This document shows positions 1-61,382 of a DNA stretch of 61,382 bases, piece by piece. Source of the DNA: an uncultured Spirochaetales bacterium (GTDB lineage Bacteria; Spirochaetota; Spirochaetia; JABMQR01); the NCBI GenBank assembly GCA_964605195.1, contig CAZSBC010000001.1, positions 1-61,382 of the forward strand. Reading direction: 5' to 3'. The position numbers were made by a program, and so were the translations under genes. Within the stretch, counting starts at the first letter, position 1. The number at the start of each line of letters is the position of its first letter. A model generated the notes under the pieces. That model made no database searches, was not told the origin of the DNA, and worked only from the letters and a program-made list of their open reading frames with translations.

Positions 1-112
1 CTGAATTGTGAAAAAAAGAGGCAGAGCAGATTCCAGGATGCCGGCATCTACCTTCCTCGCAAATGTAACTAAGCGGTACGTTCAAGTATCTGTTTCATTA
101 CATGGAGATAGG

Positions 113-139
113 GACCGTACAACCAGCAGCTGTACGGTC
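113..139. terminator. Stem-loop GACCGTACA-N9-TGTACGGTC, a possible (bidirectional) transcription terminator
   Basis: A perfect 9-bp inverted repeat read directly from the sequence. It lies 30 nt beyond the stop (169-171) of the minus-strand binding-protein gene. A T-rich run (TTCTCTAT) follows only on the plus strand, so polarity is ambiguous. Confidence 0.35.
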
Positions 140-168
140 TTCTCTATCCGCGCAATGCAAGTCTGCAA

Positions 169-1188
169 CTAGAACATTGCTGCAAACTTGGCAATATTTT
201 CCGCATTGAATACAAAGGGAACTCCCATAACGGAGGCTCCAGCTTCTCCTATGGTTACTGTCCCCATTCTTCCTACTGGGATTTCATCGCCTGGATTGCC
301 TGCAATCTTGCCGGTAACCAGAGCTTCAAGTATGTAGGTTGAGGTATACCCCAGATCAATCGGGTTCCACAGGGCCATCTGGCCACAAGTCCCGTTCTCT
401 ACGTAGTGCTGCATTTCTGATGGCAGCCCAAGTCCGGTAATCTGGACAACTCCTTTCATCCCTTCATCTTCAATGGCTTTTGAAGCAGCCAGGACACCAA
501 CTGTGGTTGGAGAGATGATACCGGCAAGATCAGGATATTTCTGCATGAGGCCTACTGCCTCTCGATAACTTTTATCTGCAGCATCGTCACCATATACCGT
601 CTCTACAATTTCCATATCAGCATATTCGGGTTTTTTGATCTCCTCTTTCATCCACTTAATCCAGGTGTTCTGGTTCGTAGCCTGTGATGTCGCCGATAGA
701 ATGGCCACTTTTCCCGAGTAGCCAACGAGCTCTGCAATAAGCTTAACCTGCTGACGGCCGATAAGCTCTGCTGCAGAGGGTGCAAGGTCAACGATTCTGC
801 CACCTTCGGAGATTCCCGAGTCAAAGGATATTACCTTGATTCCGGCATTCATTGCCTTTTTGGTCACAGGAACCAGAGCATCCGGATCGTTTGCAGAGAT
901 TGCAATTCCATCTACTTTCTGTGCAATAAGTGACTCAATGATTTCAATCTGGCCTTCTGCAGTTGCTGTTGAAGGCCCCATATAGATGGATTCAGCATTG
1001 CCCAGCTCACTCGCTGCTTCAACTCCTCCATCCGCTACCGCTTCAAAGAACCCGTTACCAAGACTCTTGACAAGCAGGACAAGCTTCAAGTCCTGATCTG
1101 CTGCAGCAGAATCAGCTTGAGACTGCGCGAAGAGAGAGCCTGTTGCAAGCATTAAGATGATAGTCATTACCACTACTAGTTTTCTCAT
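169..1188 (-). CDS. Periplasmic sugar-binding protein of an ABC transporter (RbsB/RhaS-type, likely rhamnose-binding)
   Basis: 339 aa. It has an N-terminal signal peptide (MRKLVVVMTIILMLATGSLFA). Type-I periplasmic-binding motifs are present (LVLLVKSLGNGFF, VDGIAISANDP, KVISFDSG). A GGAG RBS precedes ATG 1188. It sits in the same strand block as rhaA. Confidence 0.8.
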   Translation of the reverse strand: MRKLVVVMTIILMLATGSLFAQSQADSAAADQDLKLVLLVKSLGNGFFEAVADGGVEAASELGNAESIYMGPSTATAEGQIEIIESLIAQKVDGIAISANDPDALVPVTKKAMNAGIKVISFDSGISEGGRIVDLAPSAAELIGRQQVKLIAELVGYSGKVAILSATSQATNQNTWIKWMKEEIKKPEYADMEIVETVYGDDAADKSYREAVGLMQKYPDLAGIISPTTVGVLAASKAIEDEGMKGVVQITGLGLPSEMQHYVENGTCGQMALWNPIDLGYTSTYILEALVTGKIAGNPGDEIPVGRMGTVTIGEAGASVMGVPFVFNAENIAKFAAMF

Positions 1189-1333
1189 AGATTTCTCCTT
1201 TCTATAAATTGTGTTGTAATCGAATTTATAGTACCATGCACAAACTTTGAGGCGTTAGTCTCTTTATCTACAATGGAGGTACTGATTTCTCTGATGTATT
1301 GATCCGTCGCATTGTTCAGTTTCTACAGTGATT

Positions 1334-2617
1334 TCATCCACGCATTTCTTCAATATATTCCGAAGGTTTCCTGCCGTACGAACTCATAAACAGTTTAGAG
1401 AAGTAACGGCTGCTGATATACCCAAGCGTTGAAGCAGCCTTCTTCACACTCATACCCGGCTCTTTCAGCAAATCCGCTGCTTTCTGCATTCTCAGCTTGG
1501 TGATATACTCGGTAAAGTTTACCCCGGTAATGCGTTTAAACTCAGTAGAAAGATAATTGGGAGTCAATCCCAGCTCATCAGCAATCTGTGCCAGCCCTAT
1601 TTCCTGACAATACTTAGCTTTCACCACAGCAACAGCTCGCTCAACCTGTTCTCTTCGATGAACAGAAAATCGGTTTGCACTTCGCCCGGCAGAACCAGGA
1701 ATACGCTGCTCCTCTGACATAACTTGTGAATCTTTCTCTAGATAAGAATTATAGAAGGCCTGTTCTATAGTCAGTGCTCTCTTCAGGAACTGATCAATTT
1801 CACAAAATTCCTCCACAACTGACAATTTCCATTTCTTAGTCTCAACCAGGGATTGCACCCAATTGAAGAACGAATCTTTTGCATTTTCTTGCGATTTCCT
1901 TCTTTCATCCATTCTGCTGGTGTATGCAGCATCCCCAGAGATTGCTGTGATTATGTTTCCGTTGTCTGACAACAAATGATATGCACAAACATTATCCGGA
2001 GCCCACTCCAGGTTCCACTTTTCCAGATCATCGCTTATAACCCTGAAGTCACGTTCCCTAATACTACGGAAAGAAGTACTTACTTCTATGCTATTGCCAT
2101 CAGTGGCAAGGTACATAAGTACCCCACCAAAAAACAGTCGCTTTCTGAACCATGCATCAAATTCGGCAGAATGAGTCCTGTGCAGTACAGAAACAAGCTT
2201 TCTTTCTCCATAGTATTGCTTGGATTGAACCTGGTTTCTGCCATGCTCTGCAACTCTATTGATAATCCGTTCAATATCACCGATAGAAGCAGGTTTCACA
2301 AGATAATCCATTACACCTATCTGGATTGCCCGTTTTGCATAGTTGAACTCGGCATATCCAGTAAGCATAACCCAGGATATGGAGGGATACTCAGCAGCAA
2401 CATCCTCAATTACATCAAGTCCCGAGCACCCAGGCATTCGAATATCCACAAAGGCAACGTGGGGCTTGAATCGAAGTAACAACTCATTCAATTCGGTACC
2501 ACTAGACGCCTCCTCGATATGTGGCTTTGGTATCTGCTTTTTCTCATGCAGCTCCTCAACCATATTTCGGATACTGAGTCGAACTAAACGTTCATCATCA
2601 GCCAGAATGATCCTCAT
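1334..2617 (-). CDS. Two-component response regulator with a C-terminal AraC-type HTH (YesN-like)
   Basis: REC domain (MRIILADDERL...FVDIRMPGCSGLD...DYLVKP) plus a C-terminal AraC HTH (LAQIADELGLTPNYLSTEFKRITG...SSRYFSKLFMSSYGRKPSEY). ATG 2617 with a GAGAGG RBS lies 1 nt after the kinase stop. The ORF-track start at 2629 is a TTG. Confidence 0.85.
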   Translation of the reverse strand: MRIILADDERLVRLSIRNMVEELHEKKQIPKPHIEEASSGTELNELLLRFKPHVAFVDIRMPGCSGLDVIEDVAAEYPSISWVMLTGYAEFNYAKRAIQIGVMDYLVKPASIGDIERIINRVAEHGRNQVQSKQYYGERKLVSVLHRTHSAEFDAWFRKRLFFGGVLMYLATDGNSIEVSTSFRSIRERDFRVISDDLEKWNLEWAPDNVCAYHLLSDNGNIITAISGDAAYTSRMDERRKSQENAKDSFFNWVQSLVETKKWKLSVVEEFCEIDQFLKRALTIEQAFYNSYLEKDSQVMSEEQRIPGSAGRSANRFSVHRREQVERAVAVVKAKYCQEIGLAQIADELGLTPNYLSTEFKRITGVNFTEYITKLRMQKAADLLKEPGMSVKKAASTLGYISSRYFSKLFMSSYGRKPSEYIEEMRG

Positions 2618-2618
2618 G

Positions 2619-4634
2619 CTACCTCTCAATCGTCAGTTTCTTTTCCGCTGCATCAACACTGATGGAAATCCTAACTTCGGTTCCCTCACCTGGTTTGCTG
2701 TGAACACTGAAACGGGCATGCGGAAACGTATACAGCAGCCGCTTTCGAACATTACCAATGCCTATATGTTCCCGTTCTTTCAGTGAATCCAGATCGAAGC
2801 CGACTCCGTTATCACGAACAGATATCGTCAGCAGGCGATCATCACTTTCAAGTGTATAAAAGGCACGAACCTGCAGAAGCCTTGACTTTCCTTCTGCCGG
2901 TTCTATTCCATGGATAACCGCATTCTCTACCAGCGGTTGTAAAATAAGACGCGGTATGCAAGTTTTTGCAGCTCTCTCATCATATTCAAGGGTGTAGGTT
3001 AAACGATCTTCGAAACGCATCCTTTGGAGTTCACAGTAGTTACCCACAAAATGCAGCTCCTCCTCAAGCGTCGTCCAGCCGCTGGCATCCTGTGTGTATC
3101 GCAGCATATCTTTTAGTTGAATAATTGCCTGTTCAAGCTCGTCCCGGGCTTGCAGCCTGTTCAATCCTATGAATCCATTGAGTATATTGTAGATAAAGTG
3201 CGGTTGGACCTGCGACTGCAATGCCAGATACTCTGCTTCCCCCTTCCCGATAAGCTCAAGGTACTTGAAATGGTTATCCAGCAGGAGCCCGGCATACTCG
3301 CCGAAAGTTGACAGCCGCGTAACTCCAAGATCGGTAAAGGGAGCATGTCCGGCTCTTTTAACCATCACAATGACACCGATCATTTGACCTTCTGCATGGA
3401 GGGGTACAGCAAGCAACGAGCTATAGTGATCGCTATCCAAGACCGATTTGCCTTCTGCAGCTACCCCTTCCGGCGTACGAATTAACAGTCTTCTATCCTG
3501 CCTGACAATTTCAGCAGCATTCCGGAACAACTCATCCGGTCCCTCACCATACTCACCGACATATCCAATGAATGATTTCAGGCTTAATTCATTTTCTCCG
3601 GATGGGGTTTCAACAATCCCCTGCAGATAGACAGCAGCTCCATCAGCAGTCTGTTCGTTAACAATTGTTCTCACTACAATATTAAGCAGTTCATCAAGAC
3701 TTGTCCGTTCAGAGATAGAATTACCAAGATCTCGTGTAAGCATCAGGATATTATCAACATTCTGCTTAAGATCTGAGGTGAGTTCATTGAACTGATTCGA
3801 GAGGTAGCCGAATTCATCGTGCGAATTGATATGCATTTTAGTCGAGAAATCTCCCCTGCTGACTCCCCTGAAGACCTCCTCCACATGTTTGATCTTCCAG
3901 AGAAAATCACGTGATATCAACAGAGAGCTGAGGATTCCAAGTATGGTTATTGCCGCAGCAAGCACAAGGAAGATAATGAATATCCTATTGCGGATATCCA
4001 CAGCATACAGCCTGAACTCATTCAGGAAATAGTTCATGAAGCTTTCGAAACTGTTAACGAAATAGTAGGAAGTGTCTCGAAATTCCTCAAAGAATGGAAT
4101 AAACGTATCTTCTCCAAGAATTTCATTATAGCGACGATCATCATCCAACTGACCCAGTTGTCCCTTGATCATAGTCACCAGTGAATCCAGCTGCTCCAGC
4201 CTGATCATAGCCTTTTCGTGCATTGTTTCTGCGGTATCGAACTGGTCCAACAGCTCCGGATCCTCTATGCCCAAAGATTCCCGTGCCTGCGAAAACTCTC
4301 TGAAGGCATCTTTGTACTCATATACCGACTCCTTCCACTGCCTGATGGTAACAATAGAGCGAGGTGAGTATGTGAACGAGCGTAACTGACCATACAGCTT
4401 GGGTACGAACAGATCGAAAACCATGTCCTTCATCAGACTCTGCACATCACGGGACTTAACCTGCAGTTCAACTCCCTGCTCAATATAGCTGTTAACCTGC
4501 TCCATCTGACGCCAGGTGCGTACAGCAAGCCCGATCATTGAAAACATGCCGAGAATAAAAATAATGGAGAGCAGAATTAACTTACTGCGTATTCGCATAA
4601 TATGTATGATAGCCGAATTGTTGGCTGAAAACAA
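2619..4634 (-). CDS. Sensor histidine kinase, LytS/YesM family (two TM segments, HAMP, GAF-like insert, His_kinase, HATPase)
   Basis: 671 aa. TM helices lie near residues 17-37 and 215-240. A HAMP-like segment follows TM2. The motif QVQPHFIYNILN is typical of the PF06580 kinase family. The C-terminal ATPase has LQPLVENAVIHG and DNGVGF motifs. The start is uncertain: TTG 4634 or ATG 4598. Confidence 0.8.
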   Translation of the reverse strand: MFSANNSAIIHIMRIRSKLILLSIIFILGMFSMIGLAVRTWRQMEQVNSYIEQGVELQVKSRDVQSLMKDMVFDLFVPKLYGQLRSFTYSPRSIVTIRQWKESVYEYKDAFREFSQARESLGIEDPELLDQFDTAETMHEKAMIRLEQLDSLVTMIKGQLGQLDDDRRYNEILGEDTFIPFFEEFRDTSYYFVNSFESFMNYFLNEFRLYAVDIRNRIFIIFLVLAAAITILGILSSLLISRDFLWKIKHVEEVFRGVSRGDFSTKMHINSHDEFGYLSNQFNELTSDLKQNVDNILMLTRDLGNSISERTSLDELLNIVVRTIVNEQTADGAAVYLQGIVETPSGENELSLKSFIGYVGEYGEGPDELFRNAAEIVRQDRRLLIRTPEGVAAEGKSVLDSDHYSSLLAVPLHAEGQMIGVIVMVKRAGHAPFTDLGVTRLSTFGEYAGLLLDNHFKYLELIGKGEAEYLALQSQVQPHFIYNILNGFIGLNRLQARDELEQAIIQLKDMLRYTQDASGWTTLEEELHFVGNYCELQRMRFEDRLTYTLEYDERAAKTCIPRLILQPLVENAVIHGIEPAEGKSRLLQVRAFYTLESDDRLLTISVRDNGVGFDLDSLKEREHIGIGNVRKRLLYTFPHARFSVHSKPGEGTEVRISISVDAAEKKLTIER

Positions 4635-4661
4635 TACGATGCTCTCATTGAGCAGGGACTG

Positions 4662-5777
4662 CTAGGTTCCTGAAGAAACCTGTGCCCGATACTGCTCGAC
4701 CTCCCAGTTCCGGATAAAATCAACATGCTCTTCGGTCATGAATAGTGCTCCACCAAATGATTCGGCATATACGGCTACCTTCACCGTATCAAGAAAGAGG
4801 GCGAGGGCTGTCTCACCATAGGTAAAGACACCGGTGTGCTGTACCAGCACGCTTTTCGGTGCTGTCCCGGACTCTGCAGCATAGGCAGCATAGCGAGCCC
4901 TGAATGAGACGGACCCGTCAAAGACAGTCTCGGGCACCCAGAGGGGTCTGTATCCGCTGTAGACGATGTGATCGGGGGTGAAGGCCGAGGAGATCGGGGC
5001 AGCATGCTCCTCATCGGTAAGAAATCCTGCAATCTCAGCATTAGCCAGCGAGACAATGCCCTGATGGGCGTTTGGATTCACTGCCCGCATCTCCTTCTCG
5101 ATCATTTCCCTGCGGGATGGTGCAACTGTACAGGGAGCAAGATCGGGGAACCGCCTGACGGCGGACCTGACAGTCTCCATAAGGCTGTCATACCTTCCCC
5201 TTACCTCCCCTACCGTATCACCTCCGACAAAGACCCCGTGGTTCTGCAGGAGGATGCATTCCGGTTCCCCGGAGTGCTTTACCCGGTAGCCGGCAAGCCG
5301 CTTGCGCACCTCGGCAGCGAGGATGTAGCCGGGATTGACCAGCGGTATCCAGAGGACAGCATCCCCGAAAAGCCTGTAGGCAGCCTGCTCCCCCTCGCGT
5401 GAGCAGGTCAGCCCGTTCACCAGGGCAGGGTGCAGATGGACCACATACTTCTGCGGAAGCACGGCATGGAGCAGGGCCTCCACGCTCGGACGCTTCGTCT
5501 CCTCCTTATACCTGGCGTGCATGAGATCCTTCAGGACCTCCTCCTCACGCCGGGCGGTATCGGAGGGATAGCTTCTATCCCAGATGGCATCGAGAGCACA
5601 CAGGCTCATTCGTACCAATCCCGCTTCATCCAGGGAAGCGAGCGTTGTTCCCGAGGCCTTCACATATAGCGTATCCCCATCCTTGAAGGAGGTATTCCCT
5701 CCTCCGGCCAGGACATATTCAGGATCAGATCCGTACTCTCTTGACAGCTTAACCAGGGAGTTGATGGTACTGTTCAT
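4662..5777 (-). CDS. Class II aldolase/adducin-family protein, RhaE-like (putative L-rhamnulose-1-phosphate aldolase)
   Basis: 371 aa. It contains the GGGNTS motif and the metal-binding VVHLHP motif. It resembles the N-terminal half of bifunctional RhaEW/YuxG proteins. Its ATG overlaps the rhaA stop (ATGA at 5774-5777). Confidence 0.7.
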   Translation of the reverse strand: MNSTINSLVKLSREYGSDPEYVLAGGGNTSFKDGDTLYVKASGTTLASLDEAGLVRMSLCALDAIWDRSYPSDTARREEEVLKDLMHARYKEETKRPSVEALLHAVLPQKYVVHLHPALVNGLTCSREGEQAAYRLFGDAVLWIPLVNPGYILAAEVRKRLAGYRVKHSGEPECILLQNHGVFVGGDTVGEVRGRYDSLMETVRSAVRRFPDLAPCTVAPSRREMIEKEMRAVNPNAHQGIVSLANAEIAGFLTDEEHAAPISSAFTPDHIVYSGYRPLWVPETVFDGSVSFRARYAAYAAESGTAPKSVLVQHTGVFTYGETALALFLDTVKVAVYAESFGGALFMTEEHVDFIRNWEVEQYRAQVSSGT

Positions 5778-7048
5778 ACCCTGCCTGCCAGTTCATCCCG
5801 CTCATACTCTGCCACTTCCTCCATGACAACCGCTTCGGTAGCGACCCCGTTACGAAGGCAGAACATATCCCAGACTGCACCGAAGGGCATGCTCTTCATC
5901 CGCTCAGCGAGGGCCAACCGTCCGTAGTAGTCACCAGACTCCTCAAAGTCTAGCAGCGTGTCGAACGGCTGCAGCATCGCCAGCAGGAGGGCTTTCTGGG
6001 TTGCCCTGGCCCCGGTCACATAGGCACCGACCCTGTTGAGGGCGGCATCAAAGAAATCGAGTCCGATGAAGACATCAGAGAGCCTGCACGAGCGTACCAG
6101 CTCCTCGGCAAGGAAGCGCACATCATCATTGAGCACCACCACGTGGTCGCTGTCCCACCGCATCGGTCTGCTGACATGGAGCAGCAAGTGCTCGGCAAAG
6201 ATCAGCATCGATGAGATCTTGTCGGCAATCAGCTCGGTCGGGTGGAAATGGCCCATATCGAGACAGACCATAAGGTCATGGCGGGCCGCATACTGGAGGT
6301 AGTACTCATGGGAGCCGACGACATAGGCCTCACTGCCGATACCGAAGAGTTTGGTCTCGACGGCATCCAGCAGATACCGCCTGTCATAGGTTGTTTCGAA
6401 GATGGCATCGAGTGACTCGAGCAGCCGCCGCCGGTATCCCATACGGTCAACCGGATAATCCTTCATGCCGTCGGCAATCCAGATATTGTTCACAGCCGGG
6501 GTTCCCAGCTCCTCTCCCATGTAGGCTGCAATTTTACGTGTCCGCCGTGCATGCTCTATCCAGAAATCCCTTATCCCGGGATCCAGGCTTGAGAGGGTGA
6601 ATCCCGATTCAGCCTTCGGATGGGAGAAGAAGGTGGGATTGAAATCAAGCCCAAGTTCCTGCTCCTTCGCCCATGCCACCCAGCCGGAGAAGTGTCTCGG
6701 CTCAATAGCATCCCTGTCGACAGCCTTCCCGGCAAAATCTCCGTATATGGCATGCAGGTTGAGACGATGCTTACCGGGCAGCAGGGAGTAGACCTTCTCC
6801 AGGTCTTTTTTCAGCTCATCAAGATTCCTTGCCTTCCCGGGATAGTTGCCGGTGACCTGGATTCCCCCGCCGGATAGTTCTGCCCCCGCTCTCTCGAATC
6901 CGCCGACATCGTCTGCCTGCCAGCAGTGCAACGAAAGCGGCACATCAGCCAGCTGTTTTAGTACCGCTTCAGTATCGACTCCAAGCTCAGCATAGGCCTC
7001 CTTGGCCAACTGGTATGATTTTTCATGGTAACTGTCCTTCATCTTCAT
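5774..7048 (-). CDS. rhaA: L-rhamnose isomerase
   Basis: 424 aa. The N-terminus (YELAKEAYAELGVDTEAVLKQL..PLSLHCWQADDVGGFE) and the overall length are typical of RhaA. An AGGAG RBS precedes ATG 7048. Confidence 0.9.
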   Translation of the reverse strand: MKMKDSYHEKSYQLAKEAYAELGVDTEAVLKQLADVPLSLHCWQADDVGGFERAGAELSGGGIQVTGNYPGKARNLDELKKDLEKVYSLLPGKHRLNLHAIYGDFAGKAVDRDAIEPRHFSGWVAWAKEQELGLDFNPTFFSHPKAESGFTLSSLDPGIRDFWIEHARRTRKIAAYMGEELGTPAVNNIWIADGMKDYPVDRMGYRRRLLESLDAIFETTYDRRYLLDAVETKLFGIGSEAYVVGSHEYYLQYAARHDLMVCLDMGHFHPTELIADKISSMLIFAEHLLLHVSRPMRWDSDHVVVLNDDVRFLAEELVRSCRLSDVFIGLDFFDAALNRVGAYVTGARATQKALLLAMLQPFDTLLDFEESGDYYGRLALAERMKSMPFGAVWDMFCLRNGVATEAVVMEEVAEYERDELAGRV

Positions 7049-7159
7049 GCTCCTGTTGTTGCATCCTCCGACGAAAGTCGGAAATCATTTTTTCAATTAT
7101 ACTGCATAGTAGCTTCGTTATTCCTTGATTATCATCTCTTTTTCTAGCATTATCATGTC

Positions 7160-8038
7160 ATGAAACAGCATAATCTCTATGCACGGGATTTCTTCAGCGA
7201 TGCCCAGCTCAAACTGACAGTGATCGAGAGAGATCCGCAGACCCCCTTTCCGCTTCATTCACACGACTTCTCAGAACTCGTAATCGTATTCAGGGGAAGT
7301 GGGACCCATTTCACGGAAGAGCACTCCTATGAGGTATCAGCAGGTGATGTCTTCGTGATTGAGCGGGGTTTCAGCCACGGCTATGAAGCTATCAAAGAGC
7401 TGGCTCTCTATAACATTCTCTTTGATGAGGCCCTGCTGCGGCAACTCTCCTTTGATCTCGGATCAATGCCGGGATACCATGCCGTTTTCACCATGGAGCC
7501 GAAACTGCGCCTCCAGCATGCCTTCAAGAGCCGCCTGAAACTTACCGGTGAGCAACTGAAAAACTGCCGGCAACTGCTGACGAGAATGAGCGTAGAGCTT
7601 CAGAATCCGGCCCTGGAGGAGGGCAGCCGCTCACTTGCCCTGGCCTATTTCATTGAGCTGATCGTCTACATTGCCCGGATGTATTCACGGATGCGCATAG
7701 ATGACACGAAAGAGATCATGCAGATGTCCGATATCATTGCCTTCATGGAGACCCATATACACAGCCAGATTACCATCGAGGAGCTGGCCTCCATGGCCAG
7801 CATATCAGCCAGCACCCTGCATCGCCTCTTCCTGAAGAGCCTGGGCTGTTCCCCTATCGAGTACCATATCCAGTTGAAGGTTGACCATGCTGCCAGGCTG
7901 CTGACCCATTCCCGGCTCTCTGTGACCGAGATTGCCGAGAGTTCCGGCTTCAGGGACAGCAACTACTTTTCCCGGCAGTTCAGAAAACGGATGGGTTCCA
8001 GTCCCCGGGAGTACCGGAAAAAACGCCACCTGCTGTAA
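7160..8038 (+). CDS. AraC-family transcriptional regulator with an N-terminal cupin domain (RhaS/RhaR-like)
   Basis: 292 aa. It has a cupin-type sensor (PLHSHDFSELVIVFRGSGTH) and a C-terminal double HTH (SNYFSRQFRKRMGSSPREYR). It is divergent from rhaA. There is no SD sequence; a CATTAT hexamer lies 6 nt upstream of the ATG. Confidence 0.85.
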   Translation: MKQHNLYARDFFSDAQLKLTVIERDPQTPFPLHSHDFSELVIVFRGSGTHFTEEHSYEVSAGDVFVIERGFSHGYEAIKELALYNILFDEALLRQLSFDLGSMPGYHAVFTMEPKLRLQHAFKSRLKLTGEQLKNCRQLLTRMSVELQNPALEEGSRSLALAYFIELIVYIARMYSRMRIDDTKEIMQMSDIIAFMETHIHSQITIEELASMASISASTLHRLFLKSLGCSPIEYHIQLKVDHAARLLTHSRLSVTEIAESSGFRDSNYFSRQFRKRMGSSPREYRKKRHLL

Positions 8039-8106
8039 AACAGGTGACGTAGAGAGAGTGAACCATGTACTGAAGAGCAGATACGAGGAGTTTTTCTGCC
8101 GCTCTA

Positions 8107-8724
8107 TCAGAACATATAGGTAACCGAAACCTTCGGGAAGGGCAGGAACTCAATATCACCAAAGCCTCCGGCATCTTCGGCATCGGCAAAAACATTGAGA
8201 TTCGGTGTTATGAAATAGGCACCGGCCTCAACCGACAGATTGCCCCAATCATACCCGACAGAGGCGCCAAGGGCTGCCCCGGCAGTCTGAAACATGAATG
8301 TATCGGTATCGTTGATGAAATCGTAATCGGCAGCGATGAACCCGGCTACCAGTTCACCGTCCAGGAACCAGGAATTGACATAGGGGGAGAGATAGTAGCG
8401 GGCACCGGCCTCTACAAGACCGATGGCGGCAAACGATCCCGGATTGGTGGCATCGCTCTGGAGTATCTGGGTCAGCCAGTAGGAGACCCGTAAGAGCGGA
8501 GCCACGGTAGCCTTCAGCTCCAGCCGGTCGGTCAGCCCGTAGTGAATCGTGGGACCGCCGAGGAACTCTGTCAGATCCAGGCTGATAAAGAGGGTGGGCA
8601 TCGTCAGGTCCGCCCCCAGCCGCATTCTGCCGGCTCGGTCAGCTACCTCACGGTGAGCGTCAGCAAAGAGCAATCCGCTGCCGGCAATGATCAGTATGGC
8701 CAAAATCAGTAGTAATTTTTTCAT
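8107..8724 (-). CDS. Small outer-membrane beta-barrel protein (function unknown)
   Basis: 205 aa. It has a signal peptide (MKKLLLILAILIIAGSGLLFA), alternating hydrophobic beta-strand patterns and a C-terminal aromatic signature (VSVTYMF). A strong AAGGAGG RBS is present. Confidence 0.6.
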   Translation of the reverse strand: MKKLLLILAILIIAGSGLLFADAHREVADRAGRMRLGADLTMPTLFISLDLTEFLGGPTIHYGLTDRLELKATVAPLLRVSYWLTQILQSDATNPGSFAAIGLVEAGARYYLSPYVNSWFLDGELVAGFIAADYDFINDTDTFMFQTAGAALGASVGYDWGNLSVEAGAYFITPNLNVFADAEDAGGFGDIEFLPFPKVSVTYMF

Positions 8725-8852
8725 GTAATCCTCCTTACTACCAGTTCATGTATGTACTTCAGATACAGTTGCTAAACAACTGACTTCCTACTATGTTACA
8801 GTATAACAATACTCATGTATTTGCAGCTCGTGTACATATAATGAGAATTTCG

Positions 8853-8861
8853 TGCTATAAT
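8853..8861 (+). promoter_or_regulatory. Extended -10 element TGCTATAAT, 9 nt upstream of ATG 8871
   Basis: Read directly from the sequence. There is no Shine-Dalgarno sequence between it and the ATG. Confidence 0.4.
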
Positions 8862-8870
8862 AGGCATATC

Positions 8871-9560
8871 ATGAAAGCCAGCGTTCACAGAATGGGGACC
8901 TGCAAACTCTCACCCGCACAGCAGTTAGAACACTGTACCATGCTGCTCATTCTGCAGACGGCTCTCTTATGGTTCTTTGCAATGAATGCCTATGCTGGGA
9001 AATTCATGTTCTGGAAGTATGCCGTGAGTTATCTCGGAGCGGTACGAACAGTGAATGATCTGGACAATACTCCTTCACGAATCTGGTTTGTGCTCTCCAT
9101 GCTCATCAGCGCCTGCTTCATGCTCAGAATGGCGGCTATCTGCAGAGAACAGCAGATTGTCAACGGCAATATCTATCGTGTGCTCTACACGCTGGGAAGT
9201 ATCGGATCCCTGATCATCTGCTGTCCCAAGGATATCTCACAACCAGTCCATGCAACGGGAGCGGGACTGCTGGTATTCAGTCATGTGATGCTCTCCCTGA
9301 CCCGCATCACAGTCCAGAGCAGGCTGCTCAAAACCCGCAGCATGGTAATCCGCCTGCTGATCCTGCTTATCCCGGTACTTGCATACGCCTACTGCTGGGT
9401 AATGTGGATTGAGACCGTGGTGCAGCTAATCCAGAAATTTGCCTTTGCCGCCCTCTTCTATGTGGGAATCATCACCTCGAAGGAGAGCCTTGTCAGCCGG
9501 GAGGAGAAACTCCTCTTCTTTAGCCCCTCCCCTGGTGACAGAATTCTCGGATCAAGCTGA
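8871..9560 (+). CDS. Integral membrane protein, DUF998/Frag1-like (function unknown)
   Basis: About 6 hydrophobic segments and a SYLGA motif reminiscent of DUF998 proteins. The start is uncertain: the ORF is open from 8793, and in-frame ATGs occur at 8871, 8892 and 8940. Confidence 0.5.
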   Translation: MKASVHRMGTCKLSPAQQLEHCTMLLILQTALLWFFAMNAYAGKFMFWKYAVSYLGAVRTVNDLDNTPSRIWFVLSMLISACFMLRMAAICREQQIVNGNIYRVLYTLGSIGSLIICCPKDISQPVHATGAGLLVFSHVMLSLTRITVQSRLLKTRSMVIRLLILLIPVLAYAYCWVMWIETVVQLIQKFAFAALFYVGIITSKESLVSREEKLLFFSPSPGDRILGSS

Positions 9561-9562
9561 TC

Positions 9563-10996
9563 TCAGCAATTCGGCTGGTAGCTGGAAAAATCATGATACG
9601 TACGGATCAGCGCCCTTCCCTCCTGCAGGGAGGCTAAATCCCCGGTTGCCAGGGCTTGCAGCATGATGTTACCCAGGGCTGTTGCCTCCACCGGTCCAGC
9701 CGAAACAGTTCTTGCGGCCGCATCGGCAGTCCACTGATTCATGATCGTATTCCTTGAACCTCCCCCAATGATGTAGATATGGCTGTAGTGTGTGCCGGTT
9801 ATCACCTCAATCTGATCTGCATACCGGGCATAGGCCTGTGCCAGGCCTCTGTAGATGGCAACCATGTATTCACCCTTTCTGACTGGAACAGGCATGTCAT
9901 GCTCCCGGCAGTAACTACAGATGCGCTCCGGCATTGAGTCTCCCTCAGAATTGGGTTTCAGGAAACGACCGTCATTGGGATCAATTACTCCCGTAAAGCC
10001 GGCGCACTCAAGGGTCTCCGCGTCAAGCTCAGCAAAGGTGATTGTCTCGCCCCCGGCTTCCCAGCTGCGGAGGGACTCCTGCTGTATCCACATTCCCATG
10101 ATATTCTTGAGAAAGCGTATCCTGCCATTGGCAGCACCCTCATTGGTGAAGTTGTACTCAAGACTCTTCTGCGTGATATACGGCGTATCGGACTCTATGC
10201 CCAGCAGAGACCACGTTCCGCTGCTGAGATAGAGATAGTTGCCCTCCTCCATTGATGGTACAGCCGCAACAGCAGAAGCTGTATCATGCGAACCGCAGGC
10301 AATTACCGGTACTGCTCCCACAGCTCCCACCTCAGCGGCGACATCATCCCTCAGGCTGCCCAGGACTGTTCCGCTGGGCACAATCCTGCCGAACATCCCG
10401 GGATTGAGATCCAGCTTCTCTATCAGACCCCAGGCCCAGTCACCACTCTCCGGATTGAACAGCTGGGTTGTCGTTGCATGGGAGAACTCATTTGCCATGA
10501 CACCGCACAGCCAGTAGCTGAGCAGATCCGGAATGGAGAGATAGTGCCTAGCAGCCTGCAGCAGCTCCGGCTCCACGCTGCGCATTGCAGCCAGCTGGAA
10601 GATGGTATTCAGCTGCATGAACTGGATACCGGTAGTAGCGTAGATCTCCCTGGCAGGAACCTTCGCGAACACCTCCTCCATCATGCCGTCGGTTCTACTG
10701 TCACGATAGTGATAGGGCATACTGATGAGATTTCCGGCTGCATTGAGCAGCCCGTAATCCACTCCCCAGGTATCAATGCTGATACCTGCAATCTCTCCCT
10801 CTCCCGGATAGAGCGAAAAGGCCTCTTTGATACCCTTCTTTATCTGTGAGAAGATATAGAGGATATCCCAGTAGATGTGTCCCCCGACCTTGTCGTTACG
10901 GGTTACAAACCGGTTGGTGACGGTAAAGCCGCAGAGATCTCCAACAATGACTCTTCCATTAGATGCACCCAGATCAATCGCAATGTACTTCTTCAT
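9563..10996 (-). CDS. rhaB: Rhamnulokinase (FGGY family)
   Basis: 477 aa. It carries the motifs IAIDLGASNGR, IDTWGVDYGLL and FLKNIMGMWIQQE, plus a C-terminal IIGGGSRN, all typical of RhaB-type kinases. A GGAAGG RBS is present. Confidence 0.85.
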   Translation of the reverse strand: MKKYIAIDLGASNGRVIVGDLCGFTVTNRFVTRNDKVGGHIYWDILYIFSQIKKGIKEAFSLYPGEGEIAGISIDTWGVDYGLLNAAGNLISMPYHYRDSRTDGMMEEVFAKVPAREIYATTGIQFMQLNTIFQLAAMRSVEPELLQAARHYLSIPDLLSYWLCGVMANEFSHATTTQLFNPESGDWAWGLIEKLDLNPGMFGRIVPSGTVLGSLRDDVAAEVGAVGAVPVIACGSHDTASAVAAVPSMEEGNYLYLSSGTWSLLGIESDTPYITQKSLEYNFTNEGAANGRIRFLKNIMGMWIQQESLRSWEAGGETITFAELDAETLECAGFTGVIDPNDGRFLKPNSEGDSMPERICSYCREHDMPVPVRKGEYMVAIYRGLAQAYARYADQIEVITGTHYSHIYIIGGGSRNTIMNQWTADAAARTVSAGPVEATALGNIMLQALATGDLASLQEGRALIRTYHDFSSYQPNC

Positions 10997-11017
10997 CTTT
11001 GCCTTCCAGTTTGAACG

Positions 11018-12277
11018 CTATGCATGATGCAGCAGATATTGCTCTGCTTCCAGGCACCATAGCCCGTTGTTCCGGTCCACAATGATCGCCAACTCCGCAA
11101 AAAGAGGATTCTGTTTCCCTGCTTCGGCAAAATCGGCAATTGCTGTCAACGGCAGGTCGAGGTGGGTATAGATCAGTTTCTTTCCGCCGGGGATAGCGGG
11201 CAGCTCAAGAATGGTATCAATAACCGCATTCAGCCCCCCGATATGGGTGATCATCGCTGCAGGGTTCAGTTCGCCCCTCTCCATCATGGCCAGTGACTCA
11301 CGCATATCCTCAGTGTTTCCTCCGCTGGTACCCACCAGGTGATGGGCGGCATAGTGCACATCATAGAAATTTATCATGGCGGAGAAGTCACTGCTGCCGG
11401 GTCCGGCGAAAAAGTTCAGACAGCCATCTTTGCCGAGAATTTTATCGCCCTGCTCCACGACCGGCTTTACCGGGGCCATCACCAGCACATCATCATACCC
11501 GCTGCCCCCTGAAATCTCCATGAGCTCAGCCACCGGATCTTCGGATTCAGCCGTATTGACATAGACGAGCTGCACCCCCATCTCGGCAGCATGCTCCGGT
11601 GAATAGAGCTCTTTGGCACGTGCAAGACGGGCACTGTCGATATCGGTCACCACAAGCAGCCCGGGCCTGCGGTCACAGTGGAGGGCGTAGTCAATGGATC
11701 CGAGGCCCATGGGGCCCACACCGGCAAGGATCGCCATCTTGCCTCCGGGAACTATCCCCATATTGTGGATATACTTACCCTGAGGTATGTGGTACATCGC
11801 ATGGAAGGTGCCCACAATGCAGGATACCGGCTCTGCCAGGGATCCCATGAAGAAGGCATCCCCGTTATAGGCAAGCAGACAATCCATCTCCATCACCTCA
11901 TTGGGAATGATCACGTGGGTTGCGTTTCCGCCTATCCAGCGGAACGAGTACCCGGGAGCGTCCAGGCTTCCCTTGTAGTTCAGGGCCGGCTGAATGGAGA
12001 ATTTATCTCCTTTACTGAATTTGTGGGCCCATTTAGCCCCGACTTCTTGAATAACGCCGCAGAATTCATGTCCCAGCATGGTGGGGTTAACCGCGATATC
12101 ATTGGGGATACGTTTGTGATCCGTCCCCTGGTTGGCAGCCTTATGGGATGACATGCAGATACTGTTGGTGATGACCTCAGCAAGTATCTCATCATCCCCC
12201 AGCTCCGGCAGCTCAAATGATTCCAACCGGAGATCTCTCTTTCCATATATTCTCACCGCTTCTGTTTTCTGTCCCAT
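11018..12277 (-). CDS. Zn-dependent medium-chain dehydrogenase, L-sorbose-1-phosphate-reductase-like (SorE-like)
   Basis: 419 aa, longer than ordinary MDR enzymes and similar in size to SorE. It has the GHEFCGVIQEVG zinc motif and a Rossmann motif (AILAGVGPMGLG). Confidence 0.7.
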   Translation of the reverse strand: MGQKTEAVRIYGKRDLRLESFELPELGDDEILAEVITNSICMSSHKAANQGTDHKRIPNDIAVNPTMLGHEFCGVIQEVGAKWAHKFSKGDKFSIQPALNYKGSLDAPGYSFRWIGGNATHVIIPNEVMEMDCLLAYNGDAFFMGSLAEPVSCIVGTFHAMYHIPQGKYIHNMGIVPGGKMAILAGVGPMGLGSIDYALHCDRRPGLLVVTDIDSARLARAKELYSPEHAAEMGVQLVYVNTAESEDPVAELMEISGGSGYDDVLVMAPVKPVVEQGDKILGKDGCLNFFAGPGSSDFSAMINFYDVHYAAHHLVGTSGGNTEDMRESLAMMERGELNPAAMITHIGGLNAVIDTILELPAIPGGKKLIYTHLDLPLTAIADFAEAGKQNPLFAELAIIVDRNNGLWCLEAEQYLLHHA

Positions 12278-12350
12278 ACTACTAACTCCTCTTCAGACTA
12301 TGCCTGATCGATTTCCCGCTTCCTGCAGGAATAAATCCGTGTACAGCAGA

Positions 12351-13526
12351 TCAGTTCAGCATCACCTGTCCACCGGTAACCGGTACAGCCTGACCCGTCT
12401 CATACTGCTGTTCCACAATATAATAGATCGCCTTCATGACATCGGCAACGGTGCAGCCGCGGTTCAGCGGCACCTTGCTCTCATAGAACCTTCTCACATC
12501 GGCAATGGTCACTGCACCGGGAACCTTGCCGGCATTGAGGTACTGCACGAACAGTCCCCGCTCGGGATCCGACCACAGCGGTCCGTCAAGGAAGTTTCCC
12601 GGACAGACGGCATTCACCTTGATTGAATCGCTTACCAGCTCAAGGGCGAAACTCTGCGTCAGCCCGATCGTCCCGAACTTGGCCCCGGAATAAGCTCCAT
12701 TCTTGTTTGAGCCCTCCAGCCCCGATTTTGAGCTTATCGCAATGATATCGGTGAAGTAGCTTTCAGCGGCCCGGTTCTGGTAACTCATCAGCCTGGCGGT
12801 AAATTTGGTGCAGATGAAGAATCCCGTATAGTCCACCGAAGTGACGAAGTTGAAATCCTCCAGCGCCATCTCCTTTACACTGCCGGCCCTCAGTACCCCC
12901 GCGTTGCTTATCATGATATCGAGACCGCCCACCCGCCTGGCCACAAAGGCCAGCATGGCAGCAACCGAATCCTCATTGGTTACATTCACCTCAACGGCAC
13001 AGGCGACCTCCCGGCCGGATGACCGGTTCAGTTCATCGGCGAGCCTGCCGGCTCCGGCAATATTCATGTCGGCTATGAAGGTGTATGCCCCGGCAGCGAC
13101 CAGTTCCCGAACCATACCCTCACCGAAGCCCTGGGCCCCGCCGGTAACCAATGCGGTCTTTCTCCGTACCACATCGTTCCGGTCCGTGGAGCCCCGTTCT
13201 CCTGGAAGCCTGGAACAGCCGTCCATGGCGGAAGCCTCCTCAAGGGTGGCCCCAAGCCCGATGACGCGTGAATCATCAACGGTCAACCTGGAAGGATACC
13301 GGCCATGCTCTGCCACGAAGGCAGCACAATCCTCCTTCAGCTGCTGCAGCACAGAGGGAATATTCTCCTCCGTACAGCACCCAGCAGTCACGGAAACCTC
13401 CCCTATCGGGACATCTTTGCCCTCCAGGGACTGCATGGTCACGAACACTCCACTGAACCCATCAAAGGTGAGCCCGCGGAGATACGGAGGAATAATTGTG
13501 TCCCATGCGTTATCATATCGTTTCAT
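12351..13526 (-). CDS. Short-chain dehydrogenase (sorbitol-6-phosphate-dehydrogenase-like) with an N-terminal domain of about 120 aa and unknown function
   Basis: The SDR core has TALVTGGAQGFG, NAG and YSGAKFG (YxxxK) motifs. ATG 13526 overlaps the upstream stop by 4 nt, which supports the long N-terminus. Confidence 0.75.
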   Translation of the reverse strand: MKRYDNAWDTIIPPYLRGLTFDGFSGVFVTMQSLEGKDVPIGEVSVTAGCCTEENIPSVLQQLKEDCAAFVAEHGRYPSRLTVDDSRVIGLGATLEEASAMDGCSRLPGERGSTDRNDVVRRKTALVTGGAQGFGEGMVRELVAAGAYTFIADMNIAGAGRLADELNRSSGREVACAVEVNVTNEDSVAAMLAFVARRVGGLDIMISNAGVLRAGSVKEMALEDFNFVTSVDYTGFFICTKFTARLMSYQNRAAESYFTDIIAISSKSGLEGSNKNGAYSGAKFGTIGLTQSFALELVSDSIKVNAVCPGNFLDGPLWSDPERGLFVQYLNAGKVPGAVTIADVRRFYESKVPLNRGCTVADVMKAIYYIVEQQYETGQAVPVTGGQVMLN

Positions 13527-14893
13527 TTCCCAAACCTCTTGAACTTCCTTGCCAGTGCTTCCATATTCACACGTCCCTGTCTGGGATCCATATCCCGGCC
13601 TATCTCTGCATACATCGCAATCCTCTCCCGCAGGGTTCTATCACGGTAGGGGTTATCCCCATGGAAGAGCGCGAAAGAGGGATCGATAACAGCCAGCTTC
13701 TCATGGGCAACCAGTGCCCAGGCGGAATCAACCAGATGCCTGAACTCAGGCTGCAGCAGCTGCGGGCAGTTGAATTGCTGCCGTGAGGAGTTGATATCGA
13801 CACCACTGATCTGCATCAGCTCATACCGCTCTGACAGCTCCTGCACCCGAAGAAGCTGCTCCCTGGTATTCCTCGGAGGCATATAGGTTACAGCGCTAAA
13901 CCCCAGCTCCTTGAGCAGCGGGAAGAGCTTATCGAGAAAGGCATCCTCGAACTGCTCGGCCCGTTTATCCCCGGTAGGACTCTCAGTCACATCCCCGAGG
14001 TAGGCATAGGCCGCTATTGCACCGATACGTCCGGCAAAGGCGGTTACCTCTTCGGCCTCCAACGTCTCCCGTCGCGAAGGCTGAATGAAGAACTTTCCCA
14101 GGAAACCGCTTTTCAGCACCCCGATAAGATCGTACCGGTAGTGGGGGTTTTCAGTATCCAGCAGATATCCCCTGATCTTCACCGGCAACACCAGGGAGAG
14201 CCGCTCCTCCAGAAAGGCGACTGCCGCTGCTCCCCTGCCGATTTCATGAATAATCTTTCCGGCAAAGGCAGAGAGTATATGGCGTTCGGTGATACTCCCC
14301 TCCCGGTCATTGACACAGCGGGAAAGCGGAACCACATCCTGCTCGAAATTGATCGGGGACAGCCCATACGGCGCAAGAAGGGCATTCAGCGCCTCCACCT
14401 CAGCCCGGTTGCGCCGGTTGCGCTGTGCAACCAGCGGGGCTAGGAAATCCGCGCACTCACCGATACGGTTCTCGGGGACCCCGTGCACACACATGTAGGC
14501 AATGCCCGCAGAGTCGGGATTGTTGATCTTCCTATCCCGAAGCGGTGTACTAAGAAAACTGCAGCGCACCTCAAACCCCACTGTGGTGGCAATACCGAAA
14601 TCTTTGCCGACCTGGAGCATCTCCCCGGCAGCGGCAATACTGTCATGGTCCATGCTCCCGACAATCTGGAGTCCCGCCTCCCACGCCCTGAAGGCGGCCA
14701 TAGCCGGTTCATACGGGCTGAAAGAGCAGGTGGTGTGCACATGGTTGTTCACCTCATCGGTGGCTGTCCTGCTAACAGTTCCCTGCCTGATCGCCTTTCC
14801 AATTGAGGAAGCTGCGGCAGCCCGTTTTCCGGAATCTGCCGAATTCAGGTCAGCTATGCTCCGCAGGATATCAGCTGGATAGTACAACTTCAC
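13523..14893 (-). CDS. PHP-domain (polymerase/histidinol-phosphatase-type) metal-dependent phosphoesterase
   Basis: 456 aa. It has the N-terminal HVHTTCSFS and GSMDHDS metal-binding motifs of PHP domains. The GTG start overlaps the E1 stop (GTGA, 14890-14893). Confidence 0.7.
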
Positions 14894-17346
14894 ACCCCCA
14901 GGCGCTGAAGCCTGACCAGTTCACCTTCCGTCTGTACCGTGGACACACGATAATCCTTCAGCGGCAGGATCTGCTCATGCAGGGCATCAATGATCCACTC
15001 CGGCTGCGGGAAGAAGAGGTCCTCCATCTCGGCCGGCGGGGTTATCCAGTTCCGCGATCCGACTACAACCGGCGGGGCATCAAGATAATCGAACGCCAGC
15101 CTGCTTATGTTGGATGCAACGGTATGGAGGAACGAACCCCGCTCACTTGCATCCGATGAGAGCAGCACCCGTCCGGTCTTTTTCACCGAATCGACAAGCG
15201 GCTCATAGTTCAGCGGGTTGATGAACCGCAGGTCGATAACCTCCGCCTCAAGCCCGTGCTCAGCCGAAAGTTTCTCGGCCGCCTCCATGGCCGTATAGAG
15301 CGTAGCCCCGATGGTTATGATCGTCAGGTCCTTTCCGCTCCTGCGGAGTGCCGGCTCACCCTCGGGAACTTCGTAGTAGCCCTCGGGAACTCCTTCGGCG
15401 ACAAACTGCTCACCGATACCGTAGAGCTTCTGGCTCTCGAAGAATACCACAGGATCGGTGCCCCGGAGGGCAAGGTTCAGCATTCCCTTGGCATCGTAGG
15501 GAGTCGCGGGGAACATCACTTTCAACCCTGGAATGTGGGCGGTGATGGCAGTCCAGTCCTGTGAGTGCTGGGCACCATACTTATTCCCTACCGATACCCG
15601 CAGGACAAGCGGCATCTTGAGCACACCAGCGCTCATCGACTGCCACTTGGGCATCTGGTTGAAGATCTCGTCTCCGGCCCGGCCCATGAAGTCACAGTAC
15701 ATCAGTTCGACTACGGCCCGCCCCCCGGCCATGGCATACCCGACTCCGCTGCCGACGATTGAGGCCTCTGAGATGGGCGAGTTGAAGAGTCTGTGGTAGG
15801 GAAGCAGCTCAGTAAGCCCCCGATAGCAGGCAAAGGCACCACCCCAGTCACGGTTCTCCTCACCGTAGGCCACCATGGTGGGATCGGTGGTAAAGCCGTG
15901 CAGCATGGCTTCGAACACAGCATCCCGATAGGCATATAGCCTGGCAGATGAGACCTTTTTACCATTTTCGTCGAGGTAAAAACGCTTTTTCCGGGCAATC
16001 TGCTTTACCCGATCGTTATCTTCGGGATTCTGCAGCAACTCCGGCTCACCCTCATCAAGGGCTGGCTCATTGCCGTTTGAGAACATCACCGACTCGATGA
16101 ACCCGCCGTTGACATGTGGTGAGAGTTCATCATCTATGGCAAGCCCCATTGTCTTCCTGATCTTGGCCGCCACTTCATCCGCAAGGGCTGCAACTTCGTC
16201 AGCAGGGATAACCCCGTTTTCAACAAGATACTCACCGAATGATACGACGCTGTCCTGCGCCTTGAAGGTATCCATCTCCTCACGGGACCGGTATGAGGAG
16301 GCATCTGAGGGAGAATGGCCTGATAGCCGGTAGGTTATGGTATCCATCAGTACCGGGCCGCGCCCCTCCAGCAGGACGCTCTTCTTCCTTGCCACGGCAT
16401 CGGCAACAGCGAGGGGGTTGAATCCGTCAACCCGCTCGGCATGCATGCCGTCCGGGTTTACTCCATAGCCGATCCTGGCCGGAGTGCCATATCCCATGGT
16501 TTCACCTGCTGTCTGCCCCCCCATACCGTAGAAGTTGTTGAAGACATTCAGCATGTAGGGCGGAGCTCCTGCCATGTCACCCCAGAGCGTGTGGTACTGA
16601 TCCATGGCGGAAAGCATCAGGCCCTCCCATACCGGACCGCAGGCCATGGCGGCATCCCCGATATTCGCGATGACAATTCCGGGTTTGCGGTTTATCTTCT
16701 TGAACAGGGCAGCTCCGACGGCGATATCGCCTGAACCGCCGACAATGGCGTTGTTCGGCATGCTGCCGAAGGGGGCAAAGAAGGTGTGCATCGAACCGCC
16801 GAGACCGCGACTGAATCCGGTTTTCCGGGCAAATATCTCAGCAAGGGCACCGTAGAGCACGAAATTCTCGGCCAGATCCCTGATATCCTCACCGGGAAAC
16901 TGCTTCTCCACCACAGCGAGCACATCCCCCCCCATGAACTCTTTCATGACGGTATCAAGGCCCTGCTCCTCTATCTTCCTGATTGCCGAGAAACACTTTG
17001 CCAGAATCTCACCGTGGGAACGGTGGGAGCCGAAGATGAAATCTTCGGGATCCAGGCTCGCGCACTGTCCTACTGCCGCCGACTCCTGCCCGATAGAGAG
17101 GTGGGCTGGTCCTCGGTGGTTGTAGGAGAGACCGCCGTAGGAGCCCTCCTTCTTGATCTGGTCTAGCATCGTCTCAAACTCACGAATCAGCAGCATATCC
17201 CGGTAGAGGCTCTTCAGGCCATCTTTACCGAAGAGCTTCAGCTCCTTTTTGATATCAGGGGCATAGCTGTTCATGGGAATGGACTTGAGTTTCTCCGTCC
17301 CCCTTTTCCTCACTTCTGCAGGATCTACATCAATACTTCGTGGCAT
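14890..17346 (-). CDS. TPP-dependent 2-oxoacid/acetoin dehydrogenase E1 component, fused alpha-beta subunits
   Basis: 818 aa. The N-terminal half is alpha-like ([26 protein letters not shown]). The C-terminal half is beta-like (transketolase-pyrimidine-type and C-terminal domains: [31 protein letters not shown]). Confidence 0.85.
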
Positions 17347-17392
17347 CTTAATTCTCCTTGTACCGCTCGCTCGCTTCTCTCATTGTATAACT

Positions 17393-18757
17393 TCAGTCCA
17401 GCTCTATGGCCGTACAGACATCCTTGATTATCTCGGATACCGTCGGATGGGGGAAAATGATCTCCCGTACATCCTGCACCCGCATCTCCTGTTCCAGTAT
17501 CGCCGCTGCCCCGAATATCATCTCGCTGCAGGTTCCGCCGAGCAGGTGGATTCCCAGGATCATCCCCGTGGAGCTGTCAGCCACAACCTTGCACAGCCCG
17601 CCGGCCTTCTTCCCGAACTCAGCCAGGAAACGGCCGTTGGAGCGCATCTGGGCAGTCGCGGATACAACCTTGTACCCGGCATCAACGGCCTCCTGCCCGG
17701 TCAGGCCGCATCCGGCTGCCTCGGGTAGGGAGTAGACCACCCAGGGAACGGCATGGTAACGCATGCGTTCCGGCTCACCGAACATATCGGCGACGGCGAC
17801 TTCTGCCATGCGTGATGCGGAGTGGGCCAGCAGGGATTTGCCGGTGACATCCCCCACTGCATAGACATGTGGAAGGTTGGTCTGCATCCGGTCATTCACC
17901 GCGATACCGGCAGGGGAGTAATCAAGAGCTGTGCCCTGAGCAGACTTCATACTCTCGAGCCCGGCAACATTGGCTTTTCTGCCGACGCTGAGCAGGACCG
18001 CATCGGCTGCTGCAAACTCCTCTTCTCCCTTGGCATTCTGGTACGTCACGCCGGTATCGGTGATCCCAGTGACCCGGCAGCCGAGCCTGAAGCTGATCTT
18101 CCGCAGCTCTCTCCGCAGCAGCTTCGAGAATTCCGGCTCCATCAGCGGCACAATCTCATCCATCATCTCAATGACCGTCACAGCAGTTCCCACCGAGCTG
18201 AAGTATGAGGCAAACTCAACCCCGATCACCCCGCCCCCGATAATCACCAGCTGCTTCGGCAGTTCAGTGATCTCAAGGATCTCGGTGCTCGTCTTCACCA
18301 GCTTACTCCCGACGCCAGGTATGGGTGGTACGATCGGAGATGACCCGGTGGCAACCATGATGTTCAAGCCTTCATAGATTGTCCCGTCAACGGAGACAGC
18401 GTTCTGGCCGACAAACTCAGCCGTTCCCTGAACGACGGTCACCCCGTTCTTCTTCATCAGGAACTGGATACCCTTTCTCAAGGTCTCAATGGTTTCCTGC
18501 TTCCACTGCATTGCCCGTCCCAGGTCATAGCGTACGTCGGCACAGTCAACCCCGAACCGTCCGCCTTCCATGGCATGAACATAGTGCTTGGCGGTATTGA
18601 GCAGCGCCTTGGTTGGAATGCAGCCGGAATTGGTGCATACTCCGCCGAGATGCTCCTTCTCTACCAGCAGCACCCGCTTTCCCCGTTCTCCGGCCCGTTC
18701 AGCGGCCACGTATCCGCCGGGTCCCGCACCGATAATAATCAGATCGTATAGTTCCAT
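17393..18757 (-). CDS. lpdA: Dihydrolipoyl dehydrogenase (E3)
   Basis: 454 aa. It has GAGPGGY, the redox-active GGVCTNSGCIPTK motif and a C-terminal HPTVSE motif. Confidence 0.9.
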   Translation of the reverse strand: MELYDLIIIGAGPGGYVAAERAGERGKRVLLVEKEHLGGVCTNSGCIPTKALLNTAKHYVHAMEGGRFGVDCADVRYDLGRAMQWKQETIETLRKGIQFLMKKNGVTVVQGTAEFVGQNAVSVDGTIYEGLNIMVATGSSPIVPPIPGVGSKLVKTSTEILEITELPKQLVIIGGGVIGVEFASYFSSVGTAVTVIEMMDEIVPLMEPEFSKLLRRELRKISFRLGCRVTGITDTGVTYQNAKGEEEFAAADAVLLSVGRKANVAGLESMKSAQGTALDYSPAGIAVNDRMQTNLPHVYAVGDVTGKSLLAHSASRMAEVAVADMFGEPERMRYHAVPWVVYSLPEAAGCGLTGQEAVDAGYKVVSATAQMRSNGRFLAEFGKKAGGLCKVVADSSTGMILGIHLLGGTCSEMIFGAAAILEQEMRVQDVREIIFPHPTVSEIIKDVCTAIELD

Positions 18758-18776
18758 TTCACCTCTCCAGCCGCAC

Positions 18777-20123
18777 TCACTGCATCATCAGCAGGTCGAT
18801 ATTCCCTATATTCTCACTCAATCCCTTGAGGAACCTTGCTCCGGGAGCCCCATCCACTGCCTGGTGGTCGATGGTCAGCGACAGGCTGATATGGGGGAGA
18901 AACTCCACTCCACTGCCGTCACGGCCATCAACCGGCTTCAGGCTGATCCCACCGACCCCGAGAATGGACGTCTGAGGAGTATTGAGCACAGGTGTGAACT
19001 CCTCGACTCCCATGGCCCCGAGATTGGTGACGGTGAAGGTACCGCCCTCCATCTGCTCGGGCTTCAGCCGGCCATCCTTGGCGGCAGCCGCCAGGGAGCG
19101 GGCCTGCTCAGATAGCTCCCTGAGGGAGAGGGTATCGGCAAATGGAATCACCGGCACCATCAGTCCCCGTTCAGTATCGACAGCCATGCCGAGGTGGACA
19201 TGGTCGAACTCCCTGATCGTTGTACCGAGGAAATGGGTGTTGACATAGGGAAACTTAAGGATAGTCCTTGCTACGGCAAAGAGGATCAGGTCATTGATTG
19301 AGATGGTATTCAGGCCAAGTTCCGGGGCACTTGCTTTCAGCCGTGACCTCAGGGCTTTCAGCCGGACGGCCTCGGCGCTGCCGTGGAGCGTCAGCTGGCA
19401 GGTTGTCGAGATCGACTGGTACATCCGCTCAGCGGTGATCTTGCGGATCGAGCGTACCGGGATATCACGGGCTACTCCGGGAAACTCCACTGGTTTATTG
19501 TCATGGAGACTCTTTTCGGTTGATGCCCTTCCGGCAAGGTCACCAACGGTGACCCGCCCCCCGATGCCGCTTCCTTCGACAGCTGCACCGCCACCTCCGG
19601 CAGCAGCTGCTGCCGATGTGTAGAGCAGCGCATCCTTCTGCCGGGCAACAACATCCCGCTCAATAACGCGCCCGTGAGGTCCGGTACCCGCTATTCCTTC
19701 CAGAGGGATATGGGCATGTTCGGCAAGTTTCCGTGCCCTCGGTGATACTGCTGCCCCCTCTGCAGCTGCAACGACCGGCTGAACCGGCACATCAGGTTCA
19801 GGAGCTGGTACCGCGGCGACCTCTGCAGGAGGAGCTTCAGCACCTGCTGCTTCAGATTCGGCCATGAAGCCAGAAATATCCTCACCAGCCTCCCCGACTA
19901 TAGCCAGGGGTACCAGCACGGGAACCTCTTCGTCAGCCGCATAGAGCTGTTTCAACAGAATACCAGCTGCTGTTGATTCGATATCGACAGTTGCCTTGTC
20001 AGTTTCTGCCTCACAGAGGACATCCCCGATCACCACCGATTCTCCCTCTGCAATTTTCCACTCCAGAATAATGCAAGTCTCTACCGAGTTTCCCAGTTTT
20101 GGCAACAACACCTGCTCTGCCAT
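18777..20123 (-). CDS. Dihydrolipoamide acyltransferase (E2): lipoyl domain, Ala/Pro linker, subunit-binding domain and catalytic domain
   Basis: The lipoyl-lysine motif is EAETDKATVDIES. The PSBD is SPRARKLAEHAHIPLEGIAGTGPHGRV. The catalytic motif is DHQAVDGAPGARF. ATG 20123 has an AAGGAG RBS. The ORF-track start at 20171 is an upstream extension. Confidence 0.9.
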   Translation of the reverse strand: MAEQVLLPKLGNSVETCIILEWKIAEGESVVIGDVLCEAETDKATVDIESTAAGILLKQLYAADEEVPVLVPLAIVGEAGEDISGFMAESEAAGAEAPPAEVAAVPAPEPDVPVQPVVAAAEGAAVSPRARKLAEHAHIPLEGIAGTGPHGRVIERDVVARQKDALLYTSAAAAAGGGGAAVEGSGIGGRVTVGDLAGRASTEKSLHDNKPVEFPGVARDIPVRSIRKITAERMYQSISTTCQLTLHGSAEAVRLKALRSRLKASAPELGLNTISINDLILFAVARTILKFPYVNTHFLGTTIREFDHVHLGMAVDTERGLMVPVIPFADTLSLRELSEQARSLAAAAKDGRLKPEQMEGGTFTVTNLGAMGVEEFTPVLNTPQTSILGVGGISLKPVDGRDGSGVEFLPHISLSLTIDHQAVDGAPGARFLKGLSENIGNIDLLMMQ

Positions 20124-20186
20124 GCTTCGCTCCTTTTCTTTCGTTACCGGCCACACTCGCTGCCGGCGCACATATCCGCATCTCTC

Positions 20187-20939
20187 TTATACACACATCA
20201 CCTCAACACCCTGCTCCCGAAGCAGCTCTGCTGCATGGGCGGGAAGGTTGGAATCAGTGATGATGATGTCAATATTCTCTATCGGGAGAATCTTAATGAA
20301 TCCCTTCCTGCCGTATTTTGAGGAATCGACGACAACAACGCGTTTCTCAGCCTGTTCGCACATTTTGCGCACGATCTCGGCATTCTCAATCAGATGCGTC
20401 GTCATGCCGTACGCATCGGTAAAGCCATCAGTACCGGAAATCGTCATCGATACATGGAACTGGTCGAGCCGTTTGATTGCTTCCGGCCCCACCATGGCCT
20501 CGGCTGAGGGCCTGAACTCTCCCCCGATGAACGTCAGGGTCATATTCGGATTCACACGGGCATACGGAAGCAGCAGCGTGGAGTTGGTGACGATCTGGAG
20601 ATCACGTTTCCCAAGCAGGTACTTCCCGACAAGCGCCGAGGTGGTCCCGTTCGTGATCATGATCCGGTCACCGTCGGAGACCAGCGCGGCAGCGGCTGCC
20701 GCTATGCGCTCCTTCTCCTGGAGATGGCTCGATTTCTTCTGCAGCATATCGGGATGGAAAGCCGGTATGGCGCCGCCGTGTGACCTGATTATCATACCCT
20801 GTTCTTCCAGTGATCTCAGGTCGTTTCGTACCGTGACCACTGAAACCTCCAACAGCCTGCTCAGCTCAGAGACGGTCATCTCTGAATCAGCCCGGAGGTA
20901 TTCCAGTATTCTGGATTCACGCTTTGTATTTCCTGCCAT
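20187..20939 (-). CDS. DeoR-family transcriptional regulator
   Basis: The N-terminal HTH (RESRILEYLRADSEMTVSELSRLLEVSVVTVRNDLRSLEEQG) is followed by a DeoR C-terminal sugar-phosphate sensor domain. ATG 20939 has an AAGGA RBS. The ORF-track N-terminus (to 21056) is Lys-rich read-through of the promoter region. Confidence 0.85.
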   Translation of the reverse strand: MAGNTKRESRILEYLRADSEMTVSELSRLLEVSVVTVRNDLRSLEEQGMIIRSHGGAIPAFHPDMLQKKSSHLQEKERIAAAAAALVSDGDRIMITNGTTSALVGKYLLGKRDLQIVTNSTLLLPYARVNPNMTLTFIGGEFRPSAEAMVGPEAIKRLDQFHVSMTISGTDGFTDAYGMTTHLIENAEIVRKMCEQAEKRVVVVDSSKYGRKGFIKILPIENIDIIITDSNLPAHAAELLREQGVEVMCV

Positions 20940-20958
20940 CACGCTTTCCTTGTATTTA

Positions 20959-21011
20959 CTTTTTACTTTCTTTTCTCTTTCTATATTATTTCTTTTTACT
21001 TTCTTAGTCAA
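20959..21011 (-). promoter_or_regulatory. Sigma70-like promoter (TTGACT-17-TAATAT) with two copies of a 14-nt direct repeat; candidate DeoR operator
   Basis: On the minus strand, the -35 TTGACT is at 21011-21006 and the -10 TAATAT is at 20988-20983. The repeat AAGAAAGTAAAAAG (plus strand CTTTTTACTTTCTT) occurs at 20992-21005, inside the spacer. It occurs again at 20959-20972, just downstream of the predicted start. Confidence 0.5.
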
Positions 21012-21196
21012 TAGCACCGGCTTAATTTCGCATAGTATGTATCGATTGCCTTTCACTGCGCATATCCTATTCTCCCATAGGTAAGCATGTCATATTAAGC
21101 GTTTGCAACGGATAGCCAATCCTTACTAGTGGGTAATTACCATATGTTGTTGAAGATGTTCAAAGCGCAAAAAAAGAGTGGAAATTACCTTCTGGC

Positions 21197-21205
21197 TGCT
21201 ATATA
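21197..21205 (+). promoter_or_regulatory. Extended -10 element TGCTATATA, 8 nt upstream of ATG 21214
   Basis: Read directly from the sequence. There is no SD sequence before ATG 21214. Confidence 0.4.
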
Positions 21206-21213
21206 CTGCTTTC

Positions 21214-22962
21214 ATGAGTACTTTAATACCAACTCCGCACTCCTGGGATGAGCTGGAAGCCTACCGAGCGCTACCAGAAACCGAGGAGCTTCATATTGAC
21301 GGGGAATGGCCCACAATTCCCGAAATGGTGGAAATAAGCGCCGCCAGATTCCCGGACCGTCCCTGCTTCACCGTATTCGATCCCGACAGACGTGTCATGA
21401 ACTATGCTGAGGTCTCCAAGCGCTGCAAGAAGATAGCCATGAGCTTCCGTGATGCCGGGATAGTGCCCGGAGACCGTATCGCTGTTACCGGGAAAAACAG
21501 CCCGGAGTGGGCCCTTGCCTATCTGTCGGTCCTCTATGCCGGTGCCGTGGTTGTCCCCATTGATTACCAGCTGCCGGTTTCCCAAGCTGCCAAGCTGATT
21601 ACCTTTGCAGCTTGTACCTATGTATTTACCGACCACGAGAAGCTGGAAGAGCTATCCCAGCTTCTCGGTAACTCGCTTAAGCGTATCTACTCCCTTGAAG
21701 CGGGATATCCGAACCATATCTCCATGCTAAAAAGCCGTAAGAAGTACCGCAAGCCATTGATAGATGAAGATTCCCTTGCGGCCATTCTCTTCACTTCCGG
21801 TACAACCGGTAATGAGAAAGGCGTCATGCTCTCCCACAAGAATTTCGTCACCGACGTATATCAGGCCTGTGACCCGGAATTCATCACGGCCACAGAAGAG
21901 GATGTCTTCTATGCCCTGCTGCCCCTGCACCACAGCTACTGCATGACGGCTGTCTTTCTTGAGGGACTCAAGCACGGCTCGGAACTGGTCTTCGCAAAAT
22001 CCTTCGTGGTGCGGAAGATCATCGAGGACATGCAGAATTCAGGTGTTACGGTATTCATGGGTATCCCCCTGCTCTTCAACAAGTTCCTTGCTGGTGTACT
22101 TCGGAAAGTACGCGAGAAGGGCGTGGTCACCTATGCCGTTGTCCGTATCCTCATGTCCATCAACGGGGTACTGAAACGCCGTTTCGGTCTCAATCCCGGA
22201 CGTGCCAAGTGGTTCAGGCCAATTCTCGAAGGGCTCGGCTTCGCCAAGATAAACTTCTGCATCAGTGGCGGTGGCCCGCTTCCTGCCCGGACTTTCCACC
22301 GCTTCCAGCAGCTCGGCCTCGACTTTGTGCAGGGGTACGGGCTCACTGAAACAGCTCCCATAGTGACACTAAATCCCATAGCGCACTTCAAGCTCACCTC
22401 AGTCGGTAAACTGCTACCCTTCATCGATATACGGATCGACAATCCCGACCATACCGGCACCGGTGAAATATTTGTCAAGGGGCCCAATGTCACCCGGGGC
22501 TACTACCGTGATCCCGACCACACAGCCGAGCTCTTCAGTGATGACGGGTACCTCAAAACCGGGGACCTCGGATACCTGGATGACGAGAACTACCTCTATC
22601 TGCGTGGGCGCAAGAAGAATATGATTGTCACCGAGGGGGGAAAGAATGTCTATCCGGAAGAGATCGAGGATGAATTTCAGCTCTATCCAGCAATAGATCA
22701 GATCATGGTCGCCGGGTATCTGATGGATGCTTCCAGGCAGGCCGAGGGCATTGAGGCCCTGATCTTCCCGAGCCGAGAATACTTTGGCGAATCCTTCCAG
22801 GATACCGAAGTTGTCCGCTCAGAGATAGATACGGCTGTCAGGGAGGTAAACCAGCGGTTTCCGGGCTACAAGAAGATTACCCGCATCACCTTGCTTGATG
22901 AGCCGATGGATATGACCTCCACCAAGAAGATCAAGCGCAATAAGGTACAGCGTACCGGGTAG
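21214..22962 (+). CDS. Long-chain-fatty-acid--CoA ligase (AMP-binding enzyme)
   Basis: It has the AMP-binding signature ILFTSGTTGNEKGVMLSH, plus GYGLTET and TGDLGYLDDENYLYLRGRKKNMI. The start is ATG 21214, or alternatively GTG 21178. Confidence 0.85.
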   Translation: MSTLIPTPHSWDELEAYRALPETEELHIDGEWPTIPEMVEISAARFPDRPCFTVFDPDRRVMNYAEVSKRCKKIAMSFRDAGIVPGDRIAVTGKNSPEWALAYLSVLYAGAVVVPIDYQLPVSQAAKLITFAACTYVFTDHEKLEELSQLLGNSLKRIYSLEAGYPNHISMLKSRKKYRKPLIDEDSLAAILFTSGTTGNEKGVMLSHKNFVTDVYQACDPEFITATEEDVFYALLPLHHSYCMTAVFLEGLKHGSELVFAKSFVVRKIIEDMQNSGVTVFMGIPLLFNKFLAGVLRKVREKGVVTYAVVRILMSINGVLKRRFGLNPGRAKWFRPILEGLGFAKINFCISGGGPLPARTFHRFQQLGLDFVQGYGLTETAPIVTLNPIAHFKLTSVGKLLPFIDIRIDNPDHTGTGEIFVKGPNVTRGYYRDPDHTAELFSDDGYLKTGDLGYLDDENYLYLRGRKKNMIVTEGGKNVYPEEIEDEFQLYPAIDQIMVAGYLMDASRQAEGIEALIFPSREYFGESFQDTEVVRSEIDTAVREVNQRFPGYKKITRITLLDEPMDMTSTKKIKRNKVQRTG

Positions 22963-22963
22963 T

Positions 22964-23998
22964 CTATGCTCGATCCTGCAGAACAGCACCATGTCTGATC
23001 ATCTGAGGCGGTACCCGGCAGACCAGCGGTGAATCAGGTTCCATCCCTGAAAGCCGCCTGAGAATAAGCTCGGCTGCCTGAGATCCTATCTCTTCCAGGG
23101 GCTGACGGACAGTTATCCAGGCATGCCGGAAGAGTGGCGAGACCGGGGATTCATCGAAGGCAACGATGCGAATATCCCTTCCGATGTCCCTTTCGGCAAG
23201 GTACTTCTCGGCCCCGATGCGCATGAAGAGGTTGATGATGAAGAGATAGTGCAGATCTTCATGCTCCTGCAGCAGCTCCCGGGTCAGGGCGTATCCGCTC
23301 TCGATGTGCATATCCCCGAACTTCAGCAGCCTTCGATCAATATCCATCCCATGCGACTGCAGGGCGTCTTGGTACCCCTCAAAGCGCTCCTTGGCCGATG
23401 TGAGGGCATCAGATCCCCCGATGAATCCGATCTTCCCGGCACCCTCCTCGAGGCATTGGGCTGCAGCGCTAAAGGCGCCGGCGTAGTTGTCGGTAAGGAC
23501 GGCATCGGCTGTAAGCCCATCGACAAGCCTGTCGACCAGTACAAAGGGTACCTGGTGTTTCGCAAGCAGGTCATACTGCTCGGTAATACTCCCCTCGCCG
23601 GATGCCGGTATGATGATGACGCCATCGACGTGATTCTCCACCAGCTTCCTTGTGAGGGTAACCTCTTCACTCACCTGCTCCCGGGAATTGCAGATGAAGG
23701 TGATATAGTTTCGCTCCCGCAGGTATGCCTCAATCCCCTCGGCTACCGCCATGAAGAATTCATTCTGGAATTCCGGAGCAATGATCCCGATACTGTTCGA
23801 GCGGCTGGTCTTGAGACTTCTTGCAATGGGATTGACCCGGTACCCAAGCTGTTCCATGCAGTTGCGGACCGCTTCTCTAGTCTGCGCACTCACCTTCGGA
23901 TCGTTGTTCAGCACCCGGGATACTGTAGCTGTGGAGAAGCCCGAACAGGCGGCAACATCCTTGACCGTCGGTTTCAGGGTCGGTTCAGGCAGTTTCAT
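22964..23998 (-). CDS. LacI-family transcriptional regulator
   Basis: It has the HTH VKDVAACSGFSTATVSRVLN and a periplasmic-binding-like effector domain. ATG 23998 shares 1 nt with the fucU stop. Confidence 0.9.
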   Translation of the reverse strand: MKLPEPTLKPTVKDVAACSGFSTATVSRVLNNDPKVSAQTREAVRNCMEQLGYRVNPIARSLKTSRSNSIGIIAPEFQNEFFMAVAEGIEAYLRERNYITFICNSREQVSEEVTLTRKLVENHVDGVIIIPASGEGSITEQYDLLAKHQVPFVLVDRLVDGLTADAVLTDNYAGAFSAAAQCLEEGAGKIGFIGGSDALTSAKERFEGYQDALQSHGMDIDRRLLKFGDMHIESGYALTRELLQEHEDLHYLFIINLFMRIGAEKYLAERDIGRDIRIVAFDESPVSPLFRHAWITVRQPLEEIGSQAAELILRRLSGMEPDSPLVCRVPPQMIRHGAVLQDRA

Positions 23999-24429
23999 CA
24001 ATGGACTACCACGCCCTTCTTCAGAATGATATTCGCGTAGAGGGCGGTCTCCCCACTGCTTATCACTGCATAGGCATCCCTGGCCCGTTCATAGAATGCA
24101 AAGCGTTCAAGCTGGGAACATGCCCTGTAGTGCTCGTCATGCAGGCGCAGGATCCGGTCATACTCCTGCCATATCGGGGTCTCGACAGTATCTCCGGGAG
24201 TGACCTCCATGAGGATAGCATGCTTATCATCGTACTGATCCAGGGGGAAAAACTGCATCATGGCATCAAGTATCGCAGGGATACCATGGCCGTCAAGACG
24301 GATCAACCGTCTTCCGATGCTTGCGCTGGGAAAGTTACCGTCTCCGATAACCAGTTCATCTCCATGGCCCATCTCCATGAGAATTTTCAGCAGTTCCGGT
24401 GAGAGCAGGTCGGGAATATGCTTCAACAT
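23998..24429 (-). CDS. fucU: L-fucose mutarotase (RbsD/FucU family)
   Basis: The 143-aa product begins MLKHIPDLLSPELLKILMEMGHGDELVIGDGNFP, which is typical of FucU. An AAGGAG RBS precedes ATG 24429. The ORF-track start at 24525 is an extension. Confidence 0.85.
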   Translation of the reverse strand: MLKHIPDLLSPELLKILMEMGHGDELVIGDGNFPSASIGRRLIRLDGHGIPAILDAMMQFFPLDQYDDKHAILMEVTPGDTVETPIWQEYDRILRLHDEHYRACSQLERFAFYERARDAYAVISSGETALYANIILKKGVVVH

Positions 24430-24504
24430 TGTGATCTCCTTTCGCAGTTTCGTGCAGCATCCTACCGGGTTTGCAGAAAATTGACAATATTTTTCATTTC
24501 TTTC

Positions 24505-24533
24505 TTGTCTTCCAGTTGGATACATGGCATAAT
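24505..24533 (+). promoter_or_regulatory. Putative sigma70 promoter of fucI (TTGTCT-17-CATAAT)
   Basis: The hexamers at 24505-24510 and 24528-24533 have a 17-nt spacer. The -10 overlaps the LacI-type palindrome. Confidence 0.35.
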
Positions 24534-24547
24534 GTAATCGATTACAT
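24532..24547. promoter_or_regulatory. Perfect 16-bp palindrome ATGTAATCGATTACAT; LacI-family operator
   Basis: Every base pairs (24532-24547) around a central CG. It matches the generic LacI/GalR operator pattern TGTAANCGNTTACA. It lies in the fucU-lacI / fucI divergent intergenic region. Confidence 0.75.
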
Positions 24548-24612
24548 CTAGTATATCATATAATCACAGGTTTGCAACAGCAATCCGGAGTGTGGTTTCC
24601 AAGGAGCACAAT

Positions 24613-26433
24613 ATGGCAGATACATCCACTATCAGAAAGCAGCAACCTATTCATCGTTTGCATGGAGCCCTTCCCAAGATCGGGATCCGGCCCACCATCG
24701 ACGGCCGCAGGAACGGTGTCAGGGAATCTCTTGAGGAACAGACTATGCAAATGGCCAGGGCTGCAGCCCGCCTGATAGAGGAAAACCTATTTCATCCCTC
24801 CGGGCATCCGGTAGCCTGCATCATAGCAGACGGCTGCATCGGCGGAGTCGCGGAAGCTGCCCAGTGCAGGGAAAAGTTCGCAAAGGAAGATGTGGCCGTG
24901 ACTCTCACGGTAACACCCTGCTGGTGCTACGGCACTGAGACCATGGACATGGATCCTCTTACCGTCAAGGCTGTATGGGGCTTCAACGGCACAGAACGTC
25001 CCGGAGCAGTCTATCTTGCGGCAGTGCTAGCCGGGCACACCCAGAAAGGGCTACCGGCCTTTGGTATCTACGGCCATGATGTACAGGATGCTGATGATGA
25101 TTCCATACCCGAAGATGTCAGGGAAAAGCTGCTCGCCTTTGCCAGTGCAGGTCTGGCCGTGGCACATATGCGGGGAAGCAGTTACCTCTCCATCGGCGGG
25201 ACCTCAATGGGAATTGCCGGATCGATAGTGGATCAGGACTTCTTCCAGGAGTATCTCGGCATGCGGACTGAAGTTGTCGACATGTCTGAAATCGCTAGGC
25301 GTGTGGAAGAGAATATCTATGACCCGGATGAGTTTGCGGCAGCCATGGAGTGGGTGAAGACCAACTGCAGGGAGCAGGATGACATAGTCAACCCCCCTGA
25401 GTGGCGCCGGTCCGAGGAGCAGAGAGCTGCTGACTGGGAGTACAGTGTCAAGATGACCTTGATCGCCCGTGACATGATGATCGGGAACCCACGTCTCGGG
25501 GAGCTCGGTTTTGGTGAGGAGGCCCTGGGGCGCAATGCCATCGCCGGCGGGTTTCAGGGCCAGCGATCATGGACCGATCACTACCCCAACGGTGATTTCA
25601 CCGAAACTATCCTGAACAGCTCATTTGACTGGAACGGTATAAGGGAACCATTTGTCTTTGCAACCGAAAACGACTCCCTCAATGCCGTCTCCATGCTTTT
25701 CGGACATCTGCTGACCCAGACAGCCCAGGTGTTTTCCGATGTACGGACCTACTGGAGTCCTGCTGCCATCGAGCAGGTTACCGGCTGGAAACCTGAAGGG
25801 ATGGCTGCCGAAGGCTTCATCCACCTCATCAACTCGGGGTCAACCTGTCTTGATGCCACCGGTGAGATGCGTGATGCCGCCGGTAATCCCGTCATGAAGC
25901 CCTTTTGGGAGATAACACCGGAGGATGCGGCCGCCTGCCTGGAGGCTACCGAGTTCTGCGTCGCCGACGGAGGGTATTTCCGGGGGGGTGGTTTCTCCAC
26001 CGACTTCCTCACCCGGGGCGGTATGCCGGTGACCATGTCCAGGATCAATATCGTGAAGGGACTCGGCCCCGTACTCCAGATCGCCGAGGGGCATACCGTT
26101 GAGATCCCTGAGGAGGTGCATGCACGGCTTGATTCGAGAACGAATCCCACCTGGCCGACAACCTGGTTCGTTCCGCGCACCGACAGTGCCAACCCCTCAT
26201 TCCGGGATGTATATACCGTCATGGCCCGGTGGGGAGCAAACCATGGTGCCATCAGCTACGGCCATATCGGGGCAGGACTGATTACCCTCGCTTCGATGCT
26301 GAGAATCCCCGTGAACATGCACAATGTAAAGCAGCAAGCAATCTTCCGTCCGAGCATGTGGAACTCCTTCGGCAGCGATGCGGAGGGAGCCGACTACCGG
26401 GCCTGTGCAGTTCTTGGGCCGCTATACGGCTGA
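24613..26433 (+). CDS. fucI: L-fucose isomerase
   Basis: About 606 aa. The N-terminus is [26 protein letters not shown]. The length and motifs are typical of FucI. An AAGGAG RBS lies at 24601-24606. Confidence 0.9.
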
Positions 26434-26565
26434 TGAACTCTTTTTGACAGCAAACAGCATCTCTCTGAGTCCGTTTCGCCAATATACCAGTGCTCCATAC
26501 AGTTACAACCATTTTACGTTGCCACTGCAGCTTGATATTAGGTATATTCAAGATGGAGGCACTAC

Positions 26566-27417
26566 ATGCACCATACCTATATAAAACCGTTAACAGAGAA
26601 AGAGATTGCTGTCATTGAGAAAAAGGGAACGGAACGCCCCTTCAGCGGGGAGTATGAGAACCATTTCGATGAGGGTATCTATATCTGCCGCAAGTGCGGA
26701 GCACCCCTGTACCGCTCTGATGCAAAATTCGCGTCTCACTGCGGCTGGCCAAGTTTTGATGACCAGATAGGTGAAGCGGTACGGGCCTTGCCCGATGCTG
26801 ACGGCCGCCGTACAGAGATAACCTGCAATGCCTGCGGTGGCCATCTCGGACATGTCTTTTCCGGAGAGGGGTATACAGAAAAGAATCTCAGGCACTGTGT
26901 CAACTCCCTCTCTATCCGGTTCATACCGACCCGCCGGGCTGTATTCGCTTCCGGTTGTTTCTGGGGAACGCAGTACCATTTTGATCGTGCCGACGGGGTG
27001 ATCCTGACAACTGCCGGGTATACAGGCGGAAAAGTGGAATCACCATCATACCGTGAAGTCTGCAGCGGGACTACCGGACATGTAGAAGCGGTAGAAGTGC
27101 TCTACGATCCCGAACGGGTCGGTTACGAGGAGCTGGCCAAACTCTATTTTGAGACCCATGACCCGACCCAGACCAACGGCCAGGGTCCCGACATCGGATC
27201 CCAGTACCTCTCAGTTGCCTTCTATAATAACCAGAAGGAACGCGATACGCTGGAGAGTCTTATAGCCGAGCTCACCAGCAGCGGATTGCGCATCGCTACT
27301 CAGCTGCAGCCGGCAGGAATCTTCTGGCCGGCAGAGGAGTATCACCAGCACTATTACGATGAGAAGGGCGGAAAGGGTAAAAGCCCCTACTGCCATATCT
27401 ATACAAAGCGATTCTGA
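26566..27417 (+). CDS. msrAB: Bifunctional peptide-methionine sulfoxide reductase MsrB-MsrA fusion
   Basis: The N-terminal MsrB domain has two CxxC pairs and the RHCVNS catalytic motif. The C-terminal MsrA domain has GCFWG. A GGAGG RBS is present. Confidence 0.9.
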   Translation: MHHTYIKPLTEKEIAVIEKKGTERPFSGEYENHFDEGIYICRKCGAPLYRSDAKFASHCGWPSFDDQIGEAVRALPDADGRRTEITCNACGGHLGHVFSGEGYTEKNLRHCVNSLSIRFIPTRRAVFASGCFWGTQYHFDRADGVILTTAGYTGGKVESPSYREVCSGTTGHVEAVEVLYDPERVGYEELAKLYFETHDPTQTNGQGPDIGSQYLSVAFYNNQKERDTLESLIAELTSSGLRIATQLQPAGIFWPAEEYHQHYYDEKGGKGKSPYCHIYTKRF

Positions 27418-27435
27418 TCACAGTATACTCACCGT

Positions 27436-28206
27436 ATGATACATCTCGAGCATGTAACGGTTCGCAAACAGGGAAACACCATCCTGGATGATATTTCACT
27501 CACCCTCGATGCCCGGGAGCATACGGCCATTATCGGTCCCAATGGTGCCGGAAAGTCGACACTGGTCAGGCTGATTAGCCGTGATATCCATCCGCTCAAT
27601 CAGCCCCAGACGATCATTGAGGTGTTCGGCAGACGCAACTGGAACATTTTCAAGCTGAAATCACAGCTCGGCATCGTCTCCGACCTCCTGCAGGATGTCT
27701 GCAAATCGACCTACCGGGCCGGGGATATCATCGTATCGGGATTCTTCAACAGCATCGGGCTGGTGCATACCCATGCCGTCACTCAGGCGATGCTGGACAA
27801 AGCCCATGAATCGGCATCCTTCATGGGTGTTGCACACCTGATGCGCAACCACATGAACCGCCTGTCTTCCGGAGAGATCCGCAGGGTCCTCATTGCCAGG
27901 GCACTGGTGAACAATCCCCGTACTCTCATCCTTGATGAACCGGTTACCAGCCTCGACATGCGGGCCCAGGCCGAATTCAAGCAGGCTCTTCGAGATATAG
28001 CCACCAACGGTACCCATATTATCCTAGTCACCCATGACCTTGCCGATATCATCCCGGAGATGAACCGGGTCGTGCTGCTGGATCGGGGCAGGGTGGCTGC
28101 CAACGGAAGCAAACCAGAGATTCTGCAGGAGGACCTGCTCTCTGAGGTGTATGGAACAACCATCTATATCGACCAACGTAACGGCTGGTATAAAGCCTGG
28201 TGCTAA
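27436..28206 (+). CDS. Stand-alone ABC-type ATPase (ModF/YlmA-like) with no adjacent permease
   Basis: It has Walker A (GPNGAGKST), the signature LSSGE and Walker B (LILDEP). A TATACT hexamer lies 6 nt upstream of the ATG, and there is no SD sequence. Confidence 0.8.
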   Translation: MIHLEHVTVRKQGNTILDDISLTLDAREHTAIIGPNGAGKSTLVRLISRDIHPLNQPQTIIEVFGRRNWNIFKLKSQLGIVSDLLQDVCKSTYRAGDIIVSGFFNSIGLVHTHAVTQAMLDKAHESASFMGVAHLMRNHMNRLSSGEIRRVLIARALVNNPRTLILDEPVTSLDMRAQAEFKQALRDIATNGTHIILVTHDLADIIPEMNRVVLLDRGRVAANGSKPEILQEDLLSEVYGTTIYIDQRNGWYKAWC

Positions 28207-28234
28207 GGCGATAACTTTCCCCAACAATTCGATC

Positions 28235-28264
28235 TGGACAGATTGGTACTCTCGTGTGTATAAT
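28235..28264 (+). promoter_or_regulatory. Putative sigma70 promoter (TGGACA-18-TATAAT) upstream of the MBL/VTC/mtaD gene string
   Basis: The hexamers are at 28235-28240 and 28259-28264, followed by a leader of about 80 nt to ATG 28345. Confidence 0.35.
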
Positions 28265-28344
28265 TATCATAGAGTGTATGAGCTATCCAATTACTGGGCA
28301 CATCGTGTGAATGACCGAAGGATCCTCAGGCATGAAGGAACGTT

Positions 28345-29154
28345 ATGGCTCTTTACATAGAGTGGATCGGACACTCCAGCTTCAAGATATCGGGAAGCAA
28401 AAAAATATATATAGATCCCTGGAAGGTTAGCAAGGAGATGCGTGACGGAGATATCATCCTCATCAGCCATCCCCATCACGACCACTTCTCTCCCCATGAT
28501 ATCAAGAAAGTTGCCCGGGAACCCTGGAACCTCTTTGGACCGCAGGATGTTGTTGATGAACTAGGCAGCGGTTCTGCACTCAAGGCCTTTGAGAGCATCT
28601 CCAGCTGCGGCGTATCAATCAAGGCCCTACCCTCATATACCATCGACAAGCTGTTCCATCCCCGCAGGAAAGGCTGGCTGGGATACATTATCATCATTGA
28701 CGGAATATCGATCTACTACGGCGGCGATACCGATGCCCTTCCGGAAATGAAGGATTTCGGTCCGGTCGATATCGCGCTGCTGCCGGTGGGGGGACGGTTC
28801 ACCATGGACTGCAGGGAGGCCGCCACTGCCGTGAAGATGCTAAAACCGGCTACCACCATACCCTACCACTGGGGTGATATCATCGGTAGTAGGGATGATG
28901 CCGAACGCTTCGCAGCGTCATGCGACAGCAAGACAGTGATCCTCAATCCCGGTGAACTGGTAGAGATCTCCAGGGATTACCTGACCAGGCCTGACCCGGT
29001 ACCGGGGACCCTCTCCCAGCGCTACCGTCTCTGGAGGTATCGATTCCGGAAAAACAACGACCCCCTGCTCAAGGCCTCAATTGCCGGCATACGAACCTAT
29101 GCAGCTGAAGGAACCTTCTGTTTTATATTTGATTCTCCTCCGAAAATGGTCTAA
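28345..29154 (+). CDS. MBL-fold metallo-hydrolase
   Basis: It has the HxHxDH motif (ISHPHHDHF) and GGDTD. The C-terminal tail of about 60 aa has an unknown role. Confidence 0.8.
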   Translation: MALYIEWIGHSSFKISGSKKIYIDPWKVSKEMRDGDIILISHPHHDHFSPHDIKKVAREPWNLFGPQDVVDELGSGSALKAFESISSCGVSIKALPSYTIDKLFHPRRKGWLGYIIIIDGISIYYGGDTDALPEMKDFGPVDIALLPVGGRFTMDCREAATAVKMLKPATTIPYHWGDIIGSRDDAERFAASCDSKTVILNPGELVEISRDYLTRPDPVPGTLSQRYRLWRYRFRKNNDPLLKASIAGIRTYAAEGTFCFIFDSPPKMV

Positions 29155-29180
29155 GATTACCCAACAGGACTACAATACCT

Positions 29181-30002
29181 ATGAAAGAAGACTTACCCGC
29201 GTTACTGCGGACATTCTCCCCGATCTCTCTGCAGTCAATGGAACGGGTTACCCTGCTCGACCGCATCGACAGGAAATATATCGTCGCCATTGAGGATCTT
29301 TTGCTGCTGCTCAGGGAGGGGAATACCCGCTACCACATTTTGCAAGAGCCGGGAGGAGATGGAGCAAAAGCTGACGGCAGGACATTCACCTATCAAAACC
29401 TCTATCTCGACACCCCCGGTTTCAGCATGTACTCCTCCCATCACAATGGTCGATCAATCCGCCATAAAGTACGTCTGCGCAACTATCTGGAGACAGAGAC
29501 CAACTACGCAGAGGTCAAGAAGAAGGAGAAGGGACGGACGATAAAGAGACGCCTCCAGCTTGAGAATGGTGCTTTCATGCTGCAGGAGTATCTTGATACC
29601 GCCCGGTACAGCAGGGAAATTGGTGAATTCATCCATACATATTCACCCTACTCCTTATCGGAGCTTGTCCCTGCCGTTGCCAATGCCTTCACCCGCTTTA
29701 CGCTGGTGAGCTGTGAGCTTGATGAACGAATCACCGTGGATACCGGCATAACGTTCGCCTCTCCGGCAGACCTGACATTCTGGATTCCCCTGCCGGAAAC
29801 TGCTGTGGTGGAGGTGAAGAGCGCCGGAAACAGTCGTAACAGTTTCATGCGCTCGGGACTCAAGCAGGCCGGTTACCGACCGCAGGGAATGAGTAAATAC
29901 TGCCTTGGAATGACCATGCTCTATCCCGACTTGAAGTACAATCACTTCAAACCCACTTTTCGGGAAATAACCAAAAGGAGTGTATCAGATGCTGCCAGTT
30001 AA
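29181..30002 (+). CDS. VTC-domain (polyphosphate-polymerase/CYTH-like) protein
   Basis: It shows the pattern RIDRKY...Y.NLYLDTP...R.KVRLRNY....YAEVKKKEKGRTIKRR, characteristic of bacterial VTC-domain proteins. Confidence 0.7.
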   Translation: MKEDLPALLRTFSPISLQSMERVTLLDRIDRKYIVAIEDLLLLLREGNTRYHILQEPGGDGAKADGRTFTYQNLYLDTPGFSMYSSHHNGRSIRHKVRLRNYLETETNYAEVKKKEKGRTIKRRLQLENGAFMLQEYLDTARYSREIGEFIHTYSPYSLSELVPAVANAFTRFTLVSCELDERITVDTGITFASPADLTFWIPLPETAVVEVKSAGNSRNSFMRSGLKQAGYRPQGMSKYCLGMTMLYPDLKYNHFKPTFREITKRSVSDAAS

Positions 30003-30606
30003 TCCATTGATGGACTTTGTTTTCAGGTTCATCATCAATTTCATCGTCCTTCTCATCGTCAGCCGATTCATCTACTACTCCGGCAGCCGCCGCAAGGAGT
30101 ACGTCTTCACCTTCATCATTATCGGTTCCACCGTCTTTGTCCTGAGCTTCATGCTGGCAAGCATCAATATGGAACTGGGGCTTGCACTCGGACTCTTTGC
30201 CATCTTCGGCATCCTCAGATACCGCACCCGCCCCATAGTCGTGAAGGAGATGACCTACCTCTTCTTTTCCATAACCATATCGGTGGTCAACTCCCTTGCC
30301 AGCGCCGGATATGACAACATCCATATCCTCGTCGCAAACGGCGCGATCATCATCATCATCCTCTTCATGGAGCTGGTATGGATGCGACGTACAGTAAGCA
30401 CAATAACCATCCGGTACGAGAAGATCCAGCTGATACATCCCGACCGTCACAGTGAACTGCTTGCTGATCTTACCGATAGACTCGGTATCGAAATCATCTC
30501 CTTCAAGGTGGGTGACATCGATCTTCTCCGTGATACTGCTGCTGTCACCATCCGCTATGATGCCCGCAGGTATGCATATCTTACAGCCGACCATGAGCAG
30601 GAATAG
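29989..30606 (+). CDS. DUF4956-family membrane protein
   Basis: It has four hydrophobic segments and a FGILRYRT motif. It is the usual partner of VTC-domain genes. ATG 29989 is preceded by AAGGAG and overlaps the VTC gene by 14 nt. Confidence 0.65.
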   Translation: MLPVNPLMDFVFRFIINFIVLLIVSRFIYYSGSRRKEYVFTFIIIGSTVFVLSFMLASINMELGLALGLFAIFGILRYRTRPIVVKEMTYLFFSITISVVNSLASAGYDNIHILVANGAIIIIILFMELVWMRRTVSTITIRYEKIQLIHPDRHSELLADLTDRLGIEIISFKVGDIDLLRDTAAVTIRYDARRYAYLTADHEQE

Positions 30607-30607
30607 C

Positions 30608-31903
30608 ATGAATACAGTGATCAGGAACGGTCTCCTCATCCCGATGGATGAATCCTGTGAGCATCGCAGCTTAAGGGCTGACATAGCCATAGAGGGAGAC
30701 CAGATCCGCTATATCGGGAATATCCCTGCCGCATTCAGGGCCGACCGGACCATAGATGCGGAAGGAAAGATTGTGCTTCCGGGGCTGGTGAACGCACATA
30801 CGCACCTGAGCATGGGCCTGCTGCGCAACTATGCCGATGACATGGAGCTCTTTGACTGGCTGAACAACCGCATATGGCCTGTTGAGGGAAAACTCACCCC
30901 CGAGGATGTATATATCGGATCCCGGCTCGGTATCCTGGAGATGATCCTCTCCGGGACAACCGCCTTCGCCGATATGTACTTCTTTCAGGAGGCAACCTGC
31001 GAAGCGGTCAGGGAGAGCGGTATCAGGGCCAGTATAGGACTGACCTTCTTCGGGGATCAGGATGCAACCGAACAGCGCCTTGAGATCTATCAGGACCTGC
31101 ACCACCGCTGGAACGGCAAGGCAGATGGCCGCATCCGACTTGACACTGCCCCCCATGCAATCTACACCTGCAGCGAAGCGACTCTCCGGGCTGCGGTTAA
31201 GTTCTCTGCCGCCAACGATACACGCATCCATACCCACCTCTCCGAGACCCTCCGGGAGAACGCCGATGCAAAGCGGCAGCATCGGATGAGTCCCACGCAG
31301 TATCTCGAGACGATGGGCATCTTCGACCGTCCCGGGCATGCTGCCCACTGCGTGCATATGAGCGCGGATGATCGCTCAATACTGAAACAACACGGCATCT
31401 ATCCCGTGCATAATCCCAGCAGCAACATGAAGCTCGGCAGCGGATTCTCTCCTCTTCCGGAATTCATCTCCGAAGGCCTGCACGTCGCAATGGGAACCGA
31501 CGGGGCCTCCAGCAACAACAATCTCAATATGGTGGAGGAGATGCACATCGCCTCGCTGATACACAAAGGGCACACAGGAGACCCAACTGTCGTCACTGCC
31601 TATGATACCCTGAAGATGGCAACCCTTCATGGAGCCCAGGCCCTCGGTATTGATGAAATCTGCGGCAGCATTACCGTCGGCAAGAATGCCGACCTGATCA
31701 TTATCGATACCAGTGCTCCCCATCTCACGCCGCTGAATAATCCGGTATCAGCCATCGTCTATTCAGCCCAGGCAGCTGATATAGAGACGCTTATATGCGC
31801 CGGCAGGATTGTGATGGATGAGAGAAAGATAACCACTATGCCGGTTGAAACGGTAATCCGGGAGGCAGCCGCCTGTGCACGGAAGCTGCTGCTGAGAAGC
31901 TGA
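30608..31903 (+). CDS. mtaD: Amidohydrolase, 5-methylthioadenosine/S-adenosylhomocysteine deaminase-like
   Basis: It has the GLVNAHTHL metal motif and HLSET. The length of about 431 aa is typical. ATG 30608 lies 1 nt after the DUF4956 stop. The ORF-track start at 30452 is an extension. Confidence 0.75.
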   Translation: MNTVIRNGLLIPMDESCEHRSLRADIAIEGDQIRYIGNIPAAFRADRTIDAEGKIVLPGLVNAHTHLSMGLLRNYADDMELFDWLNNRIWPVEGKLTPEDVYIGSRLGILEMILSGTTAFADMYFFQEATCEAVRESGIRASIGLTFFGDQDATEQRLEIYQDLHHRWNGKADGRIRLDTAPHAIYTCSEATLRAAVKFSAANDTRIHTHLSETLRENADAKRQHRMSPTQYLETMGIFDRPGHAAHCVHMSADDRSILKQHGIYPVHNPSSNMKLGSGFSPLPEFISEGLHVAMGTDGASSNNNLNMVEEMHIASLIHKGHTGDPTVVTAYDTLKMATLHGAQALGIDEICGSITVGKNADLIIIDTSAPHLTPLNNPVSAIVYSAQAADIETLICAGRIVMDERKITTMPVETVIREAAACARKLLLRS

Positions 31904-31925
31904 AAATGAGAGGAGCAACAACAGT

Positions 31926-32999
31926 ATGAAGCCACTGCAGGAAACATTCAGAGCAATCGAATTCAGGGAGGAGACCCTTATCCTGCTTGACCAGCGCCTC
32001 CTTCCCGATACCGTGGCGTATTTCACCTGCACAGATGCACGGGAGACCGAATTCGCTATCCGGGAGATGGTGGTAAGGGGAGCTCCAGCCATCGGAGCTG
32101 CAGCTGCCTACGGAGTCTATCTTGCAGCACGGGAGAGTATTGCTGCTTCCGGTCAGTATATTGACTGGGAAGCGTTTACTTCACGCTGCACCCTGCTCCA
32201 GGGAGCACGGCCCACAGCTGTCAACCTGCGCTGGGCTGTCAGCAGGATGTTCAGGGTGGCCGAAGCTGGGCACCTAGCCGGTGAGGGAGCTGCTGAGATC
32301 CTCAGGCAATTGCTTTTTGCCGCCGATGCCATCCTTGCGGAGGATGTGGCAGTAAACCGTACCATGGCCGAATTCGGGGCAGATCTCATTCCAGCAGGGG
32401 CCAGGATACTCACCCACTGCAATACCGGAGCACTTGCTACCGGTGGATGGGGTACTGCCCTCGGGGTCATCAAGGAGGCCCACAGACTCGGTCGCAATAT
32501 CTTCGTCTATGCCGATGAGACCCGTCCTCGGTTGCAGGGATCCCGGCTCACCGCCTGGGAACTGCAGCAGAACGGCATCCCGTCACGCCTGATCGTAGAC
32601 AGTGCCGCCGCGGTCCTCATAAGGGATCAGGCTGTGGACCTGGTGATACTCGGCGCCGACAGAATTGCCGCAAACGGAGATGTGTGCAACAAGATAGGTA
32701 CATTCATGCTTTCAGTGCTCTGCAAAGAGTACCGGATCCCGTTCTATGTGGCAGCTCCACTGTCAACCATCGATTTCACCATTGACTCGGGAGCCGATAT
32801 CCCCATTGAGGAGCGAAGTGCCGACGAAATAGTGACCATCGGTGACATCCGCATAGCTCCGCAGGATATGCCGGTGTTCAACCCAGCCTTTGATGTCACC
32901 CCGCATACTAACATCACGGCGATCATCACCGAACACGGCATTCTCCGCTCACCCTTCACAGAATCGATAGCCGCGCTGAGGAGGACAACCAATGGCTGA
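31926..32999 (+). CDS. mtnA: S-methyl-5-thioribose-1-phosphate isomerase
   Basis: 357 aa. The motifs LLDQRLLP, RGAPAIG, THCNTGALAT and GADRIAANGD..NKIGT are typical of MtnA/eIF-2B-like isomerases. Confidence 0.85.
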   Translation: MKPLQETFRAIEFREETLILLDQRLLPDTVAYFTCTDARETEFAIREMVVRGAPAIGAAAAYGVYLAARESIAASGQYIDWEAFTSRCTLLQGARPTAVNLRWAVSRMFRVAEAGHLAGEGAAEILRQLLFAADAILAEDVAVNRTMAEFGADLIPAGARILTHCNTGALATGGWGTALGVIKEAHRLGRNIFVYADETRPRLQGSRLTAWELQQNGIPSRLIVDSAAAVLIRDQAVDLVILGADRIAANGDVCNKIGTFMLSVLCKEYRIPFYVAAPLSTIDFTIDSGADIPIEERSADEIVTIGDIRIAPQDMPVFNPAFDVTPHTNITAIITEHGILRSPFTESIAALRRTTNG

Positions 33000-34188
33000 T
33001 ACCAGAGAACTGCACTTTGCCACAAAATGCATCCACAGCAAGTCTGTGCCGGGAGACAGCGCAAAGGGAATTGCCCCCCCCATCCATATGGCATCATCGT
33101 TTGCCTTTGATTCGATTGCGCATGCTGAGGAGGTTATGGACTTCAGGAGTGCCGACTATGTCTATACCCGCGGAAACAACCCCACTCTCCGCCTCTTTGA
33201 GACGAAGATGGCAGCACTTGAGGGGGGCAGTGCGGCAGTGGCCTTCGCTTCGGGCATGGCTGCGATATCAACGGTTCTGCTTTCACTGTTGCAGCCGGGA
33301 GAGCGGCTGCTGACCCATACGACCCTCTACGGCTCTTCCCATGCAGTGGTATCGACCCTGCTTCCCAGGTATGGGATCAGCACCTTCCGGGCAGAGCTGT
33401 TCACCAGGGATGCGGTCACAGCAGCCTTCAGCGAAAAGGGACCGGTACGGGCCGTCTTCTTTGAAACACCCGCCAACCCTACTCTCGATATGATCGATAT
33501 CGCTACAGTTTCAGAAATTGCCCATGAGCACGGGGCTGCCGTAATCGTTGACAATACCTTCGCGACACCCTACCTGCAGCGGCCGCTGCAGTGCGGAGCC
33601 GATGTGGTCGTTCACAGTGCCACAAAGTATATCAACGGGCATGGCGATGCCCTCGGCGGAGTTGCGGTAACCCGGGAGAGCGGATACGGCTTCTCCCTGA
33701 AGTTCGACTACATGTGCGAACTCGGCGGAGTGATGAGTCCGTTCAATGCCTGGCTGATGCTGCGGGGGCTCAAGACCCTCCCACTACGCATGGAACGGCA
33801 CTGCCAGAATGCATCGGCAGTTGCGCAGTTCCTGGCCGGACATCCAGCCGTCACTGCGGTACGATATCCCGGCATGCCCGACAGTACCGGAAATCACCTC
33901 ATTCCCCGGCAGATGCTTCTCGGCGGGGGTATGATCAGTTTCGAAGTGCGTGGAGGGCTGCAGGCTGCCGTGAAATGCATAGACAATCTGCGCTACATCA
34001 CAACGGCCGTCAGCCTCGGGGATTGTGAGACGCTGATCCAGCTCCCAGCAGCCATCACGCACCGCGGCTATGACCGCAGTGCGCTGCAGTCATTCGGACT
34101 GAGTGAATCGATGATCAGGATATCAGTGGGAATTGAACATGTCGATGATATCATCGGAGACCTGGACCAGGCCCTGTCACACATTTAG
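32992..34188 (+). CDS. Cys/Met-metabolism PLP-dependent enzyme, methionine gamma-lyase-like
   Basis: The PLP-lysine motif HSATKYINGHGD is present in a 398-aa product. The ATG overlaps the mtnA stop by 8 nt, and a GAGGAGG RBS is present. Confidence 0.75.
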   Translation: MADTRELHFATKCIHSKSVPGDSAKGIAPPIHMASSFAFDSIAHAEEVMDFRSADYVYTRGNNPTLRLFETKMAALEGGSAAVAFASGMAAISTVLLSLLQPGERLLTHTTLYGSSHAVVSTLLPRYGISTFRAELFTRDAVTAAFSEKGPVRAVFFETPANPTLDMIDIATVSEIAHEHGAAVIVDNTFATPYLQRPLQCGADVVVHSATKYINGHGDALGGVAVTRESGYGFSLKFDYMCELGGVMSPFNAWLMLRGLKTLPLRMERHCQNASAVAQFLAGHPAVTAVRYPGMPDSTGNHLIPRQMLLGGGMISFEVRGGLQAAVKCIDNLRYITTAVSLGDCETLIQLPAAITHRGYDRSALQSFGLSESMIRISVGIEHVDDIIGDLDQALSHI

Positions 34189-34457
34189 TCGATATCAATG
34201 ATGATATCGTCATCCCGGTCGAGCTTCACGTCATACTCACCCACAATCTCATTCTGTTCCCAGACACAGATATGGGCACCCTTACGGATCGACTCGGCAT
34301 GGGATGCCCCAGCGGCAATCTCACAGGAGTGCAGATAGTCGAACCCGACATCCTCGCTGCGGACAAGTACTTTCTTTGGTCGGTTATTGTTGAAGGTGAT
34401 GATGACTGTTTCGCCTGATAGCCGTATTTTTCGCCTTTTTCTGAAGTATCGTATCAC
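34185..34457 (-). CDS. Hypothetical 90-aa protein
   Basis: The GTG start has a GAGG RBS 6 nt upstream. The N-terminus is basic and the C-terminus acidic (DRDDDIIIDID). I recognise no family. It converges on, and overlaps by 4 nt, the PLP-enzyme gene. Confidence 0.4.
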   Translation of the reverse strand: MIRYFRKRRKIRLSGETVIITFNNNRPKKVLVRSEDVGFDYLHSCEIAAGASHAESIRKGAHICVWEQNEIVGEYDVKLDRDDDIIIDID

Positions 34458-34594
34458 AGTCAGCCTCGCTCACCTATCACAACAAATACCGTTATCAATG
34501 GTTACAGTAAGAGTATATCCGAACCGTTATCGAGTTGCAACTGATACCGAAGTTATAGTATGGTATAGAAAGAAATCGATCTCAATTATGAGGA

Positions 34595-35212
34595 TTGCTG
34601 GTGAATACCCACATACGAAAAACTGTACTCGCATCGCTCTTTGCCGCCCTTATCGCTGTCGGGGCCTATATCGTCATCCCGGTTGGACCGGTTCCCATCA
34701 CGCTGCAGACACTTTTCATCCTTACTGCCGGTATACTCGGAGGACGGCAGATAGGGGTATCGGCAGTGACCATTTACCTGACAGCCGGGGCTGTGGGGCT
34801 GCCGGTCTTCTCCGGGGGCACAGGGAGCATCGCTCACTTCATCGGACCTACAGGGGGGTATCTGATAGCATCCCTGCCGGCGGTATTTGTCTGCGGGCTG
34901 TTCTCCGAACTCGGAAACCGGCTTGAGTCAGCCTTTGGCGGCATAGGAGCCGCAACGCTTCAGAGCAGTATTGCAAAGAGTGCCATGCTCACTCTGGGAA
35001 CACTGCTTTCATCGATTATCTTCTATCTGGTTGGGGTCCCATGGCTCAAAATTGTCCTAGGGCTGCAGTGGGATGCAGCATTGCGGGCGGGGCTCATTCC
35101 CTTCATCATCGGTGATATCCTGAAACTGATTACCGCTGTGATCATCGGGACCCTGTTCGGTAGGAGAGTTCATCAGTTTCTCAATCCGGAGAGTGCCAAT
35201 GAGCCTGCTTGA
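34595..35212 (+). CDS. bioY: Biotin transporter S-component BioY
   Basis: The motifs VPITLQTLFILTAGILGG and GPTGGYLI are typical of BioY. The start is TTG 34595 or, more probably, GTG 34601 (GAGGA RBS 6 nt upstream). Confidence 0.85.
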   Translation: MLVNTHIRKTVLASLFAALIAVGAYIVIPVGPVPITLQTLFILTAGILGGRQIGVSAVTIYLTAGAVGLPVFSGGTGSIAHFIGPTGGYLIASLPAVFVCGLFSELGNRLESAFGGIGAATLQSSIAKSAMLTLGTLLSSIIFYLVGVPWLKIVLGLQWDAALRAGLIPFIIGDILKLITAVIIGTLFGRRVHQFLNPESANEPA

Positions 35213-35957
35213 AGTACGTAACGTATCCTACCGTTTCGCCGACGGCTCCTATGGACTGCGCAATATTTCACTGCAGGTAAGCGAAGGAGAGTTCATTGTC
35301 ATATCCGGCAAGAACGGGTCGGGAAAGACTGTCTTTCTGCGGACCCTTAACGGTCTCTACCGGCCGACAACCGGCGAGATCATTGTAAATGGCATTTCGG
35401 TCCGGGAAGCCCCGTTCAAGGCAAGAAGATCCGTCGGCCTGGTATTCCAGGATGCAGACAGCCAGATTGTGGGTCAGACGGTTTTCCGGGACATAGCATT
35501 CGGCCTCGAGAACCTCAGGATTGCCAGACATGAGCTGAAAACACGGGTTCGCCGGGCCCTTGAGATGGTAAATCTTGAGGAGCATATGCACCAGCGAGCC
35601 CACACCCTCTCAGGAGGTGAGAAGCGTCGGCTCACCATAGCCGGGGCAGTAGTCATGAATCCCGCCATACTGGCTCTAGATGAGCCGTTCACCAACCTTG
35701 ACTATCCGGGAGTACTGCAGGTGCTGACCATTCTCTCCCGACTCAAGGAACATGGCCATACCATCATTCTAGTTACGCATGATCTGGACAAGGTACTGGC
35801 CATGGCTGACAGGCTTGTGCTCTTTGACAACGGGACTGTGGTGATGGATGACCGTCCAGAACGGGCTATTCATTCAGCCCCTGCCTGCGGTGTCAGGATA
35901 CCTGCAAAGGATACCGCCGCAATCCGTATCGAGGAGATGACATGGCTGAAAGACTGA
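35199..35957 (+). CDS. ECF-transporter ATPase component (EcfA/BioM/CbiO-like)
   Basis: It has Walker A (GKNGSGKT), the signature LSGGEKRR and Walker B (LALDEP). ATG 35199 overlaps bioY. Confidence 0.85.
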   Translation: MSLLEVRNVSYRFADGSYGLRNISLQVSEGEFIVISGKNGSGKTVFLRTLNGLYRPTTGEIIVNGISVREAPFKARRSVGLVFQDADSQIVGQTVFRDIAFGLENLRIARHELKTRVRRALEMVNLEEHMHQRAHTLSGGEKRRLTIAGAVVMNPAILALDEPFTNLDYPGVLQVLTILSRLKEHGHTIILVTHDLDKVLAMADRLVLFDNGTVVMDDRPERAIHSAPACGVRIPAKDTAAIRIEEMTWLKD

Positions 35958-36655
35958 TCTTTCACTACCATGACCGTCACACCCTGATACACCGTATTGA
36001 TCCAAGGGTTAAGGTGCTGCTGCTTTTTGCCCTTTCAACCGCTCTGCTGCTGGTCAACAGCCTGCAGGCAGTAGCGCTTGCCGGGTATATTGCAGCTGCA
36101 GTGCTCATGGCAAAACTGCCGATTACCCGGTACCGGCGGGAACTGCGCTTCTTTTTTATCATTTTCGCCGTTATCCTGCTGGCCCGCTGGGTATCGGGAA
36201 GTCCCTTCCTTGCCGGAGCCCTTTTCGGGTTCCGGTTCATGTTGATTGTAGCTGCTAGTATACTCTTCACCGACACGACAGCCCCAGAAGATATCACTCT
36301 GGCTCTCTACTGGTACCTGAGACCGCTGAAGTTCCTCAACCCGAAACGTACGGCCGCACGATTCAACCTCACACTCTCCTTCTTCCCGCTCATCTTCGAT
36401 GCGATACTGGAGATCAGGGAGGCCCGGCGGGCAAGGCTGGACAACAGCTGGAGCAGGCCGATTCGCCGGATGGTATCACTGTCATCGCAGATCTTTGACC
36501 TGATTCTCATCAAGGCCGAAGAGATCTCCTTTGCCCTTGAGGCAAGACTCTTCGATGAGGATATCCTGCATGGATCCATTGCATTTTCGCGGATCGACCT
36601 TGCTGCGATGCTGATAACCGCAGCTGTCTCCTGGGGGCTATGGCTCATCCGCTGA
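35942..36655 (+). CDS. ECF-transporter transmembrane T-component (EcfT/BioN/CbiQ-like)
   Basis: The 237-aa membrane protein has an N-terminal LIHRIDPRVK motif and the conserved Arg-rich loop (EIREARRAR). It overlaps the ATPase gene. Confidence 0.8.
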   Translation: MAERLIFHYHDRHTLIHRIDPRVKVLLLFALSTALLLVNSLQAVALAGYIAAAVLMAKLPITRYRRELRFFFIIFAVILLARWVSGSPFLAGALFGFRFMLIVAASILFTDTTAPEDITLALYWYLRPLKFLNPKRTAARFNLTLSFFPLIFDAILEIREARRARLDNSWSRPIRRMVSLSSQIFDLILIKAEEISFALEARLFDEDILHGSIAFSRIDLAAMLITAAVSWGLWLIR

Positions 36656-36663
36656 AATCCCGC

Positions 36664-37491
36664 CTACCCCATCATGCGCATAGTGCCCTTGTAGAATGAG
36701 ATATCGGTCAGCATGATCATGGCACCCTCTTTCTTGTCCAGATCCCCGGTGATCTGCTCAATGCCCTCAATGATCTCCTGCTGCCGCTCCTCAGGGATCA
36801 TTGCCATGATGGTCTTGCTGTGATTTTTACGCTCATTCATGAAACCTATGAACGAGGCAAAGAGGGGGATGTTCGAGATATACTCCCCCATACCGGAAGA
36901 TTCCATTACCGTGGCACCGTCAATGCCCTCCTGGATGAAGTACTCCATCAGGTGGTAGAGCATCTCCTCGAGATAGAGGACGATGATCATCAGTTTCATG
37001 CTTCGTTTCTGCGAGTTGTCATCGGTTGTCTGCTGCAGATACCTGAGGAATGTTTCATACAGAACACCGGGAGACTGCGCATTGACAAGCTCCCTCTTGA
37101 GATTACCGATGCCCAGCGTCCGTGAGATACCTGCGAGGACCTGCACATGTTCGGTCACCTTCTCCTCGGGAGCAATTATGAGGAAGAAGAGACGAACCCT
37201 CTTTTTATCCAGGGAGTCAAATTCAACCCCATGCCGGGCAACGGCAATGAGGACAAACATATCCTTCAGTCCCGCCAGCCTGATATGGGGCAGGGCCACG
37301 CCGTCACCGAACCCGGTGGATCCCTCTGCCTCCCGTTGAATCAGCAGCCTGTAGATCTCATCGACTGTGTATGTTCCTATTTCCCTGTTGCGGACAGCAA
37401 GAGCAGCAAGTTCATGGAGCACATCCTGCTTTGTCCTGCTCTGCAGGGAGACTGAACAGCAATTCTTATCCAGTATCTCGAATATTTTCAT
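36664..37491 (-). CDS. Fusion protein: N-terminal PTS EIIA type-2 (EIIA-Ntr-like) domain plus a C-terminal PII-like domain
   Basis: The EIIA-2 active-site region is GFGDGVALPHIRL. The C-terminal ~110 aa follow the beta-alpha-beta-(loop)-beta-alpha-beta pattern of GlnB/PII proteins (KLMIIVL..GIDGATVMESSGMG..loop..KTIMAMIPEE..GAMIMLTDI). The ATG overlaps the antiporter stop (ATGA, 37488-37491). Confidence 0.7.
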   Translation of the reverse strand: MKIFEILDKNCCSVSLQSRTKQDVLHELAALAVRNREIGTYTVDEIYRLLIQREAEGSTGFGDGVALPHIRLAGLKDMFVLIAVARHGVEFDSLDKKRVRLFFLIIAPEEKVTEHVQVLAGISRTLGIGNLKRELVNAQSPGVLYETFLRYLQQTTDDNSQKRSMKLMIIVLYLEEMLYHLMEYFIQEGIDGATVMESSGMGEYISNIPLFASFIGFMNERKNHSKTIMAMIPEERQQEIIEGIEQITGDLDKKEGAMIMLTDISFYKGTMRMMG

Positions 37492-38738
37492 AACGAAGTA
37501 TCCTCCATTGCCCTGGTAATCGCAAGCTTGGAGAGCATCGGACCTACAAGCTCATTGACAAAGACTGACATGAGAACGATATTCACCATCAGAATGATCC
37601 TGTCGCCGTACAGGTCAGAGAGATCGGCTATCATGGGAGATGCCTGGATGAGCAGCACCAGTCCGATGGCTACTCCAGCCTGTGGGATCATGCAGAGTCC
37701 CAGATATTTCTTCAGCGGAGGCTCGACCTTGCTTATGACTGCCCCACCCCAGACACCGATATACTTACCAATTGCCCTGGTCACAATAAATCCCAGGCCC
37801 ACCAGCAAGATATCGGCATGTATGAAGATATTCGGGTCAAGCTCTGTCCCGGCAATAACGAAGAAGAGGGCGTAAATCGGCGGGGTCAGCGGCTGGATAA
37901 TCTTGAACAGGCGATGGTTGCGGGGGGAGGCGTTGATCAGCAGCGTGCCGGCAGCCATGTTCGACATCAGCGGAGAGAGTTCGAATATCGAGGCAACAGA
38001 TGTCTCAATGAAGAGTATCCCGAGTGTTATCAGGAGGATTTCATTGGCACTTTTCTTGCGTCGGGTCAAGATATGGATGAGGAATCCTGCCAGGAGCCCG
38101 ACAAGGATGGAGAAGAATATCTCCGAGAAGGCATGCAGTATCAGGATACCTGCTCCGTGTGATACGGGGTTCAGCATCCCTACCGCCAGGGCAAAGACAA
38201 TCCCGAAGACCGCTACTGCCCCGGCATCGTCCAGTGCCACCAGGCCATAGAGATGGTCCACGAACCTGCCATGGGCCCGCAGGGACTGAACGATTGCTAC
38301 CGTGGCTGCCGGGGCTGTTGCAGTAGAGATTGCACCAAGCAGCAGGGCAAAGGGGAGCTCAAGCTTCAGCAGCCACATGGTCAGTGTCACAACAATGAAG
38401 GTCAGGGCGACCTGCGTTATCGTCATGATCACTATCGCCCTTCCCATTGCCTTGAGCTTTGCGGAGTAGAACTCACCGCCGATAGTCACCGCAATCAGTC
38501 CCAGAGCAAGATCGGTAACGAACTTCAGCGATTCTCCCATTTCATGATGTACAACCCCGGTCACGGCATCACCGAGCAGCAGTCCGGCTATGATGTACCC
38601 CGTTATCTCCGGCAGTTTGATCCTGATGACCAATCTTCCTATGGCATACCCGAAGATCAGCAGTGTACCAACGGTAAAGAGCGCACTCTCTGAGAGGATG
38701 TCACGAAGATGGATCAGTTGACTCAGCACAGTATCCAT
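37488..38738 (-). CDS. Cation:proton antiporter (CPA2/Kef-type membrane domain, no KTN/RCK domain)
   Basis: 416 aa with about 12-13 TM segments and Na+/H+-exchanger-family composition. A GAGGAG RBS is present. Confidence 0.8.
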   Translation of the reverse strand: MDTVLSQLIHLRDILSESALFTVGTLLIFGYAIGRLVIRIKLPEITGYIIAGLLLGDAVTGVVHHEMGESLKFVTDLALGLIAVTIGGEFYSAKLKAMGRAIVIMTITQVALTFIVVTLTMWLLKLELPFALLLGAISTATAPAATVAIVQSLRAHGRFVDHLYGLVALDDAGAVAVFGIVFALAVGMLNPVSHGAGILILHAFSEIFFSILVGLLAGFLIHILTRRKKSANEILLITLGILFIETSVASIFELSPLMSNMAAGTLLINASPRNHRLFKIIQPLTPPIYALFFVIAGTELDPNIFIHADILLVGLGFIVTRAIGKYIGVWGGAVISKVEPPLKKYLGLCMIPQAGVAIGLVLLIQASPMIADLSDLYGDRIILMVNIVLMSVFVNELVGPMLSKLAITRAMEDTSL

Positions 38739-38756
38739 ACGGCAATTCTCCTCTCT

Positions 38757-39638
38757 TCAACCAAAATATGATTCCGGCAGGGTCAGTTTTGCTCCGGTGT
38801 CAAATACGGCTCCCGGTTCATCTCTCAGCCGGTAGACATGCTCACGCAGATGTCTTGCCCAGAGCCAGTCGGAATAGGTATCGGTAAAGGTCTCCCCGGG
38901 AATCGGTGTTCCGAAAATCATATCAAGGGTAACATGACGCTGCTTGACCATCTCATTGACGAGGTACAGCATCTCAATATTGCTCCGTATCTTCAATTTG
39001 CGCCTGATATTGGCAAGATTATAGAAAAAGTTTGAATTCCTGCCGCCGGAAAAGGCGGGCACCACTTTCCTGCCACTGTTCCGGGCCATCTTGATGAAGC
39101 TCTTGTTCCATTCGAGATCATAGATTCCGTAAGAGAGTTTCCTTGAGCACACACCGGCTGGAAAGATGATCAGCGGGTCATCTCCGGCAACTACCCTATC
39201 AATCTGACTCTTGTAGGCCCTGTTGGAACCGTGCTTGTTGACCGGAACAAACATGCTGCGCAGGTTTGTGATATTCATCAGGAAATCATTGACAAGCAGT
39301 TTCACGCTGCCAAGCTGCCGACCAACCACGGTAAGCATGGCTATCCCGTCAAGGCCACCGAGCGGGTGGTTGGAGACAATAATGGGGCGATCTTCGGCCT
39401 TGAGGCGCTCGATACCCGTGATATTGAAATGCAGATCGAGATACTGTATACCGGCTTCAGCGAATACCATCCCCTCATCTGCGTGGTGCTTCCTCAGAAA
39501 TTCGTTGATCTCGCCCACATGCAGGATCCTGTTGAGATAGGAGAGTAGGAAGCCGGGCATCCTGCGCGCCAGGGTTGGATTTTTATCGGCAATCACTGCC
39601 TTGAGATCTATCTGCTTCACCATACCCAAACAATACAT
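38757..39638 (-). CDS. Lysophospholipid/glycerol-type acyltransferase (PlsC family)
   Basis: It has the HX4D motif (VSNHPLGGLDG) and a FPAG motif. The start is ATG 39638 or ATG 39623. Confidence 0.7.
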   Translation of the reverse strand: MYCLGMVKQIDLKAVIADKNPTLARRMPGFLLSYLNRILHVGEINEFLRKHHADEGMVFAEAGIQYLDLHFNITGIERLKAEDRPIIVSNHPLGGLDGIAMLTVVGRQLGSVKLLVNDFLMNITNLRSMFVPVNKHGSNRAYKSQIDRVVAGDDPLIIFPAGVCSRKLSYGIYDLEWNKSFIKMARNSGRKVVPAFSGGRNSNFFYNLANIRRKLKIRSNIEMLYLVNEMVKQRHVTLDMIFGTPIPGETFTDTYSDWLWARHLREHVYRLRDEPGAVFDTGAKLTLPESYFG

Positions 39639-39720
39639 TGAGACGAAGAATCAATCAACCGGTATTGTGGTGAAAAACTGGTGGGACGGCACGCCCATGA
39701 TTCACCGTTCCCGGTAGCTG

Positions 39721-39729
39721 TGCTATGAT
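39721..39729 (+). promoter_or_regulatory. Extended -10 element TGCTATGAT, 6 nt upstream of ATG 39736
   Basis: Read directly from the sequence. There is no SD sequence, which implies a leaderless transcript. Confidence 0.45.
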
Positions 39730-39735
39730 AGAACC

Positions 39736-40341
39736 ATGCAAGTGAGTCTTCGGGAGCGCAAGAGACAGTTACGGAAGCTGACAACAGACCGGTTACGGCA
39801 GATCTCTGCTGCCGAGAAAGAGCGCGGCAGCAGGGAGCTTACCGCCCTCCTGACAGCCGATGAGTGCTGGCTGCATGCCAATACCGTGCTGCTTTTCCAT
39901 GCTATGCGCAGCATTGAGCCAGACACCACATATCTGATTGAAGCAGCATTGCAGGTCGGTAAGATAACGGCTCTTCCAAGAATAGTGGAGGGGCAGCTGC
40001 AATTCCGCCAAATCTCCCGGCCTCCCGCTGCCGATTCCCCTGAAATGGAACGACACCCCATGGGATTCTACGAACCGATAGCGACACTGCCGCCGGTTCC
40101 CGGCGAAACCGGTTACGGCACAATCCTCGGAATCATTCCGGGAGCTGCTTTCACCGTGGAGGGGCATCGCCTCGGGCGGGGCGGTGGCTACTACGACCGC
40201 TTTCTCGCCCTTCATCCTGGAATCTTCCGTATCGGCATCTGTTTTTCCCTGCAGCTCGTCTCGCAGCTGCCGATGGAAGGGCATGATGAACCTCTCGATG
40301 CGGTATGTACTGAATTGAATCTCTACCGGAGAACGGTATAG
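39736..40341 (+). CDS. 5-formyltetrahydrofolate cyclo-ligase
   Basis: 201 aa. The N-terminus is KRQLRK....R. The motif GHRLGRGGGYYDR is typical of the family. Confidence 0.85.
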   Translation: MQVSLRERKRQLRKLTTDRLRQISAAEKERGSRELTALLTADECWLHANTVLLFHAMRSIEPDTTYLIEAALQVGKITALPRIVEGQLQFRQISRPPAADSPEMERHPMGFYEPIATLPPVPGETGYGTILGIIPGAAFTVEGHRLGRGGGYYDRFLALHPGIFRIGICFSLQLVSQLPMEGHDEPLDAVCTELNLYRRTV

Positions 40342-40350
40342 CGGACAGGA

Positions 40351-40887
40351 TCAGATTATCTTGGCGTTCATAAATTCGGCAAAATGCTGTGTTGCCATCA
40401 TCTGGAGGAATCTGAGACAGGAGACATTCTCCTCATGTGAGAAGTCGAGGTCGGTATGCCGTATCAGTTCATCCCTGATATCGGTCATCTTCACGAAACG
40501 CATGATTGCGGCAAGGGCACGGAGATACTCTATCTGACGAAAGGGGGAGCTGCCGATAACAAAGAGCAGGTGCACGGGGTTGCCGTCGGCAGAGTTGAAC
40601 TCAATGCCTTCGGCTGATATTCCCAATCCCACTTTCACGCTGCCAATCGATTTCAGTTTACCGTGAGCTATCGCCACCCCCCTGCCGATACCGGTGGTCT
40701 CAATCTTCTCACGTCTGATGACAGCCTCAATGAACCCAGGCATGTCTTCCAGATCCTGAAAAATCGAACAGTGCGTGACAACATCTCTGATAGCTTCAAA
40801 CTTGTCCGCCCTCCGGAGACAGCAGAGTACTTCGGAGAACGAATATCCAAAATCATTCACCATCCCAGTATACAGTGAAGCCATCAC
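40351..40887 (-). CDS. PTS EIIA type-2 domain protein (PtsN-like regulator)
   Basis: The active-site region is GIGRGVAIAHGKL, in a 178-aa product. It lies 21 nt downstream of nfnB on the same strand. Confidence 0.75.
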   Translation of the reverse strand: MMASLYTGMVNDFGYSFSEVLCCLRRADKFEAIRDVVTHCSIFQDLEDMPGFIEAVIRREKIETTGIGRGVAIAHGKLKSIGSVKVGLGISAEGIEFNSADGNPVHLLFVIGSSPFRQIEYLRALAAIMRFVKMTDIRDELIRHTDLDFSHEENVSCLRFLQMMATQHFAEFMNAKII

Positions 40888-40908
40888 TAAGGCAACAACC
40901 CGTACATC

Positions 40909-42390
40909 CTACCGGGATGCCAGGTATTTGTTGATTGAATCAGCCGCCTTGCGGCCCTGCCCCATGGCCAGAATCACCGTAGCAGCTCCCAGTACAATAT
41001 CACCTCCGGCGTAGATACCTTCCATGGAGGTCCTGAGTTCCTCATCAACAATGATGTTACCCCACTTGTTTGTATCAAGCCCCTTTGTGGTCTTCTCCAG
41101 CAGCGGATTTGAGTCATTGCCTATGGAGACGATGACAGTGTCGACATCGATGATGGATTCACTTCCTTCGATGGGTACCGGGCGCCGCCTGCCGGAATCA
41201 TCCGGCTCTCCGAGTTCGTAAGAGAGCAGCTCCATTCCGATCACTTCATCCTTCTCATTCCCGAGAATTCTCTTAGGGTTGTGAAGCAGTCTGAAAATGA
41301 TCCCCTCTTCCTTGGCATGTTCGACCTCTTCCACTCTGGCCGGCATCTCCTTCTCGGTACGCCGGTAGACTACATAGACCGTATCGGCTCCGAGACGCTT
41401 GGCGGTACGAGCGGCATCCATTGCCACATTTCCGCCTCCCAGAACGGCCACAGTCCGTGAATTGAACATCGGTGTGGCAGCTTTCTCGACATCATACGCC
41501 TTCATCATGTTGGATCGGGTAAGATACTCATTGGCGCTGAATACCCCGATGAGATTCTCGCCTTCGATGTGCATGAACTTTGGAAGCCCGGCACCGCTAC
41601 CGATAAAGACGGCATCAAAACCGTCCTTGTCGATGAGGTCCCGCAGTTTCCTGGTCCTTCCGACGAGGAAGTTGGGCGAGATGGTTACTCCCATATGCTG
41701 CAGGTTCTCAATCTCCTGCCGCACAATTGCCTTTGGGAGCCTGAACTCGGGAATACCATACACCATTACCCCGCCGGGCAGATGAAAGGCCTCGAAGATC
41801 GTGACCTGATGTCCGGCCTTGCGAAGGTCGGCAGCAGCGGTGATGCCTGCCGGTCCCGAACCGACCACGGCAACCTTCTTGCCCGTCTCGGCAGCGATCT
41901 CCGGCATGACCGCCTCGCCGTGTTCCCGTTCGTAGTCGGCGACATAACGCTCTACCCGCCCGATGGATACAGCTTTGCCGATATCCTTCAGGGACTTGCC
42001 GACAGTACAGTAGAGCTGGCACTGGCTCTCCTGCGGGCAGACCCGTCCGCAGATTGCAGGCAGAAGGCTGCTCTCCTTTATAACTGCTACCGAAGCGGCA
42101 AAGTCTCCCTTGGCCGCATAATCTATGAAGCGGGGAATGTCAATCTCGACGGGACAGCCCTTGATGCACGGGGCATTCCTGCACTGCAGGCAACGCATGG
42201 ATTCCAGAATAACCTGCTCCCGGCTGTATCCGAGAGCCACTTCCTCCATATTTCCTATCCGCTCCTGCGGATCCTGGGCAGGCATCTCCTGCAGCGGGAT
42301 GCGCAACCTGTCTTTCGGCTTCAGGTTGTCGGGATCGATACTTTTCAGCAGCTCTTCTGCTTCCCTCTGTAGTTCATTACTGTCATGCAT
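40909..42390 (-). CDS. nfnB: NADPH-dependent glutamate-synthase-small-chain-like oxidoreductase (NfnB/SudA-type)
   Basis: It has N-terminal Fe-S cysteine clusters (CLQCRNAPCIKGCP; CGRVCPQESQC) and two Rossmann motifs (VVGSGPAG, VLGGGNVAMD). Confidence 0.85.
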   Translation of the reverse strand: MHDSNELQREAEELLKSIDPDNLKPKDRLRIPLQEMPAQDPQERIGNMEEVALGYSREQVILESMRCLQCRNAPCIKGCPVEIDIPRFIDYAAKGDFAASVAVIKESSLLPAICGRVCPQESQCQLYCTVGKSLKDIGKAVSIGRVERYVADYEREHGEAVMPEIAAETGKKVAVVGSGPAGITAAADLRKAGHQVTIFEAFHLPGGVMVYGIPEFRLPKAIVRQEIENLQHMGVTISPNFLVGRTRKLRDLIDKDGFDAVFIGSGAGLPKFMHIEGENLIGVFSANEYLTRSNMMKAYDVEKAATPMFNSRTVAVLGGGNVAMDAARTAKRLGADTVYVVYRRTEKEMPARVEEVEHAKEEGIIFRLLHNPKRILGNEKDEVIGMELLSYELGEPDDSGRRRPVPIEGSESIIDVDTVIVSIGNDSNPLLEKTTKGLDTNKWGNIIVDEELRTSMEGIYAGGDIVLGAATVILAMGQGRKAADSINKYLASR

Positions 42391-43244
42391 CAGTTCTTAC
42401 CTTCCTTTTCCTCAATGGCCAAATCCAGATGGCAGATGTGGTGATCATGATTCTCACGACTCTTGTAGGTTCCGAGCCTGCGCATCATATTGTCAAAATC
42501 CACCAGATGTCCGTCAAATTCGGGACCGTCAACACAGACGAACTTGGTCTCACCGCCGACGCTGACCCGGCAACCACCGCACATCCCGGTACCGTCGATC
42601 ATGATGGTGTTGAGGGAGACCACGGTATGGATGCCGAAGGGGCGGGTCGTCTCGGCACAGAACTTCATCATGATCGGAGGTCCTATGGCAACAACCATAT
42701 CAGGTTTCCAGGTCTCGCACAGCTCCTTCAGGGGTTCGGTAACCAGCGCCTTGCGTCCGTAGGAGCCGTCATCGGTGCAGACAATCAGTTTATCGGCTAT
42801 CGATGCCATTTCCTCCTCCATGATAAGCAGCTGCCGGTTACGGGCTCCGATGATTGTCCGGATCTCATTCCCTGCTGCTTTCAATCCCTGGGCAATCGGA
42901 TGCAGCGGGGCAACTCCGATACCGCCGCCGACACAGACTACCCTGCCGAAATTCTCGATATGGGTCGGTTGTCCCAGCGGTCCGAGAACATTGGTGATAT
43001 GATCGCCGGATTCAAATGCTGCCAGTCTGTGAGTGGTATTCCCGACTGTCTGAAAGATAATGGTTATGGTGCCCCGCTCGGCATCGGCATCAGCGATGGT
43101 CAGGGGTATTCTCTCACCGAAATTGGTATCAATCTGAATGATGACAAACTGTCCCGGTCTCCGTTCTTCCGCTATGAGGGGAGCTTCCAGCTCCATCCGG
43201 AAGACATCTTCGGAAAGCTGCTGCTTTGATATGATTTTCTTCAT
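42390..43244 (-). CDS. nfnA: Ferredoxin-NADP reductase-like subunit with a C-terminal 2Fe-2S site (NfnA/SudB/PyrK-type)
   Basis: It has an FAD-binding RPGQFV motif, GGGIGVAP, and a C-terminal CGGCRV...C cluster. ATG 43244 has a GGAGG RBS. The stop shares 1 nt with the nfnB ATG. The ORF-track start at 43316 is an extension. Confidence 0.85.
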   Translation of the reverse strand: MKKIISKQQLSEDVFRMELEAPLIAEERRPGQFVIIQIDTNFGERIPLTIADADAERGTITIIFQTVGNTTHRLAAFESGDHITNVLGPLGQPTHIENFGRVVCVGGGIGVAPLHPIAQGLKAAGNEIRTIIGARNRQLLIMEEEMASIADKLIVCTDDGSYGRKALVTEPLKELCETWKPDMVVAIGPPIMMKFCAETTRPFGIHTVVSLNTIMIDGTGMCGGCRVSVGGETKFVCVDGPEFDGHLVDFDNMMRRLGTYKSRENHDHHICHLDLAIEEKEGKN

Positions 43245-43310
43245 CTGGACCTCCATCCAAGATATTGTAACTGTGATTGGGATTGCAGCGCATAGGCGTA
43301 CACTCATCTG

Positions 43311-43326
43311 TTGCACATATGTGCAA
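43311..43326. promoter_or_regulatory. Perfect 16-bp palindrome TTGCACATATGTGCAA (5-6-5, CRP/FNR-like geometry); candidate regulator binding site
   Basis: All 8 base pairs were verified by hand. It lies in the divergent nfnA / HPr intergenic region. Confidence 0.55.
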
Positions 43327-43403
43327 AATACGAGAGACTAATGCTGTATGACAATTCTCACGGCATTTTCTCTTTTTAGGCTCTGGAAGTCAAGGGCCGT
43401 ATT

Positions 43404-43412
43404 TGCTATATT
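43404..43412 (+). promoter_or_regulatory. Extended -10 element TGCTATATT, 5 nt upstream of ATG 43418
   Basis: Read directly from the sequence. There is no SD sequence before the HPr start codon. Confidence 0.4.
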
Positions 43413-43417
43413 GAGCT

Positions 43418-43693
43418 ATGATTTCCAGAACGGCTACCATTAAGAATCGCAACGGCATCCATGTACGTCCGTCAAAAGTTATCGCCGCTGCTGTGGCTGA
43501 TTACAGCGGAACGATCACAGTGCGGAAGAGCGGATATACCATTGACACGGTCAATGCCATGAACCTGCTTTCAATGGCCCTTATCGAGGATGACACCATC
43601 GAGATAACGGTTGCCGGGGAGCAGGAGGCGATGGTGGCGGACAACCTGGTGCATCTCTTCGAGACCAGGTTTGATTTTCCGCCGCAGAACTGA
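43418..43693 (+). CDS. ptsH: Phosphocarrier protein HPr/NPr-like
   Basis: 91 aa. The motif NRNGIHVRPS places the active-site His at position 15. By manual alignment there is no Ser at the position equivalent to Ser46 (sequence VNAMNLL). Confidence 0.85.
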   Translation: MISRTATIKNRNGIHVRPSKVIAAAVADYSGTITVRKSGYTIDTVNAMNLLSMALIEDDTIEITVAGEQEAMVADNLVHLFETRFDFPPQN

Positions 43694-43741
43694 TCGGTCG
43701 TTCTGCCGGAAGCCATGCATCAATGAAACTGGAGGTTATCC

Positions 43742-44086
43742 ATGATTATTCGACAGGATTCGATGAAAAGCGAGAGGAGAGAACAGATGCGGGGAGGTGC
43801 CGGGTCGGTAGCAATAACCCATATTGTCGACAAGGATGCCATTCGCCATGCCCGTCTCTTCTCCCGGATAACTCTCGGAGCTGGAGATGAAATCGGTCCG
43901 CACGTACATGAACAGGAGACCGAGTACTACTATATCATCAGCGGTGAGGGAGTTGTTACCGAAGACGATGGTGAACACATCGTTTCAGCCGGTGATGTGG
44001 TGGTGACCGGGAACGGTGCTTCCCACAGTATCAGGAACAACGGTTCTGTACCGCTTATCTTTGTTGCCCTGATCATCCTGGAATGA
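43742..44086 (+). CDS. Cupin-domain protein
   Basis: 114 aa. It has the cupin motifs GPHVHEQETEYYYIISGEG and GASHSIRN. A GGAGG RBS is present. Confidence 0.75.
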   Translation: MIIRQDSMKSERREQMRGGAGSVAITHIVDKDAIRHARLFSRITLGAGDEIGPHVHEQETEYYYIISGEGVVTEDDGEHIVSAGDVVVTGNGASHSIRNNGSVPLIFVALIILE

Positions 44087-44673
44087 GCTGCGCAGTGTCA
44101 ACAGCCCGCACCATCCGATCAGTATGTGTGTTCTGCTCCTCAAGTGACACCACAAGAGCCGAAATCAGGGCGACTGCCGCTGACCTTGGTACCTGTATCG
44201 GTAGGCGGGATATGCGGCTCGTCTACGGCGGAAGTGATATGGGACTCATGGGCATCACGGCCCGCGCTGCCCTCGCCGCCGGCGCTGAAGTGCTAGGTAT
44301 CATACCCAGGAGACTTGCTGACAAGGTCCGATCCCTTGATATCACCGAAGAGATCATCGTGGAGACGATGCATGAACGAAAAGCTGCCATGTTCGCTGAA
44401 TCCGATGTTTTCATAGCCCTTCCCGGGGGTATCGGGACTCTGGAGGAGACCATGGAGATGCTGACCTGGTTGCAGCTCGGGTACAGCAGCAAACCGGTTG
44501 GCATTCTCAATGCCGATGGCTATTATGATCTGCTGCTGCAGTTCCTTGATTCCATGGTTGCAGAACAGACTCTCAAGCCCTTTCACCGTGAGATAATCCA
44601 GGTAGCCAGTCAGGCCGAAACGTTGCTGGACACCCTTACCGCAGCAGGAGTATCCTACCGGGACAAATGGTGA
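44083..44673 (+). CDS. LOG-family nucleotide N-ribohydrolase (TIGR00730 type)
   Basis: It has the motifs VYGGSDMGLMG and PGGIGTLEE. The ATGA overlaps the cupin gene. Confidence 0.85.
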   Translation: MSCAVSTARTIRSVCVFCSSSDTTRAEIRATAADLGTCIGRRDMRLVYGGSDMGLMGITARAALAAGAEVLGIIPRRLADKVRSLDITEEIIVETMHERKAAMFAESDVFIALPGGIGTLEETMEMLTWLQLGYSSKPVGILNADGYYDLLLQFLDSMVAEQTLKPFHREIIQVASQAETLLDTLTAAGVSYRDKW

Positions 44674-44694
44674 TACCAAATAATAAGGTGGATA

Positions 44695-45150
44695 ATGATG
44701 AAGAGAGTGGTAATTGCAAATGATCACGGTGCGGTTGAGCTGAAAATGGAGATCGTCGCCCACTTGGAAAAACGCGGCTATGCCGTCATCGATATGGGAG
44801 TCGGTGCCGATGAAGCTGCCGATTACCCCGACAAGGCCGTGGAGGCCTGCCGTGAGTACCTTTCGGGTGGTTATGAGTTTGGAATTCTCTGCTGCGGTAC
44901 CGGGATAGGTATATCAATCACTGCCAACAAGGTGGACGGGATCCGATGTGCCTTGCCTCAGAACAGCTTTGCCGCAACCATGGCAAAAGAGCACAACAAT
45001 GCCAATTTTATCGCCTTCGGGGGAAGAATTGCCTACACTGACCCGGTCAGCGATATGCTTGATGCCTTCATAGATGCGGGGTTTGAGGATGGCAGCCGGC
45101 ATGCCCGCAGGGTCGCCAAGATCATGGATGCGGAACAGTTAGAGCGCTGA
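44695..45150 (+). CDS. rpiB: Ribose-5-phosphate isomerase B
   Basis: 151 aa. It has the motifs IANDHGAVELK and CGTGIGISITANK. An AAGGTGG RBS is present. Confidence 0.9.
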   Translation: MMKRVVIANDHGAVELKMEIVAHLEKRGYAVIDMGVGADEAADYPDKAVEACREYLSGGYEFGILCCGTGIGISITANKVDGIRCALPQNSFAATMAKEHNNANFIAFGGRIAYTDPVSDMLDAFIDAGFEDGSRHARRVAKIMDAEQLER

Positions 45151-45152
45151 AG

Positions 45153-45605
45153 CTAAAATTTTTGCAGGGGACTTCCGTCAAACGGATACGGCAGCAAGTC
45201 ACGGAAAAGCAGCCGTTTCACGACTCCCTCGAGGTTGGCCAGGTAAATGGGAAAATCGGGGGCACAGAACTCAGCCATCACCTGCAGACATTCGGCACAG
45301 GGCGGGGTCGCATCCTGCTCGTCGGTCACAACCACCAGAGAATCAAAGAGTAGCCGCTCTTTGGCAGCACTGCCGATATTGCACTGCCTGATAGCGGAAA
45401 GGATGGCGTTACGTTCGGCGCATATTGTTGCTCCGTAACTGGCATTCTCCACATTGCAGCCGGAAACGATATATGGAGCACTCCCGCTGCAGGCGGCCTG
45501 GTTCATGACGATCGCAGCACCCACCCTGAATCCCGAATAGGGGGCGTAGGCATGTTCCCTCGCAGCAATTGCCTCCAGCCACGCTTCTTGTACTTCTGAT
45601 ATCAT
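45153..45605 (-). CDS. cdd: Cytidine deaminase
   Basis: 150 aa. It has the zinc motifs CAERNA and PCAECLQ. There is no SD sequence. The extended -10 TGGTATACT (45620-45612, minus strand) ends 6 nt before the ATG. Confidence 0.85.
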   Translation of the reverse strand: MISEVQEAWLEAIAAREHAYAPYSGFRVGAAIVMNQAACSGSAPYIVSGCNVENASYGATICAERNAILSAIRQCNIGSAAKERLLFDSLVVVTDEQDATPPCAECLQVMAEFCAPDFPIYLANLEGVVKRLLFRDLLPYPFDGSPLQKF

Positions 45606-45611
45606 AGGAAG

Positions 45612-45620
45612 AGTATACCA
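45612..45620 (-). promoter_or_regulatory. Extended -10 element TGGTATACT, 6 nt upstream of the cdd ATG (45605)
   Basis: Read directly from the minus strand. Confidence 0.4.
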
Positions 45621-45740
45621 GAGTTGGCTGTTGCTGTCACCTCAATAACAACCGTTCACAAAAGGCCCGTTTACAAGCCGGGGACGCCCAGTTATACTTT
45701 AGGTGCAGTGCCCTGTAGTCCATTGCACCATGGAGGATAT

Positions 45741-47687
45741 ATGCTGTTGTATGATAGAGAGACATCCCTGCCTGTCGCCGATCCGGACCTGCTGCCGATC
45801 AGGGACGCCTTCGGCCGCCTGGAGCAGAACGGTTCTGTTACCGAACAGGTAGGGAAAGCTGCCGAATCAATGATTCTCTCTGTTTCGGGCTGGCGGAAGG
45901 TCTTTGCCGCCGACAGGGAGGAGGAGAGCATGCTGCCTGAAATTTCAGCAGAGGATACCCTTCTTGCAGCCATTGCTGCAGCTGCCTTTGCCGATCACCT
46001 GCTGGCAGGGAGAAAACAGTCTAGAACAGCTGAGCTTGTTGTCGGCATGGACTCACGGCCTACCGGCCCGGCTATCGCTGATGCAGCGCTACGGATCTTC
46101 CTCGGAATGGGGTTCACGGTCCGGCACCTCTTCATCATCGCTGCACCCGAGCTGATGGCCTTCACAGCCCTGCATGAAGATGCCGGCGCCTTCTTCTACA
46201 TATCGGCAAGCCACAATCCCGCCGGACACAACGGATTGAAGTTCGGCAAGGACGGCGGTGTCTTCGGCAGCGAAGAAGCCGCGGCACTCATAGACAGATT
46301 CAGATCCTACTGCAGGGACCCGGGGTTGCCGGCACGGCTTATGGAGCTCGAGGCTGCTGCGGGGAAACAGCAGTATGCCGGCTGCATCGGGCAGATTGCC
46401 ACCAACAAACTCCTTGCTCTCGATATCTACCGCCGTTTCGCTATCATGACTGCAACCAGCACACGTGCTGTCTGCGGACAGGACCAGGTGCTTAACCGGA
46501 TACGGGAGTATGCAGATACATACGGCCTGGGTGTCGTGATAGATTTCAACGGCAGCGCCCGCTGCCTCTCCATTGATGAAACCCTTCTCAGGGAACTAGG
46601 GATCAGTGTCCGGACACTTGCCGATACACCGGGGATGATCACCCATGGAATCATTCCTGAGGGGAAAAATCTGGAATACTGCCGGCAGGCTCTTGAAACT
46701 GCCTACGGCGAAGATCCAGCCTTCATGCTCGGCTACATGCCCGACAACGACGGTGACCGTGGGAATATCGTCTACATAGACGAGAGCAGTGCCAGGGCCG
46801 AAGTGCTGCAGGCCCAGGAGGTCTTCTCGCTTGCAGTCCTCTCTGAACTTGCCTTTACCGAGTACGCTGAAGGTACCGTTGAGGGTGTGAAGCGGGCTGT
46901 CGTGGTAAACGGTCCTACCTCCATGCGCATAGATGCCATAGCCGCCCACTTCGGGGTGGAGGTCCACCGCTGTGAGGTCGGGGAGGCCAATACCGTGCAG
47001 CTCGCCCGCTCACTGCGTGAGGAGGGGTATGCAGTCCGTATTCTCGGTGAGGGGTCAAATGGGGGGAATATCACCTACCCCGCATCGGTACGGGACCCGA
47101 TGAATACCATCCTCTCGTTCATCAAACTTCTGGCTCTCAGGGACTCCAGGGAGAGCCGGGGCCTGTTCTCCATCTGGCTGGAAAGAAGCGCTCAGCTGCA
47201 CCGGTACCGGGAACACTACGCGCTTGCAGACATACTCTCAACGATCCCGAAGGCAGCTACCACTCCGACATCATCCGATCGCTCCATACTCCATACCGCA
47301 TCACCGTCACAGGGAGCGCTCAAGAGAGCGTACGAGACCCTCTTCGCCCGGGCGTGGGAGGAGGAGCGTGAAACGTTCTTTGGACCGCTTAACATAGCTT
47401 CCTGGAAAGAGTTCAACACTGAAGGCATCAGCTGCAGGGAGGGTGTCGGCTCCCGCTGCAGGAGCGGTGAGGAGCGTGGAGGCTTCAAGATTGTATTCTA
47501 TAATGCAGACGGTGAGGCAACAGACTTCATCTGGATGCGCGGGTCGGGAACCGAACCGGTATTCCGTATTGCCGCTGACTCGCTGTACGGGACAGAGGAG
47601 CGTGAGCGAACACTGCTGCAGTGGCATGCCGACCTCGTCCGACGTGCTGATACCGCTGCCTGCCTGGAGGATGGCTGCCCAAGCTGA
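45741..47687 (+). CDS. Phosphoglucomutase/phosphomannomutase-family protein (long form, ~648 aa)
   Basis: The active-site Ser loop is SASHNPAGHNGLKF and the Mg loop is PDNDGDRG. ATG 45741 has a GGAGGA RBS. The ORF-track start at 45624 is an upstream TTG. Confidence 0.8.
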   Translation: MLLYDRETSLPVADPDLLPIRDAFGRLEQNGSVTEQVGKAAESMILSVSGWRKVFAADREEESMLPEISAEDTLLAAIAAAAFADHLLAGRKQSRTAELVVGMDSRPTGPAIADAALRIFLGMGFTVRHLFIIAAPELMAFTALHEDAGAFFYISASHNPAGHNGLKFGKDGGVFGSEEAAALIDRFRSYCRDPGLPARLMELEAAAGKQQYAGCIGQIATNKLLALDIYRRFAIMTATSTRAVCGQDQVLNRIREYADTYGLGVVIDFNGSARCLSIDETLLRELGISVRTLADTPGMITHGIIPEGKNLEYCRQALETAYGEDPAFMLGYMPDNDGDRGNIVYIDESSARAEVLQAQEVFSLAVLSELAFTEYAEGTVEGVKRAVVVNGPTSMRIDAIAAHFGVEVHRCEVGEANTVQLARSLREEGYAVRILGEGSNGGNITYPASVRDPMNTILSFIKLLALRDSRESRGLFSIWLERSAQLHRYREHYALADILSTIPKAATTPTSSDRSILHTASPSQGALKRAYETLFARAWEEERETFFGPLNIASWKEFNTEGISCREGVGSRCRSGEERGGFKIVFYNADGEATDFIWMRGSGTEPVFRIAADSLYGTEERERTLLQWHADLVRRADTAACLEDGCPS

Positions 47688-47763
47688 TTGCCTGTACCGT
47701 ATGCAGCAACAGTTGCAGAGACAACAGGAACTATCTCACCCACTATGTTTTTTGCCCTGCCCA

Positions 47764-47772
47764 TGCTATACT
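47764..47772 (+). promoter_or_regulatory. Extended -10 element TGCTATACT upstream of the APH-like kinase gene (leadered, ~35 nt)
   Basis: Read directly from the sequence. It is the same TGCTAT core seen at the leaderless candidates. Confidence 0.35.
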
Positions 47773-47808
47773 TTTAGGGAGAGAGATGTGTTTGAAGGGA
47801 GCTGCCAT

Positions 47809-48735
47809 ATGTACCGAAACTTGAGAAATGAATCCATAGAACTTGAACACCGGCATCTTGAAGAGATAGCTGCCAGATTCCCCGATCTGGCCCAGGAGAA
47901 GGTGGTCTTCAAGGATGACGGCCTGGTATATGATCTGCTGCTGATTAATAACAAGTATGTATTCAGGTTCCCGAAATATGACTGGTCAATCGATGACATG
48001 TTCCGTGAATCGGCCTGCCTGCAGCTGGCCGGAAAATACTGCGAGATCCAGATTCCTCAATGGCAGATGCATGATGACCGCTTCGTCAGCTACCGTAAGA
48101 TCTTGGGCCATGCCCTGACCGAACATGAGTTCAACAATCTTGATCCGGAAGTCAAGGATACGGTCTACCGTGAGCTGGGAACCTTTCTCAAGGCCCTGCA
48201 TGGAATCCCGAAACGTGAGCTGAAGGCTGATGGGATCGAGGACTCCATGACACGGCATGACTACAATGACTGGATGAAGCTCTATGACGATGTCCAACAG
48301 GAGCTCTACCGGAACATGACTGCATCGGCACGGGATGCCGTCGATGCGCTCTTCAGAGTTATAATAGCCGATTACTCCTTTGCGGAATTCTCACCAAGGC
48401 TGATTCACGGCGATCTCGGTGATTACCACATCCTCTTCGATGCAGGTGAGGGCAAGCTGTCGGGGATTATCGATTTCAGCTCCGCCGGACTTGGTGATCC
48501 TGCCACTGATATTGCCTGCCTGCTGCTCCAGTATGGAGAGGCCTTCGTCGGGGCTCTCCAGCCCTACTACCGTAACATCACGAAACTCATCGACAGAGCC
48601 CGCTTCATTGCCGGCACCCTGCCGCTGCAGTGGGCGTTAGGCGGGGTTCGTACCGGGGACAACTCATGGTTCCTCGTCCACCTCGGTAAACGCGGCAGTA
48701 TCTACCCTATCGGCTCTCCCCTCTCCACCGGTTAG
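47809..48735 (+). CDS. Aminoglycoside-phosphotransferase-family (APH/ChoK-like) kinase
   Basis: It has the catalytic loop LIHGDLGDYHILF and IDFSSAGLGDPATD. ATG 47809 has a GAAGGGAG RBS. The ORF-track start at 47443 overlaps the preceding gene and is rejected. Confidence 0.75.
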   Translation: MYRNLRNESIELEHRHLEEIAARFPDLAQEKVVFKDDGLVYDLLLINNKYVFRFPKYDWSIDDMFRESACLQLAGKYCEIQIPQWQMHDDRFVSYRKILGHALTEHEFNNLDPEVKDTVYRELGTFLKALHGIPKRELKADGIEDSMTRHDYNDWMKLYDDVQQELYRNMTASARDAVDALFRVIIADYSFAEFSPRLIHGDLGDYHILFDAGEGKLSGIIDFSSAGLGDPATDIACLLLQYGEAFVGALQPYYRNITKLIDRARFIAGTLPLQWALGGVRTGDNSWFLVHLGKRGSIYPIGSPLSTG

Positions 48736-50042
48736 TTGGTCAGGCCGGCAATGGCGGCCCCCAGGACCGGAGCATTGTCAATTGAGATGATCTCGTAGTA
48801 GCGTCCGCACTCTCTGGTGAGGTAGGCATCAAGATAGAACTCGGTATAGCGCCGCAGGTTGTGAGTCTTGTGGAACGTGGTACCGTCGGCATTGATGCAT
48901 ACCGGATGTAGGGGGTTGTGGCCGATGTCAGCCTTGAGAACAGCGGCTGAGAGGTTGATGGCAGTGAGCTTGCCGGCCCGTTCAATGATGCTGTCCAACA
49001 GGATATAGAGGGCGGTGGCATCACCTTCTGTCTCGCAGCAGGCTGCCAGGGTTCCCGTTCTGTCCCCGGGGGCATGGAGGAACTGATCCATAACGATGGT
49101 GTCAATTGCGGGAACTGCAGCAAAGCTTTCGGCAAAGCGTGGCGAAAAGAGTCCCGCTTCTACTGCCTTGCCGATCACCATGGCGGCATATGGACCTATG
49201 TAGGCCCCGGAAATGAGCTTTTCGAAGCGGTACATCTTAGGAGCCTTAGTTGTGGCGTAGAATTGCCGGTCAAGTTCACTGCCGCTGTAGCGGTAGTTAC
49301 CCGATTCCACATTCACCAGCATCGAGTGTTCTCGGTCGACACTCCCCAGCTTCCCGATGTTACGAATTTTTTCAAGATAACAGGTATTTGTACCGGTCCC
49401 TAGGATGAAGCCGACAAAACCGCTGTAATCCCGCTGTGCCGCAGCTGCACGGGCTGCCAGAAGGGTGGCAACCGTGTCGTTCAGTACAGTAAGATTGCAG
49501 ATATGTCCGGCTTTCTCTGCACCGAGGGCTTCAAGGAGATTTGCCCCGACTTCCATACCGCACACTTCAGGGGCCTTGATCTCCTTTGAGAAGAAGAGCA
49601 GTCTACCGTCACGATTTGCGGTGATTTCCGCGGCATAGGAGAAACAGAAGCCGATACGGTCACTCTCCCCGATCACCGGGGCGACAAATTCAGCCATAGC
49701 TTCAAAGAACTCCCCGGCAGAAACCTCTCGTTCAAAACCGGGCATGCTCCGCTTCCTGAAACTCCTGATCTCAGGTTCAAGCCGCTCATTGAAGGAGACT
49801 ATCCCCACCCGGAAATTGGTGCCGCCGGCATCGATTACCACTACCGGACGGTTGACCGGGATAGCATGCTCCAGGTTGATATAGGTGGGAAGCATGGCCA
49901 GGGAGCTCTCATCTTTACCAGCCAGTCCCCGCTCCATCTCGGTGAGAAATGACGCAGTCTCCCGATCCATCTGAATTGCATCGGGATTCAGGCCATGATC
50001 AGCTATAAAACCCCAAACGGCATCCTTGTTCTGCAGCTTCAT
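48732..50042 (-). CDS. Hexokinase-family sugar kinase (eukaryote-type hexokinase fold)
   Basis: It has VVIDAGGTNFRVG (the phosphate-1 motif of hexokinases) and GFILGTGTNTCY. The product is ~436 aa. ATG 50042 has a GGAG RBS. Confidence 0.75.
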   Translation of the reverse strand: MKLQNKDAVWGFIADHGLNPDAIQMDRETASFLTEMERGLAGKDESSLAMLPTYINLEHAIPVNRPVVVIDAGGTNFRVGIVSFNERLEPEIRSFRKRSMPGFEREVSAGEFFEAMAEFVAPVIGESDRIGFCFSYAAEITANRDGRLLFFSKEIKAPEVCGMEVGANLLEALGAEKAGHICNLTVLNDTVATLLAARAAAAQRDYSGFVGFILGTGTNTCYLEKIRNIGKLGSVDREHSMLVNVESGNYRYSGSELDRQFYATTKAPKMYRFEKLISGAYIGPYAAMVIGKAVEAGLFSPRFAESFAAVPAIDTIVMDQFLHAPGDRTGTLAACCETEGDATALYILLDSIIERAGKLTAINLSAAVLKADIGHNPLHPVCINADGTTFHKTHNLRRYTEFYLDAYLTRECGRYYEIISIDNAPVLGAAIAGLTN

Positions 50043-50155
50043 ACTCGCTCCTCTCTCTTCCCGGATATGCCTGATCATGCAGTAAATCGGCGTTTTTATC
50101 AAGACAGGGCACATTACCGTTTTTCACTTCGCAATGGGACAACTCAGTTAAAATA

Positions 50156-50164
50156 TGCTATGAT
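50156..50164 (+). promoter_or_regulatory. Extended -10 element TGCTATGAT, 6 nt upstream of ATG 50171
   Basis: Read directly from the sequence. There is no SD sequence before sbcB. Confidence 0.45.
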
Positions 50165-50170
50165 GCTGCT

Positions 50171-51610
50171 ATGCAGCAGGAAACGATTCTCTGGTATGAC
50201 CTGGAAACATTTGGAACCAACCCTCAGCATGATCGCGTAGCGCAGTATGCGGCCATACGGACAGACCGCAATCTAAGGGAGATCGGAGAACCGGTGATCC
50301 GCTACTGCAGGATCACCGATGATTATCTGCCAGATCCTCAGGCCTGCCTGGTCACCAGAATCACGCCCCAGGATGTCATGGAGAAGGGTTTGCCGGAGTA
50401 TCGCTTCATTGATGAGATCAACCGGGATATGTCGCATCCGCGTACCTGTGCAGCCGGCTACAACAGCATCAGGTTTGATGATGAGTTCATCAGGAACCTC
50501 CTCTACCGCAACTTTTTCGACCCGTACGAGCGCGAATATGCCGGAGGAAACTCACGCTGGGATCTCATTGATGTCGTTAGGGCTGCCCATGATCTACGTC
50601 CCGAAGGAATTAGCTGGCCGCGCAACGATGAGGGCAGACCCTCATTCAGGCTGGAGGATCTGACTCGGGCAAATGGCATTGCCCATGAAGATGCACATGA
50701 TGCCCTAGCAGACGTCCGGGCAACCATCGCTGTGGCCCGGCTGCTGTGGGAGAAAAAGCCTGATCTCTATGGGTATGCCTATGAAATCAGGCAGAAGAAC
50801 ACCCTGCGCAACAGAATCGATATCTTCCACCTCAAACCGATACTGCACACCTCTTCGATCTACACCACCGAATATGGCTGCACAGCCGTAATTCTTCCCA
50901 TTATCGTCGACCCCGACAACAGCAATGCCATCATCGGCTATGATCTCTCCCGAGACCCGGAACCCCTGCTCGGCGCAGCCCCTGAGCAGCTCTTCACTCC
51001 TGAGGTCCCCCTGAGCAGGATAGCCCTGAACAGGGCACCGTTCATCGCTCCCATTGGGACTCTGACCGAAGAGGCGGCTGAACGTCTCCATATTGATATG
51101 CCGACATGCCGGGAACACTACAAGCGCATCACTGACCGTAAGGACATCTCCAGGAAACTGCGGTTTGCCCTTGAGGAACGCAGTTCACCTGCACCCCAGC
51201 AGTTCAATGACCCGGATTTCCAGATCTACAGCGGGGGATTCTTTACCGATAATGACAGGGATCGCTTCCAGATTATCAGGAACACTCCTCCCGGAGAGCT
51301 CCTTGACCTTCATCTGCACTTTGATGATCCGAGAATTCCAGAGATGCTCTGGCGCTACACCGCCCGCAACTTTCCCGAGGTGTTGGATGAGCAGCAACGG
51401 GAGCGCTGGATCAGCTTTGCCGCCGGCAGAGTGCTCTTTCCTCCGGGCAACAGCGTGGTTAACCTGGAGTTTTTCAGAAGAAAGATCCGTGAACGCATCA
51501 TAAGCAACGAGACAAGTGCTGCCGACAAGGCACTGCTGCGCAGGCTGGCCGACTACGGCAATGCCCTCGAACAGCGGTTGTTCAGCAGCAGGCCGGCAAC
51601 TAAGCGATAA
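50171..51610 (+). CDS. sbcB: Exodeoxyribonuclease I
   Basis: 479 aa. The motifs [26 protein letters not shown] and HDALADV (DEDDh exonuclease) plus the SbcB-type C-terminal domain are present. Confidence 0.9.
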
Positions 51611-52796
51611 CCCCGAGCTCCCGCCCCACGCTAACAAATGCCGAGATGGCGGCATCCAGCTCCTCCCGGGTATGGGCAGCCGATAGCTGGGTCCTGATAC
51701 GGGCCTTCCCCCGCGGGACTACCGGGTAGGAGAAGCCGATGACATAGATACCCTCAGCAAGCAGGCGATCGGCCATCTCGACGGCAAGCTTCTCCTCATA
51801 GAGCATGACCGGAACGATGGCTGTATTTCCCGGGATAATGTCAAAACCGGCTCTCTCCATCTCACCTCTGAAGTAGGCTGCCGAATCAATGAGCCGGTCA
51901 CGCAGGTGCGTTGAGGCTGAGAGCATCTCCAGCACTTTCAGCGTGCCCCCTGCGACTGCCGGGGCAAGGGTATTGGAGAAGAGATAGGGACGGGATCGTT
52001 GGCGGAGCATCTCTATGATCTCCCTGCGACCGGAGGTACAGCCGCCGCTGGCTCCACCGAGAGCCTTCCCGAAGGTGGTGGTGATGATATCGATGCGCCC
52101 GGTGGTGCCCGTCAGCTCCGGAGTCCCCCTTCCATGTGCTCCGATGTAGCCGGTTGCATGGGAATCATCAACCATGACCAGGGCATCATAGGCCTCTGCA
52201 AGGTCGCATATGGCATCGAGCCTGGCAATATCTCCATCCATGGAGAAGACTCCGTCGGTGCAGATCAGACGGTATCTGGCCCCGGAGGCCTCCTGCAGGC
52301 ACCGTTCCAGATCTTCCATGTTGCTGTGGGCATATCGATACCGTGCTGCCTTGCAGAGCCGTACCCCGTCTATGATGGAGGCATGGTTCAGGGCATCTGA
52401 GATGATGGCGTCCTCTGAAGAGAGCAGCGGCTCGAAGACCCCGCCGTTGGCATCGAAGCAGGCAGCATAGAGCAGGGTATCCTCTGTGCCGAGGAACGAG
52501 GATACCGCTGCCTCCAACGCTTTGTGAAGCTGCTGGGTACCGCAGATGAACCGTACCGAGGAGAGTCCGTACCCCCACTCTCTCATCGCCTCAGCTGCCG
52601 CCTCAATCACCTCCGGGTCTGATGCCAGTCCGAGATAGTTGTTCGCACAGAAGTTCAGCACCTGCCCAGCTTTCCGGTCTGCTACTGAGATTCTTCCCCC
52701 CTGCGGGGAGGTTATGATCCGTTCAGCCTTATAGAGTCCATCCTCCCTCAGCATTTCCAGGGTTTCCTGCAAATCAACCTGCATTGTGGTGTACAT
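51600..52796 (-). CDS. kbl: Glycine C-acetyltransferase (2-amino-3-ketobutyrate CoA ligase)
   Basis: 398 aa. Motifs present are NNYLGL, DDSHATG and the PLP-lysine region TTFGKALGG. It is paired with tdh. An AGGAGG RBS is present. Confidence 0.9.
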
Positions 52797-53754
52797 TCTG
52801 CTCCTCCTCTCTGCCGCTCCGGATCTTCTCCAGCATATCGGCAGTCATGGTCTCCAGGGTGTATTCGGGATTCCAGCCCCACTCGACACGGGCGGCATAG
52901 TCCTCCAGGATATTCGGCCAGGAGTCGGCGATAGCCTGCTTCACCGGATCTATACGGTAATAGATGGAAAAATCGGGGATATGCTTGCGGATATAGGCTG
53001 CCTGCTCTTCCGGGCAGAAGCTCATCGCCCCCACATTGAAGGCATTGCGGTGCCTCAGCCGGGCCGGATCGGCCTCCATGATCTGTACGGCAGCCTTGAC
53101 GGCATCCGGCATATACATCATATCGAGATAGGTATTTCCCGCAAGGGGGCATTCATAACTGCCTTGCGCAACGGCCGCATAGTATATCTCCACGGCATAA
53201 TCCGTGGTTCCACCGCCCGGAGGGGTCATGCTGGAGATGATACCCGGATAGCGGACTCCTCGGGTATCGACATCGTAGCGGTGGTGATAGTAATCGCAGA
53301 GCAGTTCCCCGGCTACCTTGGTGATTCCGTACATTGAAGTCGGTCGCTGCAGGGTGTCCTGCGGCGTGTAGTCACGGGGTGTGGTTGGCCCGAATGCACC
53401 TATGGAGGATGGCGTGAAGAAAGAGCAGCCTTCGCTGCGGGCAATCTCAAGGGTCGTGATCAGACCATTCATATTGATGTCCCAGGCTTTCCGGGGATCC
53501 TGTTCACTGGTTGCCGAGAGCAGTGCCGCCAGATGGTAGATCGTATCAATGCGGTGTTTCTGCACAATCCGGGTGATCGTCTCCCCGTCCCGACAGTCAA
53601 CCGTGTAGAACGGTCCTGCATCCAACAGCTGCGGATTCCCCTCCCTGCGGATATCAGTCAGGACAACGGCATCAGGGCCGTATCGTTTTCGCAGCTCAAG
53701 GGTTATTTCAGATCCCAGCTGACCGAGAGCTCCGGTTATGAGGATTCGCTTCAC
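52774..53754 (-). CDS. tdh: L-threonine 3-dehydrogenase, SDR/epimerase-type
   Basis: 326 aa. It has [11 protein letters not shown] and YGITK (YxxxK). It lies immediately upstream of, and overlaps, kbl. The GTG start has a GAGGGAG RBS. Confidence 0.8.
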
Positions 53755-54001
53755 TGCACACTCCCTCTCTCGCCCGGAGCAGGTCTTTCATGTACATTAT
53801 CGTGCAGAAAGCCCGTCCGGTTGTTTACTATATCAAATATTTAGTTCATTATAATAAACATACAGGCCGTTGTCAAATAGCGCAGGATGCATGCAGGCAG
53901 CTTTATGTAAAAAGTATCGGAGGCCCTGACTGCAGTTCAGCAAAGAAGCATTATCGGTTATACTGTCTGAAAATCAGCGGCATCACGAAGGAGTGCACAG
54001 T

Positions 54002-54580
54002 ATGGAACACCCACCAATGATCGGAAAGAATATCCAGAAGGTGCGTACCGGCCAGAACCTTACTCTTAACGTTCTCTCTGAACGCAGCGGGGTCTCAAAA
54101 GCCATGCTGAGTCAGATTGAGGCCAACAAAGTGAATCCCACCATAGCCACCGTCTGGAAAATTGCCCAGGGGCTCGGAGTTGAAATCCATGCCCTGCTGG
54201 AGGGCACCGGAGGTCCCAAGCGCAAGTTTCATGTCAATCGTTACGAGAATATCACCACCCTTGATACCGATGAGGAGGGAGTACTGATCCATGTGCTCTC
54301 CCCGCTCAGTATGGTTGAGGATCTTGAACTTTACATGATGACGTTCGACAGCGGCGCCAGGCTTGATTCTGAAGCGCATTTTCCCAACTCCGAAGAGTTC
54401 CTTACGGTGATCAGGGGCCATATCGAAGTCAAGGCCGGCAATAACCGCTCGGAGCTGAAGAGGGGTGATTTCATTGCCTACCACTGCGATGTCGAACACT
54501 CCATCTGCAATCTCGGCAAGGGGGAAGCAGTGGTCCATCTGGTGGTACGCTACAACAACTCTCCCGGCGTAGGAATATAG
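54002..54580 (+). CDS. XRE-family transcriptional regulator with a C-terminal cupin domain
   Basis: The HTH is IGKNIQKVRTGQNLTLNVLSERSGVSKAMLSQIE. A cupin domain is also present. ATG 54002 is preceded by GAAGGAG. Confidence 0.85.
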   Translation: MEHPPMIGKNIQKVRTGQNLTLNVLSERSGVSKAMLSQIEANKVNPTIATVWKIAQGLGVEIHALLEGTGGPKRKFHVNRYENITTLDTDEEGVLIHVLSPLSMVEDLELYMMTFDSGARLDSEAHFPNSEEFLTVIRGHIEVKAGNNRSELKRGDFIAYHCDVEHSICNLGKGEAVVHLVVRYNNSPGVGI

Positions 54581-54596
54581 GGACAACCACCCTGCC

Positions 54597-56468
54597 CTAT
54601 ATGTCAATTCCGGTGAACTGGCTGTTGTAGAGATCGGCATAGAACCCATCCCGCGCAAGCAGATCATCATGGGTGCCCTGTTCAACAATCCGGCCCTTGT
54701 CCATGACCAGGATGATATCGGCCTGCCTGATTGTAGATAGACGGTGGGCAATAATGAAGTTTGTCCGCCCCCTGATCAGGGCTGCCATGGCATGCTGAAT
54801 GATCAGCTCGGTTCGCGTATCAACACTGCTGGTGGCCTCATCCAGGATCAGAATTGCCGGATCGGCAAGAAATGCCCGTGCGATGGTAAGCAGCTGCCTC
54901 TGACCCTGCGAAATATTTGAAGCATCCTCATTGAGGACCGTATCATACCCGTCGGGAAGCGTACGAATGAAATGATCGGCATGCGCGGCCCTGGCAACAG
55001 CAACCACCTCCTCATTGGTTGCCGATTCCCTGCCATAGGCAATATTTTCCCGGATTGTTCCCTTGAACAGCCAGGCATCCTGGAGCACCATGCCGAAGGT
55101 ATCTCGGAGATTGCTGCGGGAAAGCTCCCTGATATCGTACCCGTCAACCATGATAGCGCCCTCCTGGATATCATAGAAGCGCATCAGGAGGTTGACGATG
55201 GTAGTCTTCCCGGCTCCGGTGGGACCGACTATCGCCGCCGACTGTCCCGGTGCTATCCGTATATTCATATCCCGGATCAGCGGTACGCCGGCAAGATAGC
55301 TGAATGAGACATTCCGGAACTCCACCACTCCAGCTACCGATTCAAGTTGATGCTGGGGGGTATCTTGCGGCTGCTCCTCCTCTGAGAGTATCTCGAAGAC
55401 CCGTTCCGCTGCCGCAATGGTCGATTGCATCAGATTGACGATACCGGCAGCCTGCTGGATCGGCCGGGAAAACTGGCGGGAGTACTGAATGAATGCCTGG
55501 ATATCACCGATGAGCATGATCTGCCGCATGACGAAGATGCCACCGACCACACTGATGATCACATAGGCCAGACTGTTTATTGCATGCATGACGGGCATGA
55601 CTATTCCTGATATGAACTGTGCTTTCCAGGCGGCAGAATAGAGGGCTTCGTTTTTCTCCTCAAAGGCCTGCAGGGCAATGGGGACAAAGTTGAAAGCCTT
55701 TACCTCCCTGTGTCCGGTGTACATCTCCTCTATATGGCCATTGAGTTCTCCGAGGATATGCTGCTGTTCGGTAAAAAACTTCTGGGAACGCTTGGCAATG
55801 GCCCGGATGGCATTGATACTGAGCGGGAGCGTGAACAGGGTGAGAAGGGTAAGGAGGGGGCTGATAGTCAGCATCATCACCACTATGCCAAGCAGTGAGA
55901 CGGCAGAAGTGATCATTTGGGTTAGGCTCTGCTGCATCGTTGTGCTGATCAGGTCGATATCATTGGTAAAACGGCTGAGAATATCACCATGGCTCCGGCT
56001 GTCCAGGAACTGCAGCGGTAGGCGCGTCAGTTTCTCCTTCACCTCCCGACGCAGTCTGTAGACGGTTTCCTGGGCAACACCAGCCATTATGTACTGTACA
56101 AGAAAGGTAAAGAGTGAACTGAACAGATAGAGGATACCAAGCAGTACCAGCAGTCGTGCTATGGCTTCGAAGTCGATTGCCGCACCTTCTGCACCCTGCA
56201 GCATAGCCATGGCGCCGCTGAAGAGTATGGTGATGGTATTGCCTACAACCTTGGGGCTCAAGATAGCGAAAACCGTACTTGCGATTGCCAGTATCAGCAC
56301 GCCAAAGAGTCTCCTGCGGACCGGGGCAAGATAGGAGAAGAGCTTCCTGACCGTTCCCCTGACATCCCTGGCCTTCTCCGGCTTCATGGTCATGGCCATG
56401 CGCATTCCACCCTTTCCACCCCGTATCCCGCGCATCTGATCCTGACGGCGTCCCATACCATTGCTCAT
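54597..56468 (-). CDS. ABC exporter half-transporter (TMD-NBD), subunit B of a heterodimer
   Basis: 623 aa. It has a Gly/Arg-rich N-terminus, six TM segments, Walker A (GPTGAGKTT), the signature ISQGQRQ and Walker B (ILILDEATS). Confidence 0.9.
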   Translation of the reverse strand: MSNGMGRRQDQMRGIRGGKGGMRMAMTMKPEKARDVRGTVRKLFSYLAPVRRRLFGVLILAIASTVFAILSPKVVGNTITILFSGAMAMLQGAEGAAIDFEAIARLLVLLGILYLFSSLFTFLVQYIMAGVAQETVYRLRREVKEKLTRLPLQFLDSRSHGDILSRFTNDIDLISTTMQQSLTQMITSAVSLLGIVVMMLTISPLLTLLTLFTLPLSINAIRAIAKRSQKFFTEQQHILGELNGHIEEMYTGHREVKAFNFVPIALQAFEEKNEALYSAAWKAQFISGIVMPVMHAINSLAYVIISVVGGIFVMRQIMLIGDIQAFIQYSRQFSRPIQQAAGIVNLMQSTIAAAERVFEILSEEEQPQDTPQHQLESVAGVVEFRNVSFSYLAGVPLIRDMNIRIAPGQSAAIVGPTGAGKTTIVNLLMRFYDIQEGAIMVDGYDIRELSRSNLRDTFGMVLQDAWLFKGTIRENIAYGRESATNEEVVAVARAAHADHFIRTLPDGYDTVLNEDASNISQGQRQLLTIARAFLADPAILILDEATSSVDTRTELIIQHAMAALIRGRTNFIIAHRLSTIRQADIILVMDKGRIVEQGTHDDLLARDGFYADLYNSQFTGIDI

Positions 56469-58192
56469 GAGATTCCCTCCACTGCCAGCTGCGACTCGGC
56501 TATCTCCCGGTAGATGGGTGAGATCTCCAGCAGTTCGCTGTGGGTTCCCTGACTCTCAATGCGCCCGTCATCGAGGACAATGATGGTATCGGCCTGCATC
56601 ACCGTGCTTACACGCTGGGAGACAACGATCACAGCAGCGTCTCCGCTCTTCTGCCTGATTCCCTGCCACAGGCGAGCTTCCGTCGCATAGTCCAACGCTG
56701 AAAAGCAGTCATCTAAGAGGTATATCTCCCGGCTGCTGTGCCAGGCTCTGGCTATTGCAAGTCGCTGTTTCTGCCCGCCAGAGACATTCGTCCCTCCCTG
56801 GGAGATCGTGGCAGCATACCCATCCGGCATCTCCTCAATAAAGCCTGCAGCCTGCGCTGTTTCTGCGGCACTCCTGATCCGAACGTCATCTGTATCTGGG
56901 GTCCCGAAGGCAATATTGTCCCGAACAGATCCGGAAAAAAGCATGGAATTCTGTGAAACGAGGCCTATCCTGGCCCGCAATTCCTCCTGGGGGCAGCTTC
57001 TGACATCCAAACCGTTGACCAGAACCGCTCCCTCTCCGGCATCATAGAAGCGGGGAATGAGGTTGATGATGGTACTCTTTCCCGATCCGGTGCCGCCGAT
57101 AATGGCAGTTACCTTCCGTTTCGCTGCTGTAAAGCTGATGCCGCACAGCGCAGGTTCCTCCGCCCCATGGTAGCTGAAGGAGACATCACGAAACTCCACG
57201 GCAGCTGCGGAACCAACCATGACGGCAGGCTTTTCTGGATCCCTGATATCTGGCTCCCTGTCGAGAAGCTCCTGTATGCGCCCGGCTGAGACCGCAGCCC
57301 GTGGGATCATGACGAACATCATGGTCATCATGATCAGGGCGAACATGATACGCATGACATACTGGATGAACGCCATGAGAGCGCCAACCTGCATGGCCCC
57401 GGCCTCTATGCGCAGACTGCCGAAGTAGATGATGGCAATGGTAGTGAAGTTGAACAGCAGCATCATGGCCGGCATCATGACGGCCATCAGCCGGTTGACC
57501 TTGACCGATACCTCCATTAGGTCCCTGTTGGCCCGTTCAAACCGTCGCTGTTCATGCCCAGTCCTGTTGAAAGCCCTGATCACACGTACTCCGATCAGGC
57601 TTTCCCGCAGCACCATGTTCAGCCGGTCAAGTCGCTGCTGATTGCTCTTGAACAGCGGGAGACCCCGCAGGGCAATCAGGGCTACAACAAGGATGACCAC
57701 CGGGATTACCACGAATAGGACCACCGACAATGGTTGATCCTTGGATACCGCCATGATGATACCACCGATGGCCATCATGGGGGCGTAGAGCATCATACGC
57801 AGCATGGTTGTCACAGCCTGCTGCACCTGGGTTATGTCATTCGTTGTCCTTGTGATCATCGAGGCTGTCCCGATCTCATCAAACTCATGGAGAGAGAATG
57901 ACTCCACCCGGTGGAATACCTTTCGGCGAACATCGCGGCTGAAAGCCGCTGCTGTTCTCCCGGAGAGGTAGCTGGCTGCAACGGCAAAGAGCGAGCCGCC
58001 AAGAGTAATAGCCAGCATCACTATTCCCCGTTGCAGAATATAGGGGATATCACCTGTTATGATGCCGATGTCGACTATATCTGACATCAGCGTGGGAAGC
58101 AGAAGTTCTGCTATTGCTCGGCCAAACATACACAGGGAGATAAGCAGGATGAACGGTGTAAAGGGGGCGAGATTTCGAAACAGTCTGAACAT
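56465..58192 (-). CDS. ABC exporter half-transporter (TMD-NBD), subunit A of a heterodimer
   Basis: It has Walker A (GGTGSGKST), the signature VSGGQKQR and Walker B (YLLDDCFSALD). ATG 58192 has a GGGGAGGG RBS. There is a 4-nt overlap with the downstream partner. Confidence 0.9.
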   Translation of the reverse strand: MFRLFRNLAPFTPFILLISLCMFGRAIAELLLPTLMSDIVDIGIITGDIPYILQRGIVMLAITLGGSLFAVAASYLSGRTAAAFSRDVRRKVFHRVESFSLHEFDEIGTASMITRTTNDITQVQQAVTTMLRMMLYAPMMAIGGIIMAVSKDQPLSVVLFVVIPVVILVVALIALRGLPLFKSNQQRLDRLNMVLRESLIGVRVIRAFNRTGHEQRRFERANRDLMEVSVKVNRLMAVMMPAMMLLFNFTTIAIIYFGSLRIEAGAMQVGALMAFIQYVMRIMFALIMMTMMFVMIPRAAVSAGRIQELLDREPDIRDPEKPAVMVGSAAAVEFRDVSFSYHGAEEPALCGISFTAAKRKVTAIIGGTGSGKSTIINLIPRFYDAGEGAVLVNGLDVRSCPQEELRARIGLVSQNSMLFSGSVRDNIAFGTPDTDDVRIRSAAETAQAAGFIEEMPDGYAATISQGGTNVSGGQKQRLAIARAWHSSREIYLLDDCFSALDYATEARLWQGIRQKSGDAAVIVVSQRVSTVMQADTIIVLDDGRIESQGTHSELLEISPIYREIAESQLAVEGIS

Positions 58193-58324
58193 GATGGCCC
58201 TCCCCGCTTCTGGTCCCTGCCGGTGCACGCTTATCACGACAGGAATCTGTTACCAGATACATGATACCATCAAACGCCTGTTTTGACGACAACCGAACTG
58301 CTGCACCAAAATACGGGAAACATC

Positions 58325-58380
58325 TTGACTCGTCCCTGGCAGATCTATACATTTAAGTATACTGAAAGGTTAAGTTTACT
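58325..58380 (+). promoter_or_regulatory. Putative promoter (TTGACT-17-TACATT) with two TTAAGT(A/T)TACT repeats; candidate MarR operator
   Basis: The hexamers are at 58325-58330 and 58348-58353. The repeats are at 58353-58363 and 58370-58380, 17 bp apart. The first contains the 8-bp palindrome AGTATACT. Confidence 0.4.
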
Positions 58381-58433
58381 TGATTTTCATACAATCAGTA
58401 ATAGCATGCAATTGAATCGTGGATAAGGATACT

Positions 58434-58916
58434 ATGGAAAACGACACATTCTCAGCCCTCCTGAAAAATTTCATTGACACAATCATCCACAGAAGCATGG
58501 GTAACCTCTACCTGTACAGTAAAATGCACCATATATCTATCAGCCAGTTCATAGTTCTCAACCGTCTCTGCAAAGGCGGACCTGCTTCGGTAGGCATACT
58601 GAGTCAGACCCTTGGGATAAGCAACTCGGCAGTCAGCCAGCTGCTGGATAAATTGGTGCAGAAGGATCTCATTGCAAGATGGGAAAACCCGGAGGACCGC
58701 CGGATACGATATCACTCGATCAGCGCAGAGGGGAGAGCACTGGTTGAAGCTTCTCGGGTTGCCCGACATGCCTGGATTGAAGAGATATATAAAGAGCTGC
58801 CAGCAGGGCAGAGAAAGCTCATTGCCGCTGCCCTGGAAATTCTCCTTGATGAAATCGAAACAGTACAGCCGATTCCGGATTGCAGGCCAAAGAGAGAAGG
58901 AACTACTCCATGCTGA
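58434..58916 (+). CDS. MarR-family transcriptional regulator
   Basis: The winged-HTH region is ISISQFIVLNRLCKGGPASVGILSQTLGISNSAVSQLLDKLVQKDLIAR..DRR. The start is ATG 58434, or alternatively GTG 58419. Confidence 0.85.
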   Translation: MENDTFSALLKNFIDTIIHRSMGNLYLYSKMHHISISQFIVLNRLCKGGPASVGILSQTLGISNSAVSQLLDKLVQKDLIARWENPEDRRIRYHSISAEGRALVEASRVARHAWIEEIYKELPAGQRKLIAAALEILLDEIETVQPIPDCRPKREGTTPC

Positions 58917-61117
58917 AGCTGGCCCGCTACTATCGCCCCTACCTTGCCGCTATTCTACTCTCTGTAGCCCTGCTCTTTGTGCAGGTCAACATGGATCTGA
59001 CCCTCCCCGACTATTTCTCCAACATCGTGAATGTCGGTCTCCAGCAGAGCGGCATAGAATCTGTAATCCCCCTGAAGCTCTGGGAGAAGACCTATACCCG
59101 GCTGACAGTACTGCTGCGTGCTGAATCAAGGGAAAAACTCTCCAGAATCTATCAGGTATCCGAATCAGATAAGGGCATCTATGCCGCAACCGATGAAGCA
59201 GCCGGGCAGGCACGCCTTGATGATCAATTCATTTCCGATATGGCAATCGGGCTTATGCTGATCTCCTACCTTGAAACGATAGCAGCCGGTGGAGAGTTAC
59301 CGGAAAACCTGCCGCTCCCACCGGAGATCGGTTCGCTGTTGGATAGCTCAGGGGGCGACCTGTTCTCGGCAATGCAGCAGATACCGGAAAGTCAGCGTGA
59401 TCTGATTGTCAGCCAGATCAGGACCTCCGTTGCCGAACAGCAGGACGCATCCCTCATCGAGCAGATGGGCATCCAGGCAGTGCGGAGTGAGTATGCTGCC
59501 CAGGGAATCAGCATTGAACAGCTGCAGAGCACCTATATTCTCAAAACAGGCGGCCTGATGCTGCTGATAACCCTGATTTCTGCACTTTGTACGATAAGTG
59601 TGGGTTTCCTGGCAGCCAGGATATCAGCCGGAGTGGCAAGGAATCTCCGTTTCGATACCTTCAGCAGGATTGAGGGATTTTCCAATGCAGAGTTTGATCA
59701 CTTCTCGACCGCTTCCCTGATTACGCGAAACACCAATGACATCACGCAGATACAGACAGTCACATTCATGCTGGTGCGAATGGTATTCATGGCTCCCATC
59801 ATGGGCATCGGTGGGTTCCTTCGGGCCATGAGCAAGGCCCCATCGATGGGCTGGATAATCGGTGTGAACGTACTGGTGCTGACGGGAATCATGAGCGTTG
59901 TGATGGCTGTTGCCCTGCCGAAGTTCAAGGCTATCCAGGGGCTAGTGGATAAAGTCAACAAGGTGGCAAGGGAGCAGCTCTCAGGGCTGCTTGTTGTGAG
60001 AGCCTTCAATAGGCAGCAGTTTGAAAAGGAGCGTTTTGAAAAGGCGAACAGGGAGCTCACCTCGACAAATCTATTCGTTAACAGGGTCATGGTCCTTCTG
60101 ATGCCGTTAGTGATGCTCATCATGAATCTGCTATCTGTAACCATTATCTGGGTAGGGGCAAACAGAATAGCGGCTTCCCAGATGCAGATAGGTGATATGA
60201 TGGCATTCCTCCAGTACGCCATGCAGATTCTGATGTCATTTCTTATGCTTACCATGGCATTCATCTTTATTCCCCGTGCTTCCGTTTCAGCCGAGAGGAT
60301 CAATGAGGTGCTCAGGACTGACAGCAGTATTCTCTCCCCCAGCAAGCCGGTTGCTGTTGAGAAGCGATTGGATGGTTCTGTTGAGTTCAGGAATGTCAGC
60401 TTCTCCTATCCCGGAGCCGGGGAGACAGCCCTGCATGATATCAGCTTCACAGCCCGGCCCGGGGAGACAACAGCCATTATCGGATCGACAGGCAGCGGGA
60501 AATCAAGTCTGGTTAACCTGATACCCCGATTCTATGATATCCAGGAGGGTGAAATCCTCCTCGGGGGTATCCCCATACGGGAGATGAATCTCAATGATCT
60601 CAGGTCAGCAATAGGGTATGTTCCCCAGAAAAACGTCCTCTTTTCCGGTACGATTGCAAGCAACCTGACATACGGAGAGAGTGAGTGCTCCCATGCTGCC
60701 ATGCTGAGAGCGGCCACTACCGCGCAGGCCATGGAATTCATCACGACAAAGGAGGAGCAGTTTAGCGCTCCGATAAGCCAAGGGGGAGCCAATGTATCCG
60801 GGGGGCAGAAGCAGCGCCTCTCCATTGCCCGGGCCCTGACGCGCGAGTATCCCGTCCTGATATTCGATGACAGCTTCTCAGCCCTTGATTTCAGAACCTC
60901 CAGCGCGCTTCGCAGGGAGCTGTCCAGGGAGCACAGGAACTCCACCCGCATCATCGTAGCTCAACGGGTCTCCTCTGTCATTCATGCCGAACAGATACTG
61001 GTCCTGATTGAGGGAGAGCTGGCGGGTGCGGGAACCCACAGCGAACTGATGGAGAGCTGTGAACCATATCGGGAAATCGTTCTTTCCCAGTTATCAATTG
61101 AGGAAGTGCAGGCATGA
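58910..61117 (+). CDS. ABC exporter half-transporter with an insertion of about 160 aa in the first extracytoplasmic loop
   Basis: It is a paralogue of the 56465-58192 product (compare LPTLMSDIVDIGI..YILQRG with LPDYFSNIVNVGL..[insert]..YILKTG). It has Walker A (GSTGSGKSS), the signature VSGGQKQR and Walker B (LIFDDSFSALD). ATG 58910 overlaps the MarR stop. Confidence 0.9.
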   Translation: MLKLARYYRPYLAAILLSVALLFVQVNMDLTLPDYFSNIVNVGLQQSGIESVIPLKLWEKTYTRLTVLLRAESREKLSRIYQVSESDKGIYAATDEAAGQARLDDQFISDMAIGLMLISYLETIAAGGELPENLPLPPEIGSLLDSSGGDLFSAMQQIPESQRDLIVSQIRTSVAEQQDASLIEQMGIQAVRSEYAAQGISIEQLQSTYILKTGGLMLLITLISALCTISVGFLAARISAGVARNLRFDTFSRIEGFSNAEFDHFSTASLITRNTNDITQIQTVTFMLVRMVFMAPIMGIGGFLRAMSKAPSMGWIIGVNVLVLTGIMSVVMAVALPKFKAIQGLVDKVNKVAREQLSGLLVVRAFNRQQFEKERFEKANRELTSTNLFVNRVMVLLMPLVMLIMNLLSVTIIWVGANRIAASQMQIGDMMAFLQYAMQILMSFLMLTMAFIFIPRASVSAERINEVLRTDSSILSPSKPVAVEKRLDGSVEFRNVSFSYPGAGETALHDISFTARPGETTAIIGSTGSGKSSLVNLIPRFYDIQEGEILLGGIPIREMNLNDLRSAIGYVPQKNVLFSGTIASNLTYGESECSHAAMLRAATTAQAMEFITTKEEQFSAPISQGGANVSGGQKQRLSIARALTREYPVLIFDDSFSALDFRTSSALRRELSREHRNSTRIIVAQRVSSVIHAEQILVLIEGELAGAGTHSELMESCEPYREIVLSQLSIEEVQA

Positions 61118-61382
61118 GTGATGCAGCAGAGATCAGGAAGGCTGGACTTAAGGATACAGGAAAGGCAGGCGGTCACGGACCGGGGGGCGGACGCGGCCCT
61201 CACGGTATGATGAAGGGTGAGACAGCTAAGGACTTCAGCAGGAGCATGAAACGGCTGCTTCACTATATGCGGCAATATCGGCTGACCATAGCCGCAGTCT
61301 TCGTGTTCGCGTCGTTCTCAACGGCATTCATGATCCTTGGCCCCAAGATCATGGGTCGTGCTACCACCAAGCTCTTTGAAGC
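61114..61382 (+). CDS. ABC exporter half-transporter, partner subunit (5' part only, truncated by the window end)
   Basis: The ATG overlaps the upstream stop (ATGA, 61114-61117). The Gly-rich N-terminus (GKAGGHGPGGGRGPHGMMKGE) parallels that of the 54597-56468 product. A first TM segment follows. Confidence 0.75.
   Translation, partial: MSDAAEIRKAGLKDTGKAGGHGPGGGRGPHGMMKGETAKDFSRSMKRLLHYMRQYRLTIAAVFVFASFSTAFMILGPKIMGRATTKLFE

Follow-up and report, generated by a model that had tools for sequence, protein, structure and literature searches.

In the window (the whole 61,382-nucleotide stretch of DNA analysed), eight genes occupy positions 9563-20939 of the minus strand. They encode a DeoR-family regulator (20187-20939; HTH_DeoR and DeoRC domains, ~251 aa), an E2 dihydrolipoamide acyltransferase (18777-20171; lipoyl, E3-binding, and 2-oxoacid_dh domains), an E3 dihydrolipoyl dehydrogenase (17393-18757; TIGR01350, 456 bits against a cut-off of 408.8), a fused TPP-dependent E1 alpha-beta of a distinct clade (14890-17346; 818 aa), a PHP-fold metal enzyme with a helical insertion (13523-14893; 456 aa, assigned by fold match), an SrlD-like SDR (12351-13526; 391 aa, with a conserved N-terminal extension of ~120 aa), a Zn-dehydrogenase predicted by homology to be a SorE/YggP-like Zn-dependent ketose-1-phosphate reductase (ZDH; 11018-12277), and a RhaB-like FGGY kinase (KIN; 9563-10996). 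The genes are separated by gaps of 15, 19, 46, 73, and 21 nt or overlap by 4 nt (14890-14893 and 13523-13526); all eight open reading frames lie on one strand and both overlaps are as the earlier note had described them. Catalytic motifs are complete in E1 (GDA...NN), E2 (lipoyl DKA and DHQAVDG), E3 (redox motif CTNSGC), and the SDR (TGGAQGFG and YSGAK).

Entry enzymes for two 6-deoxyhexoses flank this cluster. On one side is the rhamnose entry enzyme RhaA, L-rhamnose isomerase (5774-7048, minus strand; 648 bits against a cut-off of 572), whose gene overlaps by 4 nt, as previously claimed, a translationally coupled gene for a RhaE-like class II aldolase family protein (ALD; 4662-5777, minus strand). 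An AraC-family (RhaS/RhaR-like) regulator (7160-8038, plus strand) is divergent from rhaA and keeps this position in eight of the compared loci (L002-L004, L007-L009, L087, and L088), and a RhaS-type rhamnose ABC substrate-binding protein is encoded at 169-1188 (minus strand; TIGR02637, 432 bits against 342). On the other side are a LacI-family regulator (22964-24001, minus strand), found again beside the cluster in ~19 loci, the adjoining FucU/RbsD mutarotase (23998-24525, minus strand), and the fucose entry enzyme FucI, L-fucose isomerase (24592-26433, plus strand). fucU and fucI, just past the DeoR regulator, had been overlooked in the earlier note. The window, Sphaerochaeta pleomorpha, and Parasphaerochaeta coccoides each carry both the rhaA and fucI modules with a single kinase, and FucA, FucK, and FucO are absent from these three loci. 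The rhaA-ALD pair neighbours the cluster in L002-L004, L007-L009, L024, and L035, and fucU/fucI lies directly upstream of E2 in L039, L053, and L078. With both isomerases as neighbours, the proposed tie to 6-deoxyhexoses holds, and the eight genes are probably the core of a conserved L-fucose/L-rhamnose catabolic locus.

Since the HTH begins at residue 46 of the regulator's open reading frame (20187-21056) and the orthologues are 251 aa long, the true DeoR start is most likely the ATG at 20939. A DeoR gene lies upstream of E2 in 43 loci. A promoter-like site, TTGACT-17-TAATAT, occupies 21011-20983 of the minus strand; position 21011, where the earlier note ended its operon, is the first base of this site and not a start codon. 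An exact 13-nt direct repeat, AGAAAGTAAAAAG, stands on either side of the -10 element (20992-21004 and 20959-20971), with 0.04 matches expected by chance and two copies in 0 of 100 shuffles. Promoter-like sites in the region number 10 against 7.2 ± 2.5 in shuffles, which is no excess. Of the claimed upstream promoter with repeats, the repeats are thus borne out, whereas the promoter match alone is not above chance. Together, the site and the two repeats (20959-21011, minus strand) make a candidate DeoR operator, at which DeoR probably acts as a repressor of the operon with a sugar phosphate as its signal.

The same E2-E3-E1-PHP-SDR-ZDH-KIN order is found again in species-level genomes, chiefly of Sphaerochaetaceae/Spirochaetia but also of Atribacterota and others, and the cluster is present in dozens of anaerobic bacterial species. 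Because most of 80 independent species genomes share this gene order, the arrangement is not due to chance. A relative of the PHP protein is encoded in at least 591 species genomes. Counting the same-strand neighbours of PHP, and only in loci with enough flank, we found E1 in 63 of 67 loci, E3 in 55 of 62, E2 in 54 of 59, the SDR in 69 of 70, ZDH in 63 of 64, and KIN in 48 of 58; all six were present together in 39 of 52. The exception is a group of four Oceanispirochaeta/Spirochaetales MAG loci in which E1-E3 are not adjacent to PHP. The gene block is therefore conserved across genomes as one unit, and lack of conservation no longer speaks against it.

What might these genes do? One reading, which we consider unlikely, joins a classical aldolase route to a lactaldehyde-to-acetyl-CoA module: ALD would cleave the ketose 1-phosphate to DHAP and L-lactaldehyde, a RhaW-like SDR would oxidise the latter to L-lactate, lactate would in turn be oxidised to pyruvate, and E1/E2/E3 would be a divergent pyruvate dehydrogenase (PDH), with ZDH and PHP as accessories. 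In its favour, lactaldehyde is the product common to the fucose and rhamnose pathways (PMC3870299), and L001 and L088 have an Ldh-family gene close to the locus. However, it gives no role to ZDH, which shares 52% identity across 99% of its length with proteins annotated as L-sorbose-1-phosphate reductases (SorE) and with E. coli YggP, confirming its earlier assignment, and is among the most conserved cluster members (57-82% identity). Nor does it explain PHP or the MtlD-like hexitol-phosphate dehydrogenases that L058 and L077 carry within the cluster and L070 upstream of it. The SDR, whose domain begins only at about residue 120, likewise scores higher to its best family, sorbitol-6-phosphate dehydrogenase (226 bits; 36% identity to SrlD, its closest relative), than to RhaEW models (139 bits), in line with the SrlD type first assigned to it. 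KIN, the sole sugar kinase of the locus, matches TIGR02627 at 441 bits (cut-off 528) and the FucK model at 149 bits. The SDR, KIN, E1, and E2 each fall below the curated cut-off of their nearest family, which tells against the route described next.

ZDH and the SDR are thus homologous to the two dehydrogenases of the sorbose pathway, where SorE acts on a hexulose 1-phosphate and an SrlD-type SDR on a hexitol phosphate. By analogy, L-rhamnulose or L-fuculose from RhaA or FucI would be phosphorylated to the ketose 1-phosphate by the single RhaB-like kinase. ZDH would then reduce C2 to give a 6-deoxyhexitol 1-phosphate, and the SDR would oxidise C5, beside the methyl end, to give a 1-deoxy-ketohexose 6-phosphate, a step in which the MtlD-like enzyme may also act in a few lineages. 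The product would be an alpha-hydroxy methyl ketone, like acetoin. The same enzymes could work in another order, with the SDR first oxidising C5 of the ketose 1-phosphate to a 6-deoxy-2,5-hexodiulose 1-phosphate, the complex taking the acetyl unit, and ZDH reducing the remaining four-carbon keto-aldehyde phosphate. This intermediate resembles archaeal 6-deoxy-5-ketofructose-1-phosphate, the gene set is identical, and sequence does not fix the order of the dehydrogenases. We nevertheless regard this order as quite improbable: homology favours ZDH on the hexulose 1-phosphate and the SDR on the hexitol phosphate, and a 6-deoxy-ketohexose in furanose form has its C5 hydroxyl locked in the ring, from which prior reduction of C2 would free it.

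The step after the sorbose-like sequence would fall to the E1/E2/E3 complex. The best curated matches of E1 and E2 are still PDH families, and the catalytic domain of E2 is of the ordinary 2-oxoacid_dh kind, not of the AcoC type; both points favour the divergent pyruvate dehydrogenase. Yet E1 reaches none of the curated PDH cut-offs, its alpha half gives just ~94 bits with human PDH E1 alpha, and the best curated family for E2 scores 278 bits (cut-off 445). E1 is 65-83% identical to its cluster orthologues. Its closest relatives outside (47-48% identity) are fused E1s of Aco-type sugar clusters, each with a lipoyl protein, an AcoC-like alpha/beta hydrolase, and a SorC regulator encoded after it, and they adjoin sugar kinases, ABC transporters for sugars, or a gene of the mannitol-DH family; the next-best E1 alpha matches lie in Aco-type operons. 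These matches set E1 apart from bona fide PDH E1s, as had been proposed. The complex would instead cleave C2-C3 of the 1-deoxy-ketohexose 6-phosphate through hydroxyethyl-TPP, transferring acetyl to CoA by way of lipoamide, reducing NAD+, and releasing a tetrose 4-phosphate.

Is lactaldehyde then bypassed, as the earlier note held? This was not borne out. ALD accompanies rhaA in every rhaA-carrying locus and, in L056, L058, L085, and L086, forms the N-terminal part of a fusion with the SDR domain that occupies the SDR slot; for both reasons it is probably a pathway component. These fusions share the architecture of RhaEW, a validated rhamnulose-1-phosphate aldolase/lactaldehyde dehydrogenase (PMC3870299), and both observations favour the classical route. 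Against it, ALD shares only 21-25% identity with proteins annotated as bifunctional RhaD/RhaEW and scores far under their cut-offs, and no aldolase was found within 10 kb in the three fucI-linked loci. The Atribacterota cluster also contains a 263-aa class II aldolase, a further sign that such proteins are not peripheral. Fe-ADH, aldehyde dehydrogenase, and microcompartment genes are all missing from the 61-kb window, which favours the acetoin-type route. The fusions, which suggest consecutive steps, would also suit an aldol cleavage after the flip, in which ALD would split the 1-deoxy-ketohexose 6-phosphate into hydroxyacetone and glyceraldehyde 3-phosphate and the complex would oxidise hydroxyacetone. 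If ZDH has the hydride face of SorE, our derivation makes the C4-C6 fragment D-glyceraldehyde-3-phosphate, with no epimerase needed. We think this very improbable, as formaldehyde would be set free if hydroxyacetone underwent acetoin-type cleavage, and the loci contain no formaldehyde-handling gene; ALD is also missing from the fucI-linked loci, and PHP is again unexplained. In the route through acetoin-type cleavage, ALD may be a rhamnose-linked or core accessory that reconciles C4/C3 stereochemistry by retro-aldol or enolisation, or it might run a parallel classical cleavage.

That route, in which the cluster would run fucose and rhamnose breakdown to acetyl-CoA and a four-carbon sugar phosphate instead of lactaldehyde, has in our judgement about an even chance of being correct, its substrates and products being predicted from gene content, order, conservation, and homologies. 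The flip and acetoin-type cleavage put forward earlier are supported by homology and conservation; the lactaldehyde bypass, the further step that the tetrose phosphate would need, and the PHP protein, which had no place in the original scheme, are where it fell short. Since rhamnulose and fuculose differ only at C4, which becomes the aldehyde carbon, both sugars would yield the same tetrose phosphate. By our stereochemical derivation this would be D-threose-4-phosphate or L-erythrose-4-phosphate, not D-erythrose-4-phosphate, so at least one further step would be needed before it enters the pentose-phosphate pathway. The predicted configuration is wrong for direct use by transketolase. In favour of the route, transketolase is encoded directly after the cluster in L064, L072, and L082, and one gene farther on in L068 and L080. 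The PHP protein, always next to E1 outside the four exceptional loci, is a tentative candidate for the conversion, perhaps as an isomerase/epimerase rather than a phosphatase. It has no Pfam match, but its predicted fold (AF2 pLDDT 91.6; top Foldseek matches, COG0613-type PHP phosphoesterases) agrees with the name it was first given.

The chemistry has precedents. E. coli PDH E1 carrying point mutations is able to form 1-deoxy-xylulose-5-phosphate in vivo (PMC3424233), and 1-deoxy-L-fructose and 1-deoxy-D-tagatose are named alongside L-rhamnitol and L-fucitol in the abstracts of two crystallographic papers (PMC2960544, PMC2962223). A full-text literature search found no description of the route, in agreement with the original claim of novelty. 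If true, it would be a third kind of deoxyhexose route beside the aldolase pathway and the non-phosphorylated oxidative ones, combining an end-to-end flip like that of the sorbose pathway with an acetoin-type cleavage.

The cluster comprises eight minus-strand ORFs running from 21056 (or 20939, with the preferred start of the first gene) down to 9563. The leading gene encodes a regulator (DeoR, 20187-20939) with HTH_DeoR (155.8 bits) and DeoRC (58.6 bits) domains; it classifies as a DeoR-family repressor and reached no cut-off among the curated equivalog models. Its HTH does not begin until ORF residue 46 and its orthologs are 251 aa long, which makes ATG 20939 the most likely start. Next come E2 (18777-20171), with lipoyl, E3-binding, and 2-oxoacid_dh domains; E3 (17393-18757; TIGR01350, 456 bits, cut-off 409); an 818-aa fused E1 alpha-beta protein (14890-17346); a PHP-fold protein of 456 aa (PHP, 13523-14893) with no Pfam match and a weak PHP-type match; an SrlD-like short-chain dehydrogenase of 391 aa (SDR, 12351-13526), whose SDR domain starts at about residue 120; a SorE/YggP-like Zn-dehydrogenase of 419 aa (ZDH, 11018-12277) with ADH_N and ADH_zinc_N domains; and a RhaB-like FGGY kinase (KIN, 9563-10996). 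Catalytic motifs are intact in E1, E2, E3, and SDR. Intergenic gaps measure 15, 19, 46, 73, and 21 nt, and two 4-nt overlaps were found at the positions read in the earlier note. That note had also proposed an upstream sigma-70-like promoter carrying repeats. Its coordinate 21011 is the -35 element of a promoter-like TTGACT-17-TAATAT, and an exact 13-nt direct repeat (0.04 expected by chance) brackets the -10 element. The repeat stands, whereas the sigma-70 match alone does not rise above chance: in promoter and terminator scans, sites were no commoner than in shuffled sequence.

To place the cluster among other genomes, we scanned one genome per species and found a PHP relative in at least 591 genomes. 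PHP relatives form >3,400 clusters at 90% identity, the nearest being 63% identical to the window PHP. Synteny was counted by tblastn with the window proteins at the best 80 loci of these at least 591, scoring genes adjacent to PHP on the same strand and taking as denominator the loci with enough flank. SDR lay beside PHP in 69/70 loci, ZDH in 63/64, E1 in 63/67, E3 in 55/62, E2 in 54/59, and KIN in 48/58; all six did so in 39 of 52. Hence, among the best 80 loci, the block whose gene order the earlier note had left to be checked does recur, and the gene arrangement it described is confirmed, on far stronger grounds than a single-genome reading. The same eight genes in the same order occur in Parasphaerochaeta coccoides and on one 4.4-Mb ENA contig, and the closest synteny to the window is in a Spirochaetales MAG (locus L007). 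Cluster-bearing genomes are mostly Sphaerochaetaceae and other Spirochaetia; other carriers are Atribacterota and MAGs labelled in the records as proteobacterium, Bacteroidetes, and Anaeromyxobacter. S. pleomorpha Grapes and P. coccoides are cultured, sequenced carriers.

The flanking genes include those of deoxyhexose entry. In the window, one flank carries an AraC regulator, rhaA, and a coupled RhaE-like class II aldolase-family protein (ALD); beyond ALD lie a histidine kinase and an AraC-type response regulator, then a RhaS-type binding protein. The other flank holds an AMP-binding ligase-like gene, LacI, fucU, and fucI. S. pleomorpha and P. coccoides share the order FucI, FucU, AraC, RhaA, ALD, ABC transporter, RhaM, and the eight cluster genes, with one kinase at the locus and FucA, FucK, and FucO absent from it. 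In three gut-derived loci, fucU and fucI stand directly upstream of E2, and there is no aldolase within 10 kb. KIN, which falls below the cut-off of the RhaB model (TIGR02627; 441 versus 528 bits), still has rhamnulokinase as its best family (FucK model, 149 bits), and it is the sole kinase in loci that also carry fucI. Three loci have a transketolase gene immediately downstream of the cluster, and in two others a single gene intervenes. No Fe-ADH, aldehyde dehydrogenase, or microcompartment genes occur in the other 35 kb of the window. The cluster probably encodes a deoxyhexose catabolism built from known enzyme families in a new arrangement.

Several other features of the neighborhood were recorded. 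The two-component system (1334-4634, minus strand), between the RhaS-type binding protein and ALD/rhaA, brings the regulators at the locus to four, with AraC, DeoR, and LacI. The AMP-binding acyl-CoA-ligase-like gene (21178-22962, plus strand) is divergent from the DeoR promoter, and members of its family are found again within or next to the cluster at three other loci (L007, L066, and L080), which hints at a functional link to the cluster; it fits no model considered here. Two ORFs between AraC and the kinase (8107-8724, minus strand; 8793-9560, plus strand) have no Pfam or NCBIfam match. The second is 39% identical to the same-position ORF in L007 and ends, convergently, 3 nt from the kinase stop codon. 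Six Sphaerochaetaceae loci (L010, L025, L045, L062, L069, and L074) carry a second, xylulokinase-like FGGY kinase upstream of DeoR, most often accompanied by an AraC regulator and a pair of small membrane-protein genes. At a further locus, L057, such a kinase (8328-9833) directly adjoins PHP; E1-E3, SDR, ZDH, and the RhaB-like kinase were not found in its 21 kb. Elsewhere in the window are a eukaryote-type hexokinase with Hexokinase_1 and Hexokinase_2 domains (48732-50114, minus strand) and a trio of amidohydrolase, IF-2B-family (MtnA-like) protein, and Cys/Met PLP enzyme (30452-34188, plus strand), which looks like part of methylthio-sugar/methionine salvage, apart from the cluster finding.

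The two dehydrogenases resemble those of L-sorbose catabolism. Over 99% of its length, ZDH shares 52-53% identity with sorE of Serratia, Klebsiella, and Citrobacter and with E. coli yggP, and full-length similarity places it in the SorE/YggP family of Zn-dependent MDR proteins of ~410 aa. SDR has sorbitol-6-phosphate dehydrogenase as its best family (NF009050, 225.7 bits, below the 307 cut-off) and srlD genes as its best annotated relatives (36% identity), and its cofactor and catalytic motifs are present. All stand-alone SDR orthologs share the N-terminal extension of ~120 aa. We considered this extension as a remnant of ALD and dropped the idea, as it has neither BLAST similarity nor a Pfam match. 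An MtlD-like hexitol-phosphate dehydrogenase lies inside the cluster in one locus (L077) and is fused to PHP in another (L058). No sorbose PTS genes (sorFBAM) were found at the locus, where the entry genes are rhaA, fucI, and the FGGY kinase. Good homology evidence thus suggests that ZDH and SDR act in a sorbose-type sequence, from ketose 1-phosphate through hexitol phosphate to a ketose phosphorylated at its other end.

We then compared the E1/E2/E3 complex with pyruvate dehydrogenase (PDH) models. Only E3 passes its cut-off (456 versus 409 bits). E1 alpha (TIGR03182; 177 versus 394), E1 beta (NF006667; 234 versus 321), and E2 (TIGR01349; 278 versus 445) all fail, and solved E1 alpha chains are only distant matches to the alpha half (~94 bits). 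The catalytic domain of the window E2 is of the 2-oxoacid_dh and not the AcoC type, the AcoC model matching only its lipoyl end. The closest E1 relatives outside the cluster (47-48% identity over the whole alpha half) are encoded on Rhizobium pRL8, Agrobacterium pAt, and a Pleomorphomonas plasmid. Each of these alphaproteobacterial fused E1s heads a run of small lipoyl protein, AcoC-like alpha/beta hydrolase, and SorC regulator, and neighbors a sugar kinase, sugar ABC transporter, FucU/RbsD, sugar-phosphate isomerase, or mannitol-dehydrogenase-family gene. A more distant fused E1 from Arthrobacter (29%) is found with a class II FBP aldolase, a lipoyl protein, and an FGGY kinase. Outside the fused clade, the best alpha matches in PLSDB (32% identity, E = 9e-29) belong to an operon in which E2 carries an acetoin dehydrogenase subunit annotation; a pdhA-annotated gene matches more weakly (30%, E = 4e-22). 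The failed PDH cut-offs and the relatives' gene neighbors argue for an E1 clade tied to sugars and acetoin-type partners, not to pyruvate.

The plasmid-borne fused-E1 clusters (L083 12001-16484, L089 7366-13534, L090 9001-16047, and L092 1-5689) are small and sugar-linked, with a SorC-type regulator and PfkB/FGGY kinases, sugar ABC transporters, or a mannitol-DH-family gene. We found no description of such clusters. Cleavage of 1-deoxy-xylulose-5-P would fit the Pleomorphomonas set (xylB, E1, lipoyl protein, acoC, and SorC-type regulator).

These enzymes can be arranged into a route that has precedents in the sorbose pathway and in acetoin dehydrogenase. RhaA or FucI, followed by the kinase, would yield a 6-deoxy-ketose 1-phosphate. 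ZDH would reduce it at C2 and SDR would oxidize it at C5, giving a 1-deoxy-ketohexose 6-phosphate, an acetoin-like methyl ketone, which E1/E2/E3 would cleave to acetyl-CoA, NADH, and a tetrose 4-phosphate. Because the only difference between rhamnulose and fuculose is at C4, the carbon that would become the aldehyde, both would converge on one product. In Fischer projections, ketose C3 (3R) would become tetrose C2 with an L-side hydroxyl. The tetrose would be D-threose-4-P provided that ZDH shares the hydride face of SorE, and L-erythrose-4-P otherwise; reaching D-erythrose-4-P would need further isomerization or epimerization. This sorbose-type flip followed by acetoin-type cleavage is, in our judgment, the best fit to the homologies and gene contexts, at roughly even odds of being correct. 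A scheme in which the two dehydrogenases act in reversed order is improbable. Models that pass only through lactaldehyde, with methylglyoxal or hydroxyacetone as the E1 substrate, were rejected; they leave the SorE homolog without a substrate or generate formaldehyde. A full-text literature search returned no paper on such a route. As a further precedent, 1-deoxy-L-fructose and 1-deoxy-D-tagatose are named together with L-rhamnitol and L-fucitol in crystallography abstracts (PMC2960544, PMC2962223).

How ALD fits is less straightforward. ALD folds as a class II aldolase, with invariant metal and acid/base residues: the HxH motif, a third His, and the PSVE Glu. It belongs to a RhaE-like branch, scores at most 123 bits against RhaEW-type cut-offs of 568-1240, and is 21-25% identical to annotated rhizobial RhaD/RhaEW proteins. 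Comparisons with OtnC-like decarboxylase, AraD epimerase, and FucA were marginal by NCBIfam (at most 22 bits), and Foldseek ranks FucA, YgbL, and AraD alike. ALD follows rhaA in every rhaA-bearing locus, and in four loci (L056, L058, L085, and L086) it is fused to an SDR domain in the SDR slot; the L086 fusion scores at most 228 bits against RhaEW-type models, reaching no cut-off. Given the rhaA coupling and the SDR fusions, ALD is probably a pathway component. Its function may be to reconcile stereochemistry at C4 or C3 in the rhamnose branch, or it may carry out classical cleavage in parallel. The fusions also support a different account, in which a RhaEW-like aldolase/lactaldehyde-dehydrogenase route feeds a divergent PDH; this account leaves the SorE homolog, PHP, and the MtlD-like genes unexplained, and we regard it as unlikely. 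Aldol cleavage of the flipped sugar is very improbable. The scheme of the earlier note is supported in part: its sorbose-like dehydrogenase pair holds up (ZDH 52% identical to SorE; SrlD-type top family for SDR) and its flip and cleavage remain the best fit, but its bypass of lactaldehyde is not supported, as ALD probably belongs to the pathway. In a comparative study of rhamnose regulons, RhaEW formed neither DHAP nor lactate without NAD+, so the aldolase step depended on the dehydrogenase domain (PMC3870299). This dependence is worth remembering when assigning the order in which ALD and SDR might act. Separately, a class II aldolase with ~27% full-length identity to ALD, among its closest plasmid relatives, is encoded at the end of a Sinorhizobium meliloti lsr-like locus for autoinducer-2 uptake and kinase (L093, 6905-8155).

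PHP was placed by fold comparison alone, a sequence search against the PDB having given nothing useful. Its AF2 model is confident (pLDDT 91.6), and Foldseek matched it to 3o0f/3e0f, 9etk, and 2yb1 (probability 1.0, target-normalized TM ~0.7), the COG0613 PHP phosphoesterases BAD_1165, RNase AM, and Cv1693. HxH, DHD, Glu108, and His137 are invariant. An equally invariant Phe58 aligns with the Asp of the "SDG" motif in 3e0f, and the C-terminal D-x-H position reads D366-I-N368. We take the SDG Asp and the C-terminal D-x-H to be third-metal ligands, as in Cv1693; with these positions replaced, the metal site may be binuclear. A role as a hexitol-phosphate or tetrose-phosphate phosphatase is unlikely on energetic grounds, since it would forfeit the ATP invested by the kinase. 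Lying beside E1, PHP is a tentative candidate for the tetrose-phosphate isomerization or epimerization step. Two unusual proteins join PHP to other domains: an 840-aa MtlD-PHP fusion (L058, 8813-11335), unique to that locus in a set of 5.8 billion proteins, and the 676-aa P0242, whose PHP and Transketolase_C domains amount to an E1 C-terminus joined to PHP. Both could be true fusions or artefacts of assembly or gene calling. As a single case, the MtlD-PHP fusion was given little weight as Rosetta-stone evidence for a PHP partner.

A bolder reading combines several of these elements. The cluster would be a complete third L-fucose/L-rhamnose pathway, in which a lipoamide-linked TPP complex splits 1-deoxy-ketohexose 6-phosphate into acetyl-CoA and tetrose phosphate; PHP, devoid of the third metal site, would be a non-hydrolytic isomerase or epimerase acting on tetrose or deoxyketose phosphate; and the whole fused-E1 family, including the rhizobial, Agrobacterium, Pleomorphomonas, and Arthrobacter plasmid clusters, would be a widespread unrecognized "deoxy-ketose (phosphate):lipoamide" C-C-cleaving class. 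Taken jointly, these proposals are speculative, and we consider them rather unlikely.

Fucose and rhamnose rank among the major deoxy sugars in mucins, plant cell walls, and algal polysaccharides, and the known anaerobic routes lose half of their carbon as lactaldehyde and 1,2-propanediol. If the route to acetyl-CoA and tetrose phosphate is true, all six carbons stay in central metabolism, no propanediol is made, and each sugar yields one extra acetyl-CoA, worth one extra ATP via acetate kinase. Cross-feeding predictions would change for guts, sediments, and digesters rich in Sphaerochaetaceae. Sugar phosphates would become a new substrate class for 2-oxoacid-dehydrogenase-type complexes, and functions would be assigned to a SorE/YggP paralog, to the large PHP family (>3,400 clusters at 90% identity), and to a branch of the "bifunctional aldolase/SDR" superfamily. 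The route is directly testable in cultured Sphaerochaeta.

The cluster shares parts with several known systems. As in the L-sorbose pathway, a SorE-like Zn-dehydrogenase (~415 aa) adjoins an SrlD-like SDR, and the logic is the same: the keto group beside the phosphate is reduced, and then the penultimate carbon at the other end is oxidized. However, that pathway begins with a sorbose PTS rather than RhaA or FucI plus an FGGY kinase, and it yields fructose-6-P, whereas here the far end is a methyl group and the predicted product a methyl ketone. SDR also differs from SrlD in its extra ~120 N-terminal residues and its score (226 versus the 307-bit cut-off).

With the canonical rhamnose and fucose pathways, the locus shares RhaA (above cut-off), FucI, FucU, a RhaS-type binding protein, a RhaB-like kinase, a DeoR regulator as in Bacillus, and a RhaE-like class II aldolase-family protein. 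In contrast, FucA, FucK, FucO, AldA, and RhaD are absent from the locus and the window, ALD and the ALD-SDR fusions fall far below RhaEW cut-offs, and the canonical pathways have no role for the tightly linked ZDH, SDR, PHP, and E1-E3. The rhamnose-regulon study mentions neither such genes nor Spirochaetes (PMC3870299).

Also related in proposed chemistry are systems that cleave or form methyl ketones. The acetoin dehydrogenase system consists of AcoA, AcoB, AcoC, and AcoL, with an anaerobic version in Pelobacter carbinolicus. Like the cluster, it combines a TPP E1, a lipoyl E2, and E3, and the proposed reaction is likewise CH3-CO-CHOH-R to acetyl-CoA plus aldehyde; the closest relatives of the window E1 pair with AcoC-like alpha/beta-hydrolase acetyltransferases. 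Here, however, E1 alpha and beta are fused into 818 aa, E2 has an ordinary 2-oxoacid_dh domain instead of the AcoC type, the regulator is DeoR-type instead of the sigma-54 AcoR, and the substrate would be a sugar phosphate with six carbons. In the Lsr system, LsrK, LsrG, and LsrF convert a phosphorylated 1-deoxy methyl-ketone sugar derivative to acetyl-CoA and DHAP. A methyl-ketone sugar phosphate is thus split to acetyl-CoA and a sugar phosphate there too, and a distant ALD relative sits at the S. meliloti lsr-like locus, but in the Lsr route a class I aldolase-like enzyme cleaves a beta-diketone by thiolysis, without TPP, lipoamide, or NAD+. Finally, in DXP synthase and in side reactions of PDH E1, hydroxyethyl-TPP joins the chemistry of 1-deoxy-ketose phosphate and aldose phosphate, and DXP is made in vivo by a mutant E. 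coli AceE, the PDH E1 (PMC3424233). Those reactions run synthetically from pyruvate, whereas the reaction proposed here would run as a cleavage coupled to lipoamide oxidation.
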